A DNA stretch of 64,000 bases from an uncultured Armatimonadetes bacterium (GCA_963717145.1 OY970325.1:1984001-2048000); one strand, 5' to 3'; numbered from the stretch's first letter, positions 1-64,000 are shown. Numbers and translations: made by a program. Notes: generated by a model from the sequence alone, not told the origin.

Positions 1-2209
1 TGCCGCACGGCCCGCCCAGATCAACGGGCCAGGAGGTGTTGATCAGCGCGCCATCCTGATCCCACGCGTAGACGTTTGATCCGGCGCAGGCGATCACGGA
101 CATGGTGCCGTTGCCCTCGATGTCTCCCACGACGGCGACTCCGGGACTCGTACTATCCGTATCCGCCTGCCAAAGGAGCTTGCCGTCTGCGCGATACGCC
201 ACCATAGCTCCCTGATCGCTCCCAACAAGGATCTCATCCACGCCGTCACCATCGAGATCCGCGAGCACAAGTCCGGTACACAGGCCGGACAGAGGTAGAT
301 GCTGTGGCCATCCTGCAACGGCCCTTCCATAGTGCGTCCATGCGTATATCGAGCCTTCGCTCGTGGCGGCAACGACCTCCGGCCTCGCATCTCCGTTCAG
401 GTCGCCTGCAGCCAACTGAGAGACGGATCCGTCACAGAACGTGCCGATTTGGACCCAGCCTGGCAGGTCTTCCATCTGGGAGTTCTTCGCGCGAAGCGTC
501 CAGCAATCCACCCCTGATCTAGCCGAGTAGACGATGTCCTGGACGCCATCGCAGTCAAGATCGGCCAGGAGGACCGTTGTCCCCTGATATGTCATCAGCG
601 GCCAGCCCGCTTCGTTGGTTACGGACGCTACAGTCACGAGCTCGGATTCGATCGGGAACCCGGCGCTGTCCACACTCTTCCCGGATTCGACCTGCACGTC
701 AGACGACGAAGCGATCCGTATACCGAACTGATCTCCCAGGTCGGCCATTTCAGAGCCTTCGCAAACGAGCAGCAGATGACTCTCTTCCGCGCCGCTCACG
801 CTGAACGACAACTGAGCAGTGCCCCCGGTCCCTGCCACGGTGGCAAGAAGCGACTCGCCGGAGTCTACCACTCCATCGGCATCCGTATCGGCATATACCA
901 GGATGCTGTCGAGTTCATCGCCGCAACTGCCACTGTTCTGTATCGTCAGACCCGTGACCAGGACCGAACCGCCATTCGTGTTGAAACAGAGTTCCTCCAC
1001 GGGCACAGTCGCGCCCGGGAGTACGAATGCGTCCGGGCTTACGTCCTTGCCGTTCACTCTCACGGTGTTCGGCGGGATCGTCACCTGGATGTCAGCGGTG
1101 ATATTGAGTCCATCGACAGCAATCGAACTCAGCCCGACCAGGGTTTCGTGGCCATTCGACAGGTCGCTGTTCGGAGTGCTCGAGGAGTTGAACACGGTTC
1201 TGCCCAGAGTCCCTGGCCAGGAATCGCTCGATTGTCCGGCCCCTCCGTCCAAGACGAGGTCCGCATTACCATCGGCCTCCTCGATGTGGATCGCATAGGG
1301 GGGAACGTCGCTTACAACATGGTAGACGACCAACCCGCTGCCGGGCAGTCCTTGATCGTACCCGGTCTTCTGGCGGTTCTCCACCAGGAAGTACTCGCCC
1401 GACGCGATACCGTTCGACGCAAGCTTGTATACCACGGGGTCGGTTCCCGCCGGCGGGATGGTCACCGAGGACAGGTTCTGAGTCGGCACTGTCGGAGTGA
1501 CCCACCCCATCTGTATCTTGCAGAAAGCGTCCATGTTGACCCCGGCGTTCGCGCCGGTTCCCATCATCGACCAGTTGCCGAAATGAGGACGCGCTGCAGG
1601 CCAGTACTCGTCGTAGAAGTCGCTCAGGCTCATCAAGTGGCCGAGTTCATGTGCAAAGAGCTGCCAGCCGTCGTCTTCATCCCCAAACGTCGCGTTAGTA
1701 ATGTGGACACCGTCGACTTGGATATCGAGAGTTACGGCAGACCGCCTTCCCGGGTCCGCCGAGCCTCCGATAATCAGGAATAACGCATCCACATATCCGT
1801 CGCTGTTGCCGTCGAAATCCGAGAAGTCAACACCATCGGCATCAGCAGCGGCGATCGCAGCCCCGAAGAGTTCCGAAACCTCGAAAGTATGGTACGGACC
1901 CTCCTCGATAATGTAATGACTCCAGGGCTCAGGCATCCGGTACCAGCCGAGCGCCTCGCCGTTGATATCCAGAGCGCCATAGGAGTTGACGTCGTAGTAA
2001 TCATGCAGAGACCCGCCGGATGGAGGCGGATCCCCATAGAGCCACGCTTGGATGCTCTCTACTGATCCGGTTGCCTGAGCGTCACTGAAATCAACGCAGA
2101 GGGTGCAGATCTTGGCCTGCCCTGTTGACGGGCAGTACACAGCCAGCCCAGGCGCAGCGGTCGCCATAATCAGGGAAAACAATATTACTGCTCTTGACAG
2201 GTGTTTCAC
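1..2209 (-). CDS. Secreted M6-family (immune inhibitor A-like) metalloprotease with FG-GAP-like repeats; runs off the left edge of the window
   Basis: Absent from the ORF track because it has no stop in the window. GTG at 2209 after GAGGAGG; reads MKHLSRAVILFSLIMATAAPGLA (signal peptide), SLHDYYDVNSYG, VDFSDFDGNSDGYVD, zinc motif FAHELGH (about 1637-1657), later ADLDCDGVQDIV and GDIEGNG repeats in the same frame. Confidence 0.85.
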   Translation of the reverse strand, partial: MKHLSRAVILFSLIMATAAPGLAVYCPSTGQAKICTLCVDFSDAQATGSVESIQAWLYGDPPPSGGSLHDYYDVNSYGALDINGEALGWYRMPEPWSHYIIEEGPYHTFEVSELFGAAIAAADADGVDFSDFDGNSDGYVDALFLIIGGSADPGRRSAVTLDIQVDGVHITNATFGDEDDGWQLFAHELGHLMSLSDFYDEYWPAARPHFGNWSMMGTGANAGVNMDAFCKIQMGWVTPTVPTQNLSSVTIPPAGTDPVVYKLASNGIASGEYFLVENRQKTGYDQGLPGSGLVVYHVVSDVPPYAIHIEEADGNADLVLDGGAGQSSDSWPGTLGRTVFNSSSTPNSDLSNGHETLVGLSSIAVDGLNITADIQVTIPPNTVRVNGKDVSPDAFVLPGATVPVEELCFNTNGGSVLVTGLTIQNSGSCGDELDSILVYADTDADGVVDSGESLLATVAGTGGTAQLSFSVSGAEESHLLLVCEGSEMADLGDQFGIRIASSSDVQVESGKSVDSAGFPIESELVTVASVTNEAGWPLMTYQGTTVLLADLDCDGVQDIVYSARSGVDCWTLRAKNSQMEDLPGWVQIGTFCDGSVSQLAAGDLNGDARPEVVAATSEGSIYAWTHYGRAVAGWPQHLPLSGLCTGLVLADLDGDGVDEILVGSDQGAMVAYRADGKLLWQADTDSTSPGVAVVGDIEGNGTMSVIACAGSNVYAWDQDGALINTSWPVDLGGPCG

Positions 2210-2565
2210 TGTTCAACCTCCTCGCCATACCGAAACGTAGTAGTGGGGTCTGCCCGCGGTGTTTGCCATCCGTGGCCATCGCAGTTGAGGTGGCCCGGGG
2301 ACGGAGCAGCCAAATCTCCGAAGATGAAAAGGGCTTCGGCCAGGGACGATGAGTAGGTGTCTCTGCGCGAGATCGAGATATCGGTCCCACACATCGACGG
2401 CCAGACGAGCTTGATCTGAGGGGGTGAGGACTGAATCTGGGCCGTCGGCCCGTGCGCAAATGGAGACTGCCCGAGCGCCGGCTTCTGGGGCGTGACGGTA
2501 CAGAGAAGGCCGATCAACACAACTAACCACAACGCTGGTGTTACTTTGTAGCTGTACTTACGCAT
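2206..2565 (-). CDS. Small putative secreted protein
   Basis: AGGAGGAG RBS, hydrophobic N-terminus, GTGA stop/start overlap with the M6 protease gene. Confidence 0.55.
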   Translation of the reverse strand: MRKYSYKVTPALWLVVLIGLLCTVTPQKPALGQSPFAHGPTAQIQSSPPQIKLVWPSMCGTDISISRRDTYSSSLAEALFIFGDLAAPSPGHLNCDGHGWQTPRADPTTTFRYGEEVEQ

Positions 2566-3332
2566 GACTGTTCTCCTCCTGAGTTGGTCTTAAGTCCTAC
2601 TACTTGCCATGCCAGCTTGTACTGCACGTGCCTCCTTTCCGACCAGGAGTCTCAGACTACATCGAGGATACTGGCCGGTCCGAACCTGCATTGCCAAGCC
2701 GAGATTCCCCGCATATCCCGATGATCGCTATCACTACTGGCAGGGAGATAACGCATCTGGATAGTCTCATTTTTTCAGTTCCTTGAAAAGCTCTGATGTT
2801 ACCTTACTATATTTCGTCTTGCGAATTCCTCGCCACTCCTTTCTTCGCCGAACGCATCGCCCGTCAGCCGTCCGCATCGGTACGCGGTTGCCTCTCCGGG
2901 GTGCAAGGGCACACGGACACGTTCCAATGCTTGGCGAACCATTCTCGCCACGTACCTCCATTCGACGAGCGGGCGTTCATTCCTTCCCCGAGCAGCGACA
3001 AATGATCTACTAACTACAATCTGAACGCCTTGCACTGCTAGACGACGTGCGTCTGCTATAGACGGAAGGCCTCGGACTGCCAGTCTTAGGGCACTTGTTG
3101 GAAGCGGAGGGCACGGGCTGCTGGACTGAGCCTGATCTTACGCTTCCTTGATCCCTGGTGACATTTCCCTCAGAGGCGCGGGTTCATGGCGGTCCGACAC
3201 TTGCCCGCCCTGATGTCACGTCATTGCATCAACCGGCACTTCTCTCTAAGTCCTGTGGCCTCAGACCGACTCTGAATGTCGGCAACCATTTCAAGGGGCG
3301 ACAGGCGCACGATAACCTGGTAATAATACCGG

Positions 3333-3361
3333 GTGACTTGGCAGGCAACCTGTGATATAAT
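3333..3361 (+). promoter_or_regulatory. Putative sigma70 promoter upstream of the riboswitch and RHS operon
   Basis: GTGACT-17 bp-TATAAT (3356-3361) with extended -10 TG. Confidence 0.55.
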
Positions 3362-3396
3362 ACAGGCGCAATCTTCGTGTCAATCCCGTCCGATGT

Positions 3397-3468
3397 GGTA
3401 GCTATGAACCGCCGTTCTGGCAATACCCTGGTCACCCGAACGGCGCGGAGCTAGTGGTGACACCGACC
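3397..3468 (+). promoter_or_regulatory. c-di-GMP-II class riboswitch aptamer
   Basis: GGTAGCTATGAA...CTGGTCAC...GAGCTAGTGGTGACACCGACC matches the recalled c-di-GMP-II pattern; stem CGCCGTTC 3410-3417 pairs with GAACGGCG 3438-3445; GGTC 3430-3433 can pseudoknot with GACC 3465-3468. Confidence 0.8.
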
Positions 3469-3621
3469 GCGGCCGGGGAGGTTTGTCGGTGACATCCAGA
3501 GGCTCATTGCATCCGCTGGCACACGTGGTGACTGTGGGGAGCAGCGGGACATGGTGCTCTGTGCGACGGGACGTAGCTCGGTAAGCCGTTACGGAACCTG
3601 TAAGTCAGTCTCTTTTGGCAG

Positions 3622-4416
3622 ATGAGGCCCGTGATAATGGAACCGTATCTTAACGCGCTGGGGCTGTTTACGCTGCTGAATCTGGCCTGGTGGACAACGC
3701 TGTACCTGATCACGAGGCTACGAACTACAGCACAGTCACATAAACCGCTCATCTTCGGAAACTTCGTCGTGACGTTTCTGTTGGGCGTTGCTTCCTCATA
3801 CGTTGCCGGCATCTTCCCTTCTCCCACAGCCTTCCACAACCTGCCCCCGTCAGACCTGATTGCGTCGTTCGCGAAACAGACAGACACGGATGTCAATGCC
3901 TACGGCATCCCCTGGGATGGATTTGACGACCAGCGGATTACGGGGCATTCCAAAGTGTGGTGGAACAACGAGAAACCGTCTGAGTTGTCCCGCACTTGCT
4001 GCAGACTCCATGTCACGCTCGACAATCCGGACGAGAGTCGGCGGCCATACGCAGGAATGTACTCCAACTTCTTCAACCCACCTAACCAGAGCTATGATTT
4101 CAGCAAATATTTGGGTCTAAGCATAAACTGCAAAGTGGAAGGGAACGAGGTTGTTTACTATATGCAGGTAGCTACCATGAATATCCATGATGATGCCTAT
4201 TATGAGTTAGAAATCCCATATAGCCAAAACGATAAGGGCTTTACGACATGTCAGCTTCGTTTTGTGGATTTCGCCCAGCCGTCGATAGAGCGTCTGCAAG
4301 CAGACTTTGAGTTGCAGCAATCGTTCAGGATCGCTGTCTTGGCGCGCCCCAGAAACAATGATGGCAAAGTGCACACAGGCGTGATATGGATCGACAGCAT
4401 TCAGCTATTTCGGTGA
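3622..4416 (+). CDS. Membrane protein (2 TM) with a C-terminal galactose-binding-like (CBM11/CIA30-like) domain
   Basis: Two hydrophobic segments, then YDFSKYLGLSINCK...LRFVDFAQP...IWIDSIQLF; the start may be ATG 3637. Confidence 0.7.
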   Translation: MRPVIMEPYLNALGLFTLLNLAWWTTLYLITRLRTTAQSHKPLIFGNFVVTFLLGVASSYVAGIFPSPTAFHNLPPSDLIASFAKQTDTDVNAYGIPWDGFDDQRITGHSKVWWNNEKPSELSRTCCRLHVTLDNPDESRRPYAGMYSNFFNPPNQSYDFSKYLGLSINCKVEGNEVVYYMQVATMNIHDDAYYELEIPYSQNDKGFTTCQLRFVDFAQPSIERLQADFELQQSFRIAVLARPRNNDGKVHTGVIWIDSIQLFR

Positions 4417-4476
4417 AACCATGAGCCTATATTCACCACTGGATAACATGAACCGATCACATGACGAGGAGGCATC

Positions 4477-7400
4477 ATGAGTACCAATGCGCGCACGGCG
4501 CGGTTATGCGCAATATGTTTGGGCCTATTGTTATTCGCTTCGGCAGCCCACGCGATTCCTGGAGACGCTGATGGCAATGGCGTGGTGAATATCGAGGATG
4601 CCAGGTGTATTGCTCGCTTCCTGGTCAACCAGATACCCGCGATTCCTCGCCCGGTGGACGCTGATGTGACCCAGGACGGCAAGGTGGACATCGAGGACGC
4701 ATTCGTCATAGCGAAACGAGTGAACGGGCAGTCTCTGATCGTGCTGGTTGCCGCTCCGATATATGGACGGGAGAGCGTGCTGCCGATTGGCGATATCGTC
4801 CGTGTCCGCGTTTTCGAACACTTCGCTCCATTCAACATCACTGGCGGAACCGTCCGCATTCGTTCAGCAAGCAAGGGCTATGACTCGGGCGATCAACACC
4901 TGACATTCGAGCGTGACGGACGTTCGCTCTACTACGATTGGCCGACCGGAGGGCTCGCACCATCTTCGGACTATGAAGTGAGCGTGGCACTGACCAACCC
5001 GGTGGGACTGGTGATGAAGGCAAGCGGAGCAGCATATGCCCCTGCCGCGAGTAGTCAGCCGGCTGCCACAGCCACACTCACCAATCGCGTCTTCGAACCG
5101 AAGTTCGTAGCGGCGAGCGTCGATGCCTCATGCCCGGCACCTGGGATTCCTCTTGAGTTCAGGCGGGTAGCGCCGAATGACCACGCTCATTACCCGTACC
5201 TCGGGCCTCTGGGAAGAGGTTGGAACCACAACTACGATATCAGCCTCGAGGAGTTCACCAACGGGAAGATCGCGTTCCACGGTCCTGAGGGGTTCAATCG
5301 GTTCTTCCAGAGCAATGCCGACGGCACCTACTCACCAACCCCGGGCGACTATGCGACCCTCACGCGGGATCCGAGCGGTGTGTATCAGCTCAAGGAGAGG
5401 GACGGTTTCATCTATTGCTTCAGACCCGACCTGAAGTTCAACTACGAACAGGACCTGAACGGCAACCGGATCAGCGGAGTGTATGATGGCTCTGGTCGGT
5501 CGGTGGAGATCAGGCATTCCTGCGGGAAGTCGCTGCATCTGGAGTACAACTCGCGGGGACGCATATCGAAGCTGACCGACCACATAGGCCGGGCAGTAAC
5601 CTTTGAATATGATACTACAGGCCAGATGCTGCTCAGGGCTACGGATCCTGCGGGAGGCGTTACCGAGTACGCTTACGTGACCCCGCAGATCTACTGCTAT
5701 GCGCTTGGGATTGTGCCCGTGGGCGGTGGCAGCAATTGCGTGAGCGCTAACCAGGCCTTGGACTACCGAATACTGACCGTGAAATACCCGGACGGCACAT
5801 TCACCCAGTATCAGTATGATACGGAAGCGCGTCTCACCAGACAGACCGGCACTTGGGGCGCTAACCCGACAAACTACAGTTACGATGCCGACGGGACCAC
5901 GCACGTGACGGACAGCGTGGGGGCACAAGTCACTCTCAGAGTCAATGACAACGGGCAGCCGCTCTCAGTAGTCGATCCGGGCGGATCGCAGACTGAGATA
6001 GACTATAATGCAGCGGGCAACCTGATCGGCGAGACTGATCCGCTTGGCCGCCTCACCCAGCTGGACTATGACTCCTCCGGCAACGTGACCAGCGTCACCA
6101 ATGCGCTCAATGAGACCGTTCAGTACGGCTACGACCTCCGTTTCAACAAGCCGTCTTACGTCACCGATCCACTTGGGCGCGAGACCAAGTTCGACTACGA
6201 CACCTATGGGCAGTTGATTGCGGCGACCTATCAGGACGGATCCGTGGAAAGTTATGCGTACGACGCTCAGGGGAATCTCGTTTCAGTCACGGACGCGGAG
6301 GGCAGAGTCACTCAGCACACTTACAGCGCTCAGGCCCTGCTGACATCGACCACCAACGCGCTGGGCAACGCCACGGCCTTTGCGTACAACGCCTTCGGCG
6401 ATCTCACAAGCGTGACGGATGCGAAGAGCCACGCGGTCGCTTTGACCAGGGATACCCTAGGCAGGCTCACGCGGCGCACTTACCCCGACGGGTCGCATGA
6501 GGACTATGAGTATGACACCGGGGGCAAGGTAAGGGCGTTCGCGAACAGGCGCGGCGAGCGGACGACGTTCGCGTACGATGCCGCAGGACGGCTGACCGAG
6601 AAGACGTACGCCTCCGGGAAAGCAGTGCACTATCAGTATGATCCGAGGGGGCTGCTGTCTCGCGTGGAAACGATATCCGGCGGAGTGACTTCCTTTGGTG
6701 CGTATTATGAGTACGATCTCGAGCGCCGGACGACCGTCGCCAAGTCCCCGGGCAAGAACTCGATGGAGACCTATGACGTCGCGTACGCCTACGATGCCGC
6801 CGGCAACCGGAAAGCAATGGTCTATCCCGACGGGTATCTGATCAACTATGAGTACGATGCGGCAAACCGGCTCAAACGGATCTCCGATTCCGTGAACAAG
6901 ACCATTGTCGCCTATGATTATGACGCCGCGGGCCGCCGAACGAAGAGGACGCTGGGGAATGGAACCTATGCGACCTACGAGTATGACACCATGGACCGGC
7001 TGACCACGCTGGTCAACTACTCTCCATCCGGCGCGGTGCAATCTCACTTCCAGTACACGCACAACAAGGCGGGCATCCGCACGTCGATGACCACGCTGGA
7101 GGGAACGCACTCTTACACATATGACAATGCTTACCAGCTCACAGGAGTTCAGTATCCCGCTGGCAGGACCGTTACTTACTCGTTCGACAAGGCCGGCAAC
7201 CGGGCAAGCGTAAATGACAATGGAGTGCCCACGACCTACGCGACCAACGCACTCGACCAGTACACCAGCGCGGGTGCGGAAACCTTCACATACGACGCCG
7301 ACGGCAACCTGGCGTCCAGCACGAAGAGCGGCTCGACTGTGAGCTACGGTTGGGACGAAGACGACCGCCTGGTGAGCGTGAGCCGGAACGGTGTTCAGAT

Positions 7401-10400
7401 CAGCTATCGTTATGACAGCCGGGGGCGACTTGTCTCGAAGACCATCGGCGGGCTGGAGACGCGCTATGTGTGGGACGGCGTCGACCTGATCGCCGAGATG
7501 AACTCCGCTGGTCAGTTGACGAAGCGATTCGTCTACGGTGCCGCGATCGATGAGATTGCCCTGGTCAGCGCAGACAGCGCGAGCTACTGGTGCCAGCAGG
7601 ATGGGCTCGGGAGCGTGATCGGTACCACGAATGGCGCGGGTTCCGTTGTCGCTACGTGCTCATACGATGTTTACGGCAACGTTCGAAGTGGAGACCTCGC
7701 GGCAGTGCCGCAAAGATTCGCGGGGATGCGGTGGGACGCGAATGCTGGCTTATACTATGTAAGGTCGAGGTGGTACAGCCCGGGAACCGGGCGGTTTGTC
7801 TCGGTTGATCCGCTGGACGGTCAGAACACAAGTAACTGCTATGCGTACTCGCGTAACAGCCCGCTCTCCTGCACGGATCCCTCGGGACTGAGAACACTTC
7901 AGTCGCAGTTCTCTCAGTTCGGTACTGGTGTCTTGCAGGTTATCGGCGGAGGCATCACGGCAGGCGTTGGCATAGCTGGAACGGCAGGCACGGCTGGGGC
8001 GTCTCTCTTCCTCACAGTCACTGGTGCGTACACGCTAGGGAGCGGGATGATGAACATAGTCAACTCATTCTCGAGTGTGGACAATTCGGCGCTGATAACA
8101 GGAGGGATATTCAGTTCGGTGTCACTGTTCAGCAACAACAAGGATGTTCATACCTGGGGAAAGATCGCCGACTACGGTCAATCGCTGCTCTCTCCATCTC
8201 TTGATAAGATTCTGTATAAGGTGCCCAATTGGCTCGCGGATCTTCCGGACATTGTCGGTGCGTTCGAAGATACTTGGGACAGTCTGGTTGACATAGGCAA
8301 GTCACTCAACGACGGTGGAAGTGGCACCATCCACCGTGCTATTGGGCCTGATAACGGCTTCGGGGGAGGCTATGGTGGAGGGGGCGGTGGAACGTGCCCA
8401 ACCTTCGTCCAGGGCGGCAACCAACGCCGGGCTTCCGAGAGCAACATTGCCGGACTATCCGGTCGAATAGAAGCCCCCTGGCCCGGCTCGCTGCTTCGGT
8501 CCGACATTCCTATCTACGGCATCGCTGCAGGAAGCGACTTCAAGAGCTACCGTGTCGAATACGGCGAAGGGACAAGTCCATCTCAGTGGCATTTGATAGC
8601 GGAGTCCGACAAGCTCCAGGAGAAGTGCCCGAGCTTCAAGGACATCTCCTGGATGCAGGGCGACCTTAACCTTGCCGGCAACCTGGCGACCTGGAACACC
8701 GGGCTCAAGAACTGGGAGCATCTGCCCTGGCATCCGGCCGAGGACGCCATCGACCTCAACGGCGTGTATACCATCCGCCTGGTCGTGACCGGGAAGGACG
8801 GCAAAGAGGTCGAGGACAAGATCACTTGCGAGGTTGGCCGGGCCATCGCCCAGTGCCTGCCCGGAATCGCGGTCAGCCCCGACAGACGCGTGACAATGCG
8901 CTTCCCGGAGCAGTCGCTCACTCATCCGTTCAGAGTGTATACCATCCTGCCGCTATCGGATGCCGGAGAGGACATGCCCGCGAAGCCCAAGGGCTTTGAG
9001 TTGGTCGGTCCGGCATATCGAGTGAGGGAGCCTGGGGACAAGTTCATCAAGGATGTTTCCCTGGAGTTCACGCCGAAAGCCGATGAGCTCTCCGGCAGAG
9101 ACGTGAAGCGCGTGGGCATGTGCCGCTATGACACCGCAAAGAAGGAATGGGTGTGGCTTGAGACCACTCGTGAGAACGGAGCATTCCTTGTAAGACTTTC
9201 AGAGCTTCCATCGCCGAGGGCGATCTACGCACTTGCATTCGACCCGAATGCTGAACGCTCTTCGCCCGCGAAGCCCGCTCAGCCGCCAGCCACGGTAGCT
9301 TCCGCAAAGCCCGGAGTCTTCGTCGATGACACATTCGAGCAGGACATGGGTTCCTTCAAGGCGCGCGACAGACTCGTTGGCGCAACACTGGCCAGGGACA
9401 ACACCGCAAGACGAGACGGCTCCTACTGTCTCAAGCTGGAGAATGAGAATCAAGGCGGCAACTTCTCCTGCACTGTTGTGGATACTCCATTTGACATCAA
9501 GGAGTATCCGCTCCTTTCATTCGACTACCGCGTCAGACCGGATGTCAAAGCTGATCTTTACCTCAAAGCCAACGGGCGCTGGTATAACGTGGGGTTCACC
9601 GATGATCCCGTCGACTATCGGCACAAGGATGTCAACATCGCAAACCTGGGGGTGATTCAGGGAGTGACCGCCGACGACAACTGGCACACCGCCAAGGTCG
9701 ATCTGAGGATGCTCTCCCAACAGACCCGTCAGACCCGAATAGACGAGATCATGGTGGCCGACTGGGACCTGGGCGGGTACATGTCGCTTGCATTCGGCAA
9801 CAACGCCCGTGGGTCCGTGCTCTACCTCGATAACATCAAGATCAGCGGCCCCACAAAGACTGCAAATAGTCCCGACGTGATTGCGGTCGACGATTTCGAT
9901 GGATCTACTACCCTGAACTCACTTGGTGGGGCGAGCGGCACCTACTCCAACCCCGGCTGCGAATACGTCAAGGCTGTAGTCGATCCCAAGTCCGGCAATA
10001 TCGGCTCGGAAAAGGGCAACCGATCGATTCGCCTGTCCTTCGATGTCACGAATCCTGATGCATATGCCGGTTACTGGACCTCCATCGACAAACTGGACCT
10101 GTCTGACTACTCGACACTGCGATTCAGGATGAGATCGGATGACAAGGACGCACCTCAGATCATTGCGGGGATACGGACTAAGAGTGGAGTAGAGGGCCGC
10201 GCACCGGTGGCGGGCTACATGTCCGCACAGAGTCAGGATGGCTGGTACGATGTGGGAGTCCCACTATCCGCAATGCGTGGGCTGTTCACTGGCCCGGATC
10301 TGGTGTCTCCTGACATTCTGTTCCTTGCCGCCAGCAACAAGGAAGGCAGTGGCAAGGGAGCAGTTCGGGTCGATGATGTCACGTTCGACCGTTCTTCTCA

Positions 10401-10914
10401 TGCGTCGGTGGCCGACTTCGAGTCCGGTGCTACCTACAGCCTGCTGGGAGGTGACCTCACAACCGGCCAGAACGGTGCTGGTTCGGTGTCTTGGGGATGC
10501 ATGCCGGACGCTTCGGCAGTCGGCAATGCAGGCAACCAAGTCTGCAGGATTTCATACGGCGGATCCATCGGTACGGACTACGGCGCGCAGGGGGGCTTCT
10601 CATATTGCTACTGGCAGTGCGATCTGAACGGCAATGACGCCAGGCCATTCAAGTATCTGTCTATGAAGGTTCGAGGTGAAAAGGGCGGCGAGACACCCAA
10701 TTTCTACCTGTGCGACGGTTCCCGTCGTGTCTGCCTCAGAGCGAGGGACACTGAGCCGATCACCACCGAGTGGAAGACCCTGCGTTTGCCGTTGTCATTC
10801 TTTGCCGATAAGGGCATCGATCTCAGCCGTCTGGACTCTCTGCAGATCGTTTTCGAGTGGACCGAGCAATCCGGGACAATATTAGTAGACGACATCAGGT
10901 TTGGCACCGACTAG
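4477..10914 (+). CDS. Secreted dockerin-RHS/YD-repeat protein with a very long C-terminal extension (Ig-like and several CBM-like domains)
   Basis: GAGGAGG RBS; signal peptide; duplicated GDADGNGVVNIEDA/ADVTQDGKVDIEDA dockerin motifs; GPLGRGW; many YD repeats; RHS core end YYVRSRWYSPGTGRFVSVDP...NSPLSCTDPSGL; domains ending LYLDNIKI, VRVDDVTF and ILVDDIRF. Confidence 0.9.
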   Translation: MSTNARTARLCAICLGLLLFASAAHAIPGDADGNGVVNIEDARCIARFLVNQIPAIPRPVDADVTQDGKVDIEDAFVIAKRVNGQSLIVLVAAPIYGRESVLPIGDIVRVRVFEHFAPFNITGGTVRIRSASKGYDSGDQHLTFERDGRSLYYDWPTGGLAPSSDYEVSVALTNPVGLVMKASGAAYAPAASSQPAATATLTNRVFEPKFVAASVDASCPAPGIPLEFRRVAPNDHAHYPYLGPLGRGWNHNYDISLEEFTNGKIAFHGPEGFNRFFQSNADGTYSPTPGDYATLTRDPSGVYQLKERDGFIYCFRPDLKFNYEQDLNGNRISGVYDGSGRSVEIRHSCGKSLHLEYNSRGRISKLTDHIGRAVTFEYDTTGQMLLRATDPAGGVTEYAYVTPQIYCYALGIVPVGGGSNCVSANQALDYRILTVKYPDGTFTQYQYDTEARLTRQTGTWGANPTNYSYDADGTTHVTDSVGAQVTLRVNDNGQPLSVVDPGGSQTEIDYNAAGNLIGETDPLGRLTQLDYDSSGNVTSVTNALNETVQYGYDLRFNKPSYVTDPLGRETKFDYDTYGQLIAATYQDGSVESYAYDAQGNLVSVTDAEGRVTQHTYSAQALLTSTTNALGNATAFAYNAFGDLTSVTDAKSHAVALTRDTLGRLTRRTYPDGSHEDYEYDTGGKVRAFANRRGERTTFAYDAAGRLTEKTYASGKAVHYQYDPRGLLSRVETISGGVTSFGAYYEYDLERRTTVAKSPGKNSMETYDVAYAYDAAGNRKAMVYPDGYLINYEYDAANRLKRISDSVNKTIVAYDYDAAGRRTKRTLGNGTYATYEYDTMDRLTTLVNYSPSGAVQSHFQYTHNKAGIRTSMTTLEGTHSYTYDNAYQLTGVQYPAGRTVTYSFDKAGNRASVNDNGVPTTYATNALDQYTSAGAETFTYDADGNLASSTKSGSTVSYGWDEDDRLVSVSRNGVQISYRYDSRGRLVSKTIGGLETRYVWDGVDLIAEMNSAGQLTKRFVYGAAIDEIALVSADSASYWCQQDGLGSVIGTTNGAGSVVATCSYDVYGNVRSGDLAAVPQRFAGMRWDANAGLYYVRSRWYSPGTGRFVSVDPLDGQNTSNCYAYSRNSPLSCTDPSGLRTLQSQFSQFGTGVLQVIGGGITAGVGIAGTAGTAGASLFLTVTGAYTLGSGMMNIVNSFSSVDNSALITGGIFSSVSLFSNNKDVHTWGKIADYGQSLLSPSLDKILYKVPNWLADLPDIVGAFEDTWDSLVDIGKSLNDGGSGTIHRAIGPDNGFGGGYGGGGGGTCPTFVQGGNQRRASESNIAGLSGRIEAPWPGSLLRSDIPIYGIAAGSDFKSYRVEYGEGTSPSQWHLIAESDKLQEKCPSFKDISWMQGDLNLAGNLATWNTGLKNWEHLPWHPAEDAIDLNGVYTIRLVVTGKDGKEVEDKITCEVGRAIAQCLPGIAVSPDRRVTMRFPEQSLTHPFRVYTILPLSDAGEDMPAKPKGFELVGPAYRVREPGDKFIKDVSLEFTPKADELSGRDVKRVGMCRYDTAKKEWVWLETTRENGAFLVRLSELPSPRAIYALAFDPNAERSSPAKPAQPPATVASAKPGVFVDDTFEQDMGSFKARDRLVGATLARDNTARRDGSYCLKLENENQGGNFSCTVVDTPFDIKEYPLLSFDYRVRPDVKADLYLKANGRWYNVGFTDDPVDYRHKDVNIANLGVIQGVTADDNWHTAKVDLRMLSQQTRQTRIDEIMVADWDLGGYMSLAFGNNARGSVLYLDNIKISGPTKTANSPDVIAVDDFDGSTTLNSLGGASGTYSNPGCEYVKAVVDPKSGNIGSEKGNRSIRLSFDVTNPDAYAGYWTSIDKLDLSDYSTLRFRMRSDDKDAPQIIAGIRTKSGVEGRAPVAGYMSAQSQDGWYDVGVPLSAMRGLFTGPDLVSPDILFLAASNKEGSGKGAVRVDDVTFDRSSHASVADFESGATYSLLGGDLTTGQNGAGSVSWGCMPDASAVGNAGNQVCRISYGGSIGTDYGAQGGFSYCYWQCDLNGNDARPFKYLSMKVRGEKGGETPNFYLCDGSRRVCLRARDTEPITTEWKTLRLPLSFFADKGIDLSRLDSLQIVFEWTEQSGTILVDDIRFGTD

Positions 10915-10942
10915 GCGGGTATGCCGCCGGGGTTGATGATCT

Positions 10943-12688
10943 ATGCGATTTAAGGAGCAACGGAAACGTCCAATCTGTCGCAGCACAGAGTCGGGCATGA
11001 GGCAGCCCGGGAAGTCCCCGGCACTGGTAGCTCTGACGCTCGGTCTGTGGCTCGGATCAATTATCGTACTTGGCAGGGACTTGTGGCCTGTAGCGATATC
11101 ACCGGGCAACATCATTCAACGCATCGTACTCATGGCGTTCTCCCTCCTGCTGATTTCCTTCTGGCTGCTCGGATCGTACTACATAAGCCTTGTGGTGTTC
11201 TACACCTGGCAGAAGAGGCTGAGACCGGGCGTGTTGCGAAGGCGACTGGCGGCAGATGAGCTTCCACGGGTGGCGATTCTGTATCCCACTTGCGACGATC
11301 TGCAACGGGAATCAGTGCTTTCGTGTCTGGATCAGGACTATCCGAGTCTCCACGTCTTTGTGCTTGACGACAGCCGCAGCAACCAGTATATGAGTGCGGT
11401 GGATGAATTGCAGGAAGAATTCGCCGGCAGACTCACTGTCATTCGGAGATCCACGAGGCAGGGCCACAAGGCTGGAAACCTGAATCATGCGCTGCGAGGC
11501 GAAGTGAGCGACTATCCCATGTTCGCTGTCATGGATGCAGACGAAAGACTCCCCCGCACTTTCACTCGCGATATGGTAGAGCTGATGTCGGACACTGACT
11601 ATGCGTTTGCGCAGGCTAGACACGACCCCAACCCGGACCAACCTACCGGTTTCGCGCGACTGATGGGACAAACCATTATGCCGTTCTGGTCGGTGCTCCT
11701 GGCCGTCAAGAACCGTTATGGCTTCGTGCCCTGTGTCGGCCATGGTGTGCTGGTATGTCGGAGCGCCTGGGAGGCGGCAGGTGGATTTCCTGAGGTGGCA
11801 AGCGAGGATATTGCGTTCTCAGCCAGGCTACTCGAGCAAGGACTCCGTGGTGTTTACGCCGATCACGTGGTCTGTTGGGAGGACTTTGCAGCATGCGCTG
11901 CCTCGTTCCGGATTCAGCAGGAACGATACGTAGCGGGCGTGTTTCAGGTTCTGACTGGCTTTTGGCCGAAGTTGCTGCGGCGGAATGACGTAAGCTGGAC
12001 CGAAAGACTGGATTTCCTGCTCGGGAGTCTTCCGCTCTATGTTCCAGTACTCTGCCTGGCGTTCATCCTGGTGAGCGGATTGGCCATCCCGCTGTGTTTT
12101 GGCAGGATTGGCACCATTACCGTGGTTGTCCATGACAGCATGTGGCGCATTCCGTACTGGCAGTCTTTTGATGGACGGTTCATGTGTCTGTGGAGGCCGA
12201 TGTTCGTGGCAGTATCGTTGCTGTTCAACCTTTCTCCCGCGCTGCCAATGTTGGCCATTGCCCTGGAAGGGCGTGTGCGCAATCCTGTGCGGTTGATCGT
12301 GGCAAGCAATGCCGTGTACATATCTACAATGCTCGCCTCGGCAACCAGCTTGGCGAGGTGCGTGATCCGTGTTCCGGTTCAGTTCCTGCCGACGGGTTCA
12401 CGGCTCACAGTGAACGGAGAACGAACCTCCGGCAGGTCTGCATCCCTTGTCGCGGAGTCTGCGTTCGCGCTTGTAGTGGGTGGAATGCTGGTCTCATCTT
12501 TGAACATCGGACTTGCCGGACTGGCGCTGTGCCCGTTGATCGGTTCATGCTGTATATCGGATGGCGGTCGTGCGCGTGCTGCGGCGTTTGCCGTATTTGC
12601 GGGCATTGTGTTTCAATTGGCGCTGGGAGTAGCCGCTTGCCATGCGCCGATTAGTATGCCGCCACTGGTCAGCTCAATTCATTTCTGA
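10943..12688 (+). CDS. Multi-pass family 2 glycosyltransferase (cellulose synthase-like)
   Basis: DDS, KAGNLN, DAD, SED and QQERY (QxxRW-like) motifs; N- and C-terminal TM helices; start uncertain (alternative ATG 10997). Confidence 0.85.
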   Translation: MRFKEQRKRPICRSTESGMRQPGKSPALVALTLGLWLGSIIVLGRDLWPVAISPGNIIQRIVLMAFSLLLISFWLLGSYYISLVVFYTWQKRLRPGVLRRRLAADELPRVAILYPTCDDLQRESVLSCLDQDYPSLHVFVLDDSRSNQYMSAVDELQEEFAGRLTVIRRSTRQGHKAGNLNHALRGEVSDYPMFAVMDADERLPRTFTRDMVELMSDTDYAFAQARHDPNPDQPTGFARLMGQTIMPFWSVLLAVKNRYGFVPCVGHGVLVCRSAWEAAGGFPEVASEDIAFSARLLEQGLRGVYADHVVCWEDFAACAASFRIQQERYVAGVFQVLTGFWPKLLRRNDVSWTERLDFLLGSLPLYVPVLCLAFILVSGLAIPLCFGRIGTITVVVHDSMWRIPYWQSFDGRFMCLWRPMFVAVSLLFNLSPALPMLAIALEGRVRNPVRLIVASNAVYISTMLASATSLARCVIRVPVQFLPTGSRLTVNGERTSGRSASLVAESAFALVVGGMLVSSLNIGLAGLALCPLIGSCCISDGGRARAAAFAVFAGIVFQLALGVAACHAPISMPPLVSSIHF

Positions 12689-12704
12689 AACGGAGGCTCT
12701 CCGA

Positions 12705-13862
12705 ATGAACTCACGCTTTATCTCGAATATCAGGGGCGTTGGCGCTGCCATATTGTTCGTGCTTGGAACCGCAGGAGCGCGAGCGGATGTCTCAATCTCA
12801 ATCACACCGGCCTCGATGACCGTCACTGCTGGTTCGGCGTTCTCAACCGACATCAGGCTTTCGCAGTTCAGCAATGTAGCGGGAGCCTTGTCGGTCACAC
12901 TCAAGTACAACCGTCGAGTTGTCCGGATTTCCCAGGTTTCCACGCCCGCCGGATCCATGTTTGCCGATAACTTCTTCGTTGATACAGCATCTTTCGCCTA
13001 CGGGAGTACGCGGATGACCACATTTCAAACCGTGGCGACGACATCTGCTCCGGCCAGCATGGTCCTGGCCACGGTACGATGGCAAGTAATCGGATCATAC
13101 GGCAGTTCTTCCTCGCTGACCGCTGAGGTGCAAACTGCGGTTGATGCTCTATTCAACCGAGTAGAGGTGCTGTCCTGGCCTTCCATTGTTCGCATAGGCG
13201 ACCTCGCGCCTCTTGCGGTTCCGCAAGCTAAGCTTATTGAGGATGAGCAACAGCTAGCCGTGCTTCCATCGGTTGTTACCCGAGTGTTCGGGGATATCCT
13301 ATATGTCGAGTCCGATGATCGGTCGTGCGGCATTCGGGTCGAACGACAGGGCCACGGTCTGCAAGTCGGTGACAGAACCAGGGTGACGGGTGTGATCCTC
13401 ACCAGTTCCGATGGCGAACGCTACATTGAAGCCACGGAAGCAGCCAAGGACGGCACGGGCCAGCTAGAGCCTGTCGGTCTCAGCAATCGTCGCATCGGTG
13501 GAGAGAACTGGTTCCACAATGAGGATAACGGGGCGGGTCAACGCGGTGTCCTTGGCGGGTTCGGGTTGAACAATATCGGCCTGTTGGTGCACACCTGGGG
13601 CAAGGTGACTCAGATGGGGCCAAACTATCTCTACATAGACGACGGCTCGTCTGTGAAGGACGGTACTTCGACGGAAGGTGTGGCAAATGTTGGTGTCCGA
13701 GTGCTCTGCAATCCTGAAGCCTACATACCAGGCGACTATCTGGGATGCACGGCCATTGTCTCTTGCTTCAGGACCGGTCCTGAGAGCATCGCTCCGCAGT
13801 TGCTCGTGTCTTCATCAGACGATATTCGCACGCATACCCCAGTTGATGGCGTCAATAACTGA
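12705..13862 (+). CDS. Secreted cohesin-like protein with a C-terminal tandem OB-like module
   Basis: GGAGG RBS before ATG 12705; signal peptide; SISITPASMTVTAGSAFSTDI...VTLKYNRRVVRISQV...LATVRWQVIG cohesin-like pattern; C-terminal LYVESDDRSCGIRV...NNIGLLVHTWGKV...YIDDGS module. Confidence 0.75.
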   Translation: MNSRFISNIRGVGAAILFVLGTAGARADVSISITPASMTVTAGSAFSTDIRLSQFSNVAGALSVTLKYNRRVVRISQVSTPAGSMFADNFFVDTASFAYGSTRMTTFQTVATTSAPASMVLATVRWQVIGSYGSSSSLTAEVQTAVDALFNRVEVLSWPSIVRIGDLAPLAVPQAKLIEDEQQLAVLPSVVTRVFGDILYVESDDRSCGIRVERQGHGLQVGDRTRVTGVILTSSDGERYIEATEAAKDGTGQLEPVGLSNRRIGGENWFHNEDNGAGQRGVLGGFGLNNIGLLVHTWGKVTQMGPNYLYIDDGSSVKDGTSTEGVANVGVRVLCNPEAYIPGDYLGCTAIVSCFRTGPESIAPQLLVSSSDDIRTHTPVDGVNN

Positions 13863-14244
13863 GCAGGTCAAGGAAACACGTCACGGCTGGGGCGGATGGC
13901 TTCGCTTACGAGTGGTAGAGTAGCCGCAACTCCTGCTCCTCAGATGTCGCGAGGCACAACTGCAACTCGCGCAGTGACGAGCGGCGCGGCCACAGGGCTT
14001 TCAGCAAAGCGTGCAGGATTCGACTGCTTAGCATCAGTCGGTGCTCCGACTCGCCGGCAACCGGGTATCACTGAGATACGGCGATCACACCCCGGTGAGC
14101 CTGCGCATGTCCTCCGGCTTGCGAGTCAAGATGCGACGGGCTAACCAGGCATCCGCACTTGGGGCATGCAATAACCGCCTCTCCGCATGTATATACTAGT
14201 GATCTCGGTCTTCCTGACTGTGAGATCGGTCGCGACAGCCCGTT

Positions 14245-16896
14245 CTAAGATCCGCTGCTCTGTTCCGTCACATCCTCTGCCCGGCGGGTGCGGATCACCG
14301 GGATCGGTGTCTCGCCTTCCAACTCCGCGCCGGAGATGCCGGTGACCGAGACGCGCTTCCCAACCGGATCGGCCGGCGGAGTACCGCAAACCTTGATGCC
14401 GATGTTCCCCGAGCCATCCTGAAGGTTCGACCCGTCGTCCACGTAGAAGTATCCGCTCCCCTCGGGAGTGGCGGTGATCGTGCCCCACACCCTCACGAGC
14501 AGGCCGGTATTGTCGAGGCCAACCTTGAAGGACCGGCCGACCGTGCCAAGCGGATCGGGGAGCTCGTTGCCGGTCGACTCGACGAACACGTCCGACGCGG
14601 TGATCTGCCGCTCACCGTTCAACGTGCCGAGCGCTCCCGCGACGGTGACCTGCGCGCCCTCCGGCACGACCTTGTCGGTCGAGACTCGGATGCCCGCGCT
14701 CCGGTTGGCGGCTTCGACGTAGAATGCGCCGTTCATCTCACCGGTCCCTGCCGTCACGACCGCGTTTCCGAGTCGGGCGATCTGCCCATCAGCCACGTCC
14801 TTCAGGCTACCGATCGAGAGCATGCCGTTGCTGATATTCACGCTCACGGTCGCCGTCGCCTCGTTGCCAGGATAGTCCTCGACGACCGCCTTGAGCGCCC
14901 GCGCGCCGTCAGCGAGGTAGGTTGTGTCAATCTCCGCCGTCCATCCGCCTGAGCCGTCGAGTTCCCCGTAGCCGACCAGCGTGTCATCGGCGTAGAGCGT
15001 TACCGCCGCGACCGCGACGTCATCCCCGCACGTGCCGGTCGCGGTCACCGTGCCACTGAGGTTCGCGCCTCCCGTCGGCGAGGTGATCGAGACCGTTGGC
15101 TTCGGTGTCGTGGAGCTGATGTAGATCGGTATCTCCGCCGTACCCTGGTTGCCCGCGAGGTCCTCTGCGACCGCCTTGAGAGTCCAGTCGCCTGTGCAGT
15201 AGTCGGCATACGGAAGGTTGACGCTCCACCCGTCGAGTGCATCCGTGTCCACTGCAAGCGGATGGTCGTTCATGTAGAAGCTGACCTGGTATGCGCCGAG
15301 GTCGTCGTTGACTGTCGCTCTAACCTGGGTGTCTACGCTGACACTCCCGCCGAATGGCGGATTGTCGATAAAGACCTCTGGGGCGGTCGTATCTGCGGGC
15401 AGATCAGCGCTGATCGTGTAATATCCCAGTGTGGAGATCGGAGATGTGATGATCGCCGTGCCGGGGTCTACGGTGCCGCCGACCTTGGCCCATACCTTGC
15501 CGATGGTGTCATACCGGTAGATTGCCAGGTACTGCGTTCCTCCAAGTGCAGAGAGGTCCTCGCCATCGTAAGAGAGATCGAGCGTCGCGCCGGGCGGACA
15601 CGTACCGCTGTCGGTGGTGACATCGAACGCCTGGCCGATGTATCCGGCGGCTGGTCGTGCCTCCGGATACTCGCTTGGCTGTAAGTATGTCAGGTGGAGT
15701 TCGGGAGTCGTCGCCGTAATGCCAAACTTGGTGGTGCTGATGGCCATCATCCCGCTGGCGTTGATGTATATCGGCTGCGACGCGATGTTGAGCGTCCGCC
15801 AGCCGGACAGAGCAGACGACACCCTTACGCGGACGTAGCGTTCCCATCCGCCGGTTGGACAGGTGGCTGTACTGCCGGAGGCGGACATTAGCGTGTTGCC
15901 CCACGGCCCGATGAATCGGATGCTGCCCGCACTGTAGGGATTGCCCGCCGAATCGCGAAGCTCCGCGGTGATGACCGGGTGGCTTCCCGATCCGTTCACG
16001 GTGACCCTCAGCCGAGGCGGGTCGTTTCCCTCAGTCCACGCGCCGCCCTCTACCCAGTAGGAGTAGAAGTTCCCTGCCCTGAGCTTGTCCTTTATGTTAC
16101 CCCACCAGGTGCTCGTGTTCGGCACGGCCACCCAGGCAGAGCCGATCTTATGTACACCGCCCATGTACGGATGGTAGTCTTCCTCAGCAAAGCCCCGCAC
16201 CGGCCACCTGCTGGTGGACATCACTTCGTCCCAGGTGCCTTCCGAGTTCTTGCCGGGCCAGGAGCTATTGTATATCGCGAGGCCGTCCGGCCACGACCTG
16301 TTGTAGATGGAGCATATCTCGTTGGGAGAGATTGAGTAGGGCACACTGTCGGGATGCGCGATGAAAGCCAGACCGCTGTACAGCTGCGTCGCCGTATTGA
16401 TGCGTTGCACGAGCCTCCCGACCTTGTCCTGGCTGAAACTGCCGGAGTCGAGTTGGCCGCTGGTGTTTGCATTGCTGCCGGCGACAAGGATGTGCCCCTC
16501 GTTGAAGGTCAGTTCGTCGCTGTGCGGTGCCCATCCCTCCCATCCGATGGACTCCCCGGAGACCTCGTTATGCTCAGTCACTGCTACGAAGTCGAACCCG
16601 GCGTTCCGATAGCGCTGGGCAAGCTCCGCCTCACCAACGGCGGGATGCATCCACACCGGACTATTCAGCGGTAGGTCTGACCGTTTGTGGCAATGGAGCT
16701 GGCCGCGAAGGAGGTCCCACGGCGCGGCGTTGTCGTAGGGGCTTCCAGGCCAGGATGATGACGGTGCGATGCGAGTACTGCCCTTGGTATTGTCTATCCC
16801 GAACACATTGGAGAACCCATCCGCCGTGTCGGCGGCGAGTGGGCCTATGCACACGGCCAGGCCGAGTATGATCCAGAGTACGAGCAGCTTCTTCAT
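14245..16896 (-). CDS. Secreted PHP-like (CehA/McbA-type) metallohydrolase with Ig-like repeats and the C-terminal OB-like module
   Basis: True start MKKLLVLW at 16896 (AGGAGG RBS, ATGA overlap); RGQLHCH, FVAVTEHN, IAHP and EDYH metal motifs; two DTTAP/PTVSITSP Ig-like domains; GLLVRVWG...YVDDGS tail. Confidence 0.8.
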   Translation of the reverse strand: MKKLLVLWIILGLAVCIGPLAADTADGFSNVFGIDNTKGSTRIAPSSSWPGSPYDNAAPWDLLRGQLHCHKRSDLPLNSPVWMHPAVGEAELAQRYRNAGFDFVAVTEHNEVSGESIGWEGWAPHSDELTFNEGHILVAGSNANTSGQLDSGSFSQDKVGRLVQRINTATQLYSGLAFIAHPDSVPYSISPNEICSIYNRSWPDGLAIYNSSWPGKNSEGTWDEVMSTSRWPVRGFAEEDYHPYMGGVHKIGSAWVAVPNTSTWWGNIKDKLRAGNFYSYWVEGGAWTEGNDPPRLRVTVNGSGSHPVITAELRDSAGNPYSAGSIRFIGPWGNTLMSASGSTATCPTGGWERYVRVRVSSALSGWRTLNIASQPIYINASGMMAISTTKFGITATTPELHLTYLQPSEYPEARPAAGYIGQAFDVTTDSGTCPPGATLDLSYDGEDLSALGGTQYLAIYRYDTIGKVWAKVGGTVDPGTAIITSPISTLGYYTISADLPADTTAPEVFIDNPPFGGSVSVDTQVRATVNDDLGAYQVSFYMNDHPLAVDTDALDGWSVNLPYADYCTGDWTLKAVAEDLAGNQGTAEIPIYISSTTPKPTVSITSPTGGANLSGTVTATGTCGDDVAVAAVTLYADDTLVGYGELDGSGGWTAEIDTTYLADGARALKAVVEDYPGNEATATVSVNISNGMLSIGSLKDVADGQIARLGNAVVTAGTGEMNGAFYVEAANRSAGIRVSTDKVVPEGAQVTVAGALGTLNGERQITASDVFVESTGNELPDPLGTVGRSFKVGLDNTGLLVRVWGTITATPEGSGYFYVDDGSNLQDGSGNIGIKVCGTPPADPVGKRVSVTGISGAELEGETPIPVIRTRRAEDVTEQSSGS

Positions 16897-17723
16897 TTCG
16901 ATTCCTCCTTGCTGTCCGGGGCAGAGCCGGACGTTCCGGTCGAGGCCGTCAGCATGATCTTGTAGTTCGAGCCCACCGCGCCCGGCAGGTCCTTCCCTGC
17001 ATCCCAAACGATGTGCCTGCGGAGTCCGGGGCGCATGCCGGGGCCGATGTCCAGGGAAGTCGTCTGCGGCGTGATCGAGTATGTCGCCCCGCCGTTGTCG
17101 GACACCATCATACCGATCGTGACAGTCGGGTTCGGCGGCGACCAGAGGTCGTAGTAGACATCCACCATGTGCGAGCCGTTCCTTCGCTGGCTCGCCTGGA
17201 TGTTGTACGGCGCGAGCATCGGCGGGATGGTGAACCCGGAGGTCGAGTCCCTGATCTCGTAGCTGTTGTAGTACCACCAGACGCCGGTGATGAAGTCCAC
17301 CTTCCACGGCCGCGCCCCTATGTTCGACATCGGCAGGTTGAGCGTGATCTCGGTCGGAGTGATCGTGCCGGTCGGCGATCCGCTCGCGAACCCCCAGTTC
17401 ACCCCGTTGTCGTACGACACCCCCAGCGCCGGGCCGAAGTACCCGGGGGTCGTCACATATACCAGGACGTAGACCTTCCCCGGGACGGATATCCGCGCCA
17501 CGTAGGCTGTGTAAGGCGCGGTCGAGTACTGAGCTGCAAGCCGAATGGTCGCGTGGAAGGTCGTCCCATCGTGCCAGGCTTTCGCATATGTCATGTCGTA
17601 AGATGAGAGAGACGTGTCGCCGGACGGATCGTTGACCTCCGTGGACCACTGCTCCTGGCCCCATGCGGATGCGCCGCACGCCAAAAGCGCTGCTATGAGA
17701 AGATATGAACGCAATGCCTTCAT
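16893..17723 (-). CDS. Secreted protein; C-terminal domain homologous to the N-terminal domain of the adjacent FGE proteins
   Basis: GGGAGG RBS, signal peptide MKALRSYLL; NIQASQRR...SDNGGATYS...RHIVWDA aligns with NVQARQWQ...STDGGSTYS...RTIVWDA. Confidence 0.8.
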   Translation of the reverse strand: MKALRSYLLIAALLACGASAWGQEQWSTEVNDPSGDTSLSSYDMTYAKAWHDGTTFHATIRLAAQYSTAPYTAYVARISVPGKVYVLVYVTTPGYFGPALGVSYDNGVNWGFASGSPTGTITPTEITLNLPMSNIGARPWKVDFITGVWWYYNSYEIRDSTSGFTIPPMLAPYNIQASQRRNGSHMVDVYYDLWSPPNPTVTIGMMVSDNGGATYSITPQTTSLDIGPGMRPGLRRHIVWDAGKDLPGAVGSNYKIMLTASTGTSGSAPDSKEESK

Positions 17724-17796
17724 CAAGTCAACCTCCCTGCTTATGTCTGTGGAATCGCAACCGACCGAAACCTCGGCAAAGCGCCTACCCCCCGCC

Positions 17797-17886
17797 GTAG
17801 GAGGCGATTCCATTCGCCGACCCCCGTCCACGGCCATTCGCCGATCATCCCGCACCGACACATCGGGCATTGGAATGCCGTCCTAC
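17797..17886. repeat. GTAG-type REP doublet
   Basis: GTAGGAGGCGATTCCATTCGCCG...CGGGCATTGGAATGCCGTCCTAC, imperfect inverted pair. Confidence 0.65.
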
Positions 17887-17938
17887 GTCGCCCCCAGACC
17901 CCCGCAAAGGGTAAAAGAGCAAAAGGAAAAGGGCAAGA

Positions 17939-19141
17939 CTAGCGGGCGATCCGGAACCCGACGCTGAAGCCGTTCCAGCTGATGTACGGGCCGTCGCAGA
18001 TGCGGTAAGCGCACCGGTCGAGGTCGTCGTCGTTGTCGTTGCCGGCGCTGCTCCAACCACCGCCGCGCTGAACCCGATAGCTGCCACTTGTAGGCCCTTG
18101 TGGATTGTTCCAGCCGCCGCTCGGAGTCTGTGAGTAGTAATTGCTACCGTACCAGTCCTTGCACCATTCCCATACGTTCCCGGCCATGTCCTGGCATCCG
18201 TAGGGGCTTACTCCGCTGGGATAGCTGCCCACAGGCGCGGTCTGGTACCTGTATGGTCCTCCACCGCCTGCCGGATTTGTATCATACCAGTTGTTGCACT
18301 TCTCGGGGTCCCACACGCCGCCCCAGGGATAGACGTTGGGATGAGTGCCGGTCCACCTCGCGGCCTTCTCCCACTGAGCCTCCGTAGCGAGATGTCCCCC
18401 AGCCCAGTTGCAGAACGCTTCGGCTTCGTAGTAGCTTACCGCGACAACAGGATGGTTGTCGGTCTGGGTGAAAGGCCGTCCGCCGTACCAGTCCTGACTG
18501 GCGGCCCAGCAGTCGGACGGCTCGGTGCGGCTGTTGGATACCTTCCAACTCCAACCCTCGCTCGACCAGTATGCCTGATGCGAGTACCCGCCTGCGTTCA
18601 TGAACTGCCGGTACTCACCCCTCGTCACCTCGTACTTCCCAATCCAGTAGCCGGAAAGATACACCGAGTGCTGGGGAAGCTCATTGGAACTGGACCAGTA
18701 CCAGTAGTATACTCCGTCATTCCCCACGCCGGAGTTTCCCATCAGGAAGCTCCCGGCGGGGACGTAGACCATCTGCCCGGGGTACACGCCGCCGGACGAG
18801 TCGTCCGCCCTCACCCGCGCCTTGCATGAGCTCCAGACTGCTGTCGGGTAGTCGGCCTTCGCGTCCCACACGATCGTCCGCCTGCCGCCCGGACGCACCG
18901 AGCCGGTATCGCCGGTGACGTGCGTCGGCGTGACCGAGTACGTGCTCCCGCCGTCGGTCGAGATCGCGACGGAGACGTACACCGTCGGGCTGTCCGGATC
19001 GGTGAGCGTGTAGGTGATCTCGACCTTGCGGGACGAGTCCTGCCACTGCCGCGCCTGGACGTTCGTCACCGTCGGCCCCACCGCCCACGCGGGCACGGCG
19101 ATGGCTAGGATCATGCCGACAATCGCGATGCGGTTTGCCAT
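17939..19141 (-). CDS. Secreted FGE-sulfatase/SUMF1 (CLec-fold) protein, paralogue 3
   Basis: Start MANRIAIV with GGAGG RBS; PAGSFLMG, HPVVAVSYYEAEAFC, TEAQWEKAAR, DMAGNVWEW, GFRIAR. Confidence 0.9.
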   Translation of the reverse strand: MANRIAIVGMILAIAVPAWAVGPTVTNVQARQWQDSSRKVEITYTLTDPDSPTVYVSVAISTDGGSTYSVTPTHVTGDTGSVRPGGRRTIVWDAKADYPTAVWSSCKARVRADDSSGGVYPGQMVYVPAGSFLMGNSGVGNDGVYYWYWSSSNELPQHSVYLSGYWIGKYEVTRGEYRQFMNAGGYSHQAYWSSEGWSWKVSNSRTEPSDCWAASQDWYGGRPFTQTDNHPVVAVSYYEAEAFCNWAGGHLATEAQWEKAARWTGTHPNVYPWGGVWDPEKCNNWYDTNPAGGGGPYRYQTAPVGSYPSGVSPYGCQDMAGNVWEWCKDWYGSNYYSQTPSGGWNNPQGPTSGSYRVQRGGGWSSAGNDNDDDLDRCAYRICDGPYISWNGFSVGFRIAR

Positions 19142-19175
19142 ACCGTACCTCCAATATGCACCCAGCCCAGCCAAC

Positions 19176-20312
19176 TTAGCGCGCAAGCCGGAACCCGAAG
19201 TTGTACCAACCGTTGTACGGCTCACAGCCGTAGAAGCGGTAGGCACAGCGGCAGCTGAAGTCCTCGCTGTACCAGCTACTGCCGCGCAGTCCCCGATAGA
19301 TGCCGGTGTTGTCGAACGGACTGGTGCTTCCAGGATACGATTTGTACCAGTCCTGCACCCACTCCCAGGCATTGCCCGCCATGTCCCGGCAGCCGTAAGG
19401 GCTCGCATCCGACAAGTAGCTGCCTACGGGCGCGGTCTGATGCTTCACAAACCCTCCGCCCGCCGGGCTATGGTCAAAGATGTTATTGCACTTCTCCGCA
19501 TCCCACGTGTCTCCCCATGGGTACACATTCGGGTGACTGCCGGCCCATCTGGCCGCCTTCTCCCACTCTGCCTCTGTGGCGAGACGCCCGCCCGCCCAGT
19601 TGCAGAACGCCTCCGCTTCGTAATAGCAGACGCCGACCACAGGGTGGTTGTCCGTCTGGTGGAATATGCCGGTTCCCCAATCCTGGTCGTCCACCCAGAA
19701 ATATGGCTCGGTCCGGCCATTGTTCATTCTCCAGTTCCAGCCGTCGGTTGACCAGTAAGCCTGGTGGGAGTAACCGCCTGCGTTCATGAACCGCCTATAC
19801 TCGCCGCGAGTCACCTCATATTTGCCTATCCAGTAGCCGGAGAGGTAGACGGAGTGCTGGGGCAGTTCGTTCGAGTAGTAGTATGCGGCATCGTTCCCTG
19901 TATCTGAATTCCCCATCAGGAAGCTCCCCGCCGGGATGTACACCATCGTGGACGCTTCATCCGCGGTCACCCGCGCCCTGCACGAACTCCACACTGCGGT
20001 CGGGTGCTCCGCCTTGGTGTCCCAGAGGATCGTCCGCCTGCCGCCCGGGCGCACCCAGCCAATGCCTCCCGTTACGCTCGTCGTCACGACGCTACCTGGA
20101 ACAATGCTGTAGGTGCCCCCACCGTTGGTCGAGATCGCGACTGAAATATGGACCGTCTCGCTGTCCGGATCGGTGAGCGTGTAGCTGATCTCGACCTTAC
20201 GTGACGAGTCCTGCCACTGCCGGGCTTGGACGTTCGTCACTGTCGGCCCCACCGCCAGTGCAGGCACGGCGGTCGCAAGTATGATGCCGAAAATTGCGAT
20301 TCGGTTTGCCAT
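19176..20312 (-). CDS. Secreted FGE-sulfatase/SUMF1 protein, paralogue 2
   Basis: Start MANRIAIF with GGAG RBS; same motif set; ends GFRLAR. Confidence 0.9.
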   Translation of the reverse strand: MANRIAIFGIILATAVPALAVGPTVTNVQARQWQDSSRKVEISYTLTDPDSETVHISVAISTNGGGTYSIVPGSVVTTSVTGGIGWVRPGGRRTILWDTKAEHPTAVWSSCRARVTADEASTMVYIPAGSFLMGNSDTGNDAAYYYSNELPQHSVYLSGYWIGKYEVTRGEYRRFMNAGGYSHQAYWSTDGWNWRMNNGRTEPYFWVDDQDWGTGIFHQTDNHPVVGVCYYEAEAFCNWAGGRLATEAEWEKAARWAGSHPNVYPWGDTWDAEKCNNIFDHSPAGGGFVKHQTAPVGSYLSDASPYGCRDMAGNAWEWVQDWYKSYPGSTSPFDNTGIYRGLRGSSWYSEDFSCRCAYRFYGCEPYNGWYNFGFRLAR

Positions 20313-20382
20313 AATGTATCTCCAAAGTGCACCCGAGGTCATCAGCGCTCGTTCGCCCGCTTCCCGATCTAGCAGAGCCAGA

Positions 20383-21555
20383 CTAGCGGACCAGACGGAA
20401 CCCACCTGAATAGTACCAGCTGCTGCTCGGGCTGCCGTAGCTGCGGTCGGCGCAGCGGTAGTAACCATAGTAGTAGTCGTAGTTGCCCCAGCCATCGCCG
20501 CGCAGAACTCGATGCTCACCTGTGGTCGGCCCCGGTGGGTTCACCCAGCCCCCAGAGGGTGTAAACGAGTAGTAGTTGCTCCCATACCAGTCCCCACACC
20601 ACTCCCCAACGTTACCGGCCATGTCGTGTAGGTCGTATGGGCTTGCTCCAGTCGGATAGCTTCCCACGGGAGCTGTCTGATACGCCAGATATCCACCACC
20701 CGCCGGGTTGTGGTCACGCCAGTTGTTGCACATCTCGTAGTCCCACACATCGCCCCACGGATAGACACTCGGGTGGCTTCCCGTCCACCGCGCCGCCTTC
20801 TCCCACTGAGCCTCTGTGGGCAGATGGCCTCCCGCCCAGTTGCAGAACGCTTCCGCTTCGTAATAGCAGACGCCGACCACAGGGTGGTTGTCCGTCTGGG
20901 TGAACGTGCCGGGAGGGAAACCCCAGTACTGCGCAGCAGCCCATGAACCGGGCTCCGTGCGGCTGTTCGATACTTTCCAACTCCATCCCGCGCTCGACCA
21001 GTATGAGGGATTCGAATACCCGCCGGCGTTCACGAACTGACGGTACTCGCCGCGTGTGACCTCGTACTTCCCGATCCAGTAACTGGAGAGGTAAACCGAG
21101 TGCTGGGGAAGCTCGTTCGAATTGCTGCCGGGCTCATGGCCGTTGTTCCCCATCAGGAAGCTACCGGCGGGGACGTAGACCATCTGCCCGGGGTAGACGC
21201 CGCCGGACGAGTCGTCGGCCCTGACCCGCGCCCTGCACGAACCCCACACGGCGGTAGGGTACTCGGCCTTCGCGTCCCACACAACCGTCCGCCTGCCGCC
21301 CGGGCGCACCCAGCCGATGTCGCCCGTTACGCTCGTCGGAACGATCGAGTACGTGCTCCCGCCGTCGGTCGAGATCGCGATGGAGACATACACTCTATCG
21401 CTGTCCGGATCGGTGAGCGTGTAGCTGATCTCGACCTTGCGGGACGAGTCCTGCCATTGCCGGGCCTGGACGTTCGTCACCGTCGGCCCGACCGCCCACG
21501 AGGGCACGGCGAGCGCAACGACCAGGATGGCAAGCATGATCGGTTTTCGAGCCAC
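20383..21555 (-). CDS. Secreted FGE-sulfatase/SUMF1 protein, paralogue 1
   Basis: GTG 21555 with GGAG 8 nt upstream; signal peptide; same motif set; ends GFRLVR. Confidence 0.88.
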   Translation of the reverse strand: MARKPIMLAILVVALAVPSWAVGPTVTNVQARQWQDSSRKVEISYTLTDPDSDRVYVSIAISTDGGSTYSIVPTSVTGDIGWVRPGGRRTVVWDAKAEYPTAVWGSCRARVRADDSSGGVYPGQMVYVPAGSFLMGNNGHEPGSNSNELPQHSVYLSSYWIGKYEVTRGEYRQFVNAGGYSNPSYWSSAGWSWKVSNSRTEPGSWAAAQYWGFPPGTFTQTDNHPVVGVCYYEAEAFCNWAGGHLPTEAQWEKAARWTGSHPSVYPWGDVWDYEMCNNWRDHNPAGGGYLAYQTAPVGSYPTGASPYDLHDMAGNVGEWCGDWYGSNYYSFTPSGGWVNPPGPTTGEHRVLRGDGWGNYDYYYGYYRCADRSYGSPSSSWYYSGGFRLVR

Positions 21556-21720
21556 GAGTTGCGCTCCGTTCGGCATACTGTGACGCGATCGTCGAGAGTG
21601 CCGGGGAATGCCGCATAGGTACTCTAAGAATCGGTGGTGCTGAAACACGATATCGTCGGCAGGCTGGTCGAGGTGCGAAGGAGTATGCCCGCCGCTGTTC
21701 ATCAGTGGTGCTGATACTAC

Positions 21721-21749
21721 AGTCTACTGCATGAAGCTCTTTTCGTCAA
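21721..21749 (-). promoter_or_regulatory. Putative sigma70 promoter of the FGE cluster
   Basis: TTGACG-17 bp-TAGACT on the minus strand. Confidence 0.55.
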
Positions 21750-21786
21750 CAAAATGGGGAAATACTGGTACAATTGCCGGGTACAG

Positions 21787-23058
21787 TCAATCTGTCACAG
21801 GGAAGTCCCAGTAGACGGCGCTGGGTGACTTTCGACTCGCGAGCACAACCTTGCTGAGGGATGTCGCGCGGGGCTTCGTAACGCCACCACTGCGGACGGG
21901 TGCTGCGGCCGCCACCTTCTTCGGACGGACGTCCATGTCCACGCCTCCGCAGCTCATCAGCGTCACGTAGCTGGTGAGGGTTCCGCTCCGTGTCTCCCGC
22001 TCGTCGGTCAACTCGATGACCCGAGTCCGCCCAGGCAACGTGCGGCTGACCGCTACATTCTTCACCTTGTAACCGGAGAGCAGATACGCAAGCTTGTTCC
22101 CGGATCTCGACGTGGCTTTGGTGTCCCGCATCAGGCTCGCGATGGCGGAGAGCCTGAAAAGCGACTCCAGTTCCCGATATATCGGCTTGGATTCCGCTAT
22201 GGCCTGATAGTGGGTGGTGAACGCGTTGGCGAAGCGACCTCCATAGGCAGATGGTTTCCCGAGACCTTTGACTTCTCCTCGGGTGGTAAGGAACTCCTCC
22301 TCGGTGAGCAGCTTGACCCGGCATTCCCTGAGTGTCACGAGGCCGTCACCTTCCTCGTAGGTGGTCTCGCCAGGGCAGAACCAGAACCTGTTCATGGAAC
22401 TCTGGGGCTCCGACGATTCGATGCCGGAACGGAACTCGGCCCTGGTTTCCTCCGCGCGCATCGACATAATGCTGGTGAAGCCGGGGATCTCCAGGTCAAC
22501 CGAGCCATTGGAGAGGCTCTTCATGTAGTAGTCGGCGTCGACCATCACCTTGGCGAAATGGGTGTCGAACGGCACTCCCAATACGCGCACCTGCTGAGGT
22601 TGCCGTCCGATGGCCTCCCATTTGATGGACACCGCCTGCCGGTCTTTGTCGCCACTTCCACTTGCGCCCTTCACCTGCCGCAGTTGCTGGATGGTCCTCG
22701 GGTCGGGATCGATCGAGCAGCCTGGCGATGTATAGTACCGCACATTCCCCTCGCGACGCGCATACAGCCTGTTCGCGGCTCTGAGGGCGACCACGAAATC
22801 GTCCACCTGCAGCGACGGATACGATGGATCGACCTTGCCCAGCAGTATGACGTCCTTCGACTTGGGATCGACGATGAAGCCGGACGGGCGGGTGACTCCG
22901 CAGAGTGTCAGCGCCTGCTTCAAGGTGCCGTCCTTCAGCACTTTCTCCAGCATCTTGAGGGAGACCGCCCTACCCTGCGCCGCGTGGACCGGGAAGGAGA
23001 TCATGAGCAGGGTGATCGCGACTGCGGCTGATGCCAGTGGTCTTGCCAGTCTCGTCAT
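21787..23058 (-). CDS. Secreted DUF1598-like protein
   Basis: Signal peptide; VVALRA, GCSIDP and GVPFDTHFAKVMVDADYYMK motifs recalled from DUF1598. Confidence 0.7.
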   Translation of the reverse strand: MTRLARPLASAAVAITLLMISFPVHAAQGRAVSLKMLEKVLKDGTLKQALTLCGVTRPSGFIVDPKSKDVILLGKVDPSYPSLQVDDFVVALRAANRLYARREGNVRYYTSPGCSIDPDPRTIQQLRQVKGASGSGDKDRQAVSIKWEAIGRQPQQVRVLGVPFDTHFAKVMVDADYYMKSLSNGSVDLEIPGFTSIMSMRAEETRAEFRSGIESSEPQSSMNRFWFCPGETTYEEGDGLVTLRECRVKLLTEEEFLTTRGEVKGLGKPSAYGGRFANAFTTHYQAIAESKPIYRELESLFRLSAIASLMRDTKATSRSGNKLAYLLSGYKVKNVAVSRTLPGRTRVIELTDERETRSGTLTSYVTLMSCGGVDMDVRPKKVAAAAPVRSGGVTKPRATSLSKVVLASRKSPSAVYWDFPVTD

Positions 23059-24263
23059 TGTTGCTCCTTCATCCCAGTCTCAATGATCTCACGTATCTTC
23101 GGCAGGTCATGCGCTACGAACTGCGTCCACTGCTCGCTGACCTTCATCTCCAGTTCGTCATCGTCGTACTTCTCCTGCCAGCCCGTGCCGAGCACGACCT
23201 TGTTCCAGATTCGGCAATAGAGAGGGTATATCTTCTTCACCCCAGGCCGGAATGGCGGCTTGTTGGCCTGGGCAATGTCGAACAGACGCTGACGTAGATC
23301 GGTCGGACCCGGCAGAATCTCCAGCACGAGCCTGAGACTCGGTGACTTGACATCGACCCAGAAAAGAAGGATGCGGCCCGCTACGGACCAATTGTGCTCA
23401 ACCTGGGGATCATTCCTACCGACCACCGTATCCCATTCCTCCGGCGCGAAGGAAACCCAGTTGGAGGTGCGCTTGTCCAATACCAGCCCGCCGAAGTCCT
23501 CCACCAGACGTTCGATCGTATTGAGCACCACGTCCGCGTAACTCGGGCGATGCTCGAATATCAGATCGAGCGCGCGCTGATGCTTCCGGTATATCTTTCG
23601 ACAGAGTTCGGCGATCTCGGATTCGCTCACGATATGCCTCCTAAGCATCTGGGCGTAGTGGGTCATCACGGTCTTGATGTCCAAACCGAGGGTCGATTCC
23701 CGGCGCTTGACCAGCGACTCGACGAGGTCCGCGACGGTGCAGTAGCTTACCGTTAGGAATCGCTTGTCGGACGGGCTATCCCCTTCGGGTGTAAGGAAGA
23801 TGCCGACGATGCTGTATTCCTGGTAACTCTCTCTGACCGTCTTGTAGTAGCGGTCTAGCTGTTCGTGTTGCTCCAACGCGTCCACCTTGTTCTCAATGAT
23901 GACCGCGAGCTTCTTCTCCTCGTTCAGCAGGAGAATGTCGATATTCCGCCATTCGCGCTGAACGGTTGTCTCCTCCAGACTCCACACATCGAGGTCGATG
24001 AGGTTGATCGGCAGATCGGCACCCCGCGCCTGCTGCAGGATCTTCTGCAGCAGGTTCTTCAGGAACACGTCACCCAGACCGTGCGGCTGCTGGGGGTTGA
24101 GCAGGAACGCGAGGAAGTCGGAGTGCCGCAATTCCTGCCGCACAACGCCGACCGCCTCGAAGATGTTGAACTGATCGAGCAGTCCCTCAAGCCGTTCGAG
24201 GTCCGGGTTATCGATCACGAGCCCTTCGAGAAGCTCCAGTTGTCCGTTCGATTCTTCGATCAT
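23055..24263 (-). CDS. PD-(D/E)XK nuclease family protein (PDDEXK_4-like)
   Basis: ELRHSDFLAFLLNP..HGLG, REWRNIDIL, IIENK, QLDRY. Confidence 0.85.
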   Translation of the reverse strand: MIEESNGQLELLEGLVIDNPDLERLEGLLDQFNIFEAVGVVRQELRHSDFLAFLLNPQQPHGLGDVFLKNLLQKILQQARGADLPINLIDLDVWSLEETTVQREWRNIDILLLNEEKKLAVIIENKVDALEQHEQLDRYYKTVRESYQEYSIVGIFLTPEGDSPSDKRFLTVSYCTVADLVESLVKRRESTLGLDIKTVMTHYAQMLRRHIVSESEIAELCRKIYRKHQRALDLIFEHRPSYADVVLNTIERLVEDFGGLVLDKRTSNWVSFAPEEWDTVVGRNDPQVEHNWSVAGRILLFWVDVKSPSLRLVLEILPGPTDLRQRLFDIAQANKPPFRPGVKKIYPLYCRIWNKVVLGTGWQEKYDDDELEMKVSEQWTQFVAHDLPKIREIIETGMKEQQ

Positions 24264-24317
24264 TGGTCTATCCGATCTTGGCTGTCTAGTCGCACGTAAA
24301 GAATCGTACAGCGCCCG

Positions 24318-25262
24318 CTACTCCCGAAGCCTTATCATGGTCTTCGTGCCTGTCGCCTTGTTGGCGGGTATCATCTCGAACAGGTCAGGGTAATGAGATG
24401 CCCTCGCCCCGACCTGGCTTCTGTTCAGCGGACCGCCATCCTTCTGGACGTACAACCCGCGATCTTTGATCACCATGTAGAGATACGCCTGTTCCGCCGT
24501 ATGGCCCTCGCACTCCTTCAGCACGTGAACCATCGCGTCGTGGAGAGTTAGCTGGGAACTGGCCGTGGCACGGCGCTCTTTCGCCGGAAGGACGCTCGGG
24601 ATCTGCCGCAGGTGGGCCAGTTCCGGCACCATCTCGGTCAGGTCGATGATCTCCACAAGATGCTGGGCGTCGCTGTAGTAGTCCGAGACCACCTTGTAGC
24701 GGTCGCCGTACTTGTCGTAGAATGCCCGTCTTGTCGCCTCGCCCTTGCTCAAAATACTGTCGAGTGCCCGACTGCTGTTCAGGAACTTGAGCGGATGCTT
24801 CCTGCCCAGCACGTACAGGCAGCGCCGCTTGTAACATTCATTCTCAGCCAGATTGAAGAAATCCTTGAAGAGCTGGTTCTGGCGAATAGCTTCAGGGCCG
24901 CCTTGCCATTGGATGAACTTGAACTCGGCCACGCGCCTGTCGGTTTCCAAGTCGAACTGCCGGCCTGTGTTCCCTGCGCCCAGGGAGACATACTCAACGA
25001 CTTCGCCCTGCTCCAGTATGTGCGGAAGGGAGACAAGCGCCGCCACCGCATGAATGACCACGTTGATCTGCCCCGCAACTGCTTTGAACAGGAACGCAGA
25101 ATCCAGGACGTCCCTGCATATTCCCTCATCGCAGAGTAGGGGCGTCACATCTCCCGTGCACTTGCCCGCCACGCAGGATTCCAGCTGGGATATCTTCTTC
25201 GTGAGTGCAATCCCGCCATAGAAATCCGTCAGCGACTTGGCGGCATCTTCCAGATTCTGCAT
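24318..25262 (-). CDS. Hypothetical protein; putative PD-(D/E)XK-like domain plus C-terminal winged HTH
   Basis: FDLETDRRVAEFKF (D...ExK); C-terminal LTLHDAMVHVLKE...SQVGARASHYPDLFE; TGATG overlap with the upstream gene. Confidence 0.6.
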   Translation of the reverse strand: MQNLEDAAKSLTDFYGGIALTKKISQLESCVAGKCTGDVTPLLCDEGICRDVLDSAFLFKAVAGQINVVIHAVAALVSLPHILEQGEVVEYVSLGAGNTGRQFDLETDRRVAEFKFIQWQGGPEAIRQNQLFKDFFNLAENECYKRRCLYVLGRKHPLKFLNSSRALDSILSKGEATRRAFYDKYGDRYKVVSDYYSDAQHLVEIIDLTEMVPELAHLRQIPSVLPAKERRATASSQLTLHDAMVHVLKECEGHTAEQAYLYMVIKDRGLYVQKDGGPLNRSQVGARASHYPDLFEMIPANKATGTKTMIRLRE

Positions 25263-26392
25263 CAGTCTTCTCCTGCTCGGCGCTCGGCTTGGCGATCTCT
25301 CAGCCAGCCATCGTACCAGGATCGTTCGTCCGCATGGCGCTTCATCGCGTGCTTGCGTTTCTGAGTGAAATGGCGATCGCGCAAATCGTAGAACTCTTGC
25401 AGATTGGCGGGGGAATCATCCCTCACCCGGTACCCGTTGAGGAACTCATTGCATGCCCGGCAGCAGGTCACGAGGTTGGTGATGTCACCAATCCAGTCTG
25501 AATGCTCGCGAGACCAAGACACGCTCACCGGAACGACGTGGTCAACGGAGGCGCTCAGCCAGGACTCGTAGGATGCGCCTATTTCTAGGCCGCAGTATGC
25601 GCACTCTGTTCCGCACTGCCGGAACACGGGTATTCCATAGCCATGCCGGCATGTGCTGTCCCCAAGCTTCGGCGGACCGAGGAGATCACGTCCGTTACCC
25701 TCGTAGCGGCCGAACGGCATATCCGAGTTGCGGGGGCTCTCTCCCCATCCTTTGAGTAGATCCTCCCACGTGTGAACGATAAGGTGTTCCATCGCCCTAA
25801 CAACCGGTGCAGCAACCGCGCTCGGATCAGCCAGGACTTCTCCCGCGCTGCGCCTCAGGCGATACCGATGACATGTCCACCCCGCCCGATAGAAGCGGCT
25901 CTCCTTGAAGGTATGAGGTTCGTCTGGAAGCTTCTCGCCCGGAACATCTATCGGCGGAAGCTCATCGATCCTGTCCGAGAGCGCCTTGTTAGCCGCCGGC
26001 TCCTTGAAGTGGAAGTGGAGTGCCGCATCCAGTTCGTCCGGAATCGTTCCTCGGCCATGCTTCAGGACCCATTCGTAGTGTATGGCCGGTTCGCCGGGAT
26101 GACCCTCCTGTTGGGTAATGGCGTCCGGTCTGAAGTGAAGAACAGGCGGACCGGCGGCGGTGCCATCCGCATTCTTGTACGGGGAGTATGCGATGAGAAT
26201 GCCGGGAACTTCGAACTCCCCCCGTTCTGAGCGAATGTGCTTCACGAATGGGTACGCCTCCTCAGGCTGGATAACCTCGCCAAAGCCAAACTCCCGGGCG
26301 ATCCGTCGCCACAGCGCATAGTACTCCTCGTACGGCATGAATGGACCTCTCCTTTCAACAGCTGTGTCGGTTTCTTCCGCCCGCCTACCCAA
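25262..26392 (-). CDS. Protein with a C-terminal HNH endonuclease domain
   Basis: CAYCG...SVDHVVP...NLVTCCRACN. Confidence 0.75.
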   Translation of the reverse strand: MGRRAEETDTAVERRGPFMPYEEYYALWRRIAREFGFGEVIQPEEAYPFVKHIRSERGEFEVPGILIAYSPYKNADGTAAGPPVLHFRPDAITQQEGHPGEPAIHYEWVLKHGRGTIPDELDAALHFHFKEPAANKALSDRIDELPPIDVPGEKLPDEPHTFKESRFYRAGWTCHRYRLRRSAGEVLADPSAVAAPVVRAMEHLIVHTWEDLLKGWGESPRNSDMPFGRYEGNGRDLLGPPKLGDSTCRHGYGIPVFRQCGTECAYCGLEIGASYESWLSASVDHVVPVSVSWSREHSDWIGDITNLVTCCRACNEFLNGYRVRDDSPANLQEFYDLRDRHFTQKRKHAMKRHADERSWYDGWLRDRQAERRAGED

Positions 26393-26924
26393 GCCTCAAG
26401 TTCGCGAATGGCAGTCTGTCATAACGCTTGATGAACTCCTGGAGGAGAGCCTGTTCGACCTCCAATGGATCCTCTCTGTCGAGAGGCTTCCAAGCTATCA
26501 GGAGATCGTCGCAGTCCGCCAGTTGCCAGACGAGTCTTCCTCCCCAGTGCCCATGTCTCCGTCCGCTGGCACACTTCATGTACTCCGATACGCGCTTGCG
26601 CAGTGGATCGTGAGTCTTGCCAATATACAGGACTGGAGCACCGTCAACCCACTCGCGTTCCAGTTCTGAGACATCGGCTGTCGGGTTCCTACCCTTGTGA
26701 GTGCCGCCTGCGCTCTCGTCCAGGAATCCAGGGTGTTCATCCGATTCTCGGAACACAAGATATACTCCAGGCCTGGCGGCAACGCACTCGCATCCGGTAG
26801 CCTTGAGTGAGGCTACACTTCTGAAACCAGTGAATCCATGCTGTTCCAAGTCAGGCTTTGAGAAATCCACCTTGCACTCCTTTCCTGCAGGATCGCGCCG
26901 AATGGCCGGCTTATCCAGCCTCAT
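26385..26924 (-). CDS. GIY-YIG-like nuclease
   Basis: PGVYLV...VLYIGKT...LRKRV...E..LL..F...LPFAN. Confidence 0.7.
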   Translation of the reverse strand: MRLDKPAIRRDPAGKECKVDFSKPDLEQHGFTGFRSVASLKATGCECVAARPGVYLVFRESDEHPGFLDESAGGTHKGRNPTADVSELEREWVDGAPVLYIGKTHDPLRKRVSEYMKCASGRRHGHWGGRLVWQLADCDDLLIAWKPLDREDPLEVEQALLQEFIKRYDRLPFANLRLG

Positions 26925-26975
26925 TCGTGTTTGTAGATGAACATATCGGCCTCCGGGCAGAGGGGGTCATGCGGA

Positions 26976-30112
<3,137 letters not shown>

Positions 30113-30116
<4 letters not shown>

Positions 30117-31822
30117 GGCTCTGTGACTGACCTCACGATCGCCGTGATGACGTTATCAACAAGTGTTTCATGTTCGGTGGCTATGGCATGAGATGGATCT
30201 GCTGCGACGCACTTGGCAATCGCTTTCTTGACATTCGACTCTGCGGATGAGCTCCAACCTTTGCCTCCGGCTGTGAACGCCCCCTGCATCCTGACAGACC
30301 ACTTCTCCTGTGAGGCCTGGAAGTTCGCTTTGTTCAACACAACTCCGAATGCTGACTGGACCTCATCCCAGTAGCAGTCAGTGGAGATCAAATCCTCAAG
30401 TTCGGTCTCTACCCGAGATGGTCGAGTCCACCGAAAGCAGTACTTGTCCGTGAGTTCGTCGCATGCCGTAGCCTTCTTCTCACACCCTCGGCCAGCCTTG
30501 TCATCGTCGACAAGCAATATGGGAGTGGCAACAGAGAGGCGGAGTGTGGATATCTTGTAGGCGATGTTCCCGGTCCCCTGCATGTGGTCGAACACCACCT
30601 TGCCCTTCGCAAGGAGATCCGCAAACGGAGTCGAGCGAGCCGAGAAGATAGCAGGCAGCGCGTCCATGTCGGTCGGACCCTCGACAAGGATCACATACTC
30701 CGCGGCAGTCAGATTGTCCTCAACCTGAACTCCGAGCGAGTCCCTCACCGCCTTGATACTGCTGGCTGGTGTCGCCTTTGACTTAGAGACGATGATATTC
30801 GCCTCCATCCGGTTGCGTGCCACCAGCAGAGGGCTATGCGTAGTAATGATGACTTGGTGCTCGCGGGCCATTTCCTGTAGTACCACCGCCAGTTGGCGAA
30901 CTGCCCCAGGGTGTAGGTGGGATTCTGGCTCCTCAATCGCGACAACAAGACCCCCGGATGTGCCAGTGGTTTTCGCAGCTCGCATCAGGGAGATAGCCAC
31001 CAGACTCTTGATACCATCTCCCTTGGCCTCCAAGTCCGTCGCCGTTCCATCATCAACTATGAACTGGGGAAGCCTGAGTCTGCCTCGATAGGGGTCATCA
31101 ATTGACCATCCGATCTGCACTGACTTCACGGTCGGAAGAAGCTGCCCAAGGTAGGTCTGAACATCTGATTCCAGCCGGTCGAAGACAGGTTTCTGGAGGT
31201 TTTCAACGGTCTGCAGTGCCGCAGTGTACTCCGGGTCCTTAGCCAGCACTTCAAGCTCTCTCTCGATCAGGGAACCAACGACATCAAGTGAAAGCTTGCT
31301 GGGCCGGACTGCAGGAATATACTGAAGATCGAAGAAGCTGCCGACGAAACGGGCTATCTCCCCGCTCTTCGCTGCGTACGTCTTCGCGCCCGGGCCCTGC
31401 TTCTTTACCTTGAACTGGACACCCCGTGCACCAACGCGGATCTCCAGCGGAAGACACTCATTGATGCTGCTGCCGCAGAGCTTCTTGAAAGCTGCCCGCT
31501 CGCTGGTTTTGAGCTGGAACTCAAGCGACAACACGGTCTGCCCGTTCGGCTGCTTTTCCTGGAGTTGTTGGGGGAAGTCACTCTGCCAGTCGTATGCCTC
31601 TCTCGGCAGCCAGAAGTTCGATGCACCTTTGGGACGTAGGAACCGCATCTTCTGCATACGGACGGACCGGAGGCATTCCATCCCTAGAACGAGGGCCCGA
31701 AGGAGATTCGACTTGCCCTCATTATTCGGACCCAGAATAACCGTGAGACCGCTCTCCAGTGGAAGACTCTGAGTCTTTGCGATGCTTCGGTAGTTCTGGA
31801 CCTGAATACTTCGTAGCTTCAT
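30113..31822 (-). CDS. OLD-family ABC ATPase/TOPRIM nuclease
   Basis: Walker A GPNNEGKS, signature KGDGIKS, Walker [28 protein letters not shown] and DDD. Confidence 0.85.
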
Positions 31823-33168
31823 AGGGCTTCTACCTCCGCGGCTTGCGGGACTGATATGTCGCCCGACATAAGCTTTGGGAGCAGGACATCGCGCGTCTCG
31901 GCAAGAGTGCGGGACTCCAGGCAGTTGCTCAGCAACATAGCCATGATGGGCGATACAGCGTTCTCGAAATGCTCTCTCAATATACTGGATGAGTCAACGA
32001 TACCGATCGACTGGAACGTGTCGCGTGTGATGGTATCAAACACGCTGCCATGCGTGTTCTGCTGCAGATCGGCTATTGAGTCCCGGAGCGTGAAATACGT
32101 ATAGTAGTCCCCGTGCCCCTCAGCTCCTCTGACTCCATAGCAGGACTGGTTCATTGCCATCGGAAGGGCGGTCAATGCACACTTCCCGACAGTGCCACGG
32201 GCCGAAACGATGGTAGTTCCCTTTGGCAAGAGCCGCGTCGAGGAGTTTCCGAGCCCTTCTTCTGTGATATGCTTCTCCGTGTCGATCACCCAGACATCGC
32301 TCGGATCAGGAGCGTCTACCACCGAGAACCAGGGGATATCACCATCCCAGTATTCGGGCGTCTTCGTGCTGGGCGTACCTCCGCCAATCAGGTCTATGCA
32401 GTCGAACAAGCTTCTAACACTCCACCCCTTGGGAATCGGGCCGAGTTCCGAGTCCTCGAACGAGTCGGGGAAGAGGGCGGCGGTGGCATCATCCATGCCG
32501 GAGGGCTTGCTCCCCTCCATCTTCGCCCGGACGGGGTCGAAGTCCACGAACCAACTCTTGAAGATCGCCCGCGCCATCGCCTCCAGCGTCCGGTTCATCC
32601 TCGCGTTCAGCTCGATCTTGTCATCCAGCGCCCCGAGGATGGAGGCAATGGCGACCTGTTCCGGAAGTGGAGGCTGGGCCGCTTGTATCCGCTCTAGATC
32701 CCGCTTCGTCACATGCCCGAGCCCTGTTGTCTGCTTGTTGCGTGCAATCCCTATGAAGTTGGGCTTCAGGTACCGCAAGAGGTAGTAGAAGAACGCCCGA
32801 TCCACGCCCTCCCCTGGGGTCACCCGAAATGAATGCTGATTGAGCCAGCCATCGCGACCTCGCCACCAGAAGACATCTATCGAAGTCTCTGGCTGACCGG
32901 ACCATGAGAAGAGCATATCCCCTGGCTTGACATGAACCGATTCGGTAAACGTCTGCTCGGTGAACTTCGTCTGGCCGGAAATGCCACCCTTCATCTCCGC
33001 TATCTTGATCACCGGTCTACCTGTCGGACTGAACTGTATGTCGCGGAAAGCCAGACCATTGACCCACTGAGCCATTGAGTACAGAGGCCGGTGCTCCCAC
33101 TCGCTGCGAAACTCTGGATGATAGAGCCAGCTCTTCGACTCTGCTGAAGCCAACGGCTCACGCATCAT
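31819..33168 (-). CDS. hsdS: Type I R-M specificity subunit
   Basis: [45 protein letters not shown]; start ATG 33168 or 33165 overlapping the hsdM stop. Confidence 0.95.
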
Positions 33169-34708
33169 ATCCCAGCCCCCTAAGGGTAACGCAGATCGCT
33201 GCTCCCAGCCGATCGGATTCCTCCAACTGCTGCTGCAGTTCGGAGACCAGCCGGGCCATCTTCTCCTCGAACGGCTCATCGTCTTCCTCGGCCGCCGCCG
33301 CTCCGACGTACCGACCGGGGGTCAATACATATCCCTGGTCTTCGATCTCCTTCGTGGTGGCGCTCCTGCAGAAGCCTGGTACATCGGCGTACTCGCCGGC
33401 TTCCGTATCGCCACGCCAAGAATGGTAAGCCCCGGCGATCTTTCCAATATCCTCATCGGTAAGATCGCGGTGGATGCGGTCACGCATCGTTCCGAGTTTT
33501 CGGGCGTCTATGAATAGAGTATGCCCCCGGCGGTCACGGAAGCTGCCGTTCCTCTTATCTCTTGCGAGAAACCAGAGGCAGACGGGGATTTGCGCTGCGT
33601 AGAATAGCTGTGCCGGAAGTGCCACCATGCAATCAACCAGATCCGCTTCGATGATCTTCCGTCGGATCTCCCCTTCGCCGGAGGTATTGCTCGCCATGCT
33701 GCCGTTCGCCAGGACGAACCCGGCGAGACCGGTCGGGGAGAGATGGTGGATGAAATGCTGCACCCAAGCGAAGTTCGCGTTCCCCACAGGCGGAACACCG
33801 AACTTCCATCGGGGATCATCCCTCAGCCTGTCGCCGCCCCAGTCACTGATATTGAACGGAGGATTGGCGATGACAAAGTCAGCCCTGAGGTCGGGATGGA
33901 GGTCGCGATGGAAGCTGTCCGCATGCTCCCGCCCGAGGTTGTTATCTATCCCCTGGATCGCGAGATTCATCATCGCCAGCCGCCATGTGGTCGGGTTCGA
34001 CTCCTGACCGTAGACGCTGAGATCCCCGACATTTCCGCCGTGGGCCTCGATGAACTCCTCGCTCTGGACGAACATCCCACCGCTGCCGCAGCAGGGGTCG
34101 TAGACCCTCCCCTTGTACGGGGCGAGCATCTCGACAAGGACACGGACGACGCACTTAGGGGTATAGAACTCGCCGCCCCTCTTACCCTCGGCGCTCGCGA
34201 ACAGGGAGAGGAAATACTCATATACGCGTCCGATGACATCCCTCGACCGGTTCTCCTTGTCGCCGAGACCGATGCCGCTCACCAGGTCAACCAGTTCACC
34301 GAGCCTTCGCTTATCGAGAGCCGGACGGGCGTAATCCTTGGGAAGCACACCTTTGAGGGCGGGGTTGTCTCGCTCGATGGCGACCATCGCATCATCGATG
34401 GTCTTCCCGATAGCGGGTTGCTTCGCCCTTCCCTGAATGAACGACCATCGAGACTCCTGCGGCACCCAGAATATGTTCTCTGACAGGTATTCATCGCTGT
34501 CCTCCGGGTTGGCGAGTGCGTCCGCTACGAGCTGCAGGCGCTTCTCCTCGAACGCGTCGGAGATATACTTGAGGAATATCAGACCGAGGACCACGTGCTT
34601 ATACTCGGCGGCGTCCAGGTTGTTCCGGAGCTTATCGGCGGCCTGCCAGAGAATCGCCTCGAACCCGAGGTTCGCGCCGTTTCCGTTCTGAGAACCGTTC
34701 CTTGCCAT
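33158..34708 (-). CDS. hsdM: Type I R-M N6-adenine methyltransferase
   Basis: [21 protein letters not shown]. Confidence 0.97.
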
Positions 34709-34789
34709 TGGTGCTGTCCTTGCTATGGGGAATCCGCCGGTGGAGCGTGTCGGCGTCTTCCGTCATCTACAGGTGAGGAATACATAGAG

Positions 34790-34817
34790 AGTATAACAGG
34801 CCTAACTGCTGTGTCAA
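34790..34817 (-). promoter_or_regulatory. sigma70 promoter of the hsd/defence operon
   Basis: TTGACA-16 bp-TATACT with extended -10 TG. Confidence 0.65.
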
Positions 34818-34952
34818 GCTATCGCGTTCCATGGAGACCGCCGAGCGCAGGCTTCCGGCCAGTCCATGAAGGTGATCGCCGAGCAAGACAGAATTGAGCT
34901 AGTGTAACCTCAGCCTTGGAAGATGGCCGTTGAGTCCGAGTTTGCGTAACCC

Positions 34953-36017
34953 GTGTTGCGCGATGACAGTGGGAGCGATAGGATGGACGGAATACGCCCT
35001 GACATAGTGAAGTGGACCGAGGAGTATCAAGCCAACTCCGTTCGGAATCCTTGGTACTTTGTGGTGCAGTCCGCCAACATGATGCCCGGCGAGGGCATTC
35101 GGATAACGATGTATCCTGATATACCGGCGCGGATAAAGCTCGGCACAATGATCGAGCCGGAGAGCGATGACGACATCCAGGTACTCGAAGTGATCGTCGA
35201 TGAAGTCATCACCGAGCGGAACTCGCATGAGTTGAGAGAAACGCTCACCGTCATTCAGAAGACACAGGGGCTGTGCTTCGAAGATGGTCTGCTCCTGATC
35301 GTGCACTTGTTCTTCTGGTTGGTGGACTGGGACCGAAACAGGAGTGGGGAGCCCTCGCTGCTCTCGGGACGAACCTTCCGCGATGAGCCTGATGATCTTC
35401 GCAGCAATCACGACAAGCTGATGAACGTGCTTCGATACTACTCGATGACTTCCGTAGACAAGCTGCTCAGGCTCTGGCGCGATAACCAGAGTCTCCTGAT
35501 AGGAGGACTCGTCAGACCATGCCCTGGTAAGCCGGGGCTTCCCACCTACATGTACTTTCCCCCGCACTGGTTGAGTCCCGAGGATCTGCGAGTTCTCGAT
35601 GGGGATGAGGCCACTGTGCCGCAGGTTCCGGCGTTGATAGACGCGGATGTGGTGTCGCTGGTTCCGGAGATCGTCAACCTGTTGAAAGCTCGTTCCCCGT
35701 ACCAACAGCTTGCGCAGGCTGAATCGGCGGGCAAGGCCGCTGCTTCCGAGGAAAGGGCCTTCCGATACTCCCCGGACTTCCGAACCGTGAACTTGCGGGG
35801 GAAGGTCTATGTTCTGACGACATCTCAGGCTGTGGTGGTGCAGTGTCTCTGGGAAAACTATGAGCAGGGAACACCTGACATCGGCCAGGGCTACCTGCTT
35901 GAGGAACTCCTGGGTGGAACCCGCATCCGCCTCAAAGACGTCTTCAAGCACAGCGATGCGTTGGGAGAACTGATCGTTGCAGGGAAGAAGCGCGGCACTG
36001 TTCGGCTGAATATCTGA
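34953..36017 (+). CDS. Hypothetical regulator with a C-terminal winged-helix-like domain
   Basis: C-terminal VNLRGKVYVLTTSQAVVVQCLWE...RLKDVFK...GTVRLNI; start uncertain (alternative ATG 34983). Confidence 0.6.
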   Translation: MLRDDSGSDRMDGIRPDIVKWTEEYQANSVRNPWYFVVQSANMMPGEGIRITMYPDIPARIKLGTMIEPESDDDIQVLEVIVDEVITERNSHELRETLTVIQKTQGLCFEDGLLLIVHLFFWLVDWDRNRSGEPSLLSGRTFRDEPDDLRSNHDKLMNVLRYYSMTSVDKLLRLWRDNQSLLIGGLVRPCPGKPGLPTYMYFPPHWLSPEDLRVLDGDEATVPQVPALIDADVVSLVPEIVNLLKARSPYQQLAQAESAGKAAASEERAFRYSPDFRTVNLRGKVYVLTTSQAVVVQCLWENYEQGTPDIGQGYLLEELLGGTRIRLKDVFKHSDALGELIVAGKKRGTVRLNI

Positions 36018-36184
36018 GTTTTCGCGAAATACCCCACATACTACCCCACTTCTTACCACCCGGGCCTAGGTATCCTCAAGGAAACCTAGGCCCGGGCGGC
36101 ATCTAGACCAGGAGCTTCCTCCGAACCTCGGGAGGTCAGAACCCCGAGGGAGCCAAGCCGGGCCAGCCTCTCGGGGCTTTTCTA

Positions 36185-36403
36185 TTGCGGCAGGCGAGGT
36201 GTTTGGGAGTGGCGGACAGGCAGCACGGGAGATTCAGCATTACGGCGAGGACATCCGAAGAGCCGATGTCGGCCTGCGATGTGCAGAAGGCCGAGGCGAT
36301 CTTGGCGCGACTCGTGGCGCGTGCATATGCCGCCGATCATCCAGAGCTGTTTGGTCCGAGGCTACGTGAGATCCTGGACCGGGAGAAAGGTGACAGGCGA
36401 TGA
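36185..36403 (+). CDS. Small hypothetical protein
   Basis: ATGA overlap with the primase gene; start uncertain. Confidence 0.5.
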   Translation: MRQARCLGVADRQHGRFSITARTSEEPMSACDVQKAEAILARLVARAYAADHPELFGPRLREILDREKGDRR

Positions 36404-38637
36404 GTAAGTCGGAATGCGTCAGGCGGGCAACTGAGGAGACGAAGATGAATGCGCTAGATGGGCTCGGGCTAGGTTGGTCGGTCATACCCGTGCGGAAGGA
36501 CAAGCGACCGTTCCTATCCGAGTGGAAACCATACCAGACTGTCCAGCCTGACGAGGCAGCTCTGACGCAGTGGCAGCAGCAATACAAGCCTCCAGCATGG
36601 GCGGTGGTCACCGGCGCTATCAGCGGCATCGTCGTCCTGGACTTCGACGGAGAGAAGGGCGCAGAGACGATGCGCTCGCTCGGACTCGATCCGCACGTGC
36701 GGACGCCATCGGGCGGCTTCCACGTCTACTTCCAACATCCTGGCTTCGAGGTCAAGACGCTGAACGGGAAGTCCAAGGCGGAACTCGGCCGGCGATTTCC
36801 CGGCCTGGACATACGAGGGGACGGCGGCTATGCGGTTTTCTGCGGTCGGAACTCAGCGGGGAGGTACGAGTGGCTGCGAGAACCGGTAGCTGACCCCGTC
36901 TCGATAGTGCCAGCGGAGGTTCGTGGGTTTCTGCATCTCGACACACCTCAACACGCCTCGGTATCCGACAAACTGCTTAAGGCGGCGCTGAAGCAATCTG
37001 TGACCGGCCGGAACGACGCCGGGTTCTGGCTCGCGTGCCAACTCCGCGACAACGGGCTGAGCCGAAGTGACGCGGAGTCGGTCATGACGAGATATCAGGC
37101 AAGCACCGGCGGGATCAACACGAAGGGCCACCCCGAGGAATACGGCGTTGAGGAAACTCTCGCATCGCTCGAACAGGCATACAGCGCACCGGCAAGGGAA
37201 TCGTCGATCGGAAGGGTCGAGGTCCCCTGCGGCGGTCGGAAGACCGATCAGAGGAACGACGATCAACCCATTCGGGTCAAGGCCTGGCCGGACGCGCTAG
37301 CGCCCGAGGCATTCCACGGCCTGGCCGGTGATCTCGTCCGAGCGCTCGAACCACACACGGAAGCAGACCCTGCGGCACTTCTTTCTTCTTTCTTCGTAGC
37401 GTTCGGCAACTTGATCGGGCGCACGGCATACTTCGTGGCCGAGGCGGACAAGCACTACCTGAACCTCTTCCTGGTGTTGGTCGGAACATCTTCGAAGGGC
37501 CGCAAAGGCGTGTCATTCAGGCGCATTCAAGCAATGCTCGGCGAGTTGGATGCCGACTGGGAGTCCTCACGCATACACTCCGGTCTGTCCAGCGGCGAAG
37601 GCCTTATCTGGGCGGTGCGCGATCCGATCGAGAAGCAGGAGCCGATACGAGACAAGAGGGCGATCACCGGCTACCAGACGCTGATCACCGACGAGGGCAT
37701 CAGCGATAAACGGCTGCTGTGCCTGGAGACCGAGTTCGCGAGCGTGCTCCGGGTTCTCAGCAGAGAAGGCAACACACTGTCGGCAATCATGCGGAATGCC
37801 TGGGACACCGGTACACTGACGGCGCTTACGAAGAACTCGCCCGCACACGCGACTGGCGCTCACGTCTCGATCATCGGACACATCTCGAAGGAGGAGTTGC
37901 TCCGCTACCTGGAGAGCACTGAGGCCGGCAACGGCTTCGCCAACCGCTTCCTCTGGAGCTGCGTCAGGCGGTCGAAATGCCTGCCCGAGGGAGGCCAACC
38001 GAACCCATCGGAACTGAATGCAATCACCGATCGGCTGAAGGACTGCATTCGCTTCGCCCGCGGGACGGGACAAATGGAGAGAGACCAGGAGGCACGGGAG
38101 CTGTGGCACGAGGTCTACCCGGATCTGTCGGAGGGAAAGCCGGGGCTGCTGGGAGCGATGATTGCCAGAGCGGAGGCGCAGGTGATGCGCCTCGCCTGCA
38201 TCTACGCACTGCTCGATCGCTCGTCGGTCGTCAGGGTGGAGCATCTGAGGGCGGCTCTGGCGTTCTGGCGGTACTGCGAGGAGTCGGCCAGGTACATCTT
38301 CGGCGACTCCCTCGGTGATCCGATAGCGGATGAACTGCTTCAAGTCCTCCGCGAGCGACCGGACGGGATGACGCGCTGGGAGATCACTGGTCACTTCGGG
38401 CGGAACAAACCCTCGTCTGCCCTGGTCGGAGCACTTGGTAGTCTGCTTGAGAGCGGCTTGGCCAGAAGTGAGAAGGAGGCGAGCGGCGGAAGGCCAGCCG
38501 AGAGATGGTTCGCGACCGCACCTCCCCCGACGCCGCCCGACGAAGAATACGAAGTACACGAAGAAACAGGCGACGGAGTGAAGGCCACTTCATATACTAC
38601 CCTGGCGGACACTGACGATTCGAGCTGTTCTGCGTAA
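36400..38637 (+). CDS. Bifunctional DNA primase/polymerase fused to a PriCT-like and a DUF3987-like helicase domain
   Basis: WSVIPV..DKRP, VVLDFD, RTPSGGFHVYF, DIRGDGGY, GRND, GTSSKGRKG, SSGEGL, NGFANRFL. Confidence 0.85.
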   Translation: MSKSECVRRATEETKMNALDGLGLGWSVIPVRKDKRPFLSEWKPYQTVQPDEAALTQWQQQYKPPAWAVVTGAISGIVVLDFDGEKGAETMRSLGLDPHVRTPSGGFHVYFQHPGFEVKTLNGKSKAELGRRFPGLDIRGDGGYAVFCGRNSAGRYEWLREPVADPVSIVPAEVRGFLHLDTPQHASVSDKLLKAALKQSVTGRNDAGFWLACQLRDNGLSRSDAESVMTRYQASTGGINTKGHPEEYGVEETLASLEQAYSAPARESSIGRVEVPCGGRKTDQRNDDQPIRVKAWPDALAPEAFHGLAGDLVRALEPHTEADPAALLSSFFVAFGNLIGRTAYFVAEADKHYLNLFLVLVGTSSKGRKGVSFRRIQAMLGELDADWESSRIHSGLSSGEGLIWAVRDPIEKQEPIRDKRAITGYQTLITDEGISDKRLLCLETEFASVLRVLSREGNTLSAIMRNAWDTGTLTALTKNSPAHATGAHVSIIGHISKEELLRYLESTEAGNGFANRFLWSCVRRSKCLPEGGQPNPSELNAITDRLKDCIRFARGTGQMERDQEARELWHEVYPDLSEGKPGLLGAMIARAEAQVMRLACIYALLDRSSVVRVEHLRAALAFWRYCEESARYIFGDSLGDPIADELLQVLRERPDGMTRWEITGHFGRNKPSSALVGALGSLLESGLARSEKEASGGRPAERWFATAPPPTPPDEEYEVHEETGDGVKATSYTTLADTDDSSCSA

Positions 38638-38798
38638 GGACCGCAGTAAGGTGTTAGGATTGTTAAGCTTTCCAGGGACTTGTCATACGGACAGGCGGCG
38701 AGAGGACGACAAGCTCGAACCCCGGGCACCGCCGGCGGCGCCCGCAGAGCCTCTCGGCTGTTGATTGAGGGACTCTCAAGCAGTCAGCTTGCCAGGTA

Positions 38799-38827
38799 TT
38801 GACACAATAGCACCATGGTGTTATACT
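38799..38827 (+). promoter_or_regulatory. Near-consensus sigma70 promoter with a palindromic operator in the spacer
   Basis: TTGACA-17 bp-TATACT, extended TG; palindrome ATAGCACCATGGTGTTAT at 38807-38824. Confidence 0.8.
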
Positions 38828-38846
38828 GTGGGTGGAGGTGCCGATC

Positions 38847-38995
38847 ATGGTGCGATACACGATTCGAATGTCGGATGAACTGCACGAGAAGATTCGATGG
38901 CTGGCTTACCAGGAGCACAGGAGCCAGCATGAGATCATGCTCGAAACCCTTGAGAGGGCGCTGAAGGATGTCAAGGTGCCGGAGGATGGACGGAA

Positions 38996-38999
<4 letters not shown>
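38847..38999 (+). CDS. 50-aa ribbon-helix-helix (Arc-like) DNA-binding protein
   Basis: Below the ORF-track size cutoff; GGAGGT RBS; MVRYTIRMSDELHEKIRWLAYQEHRSQHEIMLETLERALKDVKVPEDGRK; GTGA overlap with the recombinase. Confidence 0.85.
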
Positions 39000-40787
<1,788 letters not shown>

Positions 40788-40797
40788 TATCGTTGGC

Positions 40798-40826
40798 ATT
40801 ATACCATCCGATCCCAGGTTTGTAAA
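40798..40826 (-). promoter_or_regulatory. tRNA promoter
   Basis: TTTACA-17 bp-TATAAT. Confidence 0.75.
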
Positions 40827-40856
40827 GGCCCGAGGCGAAGTATTTCGCTCCGGGCC
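40827..40856 (-). terminator. Possible terminator hairpin after htrA
   Basis: GGCCCGGAGCGAAATACTTCGCCTCGGGCC followed by TTT. Confidence 0.4.
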
Positions 40857-40874
40857 GGATTCGTCTTCTATCCC

Positions 40875-42332
40875 CTAGTCTACCGGGACCTCGACGAGCA
40901 TCGTGCGCTCCTTTGTCCCGACCCTCAGGTACAGCGTGTCGCCGGACTTCGCGTCCTTCGTCGCAGCATCGAAGTCGGCGACCGTCTTTGCCGACCTGCC
41001 GTTCACGGCTCGGACGATCAGACCCGGTCTGAGTCCCGCTTGGGCGGCACGGCTTCCGGCTGTTACTTTGGTGATCACGACGCCGTTGCTCTCGTCAAGA
41101 TTGTACCGGGATGCCAGGTCCGGGGTCAGATCCGCGACGCTGAATCCGATCTTTCCGGTGACTTCCTCGGGTGGCGCGCCGGCAACGGTTGTCGGCGCCT
41201 CGTCCAGGGTGACCTTCAGGGTCTTCTGCTGTTTGTCGCGCATCACCAGGACATCGATGGACTTTCCAGGCGGCGTGGCGGCGACCAGCTCTCGGAACTG
41301 ATTCTCGGACTCCACGGGCTTGCCGTCGAACTCCAGAATGACGTCTTCAACCTGCAGGCCAGCTTTGTCGGCCGGAGTCCCCACATCGACCGTGAGCACG
41401 AGCACACCTTTCTTGACGCCATAACGCTCAGCGGTCTTCGGAGTGAGATCGGTTGGCGCAACTCCCAGGTATCCGCGGCTTACCTTGCCGGTCTTGATGA
41501 GCTGATCCATCGCGAACTTGGCGGTGTTGACCGGGATGGCGAAACCTATGCCGATGTTCCCACCGCTTCCTGACCGAATCAACGTGTTGATGCCGATGAC
41601 CTGGCCGTCGATGTTGATCAAGGGTCCGCCGCTGTTGCCGGGATTGATCGACGCGTCGGTCTGAATAAGGTTGGAGTAGAAGCGGCCCTCAGTACCGTCA
41701 GCAACCTCAGCGTGACGTCCTTTCGCGCTGACGACTCCAACGGTGACTGACTGGTCGTACCCGAACGGACTGCCCATGGCAATCGCCCATGAGCCGACTT
41801 TCACCTTGTCCGAATCACCGAGCTTGGCAGCCGGAAGTCCGGTCGCATCGATCTTCACGATCGCCAGGTCGCCGCGCGGGTCACGGGAAACGGTGCCTTT
41901 GAACTCGCGTCCATCCTGAAGTGTGACCGTGACCTTGTCGGCTCCACCGGCCACGTGATCGTTTGTCAGGATATAGCCGTCACTCCGCACGATCACGCCT
42001 GAGCCGGAACTGGGGACGACCTGCGTGTCCGGGCCGTTGTCCGGCGTGGGGGACTGGAACGGGAAGTTGCGGAAGAATTCGTCATTGAACGGATTCTCGC
42101 CCACACTGACCTTGCGCTCGCTGTTGATCTTGACCACCGACGGGAGGGTTTCCTCGGCGATGGAGCTGAACGCGTCCTCCAGGACGTGAAGCGCGGCTCG
42201 CTGCTGGACAGTGGTGGCTTTGTCCTGTGCGTAGACGGTGTTGCCGGTGAGATTGACAGCAAGAGAGGCCCCAAGGGCGATGCACAGGATGGCGACTACC
42301 AGGATCTCCGGTCTTCGAAGCAGTCTTCGCAT
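40875..42332 (-). CDS. htrA: HtrA/DegP serine protease with two PDZ domains
   Basis: TNDHV, DLAIVK, IQTDASINPGNSGGPL; alternative start TTG 42338. Confidence 0.95.
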   Translation of the reverse strand: MRRLLRRPEILVVAILCIALGASLAVNLTGNTVYAQDKATTVQQRAALHVLEDAFSSIAEETLPSVVKINSERKVSVGENPFNDEFFRNFPFQSPTPDNGPDTQVVPSSGSGVIVRSDGYILTNDHVAGGADKVTVTLQDGREFKGTVSRDPRGDLAIVKIDATGLPAAKLGDSDKVKVGSWAIAMGSPFGYDQSVTVGVVSAKGRHAEVADGTEGRFYSNLIQTDASINPGNSGGPLINIDGQVIGINTLIRSGSGGNIGIGFAIPVNTAKFAMDQLIKTGKVSRGYLGVAPTDLTPKTAERYGVKKGVLVLTVDVGTPADKAGLQVEDVILEFDGKPVESENQFRELVAATPPGKSIDVLVMRDKQQKTLKVTLDEAPTTVAGAPPEEVTGKIGFSVADLTPDLASRYNLDESNGVVITKVTAGSRAAQAGLRPGLIVRAVNGRSAKTVADFDAATKDAKSGDTLYLRVGTKERTMLVEVPVD

Positions 42333-42465
42333 GTTCAACGTGTATCCTCCTGAGAATAAGTTAAAAAGAAAACCGCATGGCGCGGCGGGTTCGGGCAATG
42401 ATGGAGGCGTCCGGGTTGTTTTCCCGGACACCTCTCTTGGTCTCGGCCACCAGGGGTCGGCCGTA

Positions 42466-43035
42466 CTACTTATACTCCGCCAGGATCAGACCACCTGTGC
42501 TGGAACCATGAGTGAGTTGTCCGGCACTGGCAGCCGGCTGCCATCCCGTCGAGTCCTTCTGGTACATCGAGGACACCGCGACTGGGGCACCCTCAGCGAA
42601 CGCACCATACTGCATCGGCCTATTGTCAGCGAAAGCCTGCAGAGTTGCGGAAGAGATCGGGATACTCGCGAGGCGGGGGACGCTCACGTCGCCACCGCGG
42701 ACCATAAGGAGCATGGCGATGACGGCGATTCCTGCTGCTCCGACTCGCATGCCGGCCGGGAATGCCCTGAACTGGTTCCGAGCAGCCGAAGCGAGGCGAA
42801 CATAGAATGGGACGTGGACCTCGTCCAGCCTGCTGCAGATCCTGACCGCCAGGTCGTCCACCGGACGCTTGGGGCTAAGCTTGCCGAACATCCTCTTGAC
42901 TGCGAGCAGCGATTCGTACTCCCCGGAGCATTCCGCGCAGCCGTTGAGGTGGTGACGGATGGCCAGCATTTCCTGGCCACCGAGTTCTCCGTCGAGGTAG
43001 GCGGAGATCAGATTCCGGGCCTTTTGGCAGTTCAT
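42466..43035 (-). CDS. Zinc-binding (zf-HC2) anti-sigma factor
   Basis: C...SAYLDGEL...HLNGCAEC followed by a TM helix. Confidence 0.9.
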   Translation of the reverse strand: MNCQKARNLISAYLDGELGGQEMLAIRHHLNGCAECSGEYESLLAVKRMFGKLSPKRPVDDLAVRICSRLDEVHVPFYVRLASAARNQFRAFPAGMRVGAAGIAVIAMLLMVRGGDVSVPRLASIPISSATLQAFADNRPMQYGAFAEGAPVAVSSMYQKDSTGWQPAASAGQLTHGSSTGGLILAEYK

Positions 43036-43055
43036 TTTACAGTCCCCCAGACCGT

Positions 43056-43625
43056 CTATTCGAAGTATGGTCTAAGCTTTTCCCGGAGTAGTTTCCTACC
43101 CCGATGTAGCCTGGAGCGAACTGTGCCGATCGAGCAACCCATTACCTCGCTGATCTCTTCGTATGAGAGACCTTCGATGTCGCAGAGGATCACCGTCAGC
43201 CGGAAATCCTCAGACAAAGTATTGAGGGCGGCCTGCATCTCGGCATCAAGCTCGTAGGAAAGAGTGATGGCTTCCGGGCCCTCGGCGGTATCGGCGATAT
43301 CGAGTGTCGTCTCGCCTTCTTCCAGCCGAATGGGCTCGTCCAGCGACCTGATATGCGCCTTCGGTCGTCTGCGCAACCAGTCAACAAAGATGTTCGACAT
43401 GATGCGGTACAACCAGTTCTCGAAGGGCATCGAGCGGTTGTAGTTGCCAAAGAACCTGTATGCCTTCACAAAAGCATCCTGAACGAGGTCCTCCGCATCC
43501 GCATGGTTACCGGTTATCCGATAGGCGACGTTGTAAGCCTGCTTGTGATGCCGGCTTACCAGATCGTCAAACACCTTTCGATCTTCGTTCTGAACAGCCA
43601 CTGTGGCCGTGTCACTGAACTCCAT
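43056..43625 (-). CDS. ECF RNA polymerase sigma factor (RpoE-like)
   Basis: DAEDLVQDAF, WLYRI, GLSYEEI, GTVRSRLHRGR. Confidence 0.95.
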   Translation of the reverse strand: MEFSDTATVAVQNEDRKVFDDLVSRHHKQAYNVAYRITGNHADAEDLVQDAFVKAYRFFGNYNRSMPFENWLYRIMSNIFVDWLRRRPKAHIRSLDEPIRLEEGETTLDIADTAEGPEAITLSYELDAEMQAALNTLSEDFRLTVILCDIEGLSYEEISEVMGCSIGTVRSRLHRGRKLLREKLRPYFE

Positions 43626-43703
43626 CGTCTTTCCCTCACCGTGCTATAATACGGCAATCGCCGCCAAAAAGTTCCTGAGTCGGACTCTGATCCGACACTG
43701 GTA

Positions 43704-43811
43704 ATTATACCAGATTTTGCCCGTTTTGGCAAGCGTCAATATACGTTCGTGGAATTGGGTACGGGATGGAGGCTGCCGGATTTGACGGGGATCCCGATGC
43801 ACCCTTATAAT
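43704..43811. promoter_or_regulatory. Divergent sigma70 promoters
   Basis: Minus strand TTGCCA-17-TATAAT (43732-43704); plus strand TTGACG-18-TATAAT (43782-43811). Confidence 0.6.
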
Positions 43812-43864
43812 CGGACATGCGGCATTGGCCGGCGCCAACCTGGCGCACGGCTCCGGAGCGAACG

Positions 43865-44635
43865 GTGTCTAACAACCTATCGAATAACCAGTCGGCCCCG
43901 CACCTTTCCATTGTGATTCCCGTCTACAATGAGGAGCATCGACTGCACGACTCGCTCGTGCAGATCGCCGACTACCTCCGCAAGCAGCCCTACACCTATG
44001 ACGTTATCGTCTCGGATGACGGGAGCAATGACTCGACTGTGAACCTGGCTGAGAGCTTCGCCACAGACCACCCGTGGCTCAGGACGATCCATCACCCGGA
44101 CAACCATGGCAAAGGCATGGCGGTCCGGCGAGGTATGATGGAGGCGTCAGGCGACTACATCCTCATGTGCGATGCGGACCTCGCGACACCCATCGAGGAG
44201 TTGGATGGCTTTTGGCCGCACATCGAGGAGGGCGCGGACATCGTGATCGCTTCCAGACCGCTCAGAGGGTCGCACCTCGTCCGCCGACAACCGATCTACC
44301 GGGAGCTGGCCGGTCGGATGCTGAACCTCCTGGTGCGGATCGTTGCCGTGCCGGGGATCCGTGACACCCAATGCGGGTTCAAGCTGTTCCGGCGTGACGT
44401 CGCTCACCAATTGTTCTCGATGAGCGTGCGCGAGGGCTGGGATTTCGACATCGAGATCCTGTACCTGGCTCGTCGGCTCGGCTACCGGGTTGTCGAGGTT
44501 CCCGTGCACTGGTACCATCGCGAAGGGTCGAAGGTGAACTTCCTTCGAGACGGGATTAGAATGGTGATCGGGCTTTTCCAGATCCGAAGCCGCCATCTGA
44601 GGACTAAGGGGACTGTGCGCCATGCAGACCGCTGA
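43865..44635 (+). CDS. GT2, dolichyl/polyprenyl-phosphate glycosyltransferase-like
   Basis: SIVIPVYNE, DDGS, NHGKG, DADL, DTQCGFKLF; GTG start with GGAG RBS. Confidence 0.9.
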   Translation: MSNNLSNNQSAPHLSIVIPVYNEEHRLHDSLVQIADYLRKQPYTYDVIVSDDGSNDSTVNLAESFATDHPWLRTIHHPDNHGKGMAVRRGMMEASGDYILMCDADLATPIEELDGFWPHIEEGADIVIASRPLRGSHLVRRQPIYRELAGRMLNLLVRIVAVPGIRDTQCGFKLFRRDVAHQLFSMSVREGWDFDIEILYLARRLGYRVVEVPVHWYHREGSKVNFLRDGIRMVIGLFQIRSRHLRTKGTVRHADR

Positions 44636-45386
44636 GTTCGCGAAGATGCGCGCGCTTGGGGGGACTCACTGGTGGTTTCTTGGAAGAAAGCACCTTCTCC
44701 GCGCGCTGCTCGGACCGATCATCGGCCCGGATGCGTTGATCCTGGATGCGGGATGTGGCACTGGTCTGGCCGGGGGTGTGCTCCTGGGCCTGGGTACCGT
44801 CATCGGACTCGACATCGCTCCTGAGGCGCTGTGCGATCGAGCACCGGGGAGTGCGGAATCCCTCTGCCTGGCATCGGTTAACCCCGCCCCGTTTGCCGAC
44901 GAGACGTTCGACCTCGTCGTCGCGCTCGATATCATCGAGCACATCGAGGATGATTCCGCCGTCCTGAACGAGTTCTACCGGATCTGCAAGCCGGGCGGCC
45001 GGGTGCTGCTCACCGTCCCCGCGTACGGCTGGATGTACAGCGCTCACGATGAAGCGCTCGGGCATTTCCGCCGGTACACGGCCTCAGAGGTCGGGCGACT
45101 CATGGAGGATGCGGGGTTCCGGCTCGTCAAGGTTTCGCACTGCGTCACGGCTCCGTTTGCGGCGGCGGCGGGGTTTCGGTTCATCCGCCGGGTGGTGCGG
45201 AGCCGTGGAGGCAGCGATCTGTTCGAAGTCCCGAGGCCCCTCAACTCCATCCTGACCGGGATCATGAGAGTCGAGGCTGCGCTGTTGAGGCACATGAACC
45301 TGCCGTTCGGACTCTCGATCGTGGCGATAGGAAAGAAGGGTCAAGGGATACGTACTCGTCCTCGCACTCGGCATCTTGATGGCTGA
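44622..45386 (+). CDS. Class I SAM-dependent methyltransferase
   Basis: HWWF, LDAGCGTG, DIIEH, KPGG, HFRRY. Confidence 0.9.
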   Translation: MQTAEFAKMRALGGTHWWFLGRKHLLRALLGPIIGPDALILDAGCGTGLAGGVLLGLGTVIGLDIAPEALCDRAPGSAESLCLASVNPAPFADETFDLVVALDIIEHIEDDSAVLNEFYRICKPGGRVLLTVPAYGWMYSAHDEALGHFRRYTASEVGRLMEDAGFRLVKVSHCVTAPFAAAAGFRFIRRVVRSRGGSDLFEVPRPLNSILTGIMRVEAALLRHMNLPFGLSIVAIGKKGQGIRTRPRTRHLDG

Positions 45387-46287
45387 TCTACAAATGCTCA
45401 CGACCACAGATATCCTCCGCGCCGGCGCGGGGCTGCTCGGAATCGGAACGATCGTCTACGCATGGGCCATCGAGCCCTACCACATCCAGGTGACCGAGCG
45501 AACAATCGGCATGCCCGAACTGCCCGACTCGCTCGACGGCCTCACGATCTGCCACCTCTCCGACCTTCACGTCGGTGACTTCCGACGCATCGAGAAAGCA
45601 CTGGTACGCAAGCTGTCCGGCAGGGAGGTCGATCTCTGCGTGATAACCGGCGACCTGGTCTCCTGCCCTCAGGGCATGAAGCATGTGGGCCGCATCCTCT
45701 CCCATCTCAAGTCACATCACGGGTTCTACGCGGTATTCGGCAACTCGGAGCATGAGTCATGGACCCCGGGTGTACCGATAGCGGAGGAACTCGAGGCGGA
45801 AGGCATCCGTGTACTCATCAATCAGGGCCGGCGCGTGACCATCAACGGCAGCGAGGTCCTGATCGGCGGCGTGGACGATCCTTACCTCGGGCGTGCGGAA
45901 CCGGATCGGGCGCTGGCCGGATCTGCACCCCTTACGATCCTACTCGCCCATTCGCCCGACATCGTGAGGGATCTGGGCGATGAGATGCCGGACCTGATCC
46001 TCTCCGGTCACACCCATGGCGGACAGATATGCCTTCCGTTCCTCGGGGCACTCTGGCTTCACTGCCGACATCCGAAGCTCGGCATCCGCAACGGATACTA
46101 CGGGCCGGATGAGCTGTCCCGGATCGCACGAAGGGGCCTCGGTCGCACTCAGATGTACGTCTCGAGGGGACTCGGCGGGAGCGGCATCCGCGCTCGATTC
46201 CTGTGCCGGCCGGAAGTCGCGTTTCTTACGTTGCGGAAGAAAGAGATCGAAACCGGTAGTAGTGCCTGTTCAGCCTCTGCAGTTTGA
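45376..46287 (+). CDS. Metallophosphoesterase (YkuE-like)
   Basis: SDLH, TGD, GNSE, AHSPD, SGHTHGGQ. Confidence 0.9.
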   Translation: MMADLQMLTTTDILRAGAGLLGIGTIVYAWAIEPYHIQVTERTIGMPELPDSLDGLTICHLSDLHVGDFRRIEKALVRKLSGREVDLCVITGDLVSCPQGMKHVGRILSHLKSHHGFYAVFGNSEHESWTPGVPIAEELEAEGIRVLINQGRRVTINGSEVLIGGVDDPYLGRAEPDRALAGSAPLTILLAHSPDIVRDLGDEMPDLILSGHTHGGQICLPFLGALWLHCRHPKLGIRNGYYGPDELSRIARRGLGRTQMYVSRGLGGSGIRARFLCRPEVAFLTLRKKEIETGSSACSASAV

Positions 46288-46313
46288 CAAACCCTCCGAC
46301 CTCCACGTATAAT
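46284..46313 (+). promoter_or_regulatory. sigma70 promoter
   Basis: TTGACA-18-TATAAT. Confidence 0.65.
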
Positions 46314-46374
46314 CTGCACAATCGGACCAGCCGCCATTGCCATGGATGCCCTGGCCACACGTGGAGGTCACACT

Positions 46375-46941
46375 ATGAGAAAAATCCTACTTACCGCATT
46401 CGCAGCAAGTCTGCTCCTAGTCCCGGCACTTCAATCGAGCGCGCAGTACGGCGACGAGCCGACACCAAAGCTCTCAGTAAAGCTCGGAGTGTACAGGCCC
46501 TTCGGAACTAAGTTTCAGGACAACATCAAGAGTCTTTGGAAGAATATGGGGGTCGAGTACGCCGTCAGGTCGGATGAGTTCGAAAGGCCGAGCCAAGTCG
46601 CCAGCGTAATGGCAACCAGCAGCCAGAGCGACCTCGTTGAGGCCTCCATGGTTTCCCTGCAGTACGAGAAGCGCTGGTACACCAACCAGAAGGAAGGTGG
46701 GAGTTCGCTGTACTACGCAGGTGGGTTGGGCTACTACCTGCTCAAGACGAAGAGCCGCGATACGCTGTTCCTGCCCTTTGAGAGTCGCAGTGGCGGGAAG
46801 TTGGGCGTTACCGCGGCCCTGGGATACCAGTACCAGGAGTCCGGATTCGCCGAAGTTCGGTTCAACTACTCGGGCGAACTCAGCAACGGACTCGACTTCA
46901 GCGGAGTCGGCTTCAACCTGGGGATGAGGATAGCGCTGTAG
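46375..46941 (+). CDS. Putative outer-membrane beta-barrel protein
   Basis: GGAGG RBS, signal peptide, alternating beta strands YYAGGLGYY and GFNLGMRI. Confidence 0.7.
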   Translation: MRKILLTAFAASLLLVPALQSSAQYGDEPTPKLSVKLGVYRPFGTKFQDNIKSLWKNMGVEYAVRSDEFERPSQVASVMATSSQSDLVEASMVSLQYEKRWYTNQKEGGSSLYYAGGLGYYLLKTKSRDTLFLPFESRSGGKLGVTAALGYQYQESGFAEVRFNYSGELSNGLDFSGVGFNLGMRIAL

Positions 46942-46960
46942 GAGCAGGCTGGGCCGTCTC

Positions 46961-48457
46961 CTACTCCTCCGCAAGTCTCATTGCGAGCATGGCGAGCGTC
47001 CTCACCGCCACGCCGGTGGCTCCAGCCGAACGATAGGGCGTCTCCTTGGACGTATCGGCGGGGCCCGCGATGTCCATATGCACCCAGGGGGTGTCATCCG
47101 CGAACTGCTTCAGGAACAGGCCGCCGGTGAGCGCCCCACCCCATCTCTCGCCGCAGTTCTTGAGGTCAGCGTATTCGCTCTTTAGCTGATCCATGTACTC
47201 CGGCGGAAGCGGAAGCTCCCACACCTTCTCCCCGGCCGCCGCCGCTGCCTCCTGGACCGAACTCACCATCGCGGGGTCATTGCCCATGATACCCGTGTAG
47301 TCATTCCCGAGCGCGACGACGCAGGCGCCCGTGAGTGTCGCCACGTCGACCATCATGTCGGCGCCGAGTTCCCTGGCATAGGTCATGGCGTCGGACAGGA
47401 TCATCCGGCCCTCGGCATCGGTGGTGATGATTTCGACAGTCTTCCCGGCTTTCGTCCGGATCACATCCCCCGGCTTGTACGCAGCGCCACCCGGCAGATT
47501 CTCGCTCGCGGGCACGACGCCGATGACGTTGATGGCCGGCTTGAGTTCGGCGATTGCCCGCATCGCCTGGATGACCGCTGCGCCGCCACTCATGTCGAAC
47601 TTCATGTCCGGCATGCCGTCGCTCGGCTTGATGGAGATTCCGCCGCTGTCGAAGGTGAGTCCCTTGCCCACCAGCGCCAGAGTCCGAGTCGCGCCCTCTG
47701 CCTTGTACTTCATCACGATGAGCTGAGGAGGCTGAGCGCTTCCGGACGAAACCGCCAGGAGGGCGCTCATGCCCTGGTCGCTCATCCAGTCCCTGTCGTG
47801 TGCCTCGAACTCGAGCCCGAAGGTTTCGGCGACCTGACGCGCTCGTTCGGCCAGAATCGTGGGCGTCATCTTGTTCGCGGGCTCATTTCCGAGCGCGCGA
47901 GCGTCGTTTGTCGCCTTGCCGAGGACGACGCCGACGCGAACTCCGGCCTGGATGATCGGTATCTTGTCAGCGTCACGCTCAACGACTGTGACCGCCTTGA
48001 ATGCACAGGGGTCCTTCTCGGTCTTGTGCAGATCCGGGTCGTAGTGTGCGATGATGCTTCCCTCCGCGAGGGCCTGAGCAGCATACTCCACGGCGAGTCC
48101 ACCAATCCCTGCGCCGTGGACGATCGTAGTCACCTCGCAGATGCCTCTCTTGCGCAGGAACCTGACGGCTGCGCCGGCAACTCGTTGGGCGGCCACCAGA
48201 TCGAACTCCGACGCCTTACCGAGGCCGACGACGAGCACTCGCTTCGGGGCGATCTTGCCGGAAGTATGAATGAGTGTGGTCTCGTTGCTCTTTCCCTTGA
48301 TCTCACCGCAGGCGATCAGGTCGGAGATCATGCCGCCGAGCGCCGAGTCGACCGCGCCGGTCGCTCCTCCGGGCGATGTGACTCCTTCGAACAGATTGAC
48401 AACGAGCGCATCGCTCGGCACTTCGGTGATCGAACCCTGAATGACACGAATCTCCAA
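46961..48457 (-). CDS. pepA: Leucyl aminopeptidase (M17)
   Basis: VGKGLTFDSGG, MKFDMSG, TDAEGR, ATLTGA. Confidence 0.95.
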   Translation of the reverse strand: MEIRVIQGSITEVPSDALVVNLFEGVTSPGGATGAVDSALGGMISDLIACGEIKGKSNETTLIHTSGKIAPKRVLVVGLGKASEFDLVAAQRVAGAAVRFLRKRGICEVTTIVHGAGIGGLAVEYAAQALAEGSIIAHYDPDLHKTEKDPCAFKAVTVVERDADKIPIIQAGVRVGVVLGKATNDARALGNEPANKMTPTILAERARQVAETFGLEFEAHDRDWMSDQGMSALLAVSSGSAQPPQLIVMKYKAEGATRTLALVGKGLTFDSGGISIKPSDGMPDMKFDMSGGAAVIQAMRAIAELKPAINVIGVVPASENLPGGAAYKPGDVIRTKAGKTVEIITTDAEGRMILSDAMTYARELGADMMVDVATLTGACVVALGNDYTGIMGNDPAMVSSVQEAAAAAGEKVWELPLPPEYMDQLKSEYADLKNCGERWGGALTGGLFLKQFADDTPWVHMDIAGPADTSKETPYRSAGATGVAVRTLAMLAMRLAEE

Positions 48458-48501
48458 TTTCAGCTCCTCTGCTTATGTCTTTGGTTACCAACAAACGCGA
48501 T

Positions 48502-48533
48502 GCCCTGACGACTCCTGTCGTCAGGGCGACTAC
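48502..48533. repeat. Single REP-like palindrome
   Basis: GCCCTGACGAC-TCCT-GTCGTCAGGGC perfect stem followed by GACTAC (GTAG on the minus strand). Confidence 0.5.
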
Positions 48534-48579
48534 CGACCGCGATCCCTCGTATCCGCCCGCCCACCCACAGAGGGTGCGG

Positions 48580-49731
48580 CTAGAGGCTGCAGAGCTTCAC
48601 CAACAGCATCTCGAAGCTCAGACGGTTCGACGCCGTCTCAGCACCGAGGCCCTTGGTGGCAAGCTCGCATTCCAACACGCCCTGCAGACACCGCCTGAGT
48701 TGGGCGGTCGAGAAGTATCCAACCTGCTCAAACAGCTTCTTCCGCTGCCAATCGGTCAGCGATAGCACGCTTGATTCGTTAGGCAGAAGCTGCTCGATCT
48801 CCTCCGGGACCGCGTTCAACTGTCGGACCCCGGATTCCCTGAGAAACCTGAGCTGATACAACAGCCGAAAGTGTCTTGCCATCAACGCGAGGATGCGGTG
48901 TACCTCGTTCTCCGGCTTGGGGCTCGCGGCCAGGGTCTCGTCGAGCAGGCGCATCGCCTCGCCGGTCTTCTTACCCCCGATGGCATCGATCAGCGCGAAT
49001 ACACGATCCTCAGCCGACCTCGAGGCCACAGCTTCGACGTCCCTGAAGGTGATCTCGTCCGAATCGCCGACGTACGTCGCGAGCTTCTCGATCTCCCGCT
49101 CGAGGAAGACCGCATTCCCCTCCACCGAACGGCTCAGGATCGCCGCCGACCTCGGATCCAGCCTCTTGCCGAGCTTTCTCGCCTGCGTGACGGCCACCTG
49201 CCCCAGCGCATCGGACTTCATCTTCGCGAAGTTGACCAAGTCGCCATGCGCCTTGACGGCCTTCTGAAGAACGGGACTCAGGCCTTTCCTGCGTTTCTTC
49301 TCCTCGGGCTCCTCCTCGGTCTCCTCGTCTGTCTCCGGCGGCTTTGACTGCGGCTGCTTCGCGCGGGAGGTCTTGTCTTCGCCGGCTAGGAGGATCAGGC
49401 AGCTTAGGGACGGCAGCTTCGGGAGGAATGACGCGATCTTCTCCTGATCGTCCTGACTGAGACGATCCGCGCGCTCCACGACCACGACTTTTCGCTCGGA
49501 CATGAAGGGCGCGGTGGTGACAGAGGACAGAATAGCCGATGCAGCCGTGTCATCGCCGTCGACCTTCTCGAGGTCGAATCCTTCCGAAGTCGGGTCTACC
49601 ATCTTGCCGATCAGTGCCTCTACGGCGTCGCGACGCCGGATGTCCGATTCGCCGGTGTAGAGGTAGACTCTCGATATGCTCTCGACACCGCGACTTGCAG
49701 TCTTATTGGCCACTCGTTTCTCCGGTTTCAC
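48580..49731 (-). CDS. holA: DNA polymerase III delta subunit
   Basis: VYLYTGE, PFMSERKVVVV, EIEKLATY, VFALIDAI. Confidence 0.88.
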   Translation of the reverse strand: MKPEKRVANKTASRGVESISRVYLYTGESDIRRRDAVEALIGKMVDPTSEGFDLEKVDGDDTAASAILSSVTTAPFMSERKVVVVERADRLSQDDQEKIASFLPKLPSLSCLILLAGEDKTSRAKQPQSKPPETDEETEEEPEEKKRRKGLSPVLQKAVKAHGDLVNFAKMKSDALGQVAVTQARKLGKRLDPRSAAILSRSVEGNAVFLEREIEKLATYVGDSDEITFRDVEAVASRSAEDRVFALIDAIGGKKTGEAMRLLDETLAASPKPENEVHRILALMARHFRLLYQLRFLRESGVRQLNAVPEEIEQLLPNESSVLSLTDWQRKKLFEQVGYFSTAQLRRCLQGVLECELATKGLGAETASNRLSFEMLLVKLCSL

Positions 49732-51802
49732 TGAGAAGTCTGCGCTTTGCAGCCCGACGCGCCTCTCGAATCAGGTCGGCGAGCTTCGACGCGGTTGATG
49801 CTTCGCGCTCCTGGGACAGACGCCGACCTGCATATCGAGCCTCGATGAAGTCATCCGTCACCGCGCGGACAGACGGCATGAGGCTCGAGCAGTTCGTTCG
49901 CAGCACACTCTCGAGCCCAAGACAATACTCGATCGGGGTCATCGATGCGGACCGCGGATACCCAAGGCGAGCAAAGGCAGCACACATCCTGCGATAGTTG
50001 TCGCCGGCGCGACCTGCAGTTGCCGATACCCTGGGCAGCCCTCTTCGGACCCGCAGCCGGTCGATGATCTCGACCTTCAGCAGGTAACCAAACAGGCAGA
50101 ACAGCAGCGCAAGCATCCAGAACGAGTCGCCCCATGTGGCAAACGTCGTCCACACACTGCGCCAGGTCGCTCGCAGGCGATCCGTCAAGCTGTCGCCGGC
50201 CTCCTGTGGAGCGGGGTCGAACGCGATCCACCCATAGCCAGGGAAATAGACTTCCACCCATGCGTGCCTGTCTCGCTGTCTCACATGGTAGAGGCGATCA
50301 TCGGCCCCGAGCTTCCCCGAGGCATATCCGACTGCGACCCGGCACGGGATGTCCGACATGCGGCACATGATAGCCATCGCGCTGGCGAATACGTCGCAAT
50401 ACCCTTTGCGAGATTTCAGCAGGAAGAAGATAACCGCATCTTCATCCGGCGGCACAGCGGGTGCGGCGAGATCGTAGACGTAATTCGATTCGAGATAGTT
50501 CTGGATGCCGATGACCTTGTCGTAGACAGTCGGCAGCGTTGAAACCAGTTCGTCCAGGCTGGTCTGCAATCTCCGGCAGGAATCCGGCACGTGCAGGTAC
50601 CTGGACTCCATCTCACTCGGATAGATCGTGGACGCCCGCCGAAGCTGGCGAGGGGTTGCCGTGCTCACCTGCGACACGATCACATAGGAGCCGCCGGTAC
50701 CGTACGGCAGGCGCAGACCGATCCTTCCGCCGGAATTGAGGAGCATCTGCGGCCCATGGAACCTGGCGAACACCGGTTCCGCGGCCCCACTCAGGCTGCT
50801 GATCTTCCCACCGGTGATTCTGAATACCTGTTCTACCAGCTTGACACTCTTCACTCCCTGCGATTCCTGTTCAGCCGGGATCCGGAACACAGATGGATAA
50901 GACAGTAACCTTGACCGGGGATGTCCATGTTGCGCGGTCTGGATCCCGGACAGCAGCTCCGGTTGTTCTCCGACAGGCAGAGTGCTCATCCACCCGCGAC
51001 CAGTGTACCTGTCATACACCTGCGACCGCCAGAGCAGGGCCTCACTACATGCGACCGTCATGATCTCCTTCTCGCCAAGCAGAGTAGGACCGGCGGCCAC
51101 TGCCATGAAGTCGCTCTCCAGGAATGATTCCTGCATCGAGGACGAACTGCGCCCCAGGAGCGATGGCCCGGCCGTGCGTTCGAGCACCGCCTGCATTACC
51201 CATCCCAGTGCGGCACCCACTATCAACGCCTGCAGCGTGATTGCAGCCGCCACCTTGAGATTGCCGGAGACCTTCCGGTGTTCCTCGGGAGTGGCATGAC
51301 TCAATGTGTTCTGTTGAACCAGGGCGAAACTGGCGAAGCACAGGTACATGATGAAGTACGACAACGACTGCCCGGCATCGAAAGTCGACATCAGGCCGAT
51401 GAGGCTCAGAGGAGGCACGCACATGAAGAGCACGGACCTGTCGCTCCGCAGATTGAAGCTGTACACGACCATCAGCCAGACCAGGATGACGCTGAGGACG
51501 AGGTCAGGTGAAGAGAGCGACTGCAGTGGAACGACTGTATACCTGAAAAGCGGGTTGGCAAAGACGAGTATGGTACTCGCCGTCAAGATGAGTAGCAGGA
51601 TGCCTTCAGCAACCGACCGCCTGAGTGTGCCAAATCGGACCGCCCCACTCGCGATGAAGCCGACCGCCATGAGCGCCATGGCCAACGATGCGAAACCGGC
51701 GTCGCCTATTGCGCGCCCCATCACTATCACCCCGATGGATGCCGCGGCGTATCCGGTGATGTACAACGATATGCGCCCGGGTTCGTTATGCTGCGTGCTC
51801 AT
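49703..51802 (-). CDS. Membrane transglutaminase-like protein (TgpA type)
   Basis: Multiple TM helices; GYCDVFAS, HAWVEVYFPGYGWIAFDP. Confidence 0.9.
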   Translation of the reverse strand: MSTQHNEPGRISLYITGYAAASIGVIVMGRAIGDAGFASLAMALMAVGFIASGAVRFGTLRRSVAEGILLLILTASTILVFANPLFRYTVVPLQSLSSPDLVLSVILVWLMVVYSFNLRSDRSVLFMCVPPLSLIGLMSTFDAGQSLSYFIMYLCFASFALVQQNTLSHATPEEHRKVSGNLKVAAAITLQALIVGAALGWVMQAVLERTAGPSLLGRSSSSMQESFLESDFMAVAAGPTLLGEKEIMTVACSEALLWRSQVYDRYTGRGWMSTLPVGEQPELLSGIQTAQHGHPRSRLLSYPSVFRIPAEQESQGVKSVKLVEQVFRITGGKISSLSGAAEPVFARFHGPQMLLNSGGRIGLRLPYGTGGSYVIVSQVSTATPRQLRRASTIYPSEMESRYLHVPDSCRRLQTSLDELVSTLPTVYDKVIGIQNYLESNYVYDLAAPAVPPDEDAVIFFLLKSRKGYCDVFASAMAIMCRMSDIPCRVAVGYASGKLGADDRLYHVRQRDRHAWVEVYFPGYGWIAFDPAPQEAGDSLTDRLRATWRSVWTTFATWGDSFWMLALLFCLFGYLLKVEIIDRLRVRRGLPRVSATAGRAGDNYRRMCAAFARLGYPRSASMTPIEYCLGLESVLRTNCSSLMPSVRAVTDDFIEARYAGRRLSQEREASTASKLADLIREARRAAKRRLLSETGETSGQ

Positions 51803-53045
51803 ATATTACTCTCGCCATCGGACTGCCGGTCGAACACTCCACAGTCGCCACGGAAGCGCCGGCGGCGGCCAACCCCGACGACTGGTCCTGGACTGCCGGA
51901 CTCATCTCAGGCGTGACTGAGACAATGACCGCGGCCATCCTGGACCGCCTGGATCGCAGGAACTCGGCGCTCTCGGCAAGTCCGCTGTCGGCCGCCGATG
52001 TGATGCAGACCACGACCGAGTTCCGAGGGATATCCTCCATGTGGCTCAGCAGCACGCTCGACAGAGACTCGTGCCGGTCTGCCTTCAACTGCGCAAGAGC
52101 GTGCATGATCGAATACAGATGGTCTGTACCCCTGCCCAGGAGCGCGGCGGGCCCTTCCAGACCGGCGCACATCAGCCGCACTGAACTCCCACTGGCGACC
52201 GCATCGGAGGCTATTCCGGCCGCGAGACGCACCGCATACTCCAGGGACGAGTATGCTCCGTGTCCCATCTCGGTGCCCTGCCTCAGGTCGATCGCTATCA
52301 GTGTGTCCTGGGCAAGACTGTGCTCAAACTCGATGACGTTCAGCCGGCCATGTCTGGCCGTGGATTTCCAGTACACCCGACGAAGCTCGTCCCCCGGCTG
52401 ATACTCTCGGACACCGTGGAAGTCGATGCCGCTTCCCTTCGAGCCGCTGCCGTCGAACAGGTAGTCCCCGAACTCCCCTCCAGTGATCGACCGAAGCTCC
52501 GGTAGGTGGATAGGCATCGGGAAAACTATGACCCGTGACAGGATCGGGTAACTGCTGTGGAACTCGAACAATCCCAGCGGGTCGGTCGCGCGCACGCGGA
52601 CCGGTCCGATGAGGTGGTCTCCACGCTTAGTCGGAACGACCTCGTAGCTGAATACGACTCCATCGGCGGTGACGTTCCGTTCCGGCGAACCGGTAGCAGT
52701 TGCGAGTTCCAACAATGCCGATCCACGGCGTCTTCCAGCTTCCTCATCGCCGGCATTGGCAATCCACTGCGGCAAGGTATCCTCCACCCCGATGGGACCC
52801 AGCAGTCGTGAGCGCCCCTTCACGCATACGCTCACGTTCAGCAATTCGCCCTCGGTGGCGAACTCCGGGGCTTCGCGGGAGCAATGGAGGCTTTTCAGGG
52901 CAAATCGGCCCAAGACATACGAAACCAGCGGAATCGAGACGAGCGCAGCCGACATGAAGTAGAGCTGGCTCATTCTCATTGCGAGCGATACTGCCAGAAG
53001 GAACAACGCCGCCATTATGATTGTCAGCAGCTTCGTGTGTGTCAT
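51786..53045 (-). CDS. DUF58 domain protein
   Basis: DPLGLF, VREYQPGDELRRVYWKSTAR. Confidence 0.9.
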   Translation of the reverse strand: MTHTKLLTIIMAALFLLAVSLAMRMSQLYFMSAALVSIPLVSYVLGRFALKSLHCSREAPEFATEGELLNVSVCVKGRSRLLGPIGVEDTLPQWIANAGDEEAGRRRGSALLELATATGSPERNVTADGVVFSYEVVPTKRGDHLIGPVRVRATDPLGLFEFHSSYPILSRVIVFPMPIHLPELRSITGGEFGDYLFDGSGSKGSGIDFHGVREYQPGDELRRVYWKSTARHGRLNVIEFEHSLAQDTLIAIDLRQGTEMGHGAYSSLEYAVRLAAGIASDAVASGSSVRLMCAGLEGPAALLGRGTDHLYSIMHALAQLKADRHESLSSVLLSHMEDIPRNSVVVCITSAADSGLAESAEFLRSRRSRMAAVIVSVTPEMSPAVQDQSSGLAAAGASVATVECSTGSPMARVIYEHAA

Positions 53046-53103
53046 TGTAGCCTAGAACCGAACACCCGGTCTTTGTACTCTGTACTTCCTACTCCTGACT
53101 TCC

Positions 53104-54056
53104 CTAGACCGCCGGCACGGGTACTGCCGAGAGCAGCTCGGTGACGATATCTTCCTGCTTGAGCTTGTGCATTCGGGCCTCGGGTTTCAAGATCAGACGA
53201 TGTGCGAGCACCGGGATCGCCAGTGTCTTGATGTCGTCGGGCAGTACGTATTCTCTGCCGGATAGCAAGGCCAGCGATCTGGACGCATGTGACAGGTTGA
53301 TGGATCCTCGCGGGCTGGCCCCAGAGCGACACTCGGATGATTGCGAGTGGCCGTCACTATCTCCACGATGTAGTCACGGAGGGAGGCCTCCAGGAAGATG
53401 TCCTTGACTGATCTCTGGAGGTTCTGCAATTCGTCGGCGCTCAGCACCTCTCGGGCGTTCGTCAGCGGATGCTCGACCGCCTGGTTGTCCAGGATAAGAG
53501 ACTCTTCGGAGCAGTCCGGATAGCCGAGCGACATGCGTATCATGAACCGGTCGAGCTGTCCCTCGGGCAGCGGATAGGTGCCCTGATACTCGATGTTATT
53601 CTCGGTGGCGATCACGAAGAAGGGGCTTGGCAGCGGATAGCTGTTGCCATCGACTGTGACCTGCTTCTCCTCCATGCACTCGAGCAGGCTCGACTGGGCC
53701 TTCGGCGTCGCACGATTGATCTCGTCGGCCAGTACGAACTGCGCGAAGATCGGGCCGCGCCGGAACTCGAACTCGCCCGTCTTCTGGTTATAGATCGAGG
53801 TGCCGGTTATGTTGGCGGGAAGAAGGTCCGGAGTGAACTGAATGCGCTTGAAGGTGCACCCGAGCGTCCTGGCAAGCGCCTTGGCGAGAGTGGTCTTTCC
53901 CACGCCGGGCACATCCTCGATAAGAATGTGGCCGTTACATAGAATCGCGGCCAGGACCAGACGGGTCATCTCGCGCTTCCCAACGATCACGGTCTCAATC
54001 TCGTCGAGGACGAGATTGGCCTTCAGTTCCATATCCTTGAGGCACACCGATGTCAT
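53104..54056 (-). pseudogene. moxR: MoxR-family AAA ATPase, frameshifted in this sequence
   Basis: DVPGVGKT, RIQFTPDLLP, DEINRA, QLDRF; one G missing in the run at 53319-53322; the other frame continues ASPRGS...YVLPDDIK...VLAHRL...VPVPAV to a stop at 53104. Confidence 0.85.
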
Positions 54057-54174
54057 ACAATTCTCCACTCTGTCCGAAGAGGCAGGGAGCGGTTTCCAAT
54101 CTCCTGCCATACACGCCCTACTTTGTAGACTATTCACGGCGCAGTCCGGTTCCACCTTCCTGGGGAATGAGGGA

Positions 54175-54244
54175 GCGGGAATGGTTGATGGTTCATGGTT
54201 GATGCCGCATTCCCCCATTAACCATGAACCATCAACCATCCCGC
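54175..54244. repeat. Inverted heptamer tandem repeat (ATGGTTG-type)
   Basis: ATGGTTGATGGTTCATGGTTGATG...CATTAACCATGAACCATCAACCAT. Confidence 0.8.
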
Positions 54245-54325
54245 CATTCCCCCCACGTGCAGGATTTCCCGCCGGTCAACAGGAACTGCTGGAATTGAGC
54301 AGTTCTTCCCACGAAGAGGCGACCC

Positions 54326-55294
54326 ATGGCAGCCAAGACCCGAGAATTGACCTGGTCACTGAGCAAGGCTCGAATGATCGAGGAATGCCCTCGAAGGTAC
54401 TACTACCACTACTACTTCGCTCAGGCCGGCTACCACGAGGACGCGCCGGACAACTGCAGGCTCGCGCTCGAGATGAAGCGCATTCAGCACCTCGATATGT
54501 GGGTCGGCGAGGTGGTCCACACCACCATCCAATGGATTCTGGAGGAAGGCAAGAACGGCCGGCTCCCATCGGCCGACGAAGCTCGCGCGAACGTCCGCCA
54601 AAGATTGAGCAGCGGCTGGCTGGGATCCATCAAGCAGCTCTGGCGAACCAGCCGCGACGGCGAGCACCTGAACCTCTTCGAGCATTACTACAAGCTCCCC
54701 GTCGGCGATGCGTCAATCGAGCGCGTGAAGCAGAAGGCTTACACAAGCGTTCGCAGCTTTATGGACTCCGAGATCCTCCGCCGGATCGTGGAAGCGCCGG
54801 GCGACCGATGGCTTCCCATCGAGAAGTATGCTTCGTTCCGCATGGACGGTGTGCTCCTCTACGTCAAGTTCGACTTCGCACTCCGGGACGGCCCGCGGCT
54901 CACGGTCTACGACTGGAAGACCGGCAAGCCGACTCCCGAGGAGCTTCGACAGCTCACCTGTTACTCGATGTACGCCTGCGACAGGTGGAGAGTTCCGATC
55001 GAGAACACCAAGGTCTGCGCGGTCCACCTCCAGCCGGAACTCGATACGTTCGAGTACGCGATCGGCGTGCCGGAGATGGACGAGCTTCGGCAGCACATAA
55101 AGCAGAGCTTCAAGGGGATGGTGAGTTACCTCCGCAACCCGGCGCGGAATATCGCTGCGATGGATGACTTCCCGATGACCGGCAACCTCCCGCGCTGCCT
55201 GCGGTGCAACTTCAAGGGGATCTGCCCGCAGTGCGAGTTGGCTGAAGGACGCGTGTGCGACGACATCCCCATGCCGGACGACTGGGACGGGTAG
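54326..55294 (+). CDS. PD-(D/E)XK RecB/Cas4-like nuclease
   Basis: ECPRRYYY, GEVVH, KFD, YDWKTG, QLTCY, CLRCNFKGIC. Confidence 0.88.
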   Translation: MAAKTRELTWSLSKARMIEECPRRYYYHYYFAQAGYHEDAPDNCRLALEMKRIQHLDMWVGEVVHTTIQWILEEGKNGRLPSADEARANVRQRLSSGWLGSIKQLWRTSRDGEHLNLFEHYYKLPVGDASIERVKQKAYTSVRSFMDSEILRRIVEAPGDRWLPIEKYASFRMDGVLLYVKFDFALRDGPRLTVYDWKTGKPTPEELRQLTCYSMYACDRWRVPIENTKVCAVHLQPELDTFEYAIGVPEMDELRQHIKQSFKGMVSYLRNPARNIAAMDDFPMTGNLPRCLRCNFKGICPQCELAEGRVCDDIPMPDDWDG

Positions 55295-55316
55295 CCTTTC
55301 CCTCAACCGGTGATCA

Positions 55317-55412
55317 TGTAGGAGGGATTTTCCGGGATGATTGTGCCCGGTAATCCCGAGCGCGCACCTTCGGGATTACCGGGCACAATCATCCCGCAAA
55401 ATCCCTCCTACA
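55317..55412. repeat. GTAG-type REP doublet with 43-bp arms
   Basis: Arm 55317-55359 inverted at 55370-55412 with one mismatch. Confidence 0.85.
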
Positions 55413-56520
55413 ATACTTCGTCCACCGGTGTGTAGGGGAGACTGAAGAGATCGGCGATCTGCTGGAGGACAACCTTGCCCTCGACGATGTTCAGCCCGGC
55501 CTTGAGCGCGGGATACTTCTTCAACGCATCGGGGAAGCCGTCGTTGGCCAACTTCAGCACATAGGGGAGCGTCTCGTTTGTCAGCGCGTAGGTGGACGTT
55601 CCGGCAACCGCGCCCGGCATGTTCGCCACCCCGTAGTGCACCACCCCATCTACGATGTAAGTCGGATGGCTGTGCGTCGTCGGATGGATAGTTTCGATGC
55701 ATCCGCCCTGATCGACGGCCACATCCACGATCACCGCTCCGGGCTTCATGAGCTTCAACATATCCTTCGTCACAAGGAGCGGTGCGCGCGCTCCTCTAAT
55801 CAGGACCGCTCCGATCAGCAGGTCGGCATGCGGCAGCTGCTGCCGGATCGTGTAGCTGTTCGAGAACAGGGTCGTGACGTTCTTCGGCATCACGTCATCC
55901 AGGTAGCGCAGGCGTTCGAGGTCGATGTCCATGAGCGTGACGTTCGCGCCCATCCCCGCCGCGATCTTGGCGGCGTTTGCCCCGACGATCCCCGCGCCCA
56001 GGATCAGGACGTTCGCGGGCGGCACTCCCGGGACTCCGGCGAGCAGTATCCCTCTGCCCTCCATCGGTCGCTCCAGGTACTTCGCGCCCTCGTGGATCGC
56101 CATCCGACCGGCGACCTCGCTCATCGGAGTGAGAAGAGGGAGCGAGCAGTCCGGGAGTTGGATGGTCTCGTAGGCCACGCAGATCGGGCCGAGTTCGATC
56201 ATCTTCCGCGTCAACTCCTCATTCGCGGCGAAGTGGAAATATGTGAAGACGATCTGACCGCGCTTGATGAGGGGATACTCGGGCGGCAGCGGCTCTTTGA
56301 CCTTCAGGATCATGTCGGAGCGCGAATAGACCTCTTCCGGACCGTTCACGATCTCAGCGCCGGCGTGGCGATACTCCTCGTCGGCGATCTGCGTACCGAC
56401 TCCCGCCGATTGCTCGACAAGCACCGTGTGTCCGGCGCTCCGAAGCTGCTCAACGCCCGCGGGCACCAGCGCCACGCGATACTCGTTATCCTTGATCTCC
56501 CTTGGCGTGCCAACGATCAT
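55408..56520 (-). CDS. ald: Alanine dehydrogenase
   Basis: MIVGTPREIKDNEYRV, KVKEP, PMSEVAGR, DVAVDQGGC, VANMPGAV. Confidence 0.96.
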   Translation of the reverse strand: MIVGTPREIKDNEYRVALVPAGVEQLRSAGHTVLVEQSAGVGTQIADEEYRHAGAEIVNGPEEVYSRSDMILKVKEPLPPEYPLIKRGQIVFTYFHFAANEELTRKMIELGPICVAYETIQLPDCSLPLLTPMSEVAGRMAIHEGAKYLERPMEGRGILLAGVPGVPPANVLILGAGIVGANAAKIAAGMGANVTLMDIDLERLRYLDDVMPKNVTTLFSNSYTIRQQLPHADLLIGAVLIRGARAPLLVTKDMLKLMKPGAVIVDVAVDQGGCIETIHPTTHSHPTYIVDGVVHYGVANMPGAVAGTSTYALTNETLPYVLKLANDGFPDALKKYPALKAGLNIVEGKVVLQQIADLFSLPYTPVDEVL

Positions 56521-56690
56521 CCCAAGTGCCTCCTGGTCACCGCCCTCATATTCTACTATACACTCGGAAATCCTGCGGCGGCATGACGGGCATGGACACC
56601 AAGTCCCGCCGTTTCCTTCATGAGCACGACTGGGTACAGACATCGCAGAAGACCCAGGCAAACGGCCGGGAAACTACGGAGGAACGAACC

Positions 56691-57470
56691 ATGGAGAGGA
56701 TACAGCGCTTCGTACTGGTGCTGGTGACCGCGGCGACCGCATTGAGCTTGGTCAGTTGCGGGGGAGGCAACCCGAACAACAGTCTGGTGACGCTCGATAT
56801 CAAGAACCTGCCTCCCATCTCGAACCCTAGTTTCGTTTACACGGCATGGGTCAGGCAGTCTGGTAAGGTATCCAAGCTCGATTCCTTCAACACTCAGTCG
56901 GACGGAAGCCTGCGACTCAGCCGCTTCTCGCTGCTGAAGACGCTCGGCACGGGTGACGACGTGTTCATCACCATCGAGCCGAACCCGTCTCCGGACACGA
57001 CCATTCCGTCGCATACCGTGGCCCTGACCGGGACGATCGCGGGCAATACGGCCGTTCTGCTCTTTCCCGCCATTCAGAGCCTTGCCAATACCACGGGGTT
57101 CGCCACAGTGAGCGGCGCGGGGAACAGACAGCTTTTCACGGAGTTCCTCCAATTGCCTGATCTGGAGGCCGCAGACTTCATCTACCAGGGATGGGTGCAG
57201 GTCGGCCCGGCGCCGCCCGTTCCGCTTCAGAAGTTCGACTTCAGCCAGATACCCGTATCCGATACGGTCGTCTTCGACCTCACGAACGCTCGATACTTCC
57301 TGACGGCCGAGCCTGTGCCTGATCCGGACCCGAACGTGCCGTTCAGCGTCGAGCCGCTGTTCACGAACGGACTGCTGCAGGCATTGATCCGCCAGCCGCT
57401 GACGCGATCATCGCTCGTTCCAGACACGCCGGATTTCAACTTCCCGAGCGCAGCGGCAACCGTGCAGTAG
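56691..57470 (+). CDS. Putative lipoprotein with an internal duplication
   Basis: GGAGG RBS; lipobox LVSC; repeated YxxWV...TxEP.P.PD units. Confidence 0.75.
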   Translation: MERIQRFVLVLVTAATALSLVSCGGGNPNNSLVTLDIKNLPPISNPSFVYTAWVRQSGKVSKLDSFNTQSDGSLRLSRFSLLKTLGTGDDVFITIEPNPSPDTTIPSHTVALTGTIAGNTAVLLFPAIQSLANTTGFATVSGAGNRQLFTEFLQLPDLEAADFIYQGWVQVGPAPPVPLQKFDFSQIPVSDTVVFDLTNARYFLTAEPVPDPDPNVPFSVEPLFTNGLLQALIRQPLTRSSLVPDTPDFNFPSAAATVQ

Positions 57471-57474
57471 GCGG

Positions 57475-57611
57475 ATGGTCGATGGTTGATGAGGGGCCAC
57501 GATGTTGGTTCTGGAGTTGGACTCCAGAACCCCGAACGGCACAGGGTTCTGGAGTCCAACTCCAGAACCAACATCAGGAATCCGGCCCGCCATTAGCCAT
57601 CAACCATTCCC
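57475..57611. repeat. Heptamer inverted repeat enclosing a perfect 32-bp inverted repeat
   Basis: 57501-57532 and 57544-57575 are exact reverse complements, flanked by ATGGTCGATGGTTGATG and CATTAGCCATCAACCAT. Confidence 0.85.
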
Positions 57612-58557
57612 TATCCCCCATCTCCGCCAGGTGGACTGCGCCGACGATTCCGGCCTGATCGCCGAGCGCGGCGGGGATGATCTCGGCATCATCCGCAAGT
57701 TGCGTCATGGCGCGTTCTTGGACCGTCTGTCTGATCCTTCGGAGGAGCAGGTCGCCCGCGCCGGCGATCACTCCGCCGCCCAGGATCACCATCTGCGGGT
57801 TCAGGATGCTGACCACGTTCGCCACCCCGAGGCCGAGATACTCCCCCGTCTCAGACATGATGCTTACCGCGAACGGATCCTCCTCGCGTGCGGCTTGGGC
57901 GACGTGCTCAGCGGTGATTCTCTCCGAGTCGCCGGCGAATCGGAGGATCAGGCTCTCCGGGCAGTGGGTGACCCGTTCTCGGGCGATACGGGCGATGGAC
58001 GTCCCTGACGCAAGGGATTCGAGGCATCCGTGCCTCCCGCAGAGACATGGCGGGCCGTCGGGGAGGATGACCTGATGGCCGAACTCGCCGGCATTTCCGC
58101 AGCCGCGGTAGACCTTGCCGTCGATGATGATCCCGCCACCGATCCCCGTGCCGATGTTGAAGTACGCGAAGTGATCGACGCCTCTACCCGCGCCTTCGCG
58201 GGCCTCACCGAGGGCCGCAAGTGTCACGTCGTTGTCGAGGTAGACGGCGGCGTTGAACGCCTTGCGGAAGTGCTCCGATAGTGGGAGATCGTCCCAACCC
58301 GGGAGGTTCGGCGCGGTGAGTATGACGCCTCGCTCACGGTCGATCGGGCCGCCGCAGCCGATGCCTATCGCCTTGATGTGGTCGGTTTGCGTCTCATCCC
58401 TCAGTCGCCGGAGCGCGGACTCGATCTCGGCCAAGACGACGGCCGGACCCTGATCCCGGGGCGTGTCGATCCTCGTCTGAGCGATGATCCGCCCACCATC
58501 ATCCGCGACGGCGACAATCGTCTTCGTCCCACCTATGTCTACCCCGAGAACCGGCAT
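57574..58557 (-). CDS. ROK-family sugar kinase (glucokinase-like)
   Basis: GVDIGGT, DND, GTGIGGG, GEFGH, CLCGRHGCLE. Confidence 0.93.
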   Translation of the reverse strand: MPVLGVDIGGTKTIVAVADDGGRIIAQTRIDTPRDQGPAVVLAEIESALRRLRDETQTDHIKAIGIGCGGPIDRERGVILTAPNLPGWDDLPLSEHFRKAFNAAVYLDNDVTLAALGEAREGAGRGVDHFAYFNIGTGIGGGIIIDGKVYRGCGNAGEFGHQVILPDGPPCLCGRHGCLESLASGTSIARIARERVTHCPESLILRFAGDSERITAEHVAQAAREEDPFAVSIMSETGEYLGLGVANVVSILNPQMVILGGGVIAGAGDLLLRRIRQTVQERAMTQLADDAEIIPAALGDQAGIVGAVHLAEMGDREWLMANGGPDS

Positions 58558-58685
58558 GCAAGCTCCCTGCTCCTACTCATACTCAGCCGGGCGAAGCATT
58601 GGCGATTCTCCAGCCAGCCCGGTGCAGTCCGATTGGCCAATGCTTCGCCCCTACACGATCAATCCGATGGGCCGATGCTTCGCCG

Positions 58686-60218
58686 TTACCCTGCCACGAT
58701 GTCCGACACCGCCGTGAACTGGTCCTTGAGCGCCGGATAGAGCGCGCGGTAGACGGAGTAGTACCGATCGTAGACCGCTCCGGTCCGCGCATCAGGCTTG
58801 GTCGTCGAAACAACACCGATCGTGCTCCGGCAGGCTTCCTCTACGCTCGGGTAGACGCCCGTGCCGACGCCCGCGAGGAGCGCCACCCCGAACGCCGGGC
58901 CTTCCTCGATGTTGATCATCACGTGCTCGTGACCGGTGACGTCGGCCTGAATCTGTCGCCAGACTCCACTCCGAGCGCCGCCGCCTGATGCGCGTACCTG
59001 GGAGATCGGAACGCCCATCTCCCTGAAGATCTCGAACGAGTCGCGCAGGCCGTATGCGACGCCCTCATACACCGAACGGACGAAATGCCGTTTGTCGTGC
59101 CGGAGCGTGATGCCGACGAATGCGCCTCGCGCGTTCGGATCGGGATATGGGGTCCGCTCGCCGGTGAGATATGGCAAGAAGACGAGTCCCTCGCAGCCCG
59201 CCTCGACCTCGGCCACCTGATCGGACAGGATGTCGTAGACCTCCGATCCGGCCGCCTGGGCCTCCTCCATCTCCGCCTGGGCGAATGTGTCTCTGTACCA
59301 CCGAAGCGATCCGCCGGCCGAGAGCATCACTCCCATCACGTGCCACTTCCCGGGAACTGCGTGGCAGAATGTGTGGACTCGCAGCCCCGGATCGACCACC
59401 GGCTTGTCAGCGAAGGCGAATACGACGCCTGAAGTACCGACAGTCGAGGAGACGATCCCCGTCTCGACCACGCCGTTCCCGACCGCCCCTGCCGCCTGAT
59501 CGCCTCCACCGCCGACGACCGGCGTTCCGGCCTTGAGACCTGTCAAAGAAGCGGTTTCCTCGGTGATCCGTCCGCTGATCTCGGGCGACTCGTAGGCCCT
59601 CGGCATCCAGTCCTGAGGGATCCCGGCCCCGTCGAGCATCTCATCGGCCCATTGGCGCTTCGTGACGTTGAAGAGCGACGTCCCTGAGGCATCGGAGACC
59701 TCGGTCGCGAACTCGCCGGTCAGCCTCAATCGGATATAGTCCTTCGGGAGCAGCACCTTGCGCGTCCTGGCATAGGCATCCGGCTCGTTGTTCCTCAGCC
59801 ACACGATCTTCGGCGCGGTGAAGCCGGTCAGGACCGGGTTGCTGGTCAGCTCGACGACCCTGTCCCTGCCGATCCGCTCTGTGATCCAATCACACTCAGC
59901 GCCGGTCCGCTGGTCGCACCAGAGGATGCTCGGCCGGATCACCTGATTGCGCTCGTCGAGGAATACCGCGCCGTGCATCTGACCCGAAAGGCCGATGCCC
60001 CGGATCTCGGCGGGTGATATGCCGGATTCCGTCAGGACCGTGCGGATGGTGGATACGGTGGCCTGCCACCAGTCCTCGGGCTACTGCTCGGCCCAAAGAG
60101 GTTTCGGAGTGCTGAGAGGATAGGTGTCTGTGGCAGAAGCGATCGTCTTGCCGGATTCATCGATGAGGAGAGTCTTGGTACCGCTTGTACCGATGTCGAT
60201 CCCGAGCAGATATGACAT
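58686..60218 (-). pseudogene. xylB: Xylulokinase with an in-frame TAG at codon 46
   Basis: MSYLLGIDIGTSGTK...WAEQ*PEDWWQA...SGQMHG continues in the same frame; GGGDQAAGA, GGGARS. Confidence 0.88.
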
Positions 60219-60230
60219 GATGCCCCTTTC

Positions 60231-60306
60231 GGGGAATGGTTGATGGTCGATGGTTAATGGGCGGATCTGCTCATCGACCATTAACCATCAGCCATCAACC
60301 ATTCCC
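60231..60306. repeat. Inverted heptamer tandem repeat
   Basis: GGGAATGGTTGATGGTCGATGGTTAATG...CATTAACCATCAGCCATCAACCATTCCC. Confidence 0.8.
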
Positions 60307-60310
60307 TTGC

Positions 60311-60709
60311 CTACATTTGGGTCTTCGCCCATTCCACTATTGTGCCGGCGGCGCGGAGATGGACCTGCGCAGATTCCTGATCGTACATTTGCGCCGGGAC
60401 ACCGTCTACGGCGTCCGGATTCCGAGTCGCCAGAAACTCCACATTGAGTTCGGCGGCGGCATTCATCACGTCGATCGGCGCGCTGAGAGCGTTAGCCATC
60501 TGGATAAGGTGGTGGCCTCTGTGGTTCCTCTGGAGTTTGCTGATCGTGGCCGATTTGAGCGCCTTCTCAGCGGCTTGCTGGCTGAAGAAGACACTGGCAT
60601 AGTAGACGCCGCCGTCGAGCAGAGTGATCGCGGTGGCGTAGTCCGCGCGCGCCTGTGTCCAGAATGCCTGCTCCAGCTTTCTGAGCGCCAGCCAACCTTC
60701 TCGTTCCAA
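60311..60709 (-). CDS. HEPN domain protein
   Basis: QARADY..A, FFSQQAAEKALK, GHHL, TRNPD. Confidence 0.85.
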   Translation of the reverse strand: MEREGWLALRKLEQAFWTQARADYATAITLLDGGVYYASVFFSQQAAEKALKSATISKLQRNHRGHHLIQMANALSAPIDVMNAAAELNVEFLATRNPDAVDGVPAQMYDQESAQVHLRAAGTIVEWAKTQM

Positions 60710-60729
60710 CTACAATAGTCCTTCTCTTC

Positions 60730-60794
60730 GTAGTGGCCGTGCCTCTGTGCCAGCCATATCACATAAATGGCCGGCACAGAGGCACGGCCACTAC
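60730..60794. repeat. GTAG-type REP doublet
   Basis: GTAGTGGCCGTGCCTCTGTGCCAGCCAT...ATGGCCGGCACAGAGGCACGGCCACTAC. Confidence 0.85.
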
Positions 60795-60924
60795 TTGTGA
60801 CGCCCACTTATAGCACAAAAGGGATGCCGCTGCAAGCATCCCGCCCACGAAGACAGGCGGCGCACCCTCTGCCTTGTCCAAAGCTGAGTACGCCGCCCAT
60901 GTATCGCTATTGGGTTATGTCAGG

Positions 60925-61329
60925 CTAACCAGGCACACTCGGTGTAGGCCTCGCCATGGGCAGGGCCTCCCTCGCGTTCCTGAGCCAGATGCTGGTCAAC
61001 TTCGAGACCGACATGCTGTTCGCGCGAGCGTCACCAGGGGTGACGGTAATCAGCGCGCTCCGGCCAACCATTATGACCATGCTGTCGCCTTCTCGGACAG
61101 CCTTTATCGAACCGGCATTCAGCGGCTCGTAGCCAAGAATGTATGCCAGTCGCTCGTTCACCTGGTTGATCCGATCCTGAGCCGTCATGTCACCATACCC
61201 GACCCGGGCAACAGCGATCAACTCGTTCGCGACGACAACCTTCTCACTCATTGTGAAAGCGCCCGCGAACGACGCTAACAGAGCCACTAACGCCGTTGCT
61301 ACAACAGCGGTTACGACTAATCTCTTCAT
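60925..61329 (-). CDS. Small secreted hypothetical protein
   Basis: AGGAGG RBS, signal peptide MKRLVVTAVV. Confidence 0.75.
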   Translation of the reverse strand: MKRLVVTAVVATALVALLASFAGAFTMSEKVVVANELIAVARVGYGDMTAQDRINQVNERLAYILGYEPLNAGSIKAVREGDSMVIMVGRSALITVTPGDARANSMSVSKLTSIWLRNAREALPMARPTPSVPG

Positions 61330-61432
61330 GGGATACACCTCCTGATAGTCTTTTAGACTTTCGTCCAAGGAGCCCATACCCCATAACGAGGCACCGGCAA
61401 ACCTCATCAGTAGGTTCATTCAGGGGATTGCT

Positions 61433-62887
61433 CTACTGGTTCGCGGCACGCCATGCGGCGAGTGCGCCCAGTCGGGCAGCAGATTCCAGCACCTTGCGGT
61501 TGATGGTATCGGGGGTATCCCGAGTGGTGTGGTAGTACGGATGCTCTCCGGCGGCGAAGATCAGGGAACTCGGCACCTTCTTGCGAACAAACGCGAGGTG
61601 GTCGCTGGCGCCGAGGGCGGCGTCGGTCTTCAGCTTGATACCGAGATCGTCGGCGCTGCTCGACAGGTGAGCGTGGTGTGCGGGGTACGCAGATGCGCCG
61701 GTGGTCATGAACGAATCGGGTGTTCCAGCGCCGACCATGTCGAACTCGATGTTCGAAACGATGCTCTCCAACGGGAACGGCGGATCAGCCGCGAAATGGT
61801 TGGAGCCGACAAGCCCCGACTCTTCGCCCGTCCAAGATGCGAATACGATCGTGCGCCTGGGAGTATGGCCCGATTCCATAATGCTGCGAGCGATTTCCAG
61901 CGTCACAGACGTGCCGGAAGCATTGTCATCCGCCCCGCGGTACACCTTCCCACCGGATGTTGTGCCAAGATGGTCATAGTGTCCGCCGACGAGCACGACC
62001 TCGTCCGCGACTTCGGGATCGCTGCCCGGGATCATGCCGAGGATGTTGCAGGTCGGGCGGTTCGGATCGCACACCGGCGTCACCTTGAGTTCGACACTCG
62101 CACCTATGTCGCCCGGCTTGACCCCGCCGGTCTTCAATCCGTGCAGTGGAAAGAGATCGGCGGCGACTTTGTCATCAACGGCGAGAAGCGGGAAATCCGC
62201 GATCGCGCCCGCAAGGCCGACATTCGTGCCCCATACATCCTTGATGCCCGCGGGCTTGCACATCAGACACGCCACTGCCCCACGCTGATACGCGTTTGCC
62301 ATCTTGTGCGCGGCGGTGGTGCCTTTCGTGAGGTTGAGCCCATCAGGCTGCCCGGCGAGCCACAGGACGATCTTCCCGTTCACGTCGAGGCCGACGTAAT
62401 CGTCGTAACCTGCGGCCGGCTCATGGATCCCGTATCCGACGAACACGATCTCCGTCCGGAGGTCGAGCCCACCGTTACCGTGATAGCTGCTGTAAGCAAA
62501 TGCCTTTGTCGTAAGGGACGGACCCGAGGGATAGATCAGCGTCGCCTTGATGTCGTCCTTCGAGCCGATGAGCGTATATCGCATCGTGAGCGGCTGCTTG
62601 AAGCCCGCGAGGGACTCATTCCTGAGCGCCGAAAGCCCACAGTGCTCGAACTGCGCTGCCATATAGTCAGCGGCCGCGCACTGCTCCGGACTGCCGGCTC
62701 TGCGGCCTGCGAACTGATCGCTGCACAGTGTCTCCAGGGTAGACATCATGCGGCTGACGCTGATGCCGTCGAGAAGCGTCTGTTCGTGCGGAGTGATCCC
62801 GGCCCGCGCAGAGGTGGCGAGAGTCAGCATCATCGCTGCCATGAGCACAACCGTGCTCCGAAGGTACCTGAATGAGTGCCCGTACAT
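61433..62887 (-). CDS. M28-family peptidase with a PA domain
   Basis: GGHYDHLG, GADDNASG, GEESGLVGS, DMVG, SDH, YHT..D. Confidence 0.92.
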   Translation of the reverse strand: MYGHSFRYLRSTVVLMAAMMLTLATSARAGITPHEQTLLDGISVSRMMSTLETLCSDQFAGRRAGSPEQCAAADYMAAQFEHCGLSALRNESLAGFKQPLTMRYTLIGSKDDIKATLIYPSGPSLTTKAFAYSSYHGNGGLDLRTEIVFVGYGIHEPAAGYDDYVGLDVNGKIVLWLAGQPDGLNLTKGTTAAHKMANAYQRGAVACLMCKPAGIKDVWGTNVGLAGAIADFPLLAVDDKVAADLFPLHGLKTGGVKPGDIGASVELKVTPVCDPNRPTCNILGMIPGSDPEVADEVVLVGGHYDHLGTTSGGKVYRGADDNASGTSVTLEIARSIMESGHTPRRTIVFASWTGEESGLVGSNHFAADPPFPLESIVSNIEFDMVGAGTPDSFMTTGASAYPAHHAHLSSSADDLGIKLKTDAALGASDHLAFVRKKVPSSLIFAAGEHPYYHTTRDTPDTINRKVLESAARLGALAAWRAANQ

Positions 62888-63117
62888 ATGCGAACTGCCT
62901 TCCAGTCCCGGTCAGCGCCGGGTCGAATTCAGTCTAGCTCATCAGTCAAGAGCTGTCAAGCACAATAATGCGGAGATTGTCACGAAGGAATGCTGCCAGG
63001 CGGATGTTGCCAGAGGGTTTATTCCATATTTGACGTTCAAAAGGCCGCGACTTCGGCGGGGAACCGAATTCGCGGCCTGCAGCGGAAAAGACGTATGTAG
63101 AGTTGATCGCAGATGAT

Positions 63118-63708
63118 CTAGCTGGACTGCCGACGCATCCGACGCAGTCCGAGCAGGGACGCGCCGCAGAGAGAAGCCAGACCAGACAGGCTGCCGGGCT
63201 CGGGTACAACAACAAGGTGGAAGTAGTACCCGTTCGGATTGACGTTCTCGATTGCCACGTGTCCGGTACGCGACCCTGTGGTGGCGGTGGACCACACGAT
63301 CTGACTAGGCCTCGGAGCCTCAAGTCGCATGTCAAGCGCTTCCAGAACCAACATCAGATTGGGAGACGTCCAGTAGGTGTGGTAGTCGAAGGAGATCGAT
63401 CCAAGAGTGTTCTCGTCCCAGAGCGTCATCGTACCCCAATCGGCGCTCTCACCCAACGGAGCTTCCCCGGTCTGGAGAACGTCGAATGTCGCCTGGCCGG
63501 ACGGGATTGAGAACTCCGGGACACCGATGTGCGCGGAACTTGTGCCCAATCCCGGGAATGGGTCCATTGAGTAAGTACCCCCATATGTTCGGACATTCGT
63601 GAGTTGCGCGTACCAGTTGGATTGCAGGTTCACGGCTTGCGCGGGCGCCGCGATCAGGATGGCGCAGCAAGTAATGACAGCGAGGACAGCCAAAGGTCTG
63701 CTCAACAT
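63118..63708 (-). CDS. PEP-CTERM sorting domain protein
   Basis: Signal peptide; VPEPGSL, TM helix, RRMRR tail. Confidence 0.85.
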   Translation of the reverse strand: MLSRPLAVLAVITCCAILIAAPAQAVNLQSNWYAQLTNVRTYGGTYSMDPFPGLGTSSAHIGVPEFSIPSGQATFDVLQTGEAPLGESADWGTMTLWDENTLGSISFDYHTYWTSPNLMLVLEALDMRLEAPRPSQIVWSTATTGSRTGHVAIENVNPNGYYFHLVVVPEPGSLSGLASLCGASLLGLRRMRRQSS

Positions 63709-64000
63709 CTCTTTTCCCTCCCAATATCTCCTGATCCGCAGGCGTTCGCGGAATCAGGAGGTGACCGCTCTTGTTAGCTGGGCGGTTCTAGCTTCCATGT
63801 TAGCACATGCTGAGCATTTGTCAAGTTTTTCTTGGTAAACTCGTACATCGCTCTTGCCCACACTCCTCCACGAAGGGAACCAGCCGTCTGAGAGATCAGT
63901 CCAATAGGCAGTGGATTACCCTGGAGGACTAGCTTTGGTCCCGATGATGGCTGAACGGTACGAGATGATCGGTCTGAGCATCCTGGTCGTCCTGGCGCTT

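What the first reader, a model, noticed from the sequence alone, without database searches (positions are those of the whole stretch)
3333..13862. Candidate new system: c-di-GMP-controlled operon of membrane CBM protein, dockerin-RHS-CBM giant, polysaccharide synthase-like GT2 and cohesin anchor
Seen: a promoter, a riboswitch-like leader and four closely spaced co-oriented genes; the RHS protein starts with a dockerin and the last gene has a cohesin-like domain; CBM-like domains occur in genes 1 and 2; no immunity gene follows the RHS gene. Known: cohesin-dockerin pairs assemble cellulosomes, RHS/YD repeats form a shell around cargo, and c-di-GMP commonly controls biofilm and adhesion genes. 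Inference: a surface-tethered RHS shell coupled to glucan synthesis or binding, used for adhesion or matrix building rather than as a classical toxin. I know of no described system with this combination.
Basis: partly seen in the sequence, partly recalled or inferred. Interest (0 to 1): 0.9.

Follow-up and report, generated by a model that had tools for sequence, protein, structure and literature searches.

The report
Cell-tethered Rhs capsule with swappable cargo
A gene cluster shared by scattered bacteria from several phyla pairs a likely polysaccharide-making enzyme with a giant secreted protein whose hollow shell is predicted to hold a small exchangeable cargo and to be clipped to the cell surface by a host-adapted adaptor, an arrangement that fits none of the known systems compared here.

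Summary
In detail: an Rfam c-di-GMP-II-GAG riboswitch, four tightly spaced genes, the genome's only dockerin and only cohesin of this family, three CBM-type domains, and no room for an immunity gene. The cluster is conserved. About 100 full-length homologues of the giant exist; a related GT2 lies in 48 of 56 loci with enough flank; dockerin and cohesin genes travel together.

Three things were missed. (1) The Rhs autoprotease residues are intact (89 of 92) and are followed by a 47-210 aa cassette that is replaced between lineages, as in polymorphic toxins. Here it is internal, followed by a conserved 840 aa Ig-ZU5-3xCBM module. (2) The cohesin's tail is a host-specific C-terminal module (T9SS signal, SLH, membrane tail, genome-specific repeats). 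(3) The riboswitch (0 of 14 other loci) and gene 1 are local additions.

Best reading (0.5): a portable surface system. GT2 makes a beta-glucan. The giant self-cleaves and stays held twice: the shell via dockerin-cohesin, the cargo-CBM half via glucan. Cargo activity is unproven; no cassette matched a toxin family. A purely adhesive role remains possible (0.25).

The parts
3333..3361 (+). sigma-70-like promoter match (weak)
   Evidence: 10/12 with TG; count in region not above chance
3388..3477 (+). c-di-GMP-II-GAG riboswitch aptamer; local to this genome's copy of the cluster
   Evidence: Rfam 51.3 bits, gathering 40; none in 14 other loci
3622..4416 (+). gene 1: hydrophobic N-terminus plus CIA30/CBM11-like domain; not part of the conserved core
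4477..10914 (+). gene 2: secreted giant, dockerin-Ig-Rhs shell-cassette-Ig-ZU5-3xCBM
4558..4725 (+). dockerin (aa 28-83), the only one in the genome
5092..7887 (+). DUF6531 plug, YD/Rhs repeats and Rhs core with R1098, D1111, D1134 (DPxG) autoprotease residues
7888..8394 (+). exchangeable internal cassette (aa 1138-1306); Gly-rich, amphipathic here
   Evidence: 6% identity to homologues against about 20-73% elsewhere in the protein; shared with only 2 of 91 homologues; GC3 0.59 against 0.74 and 0.70 in the flanks
8395..10911 (+). conserved C-terminal module beginning with the (C/D)PTF(I/V)Q strand
   Evidence: AlphaFold2 pLDDT 93, pTM 0.90; motif columns
8839..9252 (+). ZU5-fold domain without a catalytic His motif
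   Evidence: Z 11.3, rmsd 3.0, 126 aligned to ankyrin ZU5; columns
9868..10911 (+). two CBM11/CBM30-type domains (a third CBM-like domain lies at about 9286-9858)
   Evidence: Z 14.0 (rmsd 3.4, 161 aligned) and Z 16.9 (rmsd 2.2, 142 aligned); profile hits to CBM30 and CBM11
10943..12688 (+). gene 3: membrane GT2 polysaccharide-synthase-like protein, no PilZ
12786..13196 (+). cohesin domain of gene 4
13197..13859 (+). host-specific C-terminal module of gene 4, on about 62 mostly secreted proteins of this genome
   Evidence: 66 matches in own genome, 0 in four other hosts of the system; usually C-terminal; signal-peptide-like start in 36 of 62

Best explanation
A portable cell-surface system that couples a self-made beta-glucan to an Rhs capsule carrying a polymorphic cargo. 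Steps: (1) the GT2 polymerises and extrudes a beta-glucan (enzyme class shown by motifs; product inferred, probably 1,3-containing). (2) The giant is exported by a signal peptide and folds an Rhs shell (family match shown). (3) It cuts itself after DPxG (residues shown; cleavage inferred from characterised Rhs proteins). (4) The 47-210 aa cassette sits inside the shell while the chain leaves it to form the 840 aa Ig-ZU5-CBM module outside (inferred from size). (5) Each half has its own tether: the shell through its dockerin to the cohesin adaptor, whose tail is whatever C-terminal sorting or anchoring module the host already uses (genomic pattern shown, binding inferred), and the cargo-CBM half to the glucan (fold shown, ligand inferred). 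(6) Cassettes are replaced by recombination (shown), which points to a role in conflict or recognition: defence of the glucan coat, competition or kin labelling (inferred). In this genome the cluster has come under a c-di-GMP-type riboswitch, consistent with a sessile-state product.
For: Family: 109 proteins match the C-terminal module, most with the same dockerin/Rhs/CBM architecture. R1098, D1111 and D1134 are jointly intact in 89 of 92 full-length members. Cassettes form 72 clusters from 92 sequences. 21 of 29 scaffold pairs that are >=73% identical on both sides have unalignable cassettes, while P0008/P0061 share a cassette at 62% over 134 aa on 42-46% scaffolds. 26 of 92 cassettes have a strongly hydrophobic 19-mer against 0 of 368 control windows. 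Cassette size fits the roughly 15 kDa cargo limit reported for three-turn shells (PMC8765631, PMC13018210). GT2 lies in 48 of 56 loci with >=3 kb downstream, and in 59 of all 86. Among 43 loci with a complete 5' end and >=3 kb downstream: dockerin plus cohesin 12, dockerin only 3, cohesin only 0, neither 28; one of the 28 (L089) later proved to have a Pfam dockerin and an adjacent weakly cohesin-like, weakly PEP-CTERM gene. L012, inside the dockerin clade, lacks both and has a lipoprotein-type start. Cohesin tails: T9SS CTD (L038), 3 SLH (L055, L061), membrane tail with basic residues (L040), choice-of-anchor U (L009). Three tested tails are multicopy in their own host (66, 33, 17 matches) and at 0-1 in unrelated hosts. 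The second clade adds a GH17 with both catalytic Glu invariant, pointing to beta-1,3-glucan.
Against: No cassette matched a toxin family: 0 of 34 above cut-off in Pfam, 0 of 41 above cut-off in NCBIfam, none in 23 whole proteins. Two cassettes searched against the large database found no ordinary Rhs protein, though that search also missed known close relatives. Many cassettes are short, Pro/Gly-rich or repetitive and look like linkers. This window's own cassette falls below the hydrophobicity threshold (1.47). No immunity gene fits behind the giant in 39 of the 40 Rhs-core loci where a conserved gene follows, which is awkward for an antibacterial toxin. Rhs-less versions with the same module and GT2 exist, so the capsule is dispensable for the core function. 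The cohesin family is essentially one clade on a quick tree, so its co-occurrence with dockerin reflects few independent events. Three dockerin loci have no such cohesin anywhere in their assemblies. The GT2 product and CBM ligand are untested.
Confidence: 0.5

Rival explanations
1. Teneurin-like adhesin or matrix cross-linker. The giant links the cell to its glucan; the shell is a rigid spacer and the cassette is a relic or free linker that only has to thread through the shell.
For: No immunity gene; no toxin-family match; many low-complexity cassettes down to 47 aa; Rhs-less forms carry PKD, TSP3, BACON or other adhesin-like domains on the same module; c-di-GMP-type riboswitch here; teneurins pass an uncleaved chain through the shell (PMC13018210).
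Against: Teneurins lack the cleavage motif, whereas it is intact in 89 of 92 here. Cleavage would break a simple spacer. Several cassettes are complex and conserved above scaffold level across distant scaffolds, which a neutral linker would not give.
Confidence: 0.25
2. The C-terminal module is a synthase cofactor (BcsB-like guide, or partner of an NdvB-like cyclic beta-1,3-glucan synthase) and the Rhs and dockerin parts are passengers.
For: Module and GT2 are the invariant core. Their pairwise identities correlate across 44 loci (Spearman 0.53, permutation p 0.001; shared ancestry alone can give this). Best PDB match of the GT2 profile is BcsA (E 9e-42). Clade 2 has GH17 plus GT2, as in the cyclic-glucan synthases of PMC10237404 (abstract).
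Against: Adaptor tails include T9SS and SLH modules, which place the giant at the outer surface, away from the synthase. L013 combines a clade-1 giant with a clade-2 GT2/GH17 set, arguing against a strict protein-protein fit. It does not explain the exchangeable cassette.
Confidence: 0.12
3. An AB-type toxin: after cleavage the cassette-CBM half is released and its CBMs aim it at glucan-bearing targets (other bacteria, fungi, protists); the GT2 gives self-protection or a decoy in place of an immunity gene.
For: Cleavage would give an N-terminal variable domain on a glycan-binding C-terminus. By eye some cassettes carry papain-like or phospholipase-A2-like motifs (recalled motifs). GT2 often occupies the position where an immunity gene would be.
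Against: GT2 is kept in forms with no shell or cassette. The motif resemblances were not confirmed by any library, and the phospholipase-like Cys residues are lost in two of three members.
Confidence: 0.1

Closest known systems
Rhs/YD polymorphic toxins (T6SS RhsA, Tse5, Tc BC components; Sec-exported Rhs of Zhang et al. 2012)
   Same: Rhs shell with best PDB matches among these (E 5e-58 downward); Arg/Asp/Asp autoprotease motif; variable, cargo-sized segment directly after DPxG that is swapped between lineages.
   Different: The variable segment is internal and followed by a conserved 840 aa module; no immunity gene follows; no PAAR/VgrG/TcB parts; ZU5 is C-terminal and lacks the catalytic His, whereas PMC3482391 describes N-terminal autoproteolytic ZU5; tied to a GT2 and a cohesin adaptor.
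Bacterial teneurin-like proteins (PMC13018210) and metazoan teneurins
   Same: Sec-exported, surface-displayed YD shells with variable N-terminal anchors, patchy across phyla; teneurins lead the chain out of the shell to external domains.
   Different: TLPs end in the encapsulated toxin and have immunity genes; teneurins lack the cleavage motif. Here both an intact motif and a large external C-terminal module are present. No NHL propeller or FN-plug family was detected; the plug is DUF6531.
Mosquito SGS1 (PMC9935623)
   Same: Rhs shell with catalytic residues, hydrophobic segment hidden inside, chain leaving through the wall, CBM-type domains outside. The closest structural precedent.
   Different: Eukaryotic, no signal peptide, conserved rather than polymorphic internal segment, CBMs inserted in the shell, no synthase or cohesin.
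Cellulosomes and unconventional scaffoldins ScaO/ScaP with Rhs modules (PMC6780208)
   Same: Dockerin-cohesin tethering; Rhs and dockerin on one polypeptide; SLH-anchored single-cohesin adaptors such as ScaF.
   Different: One dedicated dockerin-cohesin pair per genome, no hydrolase set, polysaccharide synthesis rather than breakdown, adaptor tail re-fitted to each host phylum.
GT2 glucan synthase systems: Bcs cellulose synthase and NdvB/Orphan cyclic beta-1,3-glucan synthase (PMC10237404)
   Same: Synthase-type GT2; CBM-containing partner; GH17 in the second clade; c-di-GMP link in this genome.
   Different: No PilZ, BcsB, BcsC or BcsZ; GH17 is a separate gene and absent from this locus; the partner is a secreted Rhs giant.

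Membership tests
Rhs polymorphic toxin system | YD/Rhs repeats plus Rhs core with PxxxxDPxG and catalytic Arg/Asp/Asp | tested here: met
   intact in 89 of 92
Rhs polymorphic toxin system | hypervariable, exchangeable segment after the core | tested here: met
Rhs polymorphic toxin system | variable segment is the C-terminus of the protein | tested here: not met
   followed by a conserved module in 92 of 92; the set was collected through that module
Rhs polymorphic toxin system | cognate immunity gene directly downstream | tested here: not met
   28 nt gap here; <=215 nt to a conserved gene in 39 of 40 loci; 8 further Rhs-core loci have other or no downstream genes, where it is not excluded
Rhs polymorphic toxin system | cargo is a recognisable toxin domain | tested here: inconclusive
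   no family match; weak Atlas leads only, score <0.9
Rhs polymorphic toxin system | toxicity and autocleavage shown | not testable with these tools
   needs experiment
Teneurin / teneurin-like protein | FN-plug + NHL propeller + YD shell superfold | tested here: not met
   Pfam gives dockerin, DUF6531 and Rhs repeats with no room for a propeller between them; TLP structures match only the distal shell
Cellulosome | type I-like dockerin with two Ca-binding repeats | tested here: met
Cellulosome | cohesin partner | tested here: met
   through homologues: 13 of 21 match PF00963; not directly for gene 4
Cellulosome | multi-cohesin scaffoldin and many dockerin-bearing hydrolases | tested here: not met
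   one dockerin and one cohesin of this family in the genome
Cellulosome | dockerin-cohesin binding | not tested
Bcs cellulose synthase system | GT2 with D, DxD, ED, QxxRW | tested here: met
   K176, D198, D200, D289 invariant in 52; W in 30 and Y in 18 at the last position, Y in this gene
Bcs cellulose synthase system | PilZ domain and bcsB/bcsC/bcsZ genes; CelA cut-off | tested here: not met
   no PilZ; TIGR03030 44.5 bits against 699; no such genes among conserved neighbours
NdvB/Orphan cyclic beta-1,3-glucan synthase | GH17 fused to GT2 | tested here: not met
   no GH17 in this locus; separate GH17 gene in 20 of 56 loci with flank
c-di-GMP-II-GAG riboswitch | Rfam model above gathering score | tested here: met
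   51.3 against 40 bits
c-di-GMP-II-GAG riboswitch | ligand is c-di-GMP and direction of control | not testable with these tools
   the paper recalled as defining the variant was not held; genome has 5 GGDEF matches; no expression platform stood out (z -0.16)

The most novel reading that the evidence does not exclude
A 'pull-pin' armed polysaccharide coat. After self-cleavage the shell is fixed to the cell by dockerin-cohesin and the cargo-CBM half is fixed to the cell's own glucan. A grazer, predator or competitor that strips or pulls the glucan drags the polymorphic cargo out of the shell, so no immunity gene is needed. Swapping only the adaptor's tail lets the whole device move between phyla with different envelopes.
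Probability: 0.18. Interest if true: 0.95.

Novelty: categorically new. Interest (0 to 1): 0.8.

Why it matters
Rhs proteins are understood as C-terminal toxin capsules with immunity genes, or as non-cleaving adhesion scaffolds (teneurins). This family has features of both: an intact autoprotease and swappable cargo, plus a large conserved external C-terminus. It could be a bacterial model for how a toxin capsule becomes an adhesion protein, and it makes Rhs cargo release testable in a Sec-exported protein. It shows a dedicated, non-cellulosomal dockerin-cohesin pair used as a universal adapter. The adaptor tails also point to unrecognised C-terminal sorting domains in poorly studied phyla, including the 65-copy domain of this genome. 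It defines a GT2 subfamily with an unknown polysaccharide product. The parts are known; the novelty rating is for the system, and rests on ten literature searches of an open-access library only.

Tried and rejected
Complex prediction of the shell's N-terminal plug with the C-terminal module, prompted by Nitrospirales loci that keep only a plug-fragment gene beside the module: no answer, score 0.00, no evidence either way. Sequencing runs: no RNA holder listed, so co-transcription and expression are untested. Single-sequence fold of gene 4 failed (pLDDT 31). Whole-module Foldseek gave only diffuse CBM-repeat matches with TM <=0.17; the first Ig-like domain and the first CBM-like domain were barely tested by the wide search. 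Cassette searches: Pfam, NCBIfam, PDB, Atlas, two large homologue searches and 300 other genomes of the phylum gave no assignment. ZU5 as a second autoprotease: rejected, no His at the expected C-terminal motif. (C/D)PTF as an Rhs-type second cut site: possible by resemblance to X-Pro cleavage in RhsA, but the motif is also kept in Rhs-less forms and forms a strand of the module, so it is left open; Cys1460 occurs only with Cys1307 (56 of 56), so a disulfide is an alternative. A frameshift or chance fusion as origin of the long C-terminus: rejected, the architecture recurs in about 100 proteins. Gene 1 as orthologue of the small CBM genes of L007/L009/L057/L062: not supported (probability 0.6%). 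My family-specific dockerin profile missed the divergent dockerin of L089; Pfam scans of the N-termini of most other dockerin-negative loci found no further one. Earlier findings of this scan: three look-ups, nothing.


Full report
OBSERVATION. The leader is a real Rfam c-di-GMP-II-GAG match (51.3 bits against 40). The genome has one more such element, ahead of another large protein with a signal-peptide-like start, and five GGDEF matches. The promoter match is well placed but not above chance. Gene 2 carries a signal peptide, a dockerin above the Pfam cut-off, DUF6531, 13 Rhs repeat matches and an Rhs core. Gene 3 is a membrane GT2 with synthase-type motifs and no PilZ. Gene 4 has no family match of its own, but 13 of the 21 members of its family match the Pfam cohesin model. 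In the 5.37 Mb genome there is one dockerin match and one member of this cohesin family, 8 kb apart in this cluster.

THE GIANT IS A FAMILY WITH AN INTERNAL VARIABLE CASSETTE. Searching with residues 1320-2145 gave 109 proteins of 1179-3754 aa, most with the same architecture. I aligned 92 of them: those over 1,850 aa, leaving out P0065, which has no Rhs, and the partial match P0112. Mean identity to gene 2 is about 20-55% per 50-residue window along the shell, 6% at residues 1151-1300, and 31-73% along the last 840 residues. The variable stretch starts right after the Rhs cleavage motif. R1098, D1111 and D1134, the residues described as catalytic in PMC13018210 (parts 1-2 of 11 read) and PMC9935623 (passages), are jointly intact in 89 of 92. 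It ends at a nearly invariant (C/D)PTF(I/V)Q. The cassettes are 47-210 aa (median 106) and fall into 72 clusters, 61 of them singletons, with low-complexity masking on. They are exchanged rather than drifting. Of 29 scaffold pairs at least 73% identical on both sides, 21 have cassettes that do not align even unmasked; six of the eight that do align come from one group of four close relatives. P0008 and P0061 share a cassette at 62% over 134 aa on scaffolds 42% and 46% identical. This window's cassette is shared with two homologues and has lower GC3 (0.59) than its flanks (0.74, 0.70). What the cassettes do is open. 26 of 92 have a strongly hydrophobic stretch, against 0 of 368 control windows, and a few show papain-like or phospholipase-like motifs by eye (recalled motifs). 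No library confirmed any of this, and many are plainly low-complexity.

THE C-TERMINAL MODULE. With an 82-row alignment it folds as one compact unit (pLDDT 93, pTM 0.90): an Ig-like domain, a ZU5 fold (Z 11.3, rmsd 3.0, 126 aligned) and three beta-sandwiches, two of which match CBM11/CBM30-type domains (Z 16.9, rmsd 2.2, 142 aligned; Z 14.0, rmsd 3.4, 161 aligned). At about 92 kDa it cannot fit in a shell that holds about 15 kDa (PMC8765631 passages), so the chain must leave the shell, as in teneurins and SGS1. That step is inference.

SYNTENY. Scans gave 27 genome and 65 metagenome loci. I dropped 7 duplicates, leaving 85 plus the window. A related GT2 lies in 59 of 86, and in 48 of the 56 with at least 3 kb downstream. 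The giant-GT2-cohesin set occurs in genomes labelled Verrucomicrobiota, Nitrospinae, Desulfobacterium and Sedimentisphaerales, in several gene orders. In this genome's own phylum the whole module was found only here among 401 genomes; 96 others match only its third domain. The cluster has lower GC3 than four housekeeping neighbours (0.61-0.70 against 0.78-0.81) and lies within a candidate 80.7 kb island bounded by an imperfect 44 bp repeat beside tRNA-Met and a recombinase-like gene. A second clade replaces the cohesin with a GH17 gene, both catalytic glutamates invariant in 22 of 22, and an unknown gene; some of its members have lost the shell and carry adhesin-like or enzyme domains on the same module. 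The invariant core is therefore the module plus GT2. The riboswitch was found in none of 14 loci scanned, out of 92 held, and gene 1 has no counterpart.

THE ADAPTOR. Among 43 loci with a complete 5' end and 3 kb downstream, 12 have dockerin and cohesin, 3 dockerin only, none cohesin only and 28 neither. One of the 28, L089, turned out to have a Pfam dockerin and an upstream gene weakly like this cohesin family (pairwise E 6.5e-4, probability 28%) with a weak PEP-CTERM match; its nearest relative L023 is a lipoprotein without dockerin. L012, inside the dockerin clade, lacks both and starts like a lipoprotein (by eye). The cohesin family is mostly one clade on a quick tree, so these are few independent events. 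The cohesin tails differ by host: T9SS sorting domain, three SLH repeats, a membrane tail, choice-of-anchor U, or unnamed domains. Three were tested across five host genomes. The window's tail has 66 matches at home and 0 in the other four. The L007 tail has 33 at home and 0, 0, 0 and 1 weak elsewhere. The L008 tail has 17 at home, 4 in another verrucomicrobium and 0, 0 and 1 weak elsewhere. In this genome the tail domain usually ends its protein (50 of 62 matches within 67 aa of the stop) and 36 of 62 carriers have a signal-peptide-like start by a crude test. The Atlas links it mainly to Armatimonadota clusters. That these tails sort or anchor is shown only for the named families.

IMMUNITY. 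In 39 of the 40 Rhs-core loci followed by a conserved gene the gap is 215 nt or less. Eight more Rhs-core loci end or continue into other genes; no recurrent small gene was seen there.

MECHANISM. A protein that cuts itself in two and has an anchor on each half suggests the design. The shell stays on the cell through dockerin and cohesin; the cassette and CBM half binds the glucan made by the neighbouring GT2; the cassette is shielded until drawn out. Swapped cargo implies conflict or recognition. I put this at 0.5, a pure adhesin at 0.25, a synthase cofactor at 0.12 and a released AB-type toxin at 0.1. L013, which joins a clade-1 giant to a clade-2 GT2/GH17 set, suggests the link to GT2 runs through its product rather than through protein contact.

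COMPARISON AND NOVELTY. It works like an Rhs polymorphic toxin capsule, a single-cohesin cellulosome anchor and a glucan synthase with a CBM partner, but fails a defining test for each (see membership table). Ten searches of the open-access library found no description of this combination. The nearest were Rhs-bearing clostridial scaffoldins (PMC6780208, passages), SGS1, teneurin-like proteins, dockerin-type giant proteins (bioRxiv 2023.11.21.568195, passages; supplements closed), the ZU5 and Rhs survey PMC3482391 (passages from the first 300,000 characters; its additional files were not seen and could list such an architecture) and GH17-GT2 synthases (PMC10237404, abstract). PMC5737381 and PMC9481103 (passages) said nothing on the GAG variant's ligand. 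Most subscription papers were not searchable.

VERDICT. Real, conserved and more unusual than first proposed; function untested. Interest 0.8.

Noticed in passing
G000:C1:1943978-2024700 (window -40022 to 40700): Imperfect 44 bp direct repeat bounding about 80.7 kb beside tRNA-Met (40713-40786) and a recombinase-like ORF (38996-40753); the stretch holds this cluster, a second Rhs gene, another recombinase-like ORF and restriction-modification-like genes (annotations of these by eye). Candidate integrated island.
   Followed up: partly
window 13197-13859 and about 62 other ORFs in G000: An unnamed roughly 200 aa domain ends many secreted proteins of this genome; no Pfam or NCBIfam match. Candidate lineage-specific sorting or surface-attachment domain.
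   Followed up: partly
L007:13139-13537 and L008:14986-15216: Two more unnamed host-specific C-terminal domains, 33 and 17 matches in their own genomes; several verrucomicrobial tails end in an F(Y/F)RV motif.
   Followed up: partly
L016, L018-L021, L058, L090 (about 250 aa gene before the module gene): Nitrospirales-type loci keep only the first roughly 190 aa of the Rhs shell as a separate gene with a lipoprotein-like start, always ending at the same position.
   Followed up: partly
L009:2875-3483 and 3518-9232: Natural split: dockerin plus Ig domain as one gene, the Rhs part with its own signal-peptide-like start as the next.
   Followed up: no
L005:1659 onward (G000:C1:5338773): The genome's second c-di-GMP-II-GAG element precedes a large protein with a signal-peptide-like start and short hydrophobic repeats.
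   Followed up: no
window 17939-21702, - strand: Three tandem paralogous genes; the one scanned has a formylglycine-generating-enzyme-like domain (PF03781), and all share an N-terminal domain also seen in the gene at 16893-17870.
   Followed up: no
window 2209 to -5137, - strand: Divergent 2448 aa ORF that looks by eye like an M6 metalloprotease with FG-GAP repeats.
   Followed up: no
L111:5335-9561, L112:5732-10111: The third domain of the module occurs, often twice, in TPR-containing proteins of about 1400 aa in 96 of 400 other genomes of the phylum; the two examined lie among glycosylation-type genes.
   Followed up: partly
L091:7127-11002, L028:4253-12541: Partial or whole versions of the module carry an alpha/beta hydrolase or GH43/BNR domains instead of a shell, suggesting it displays varied passengers.
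   Followed up: no
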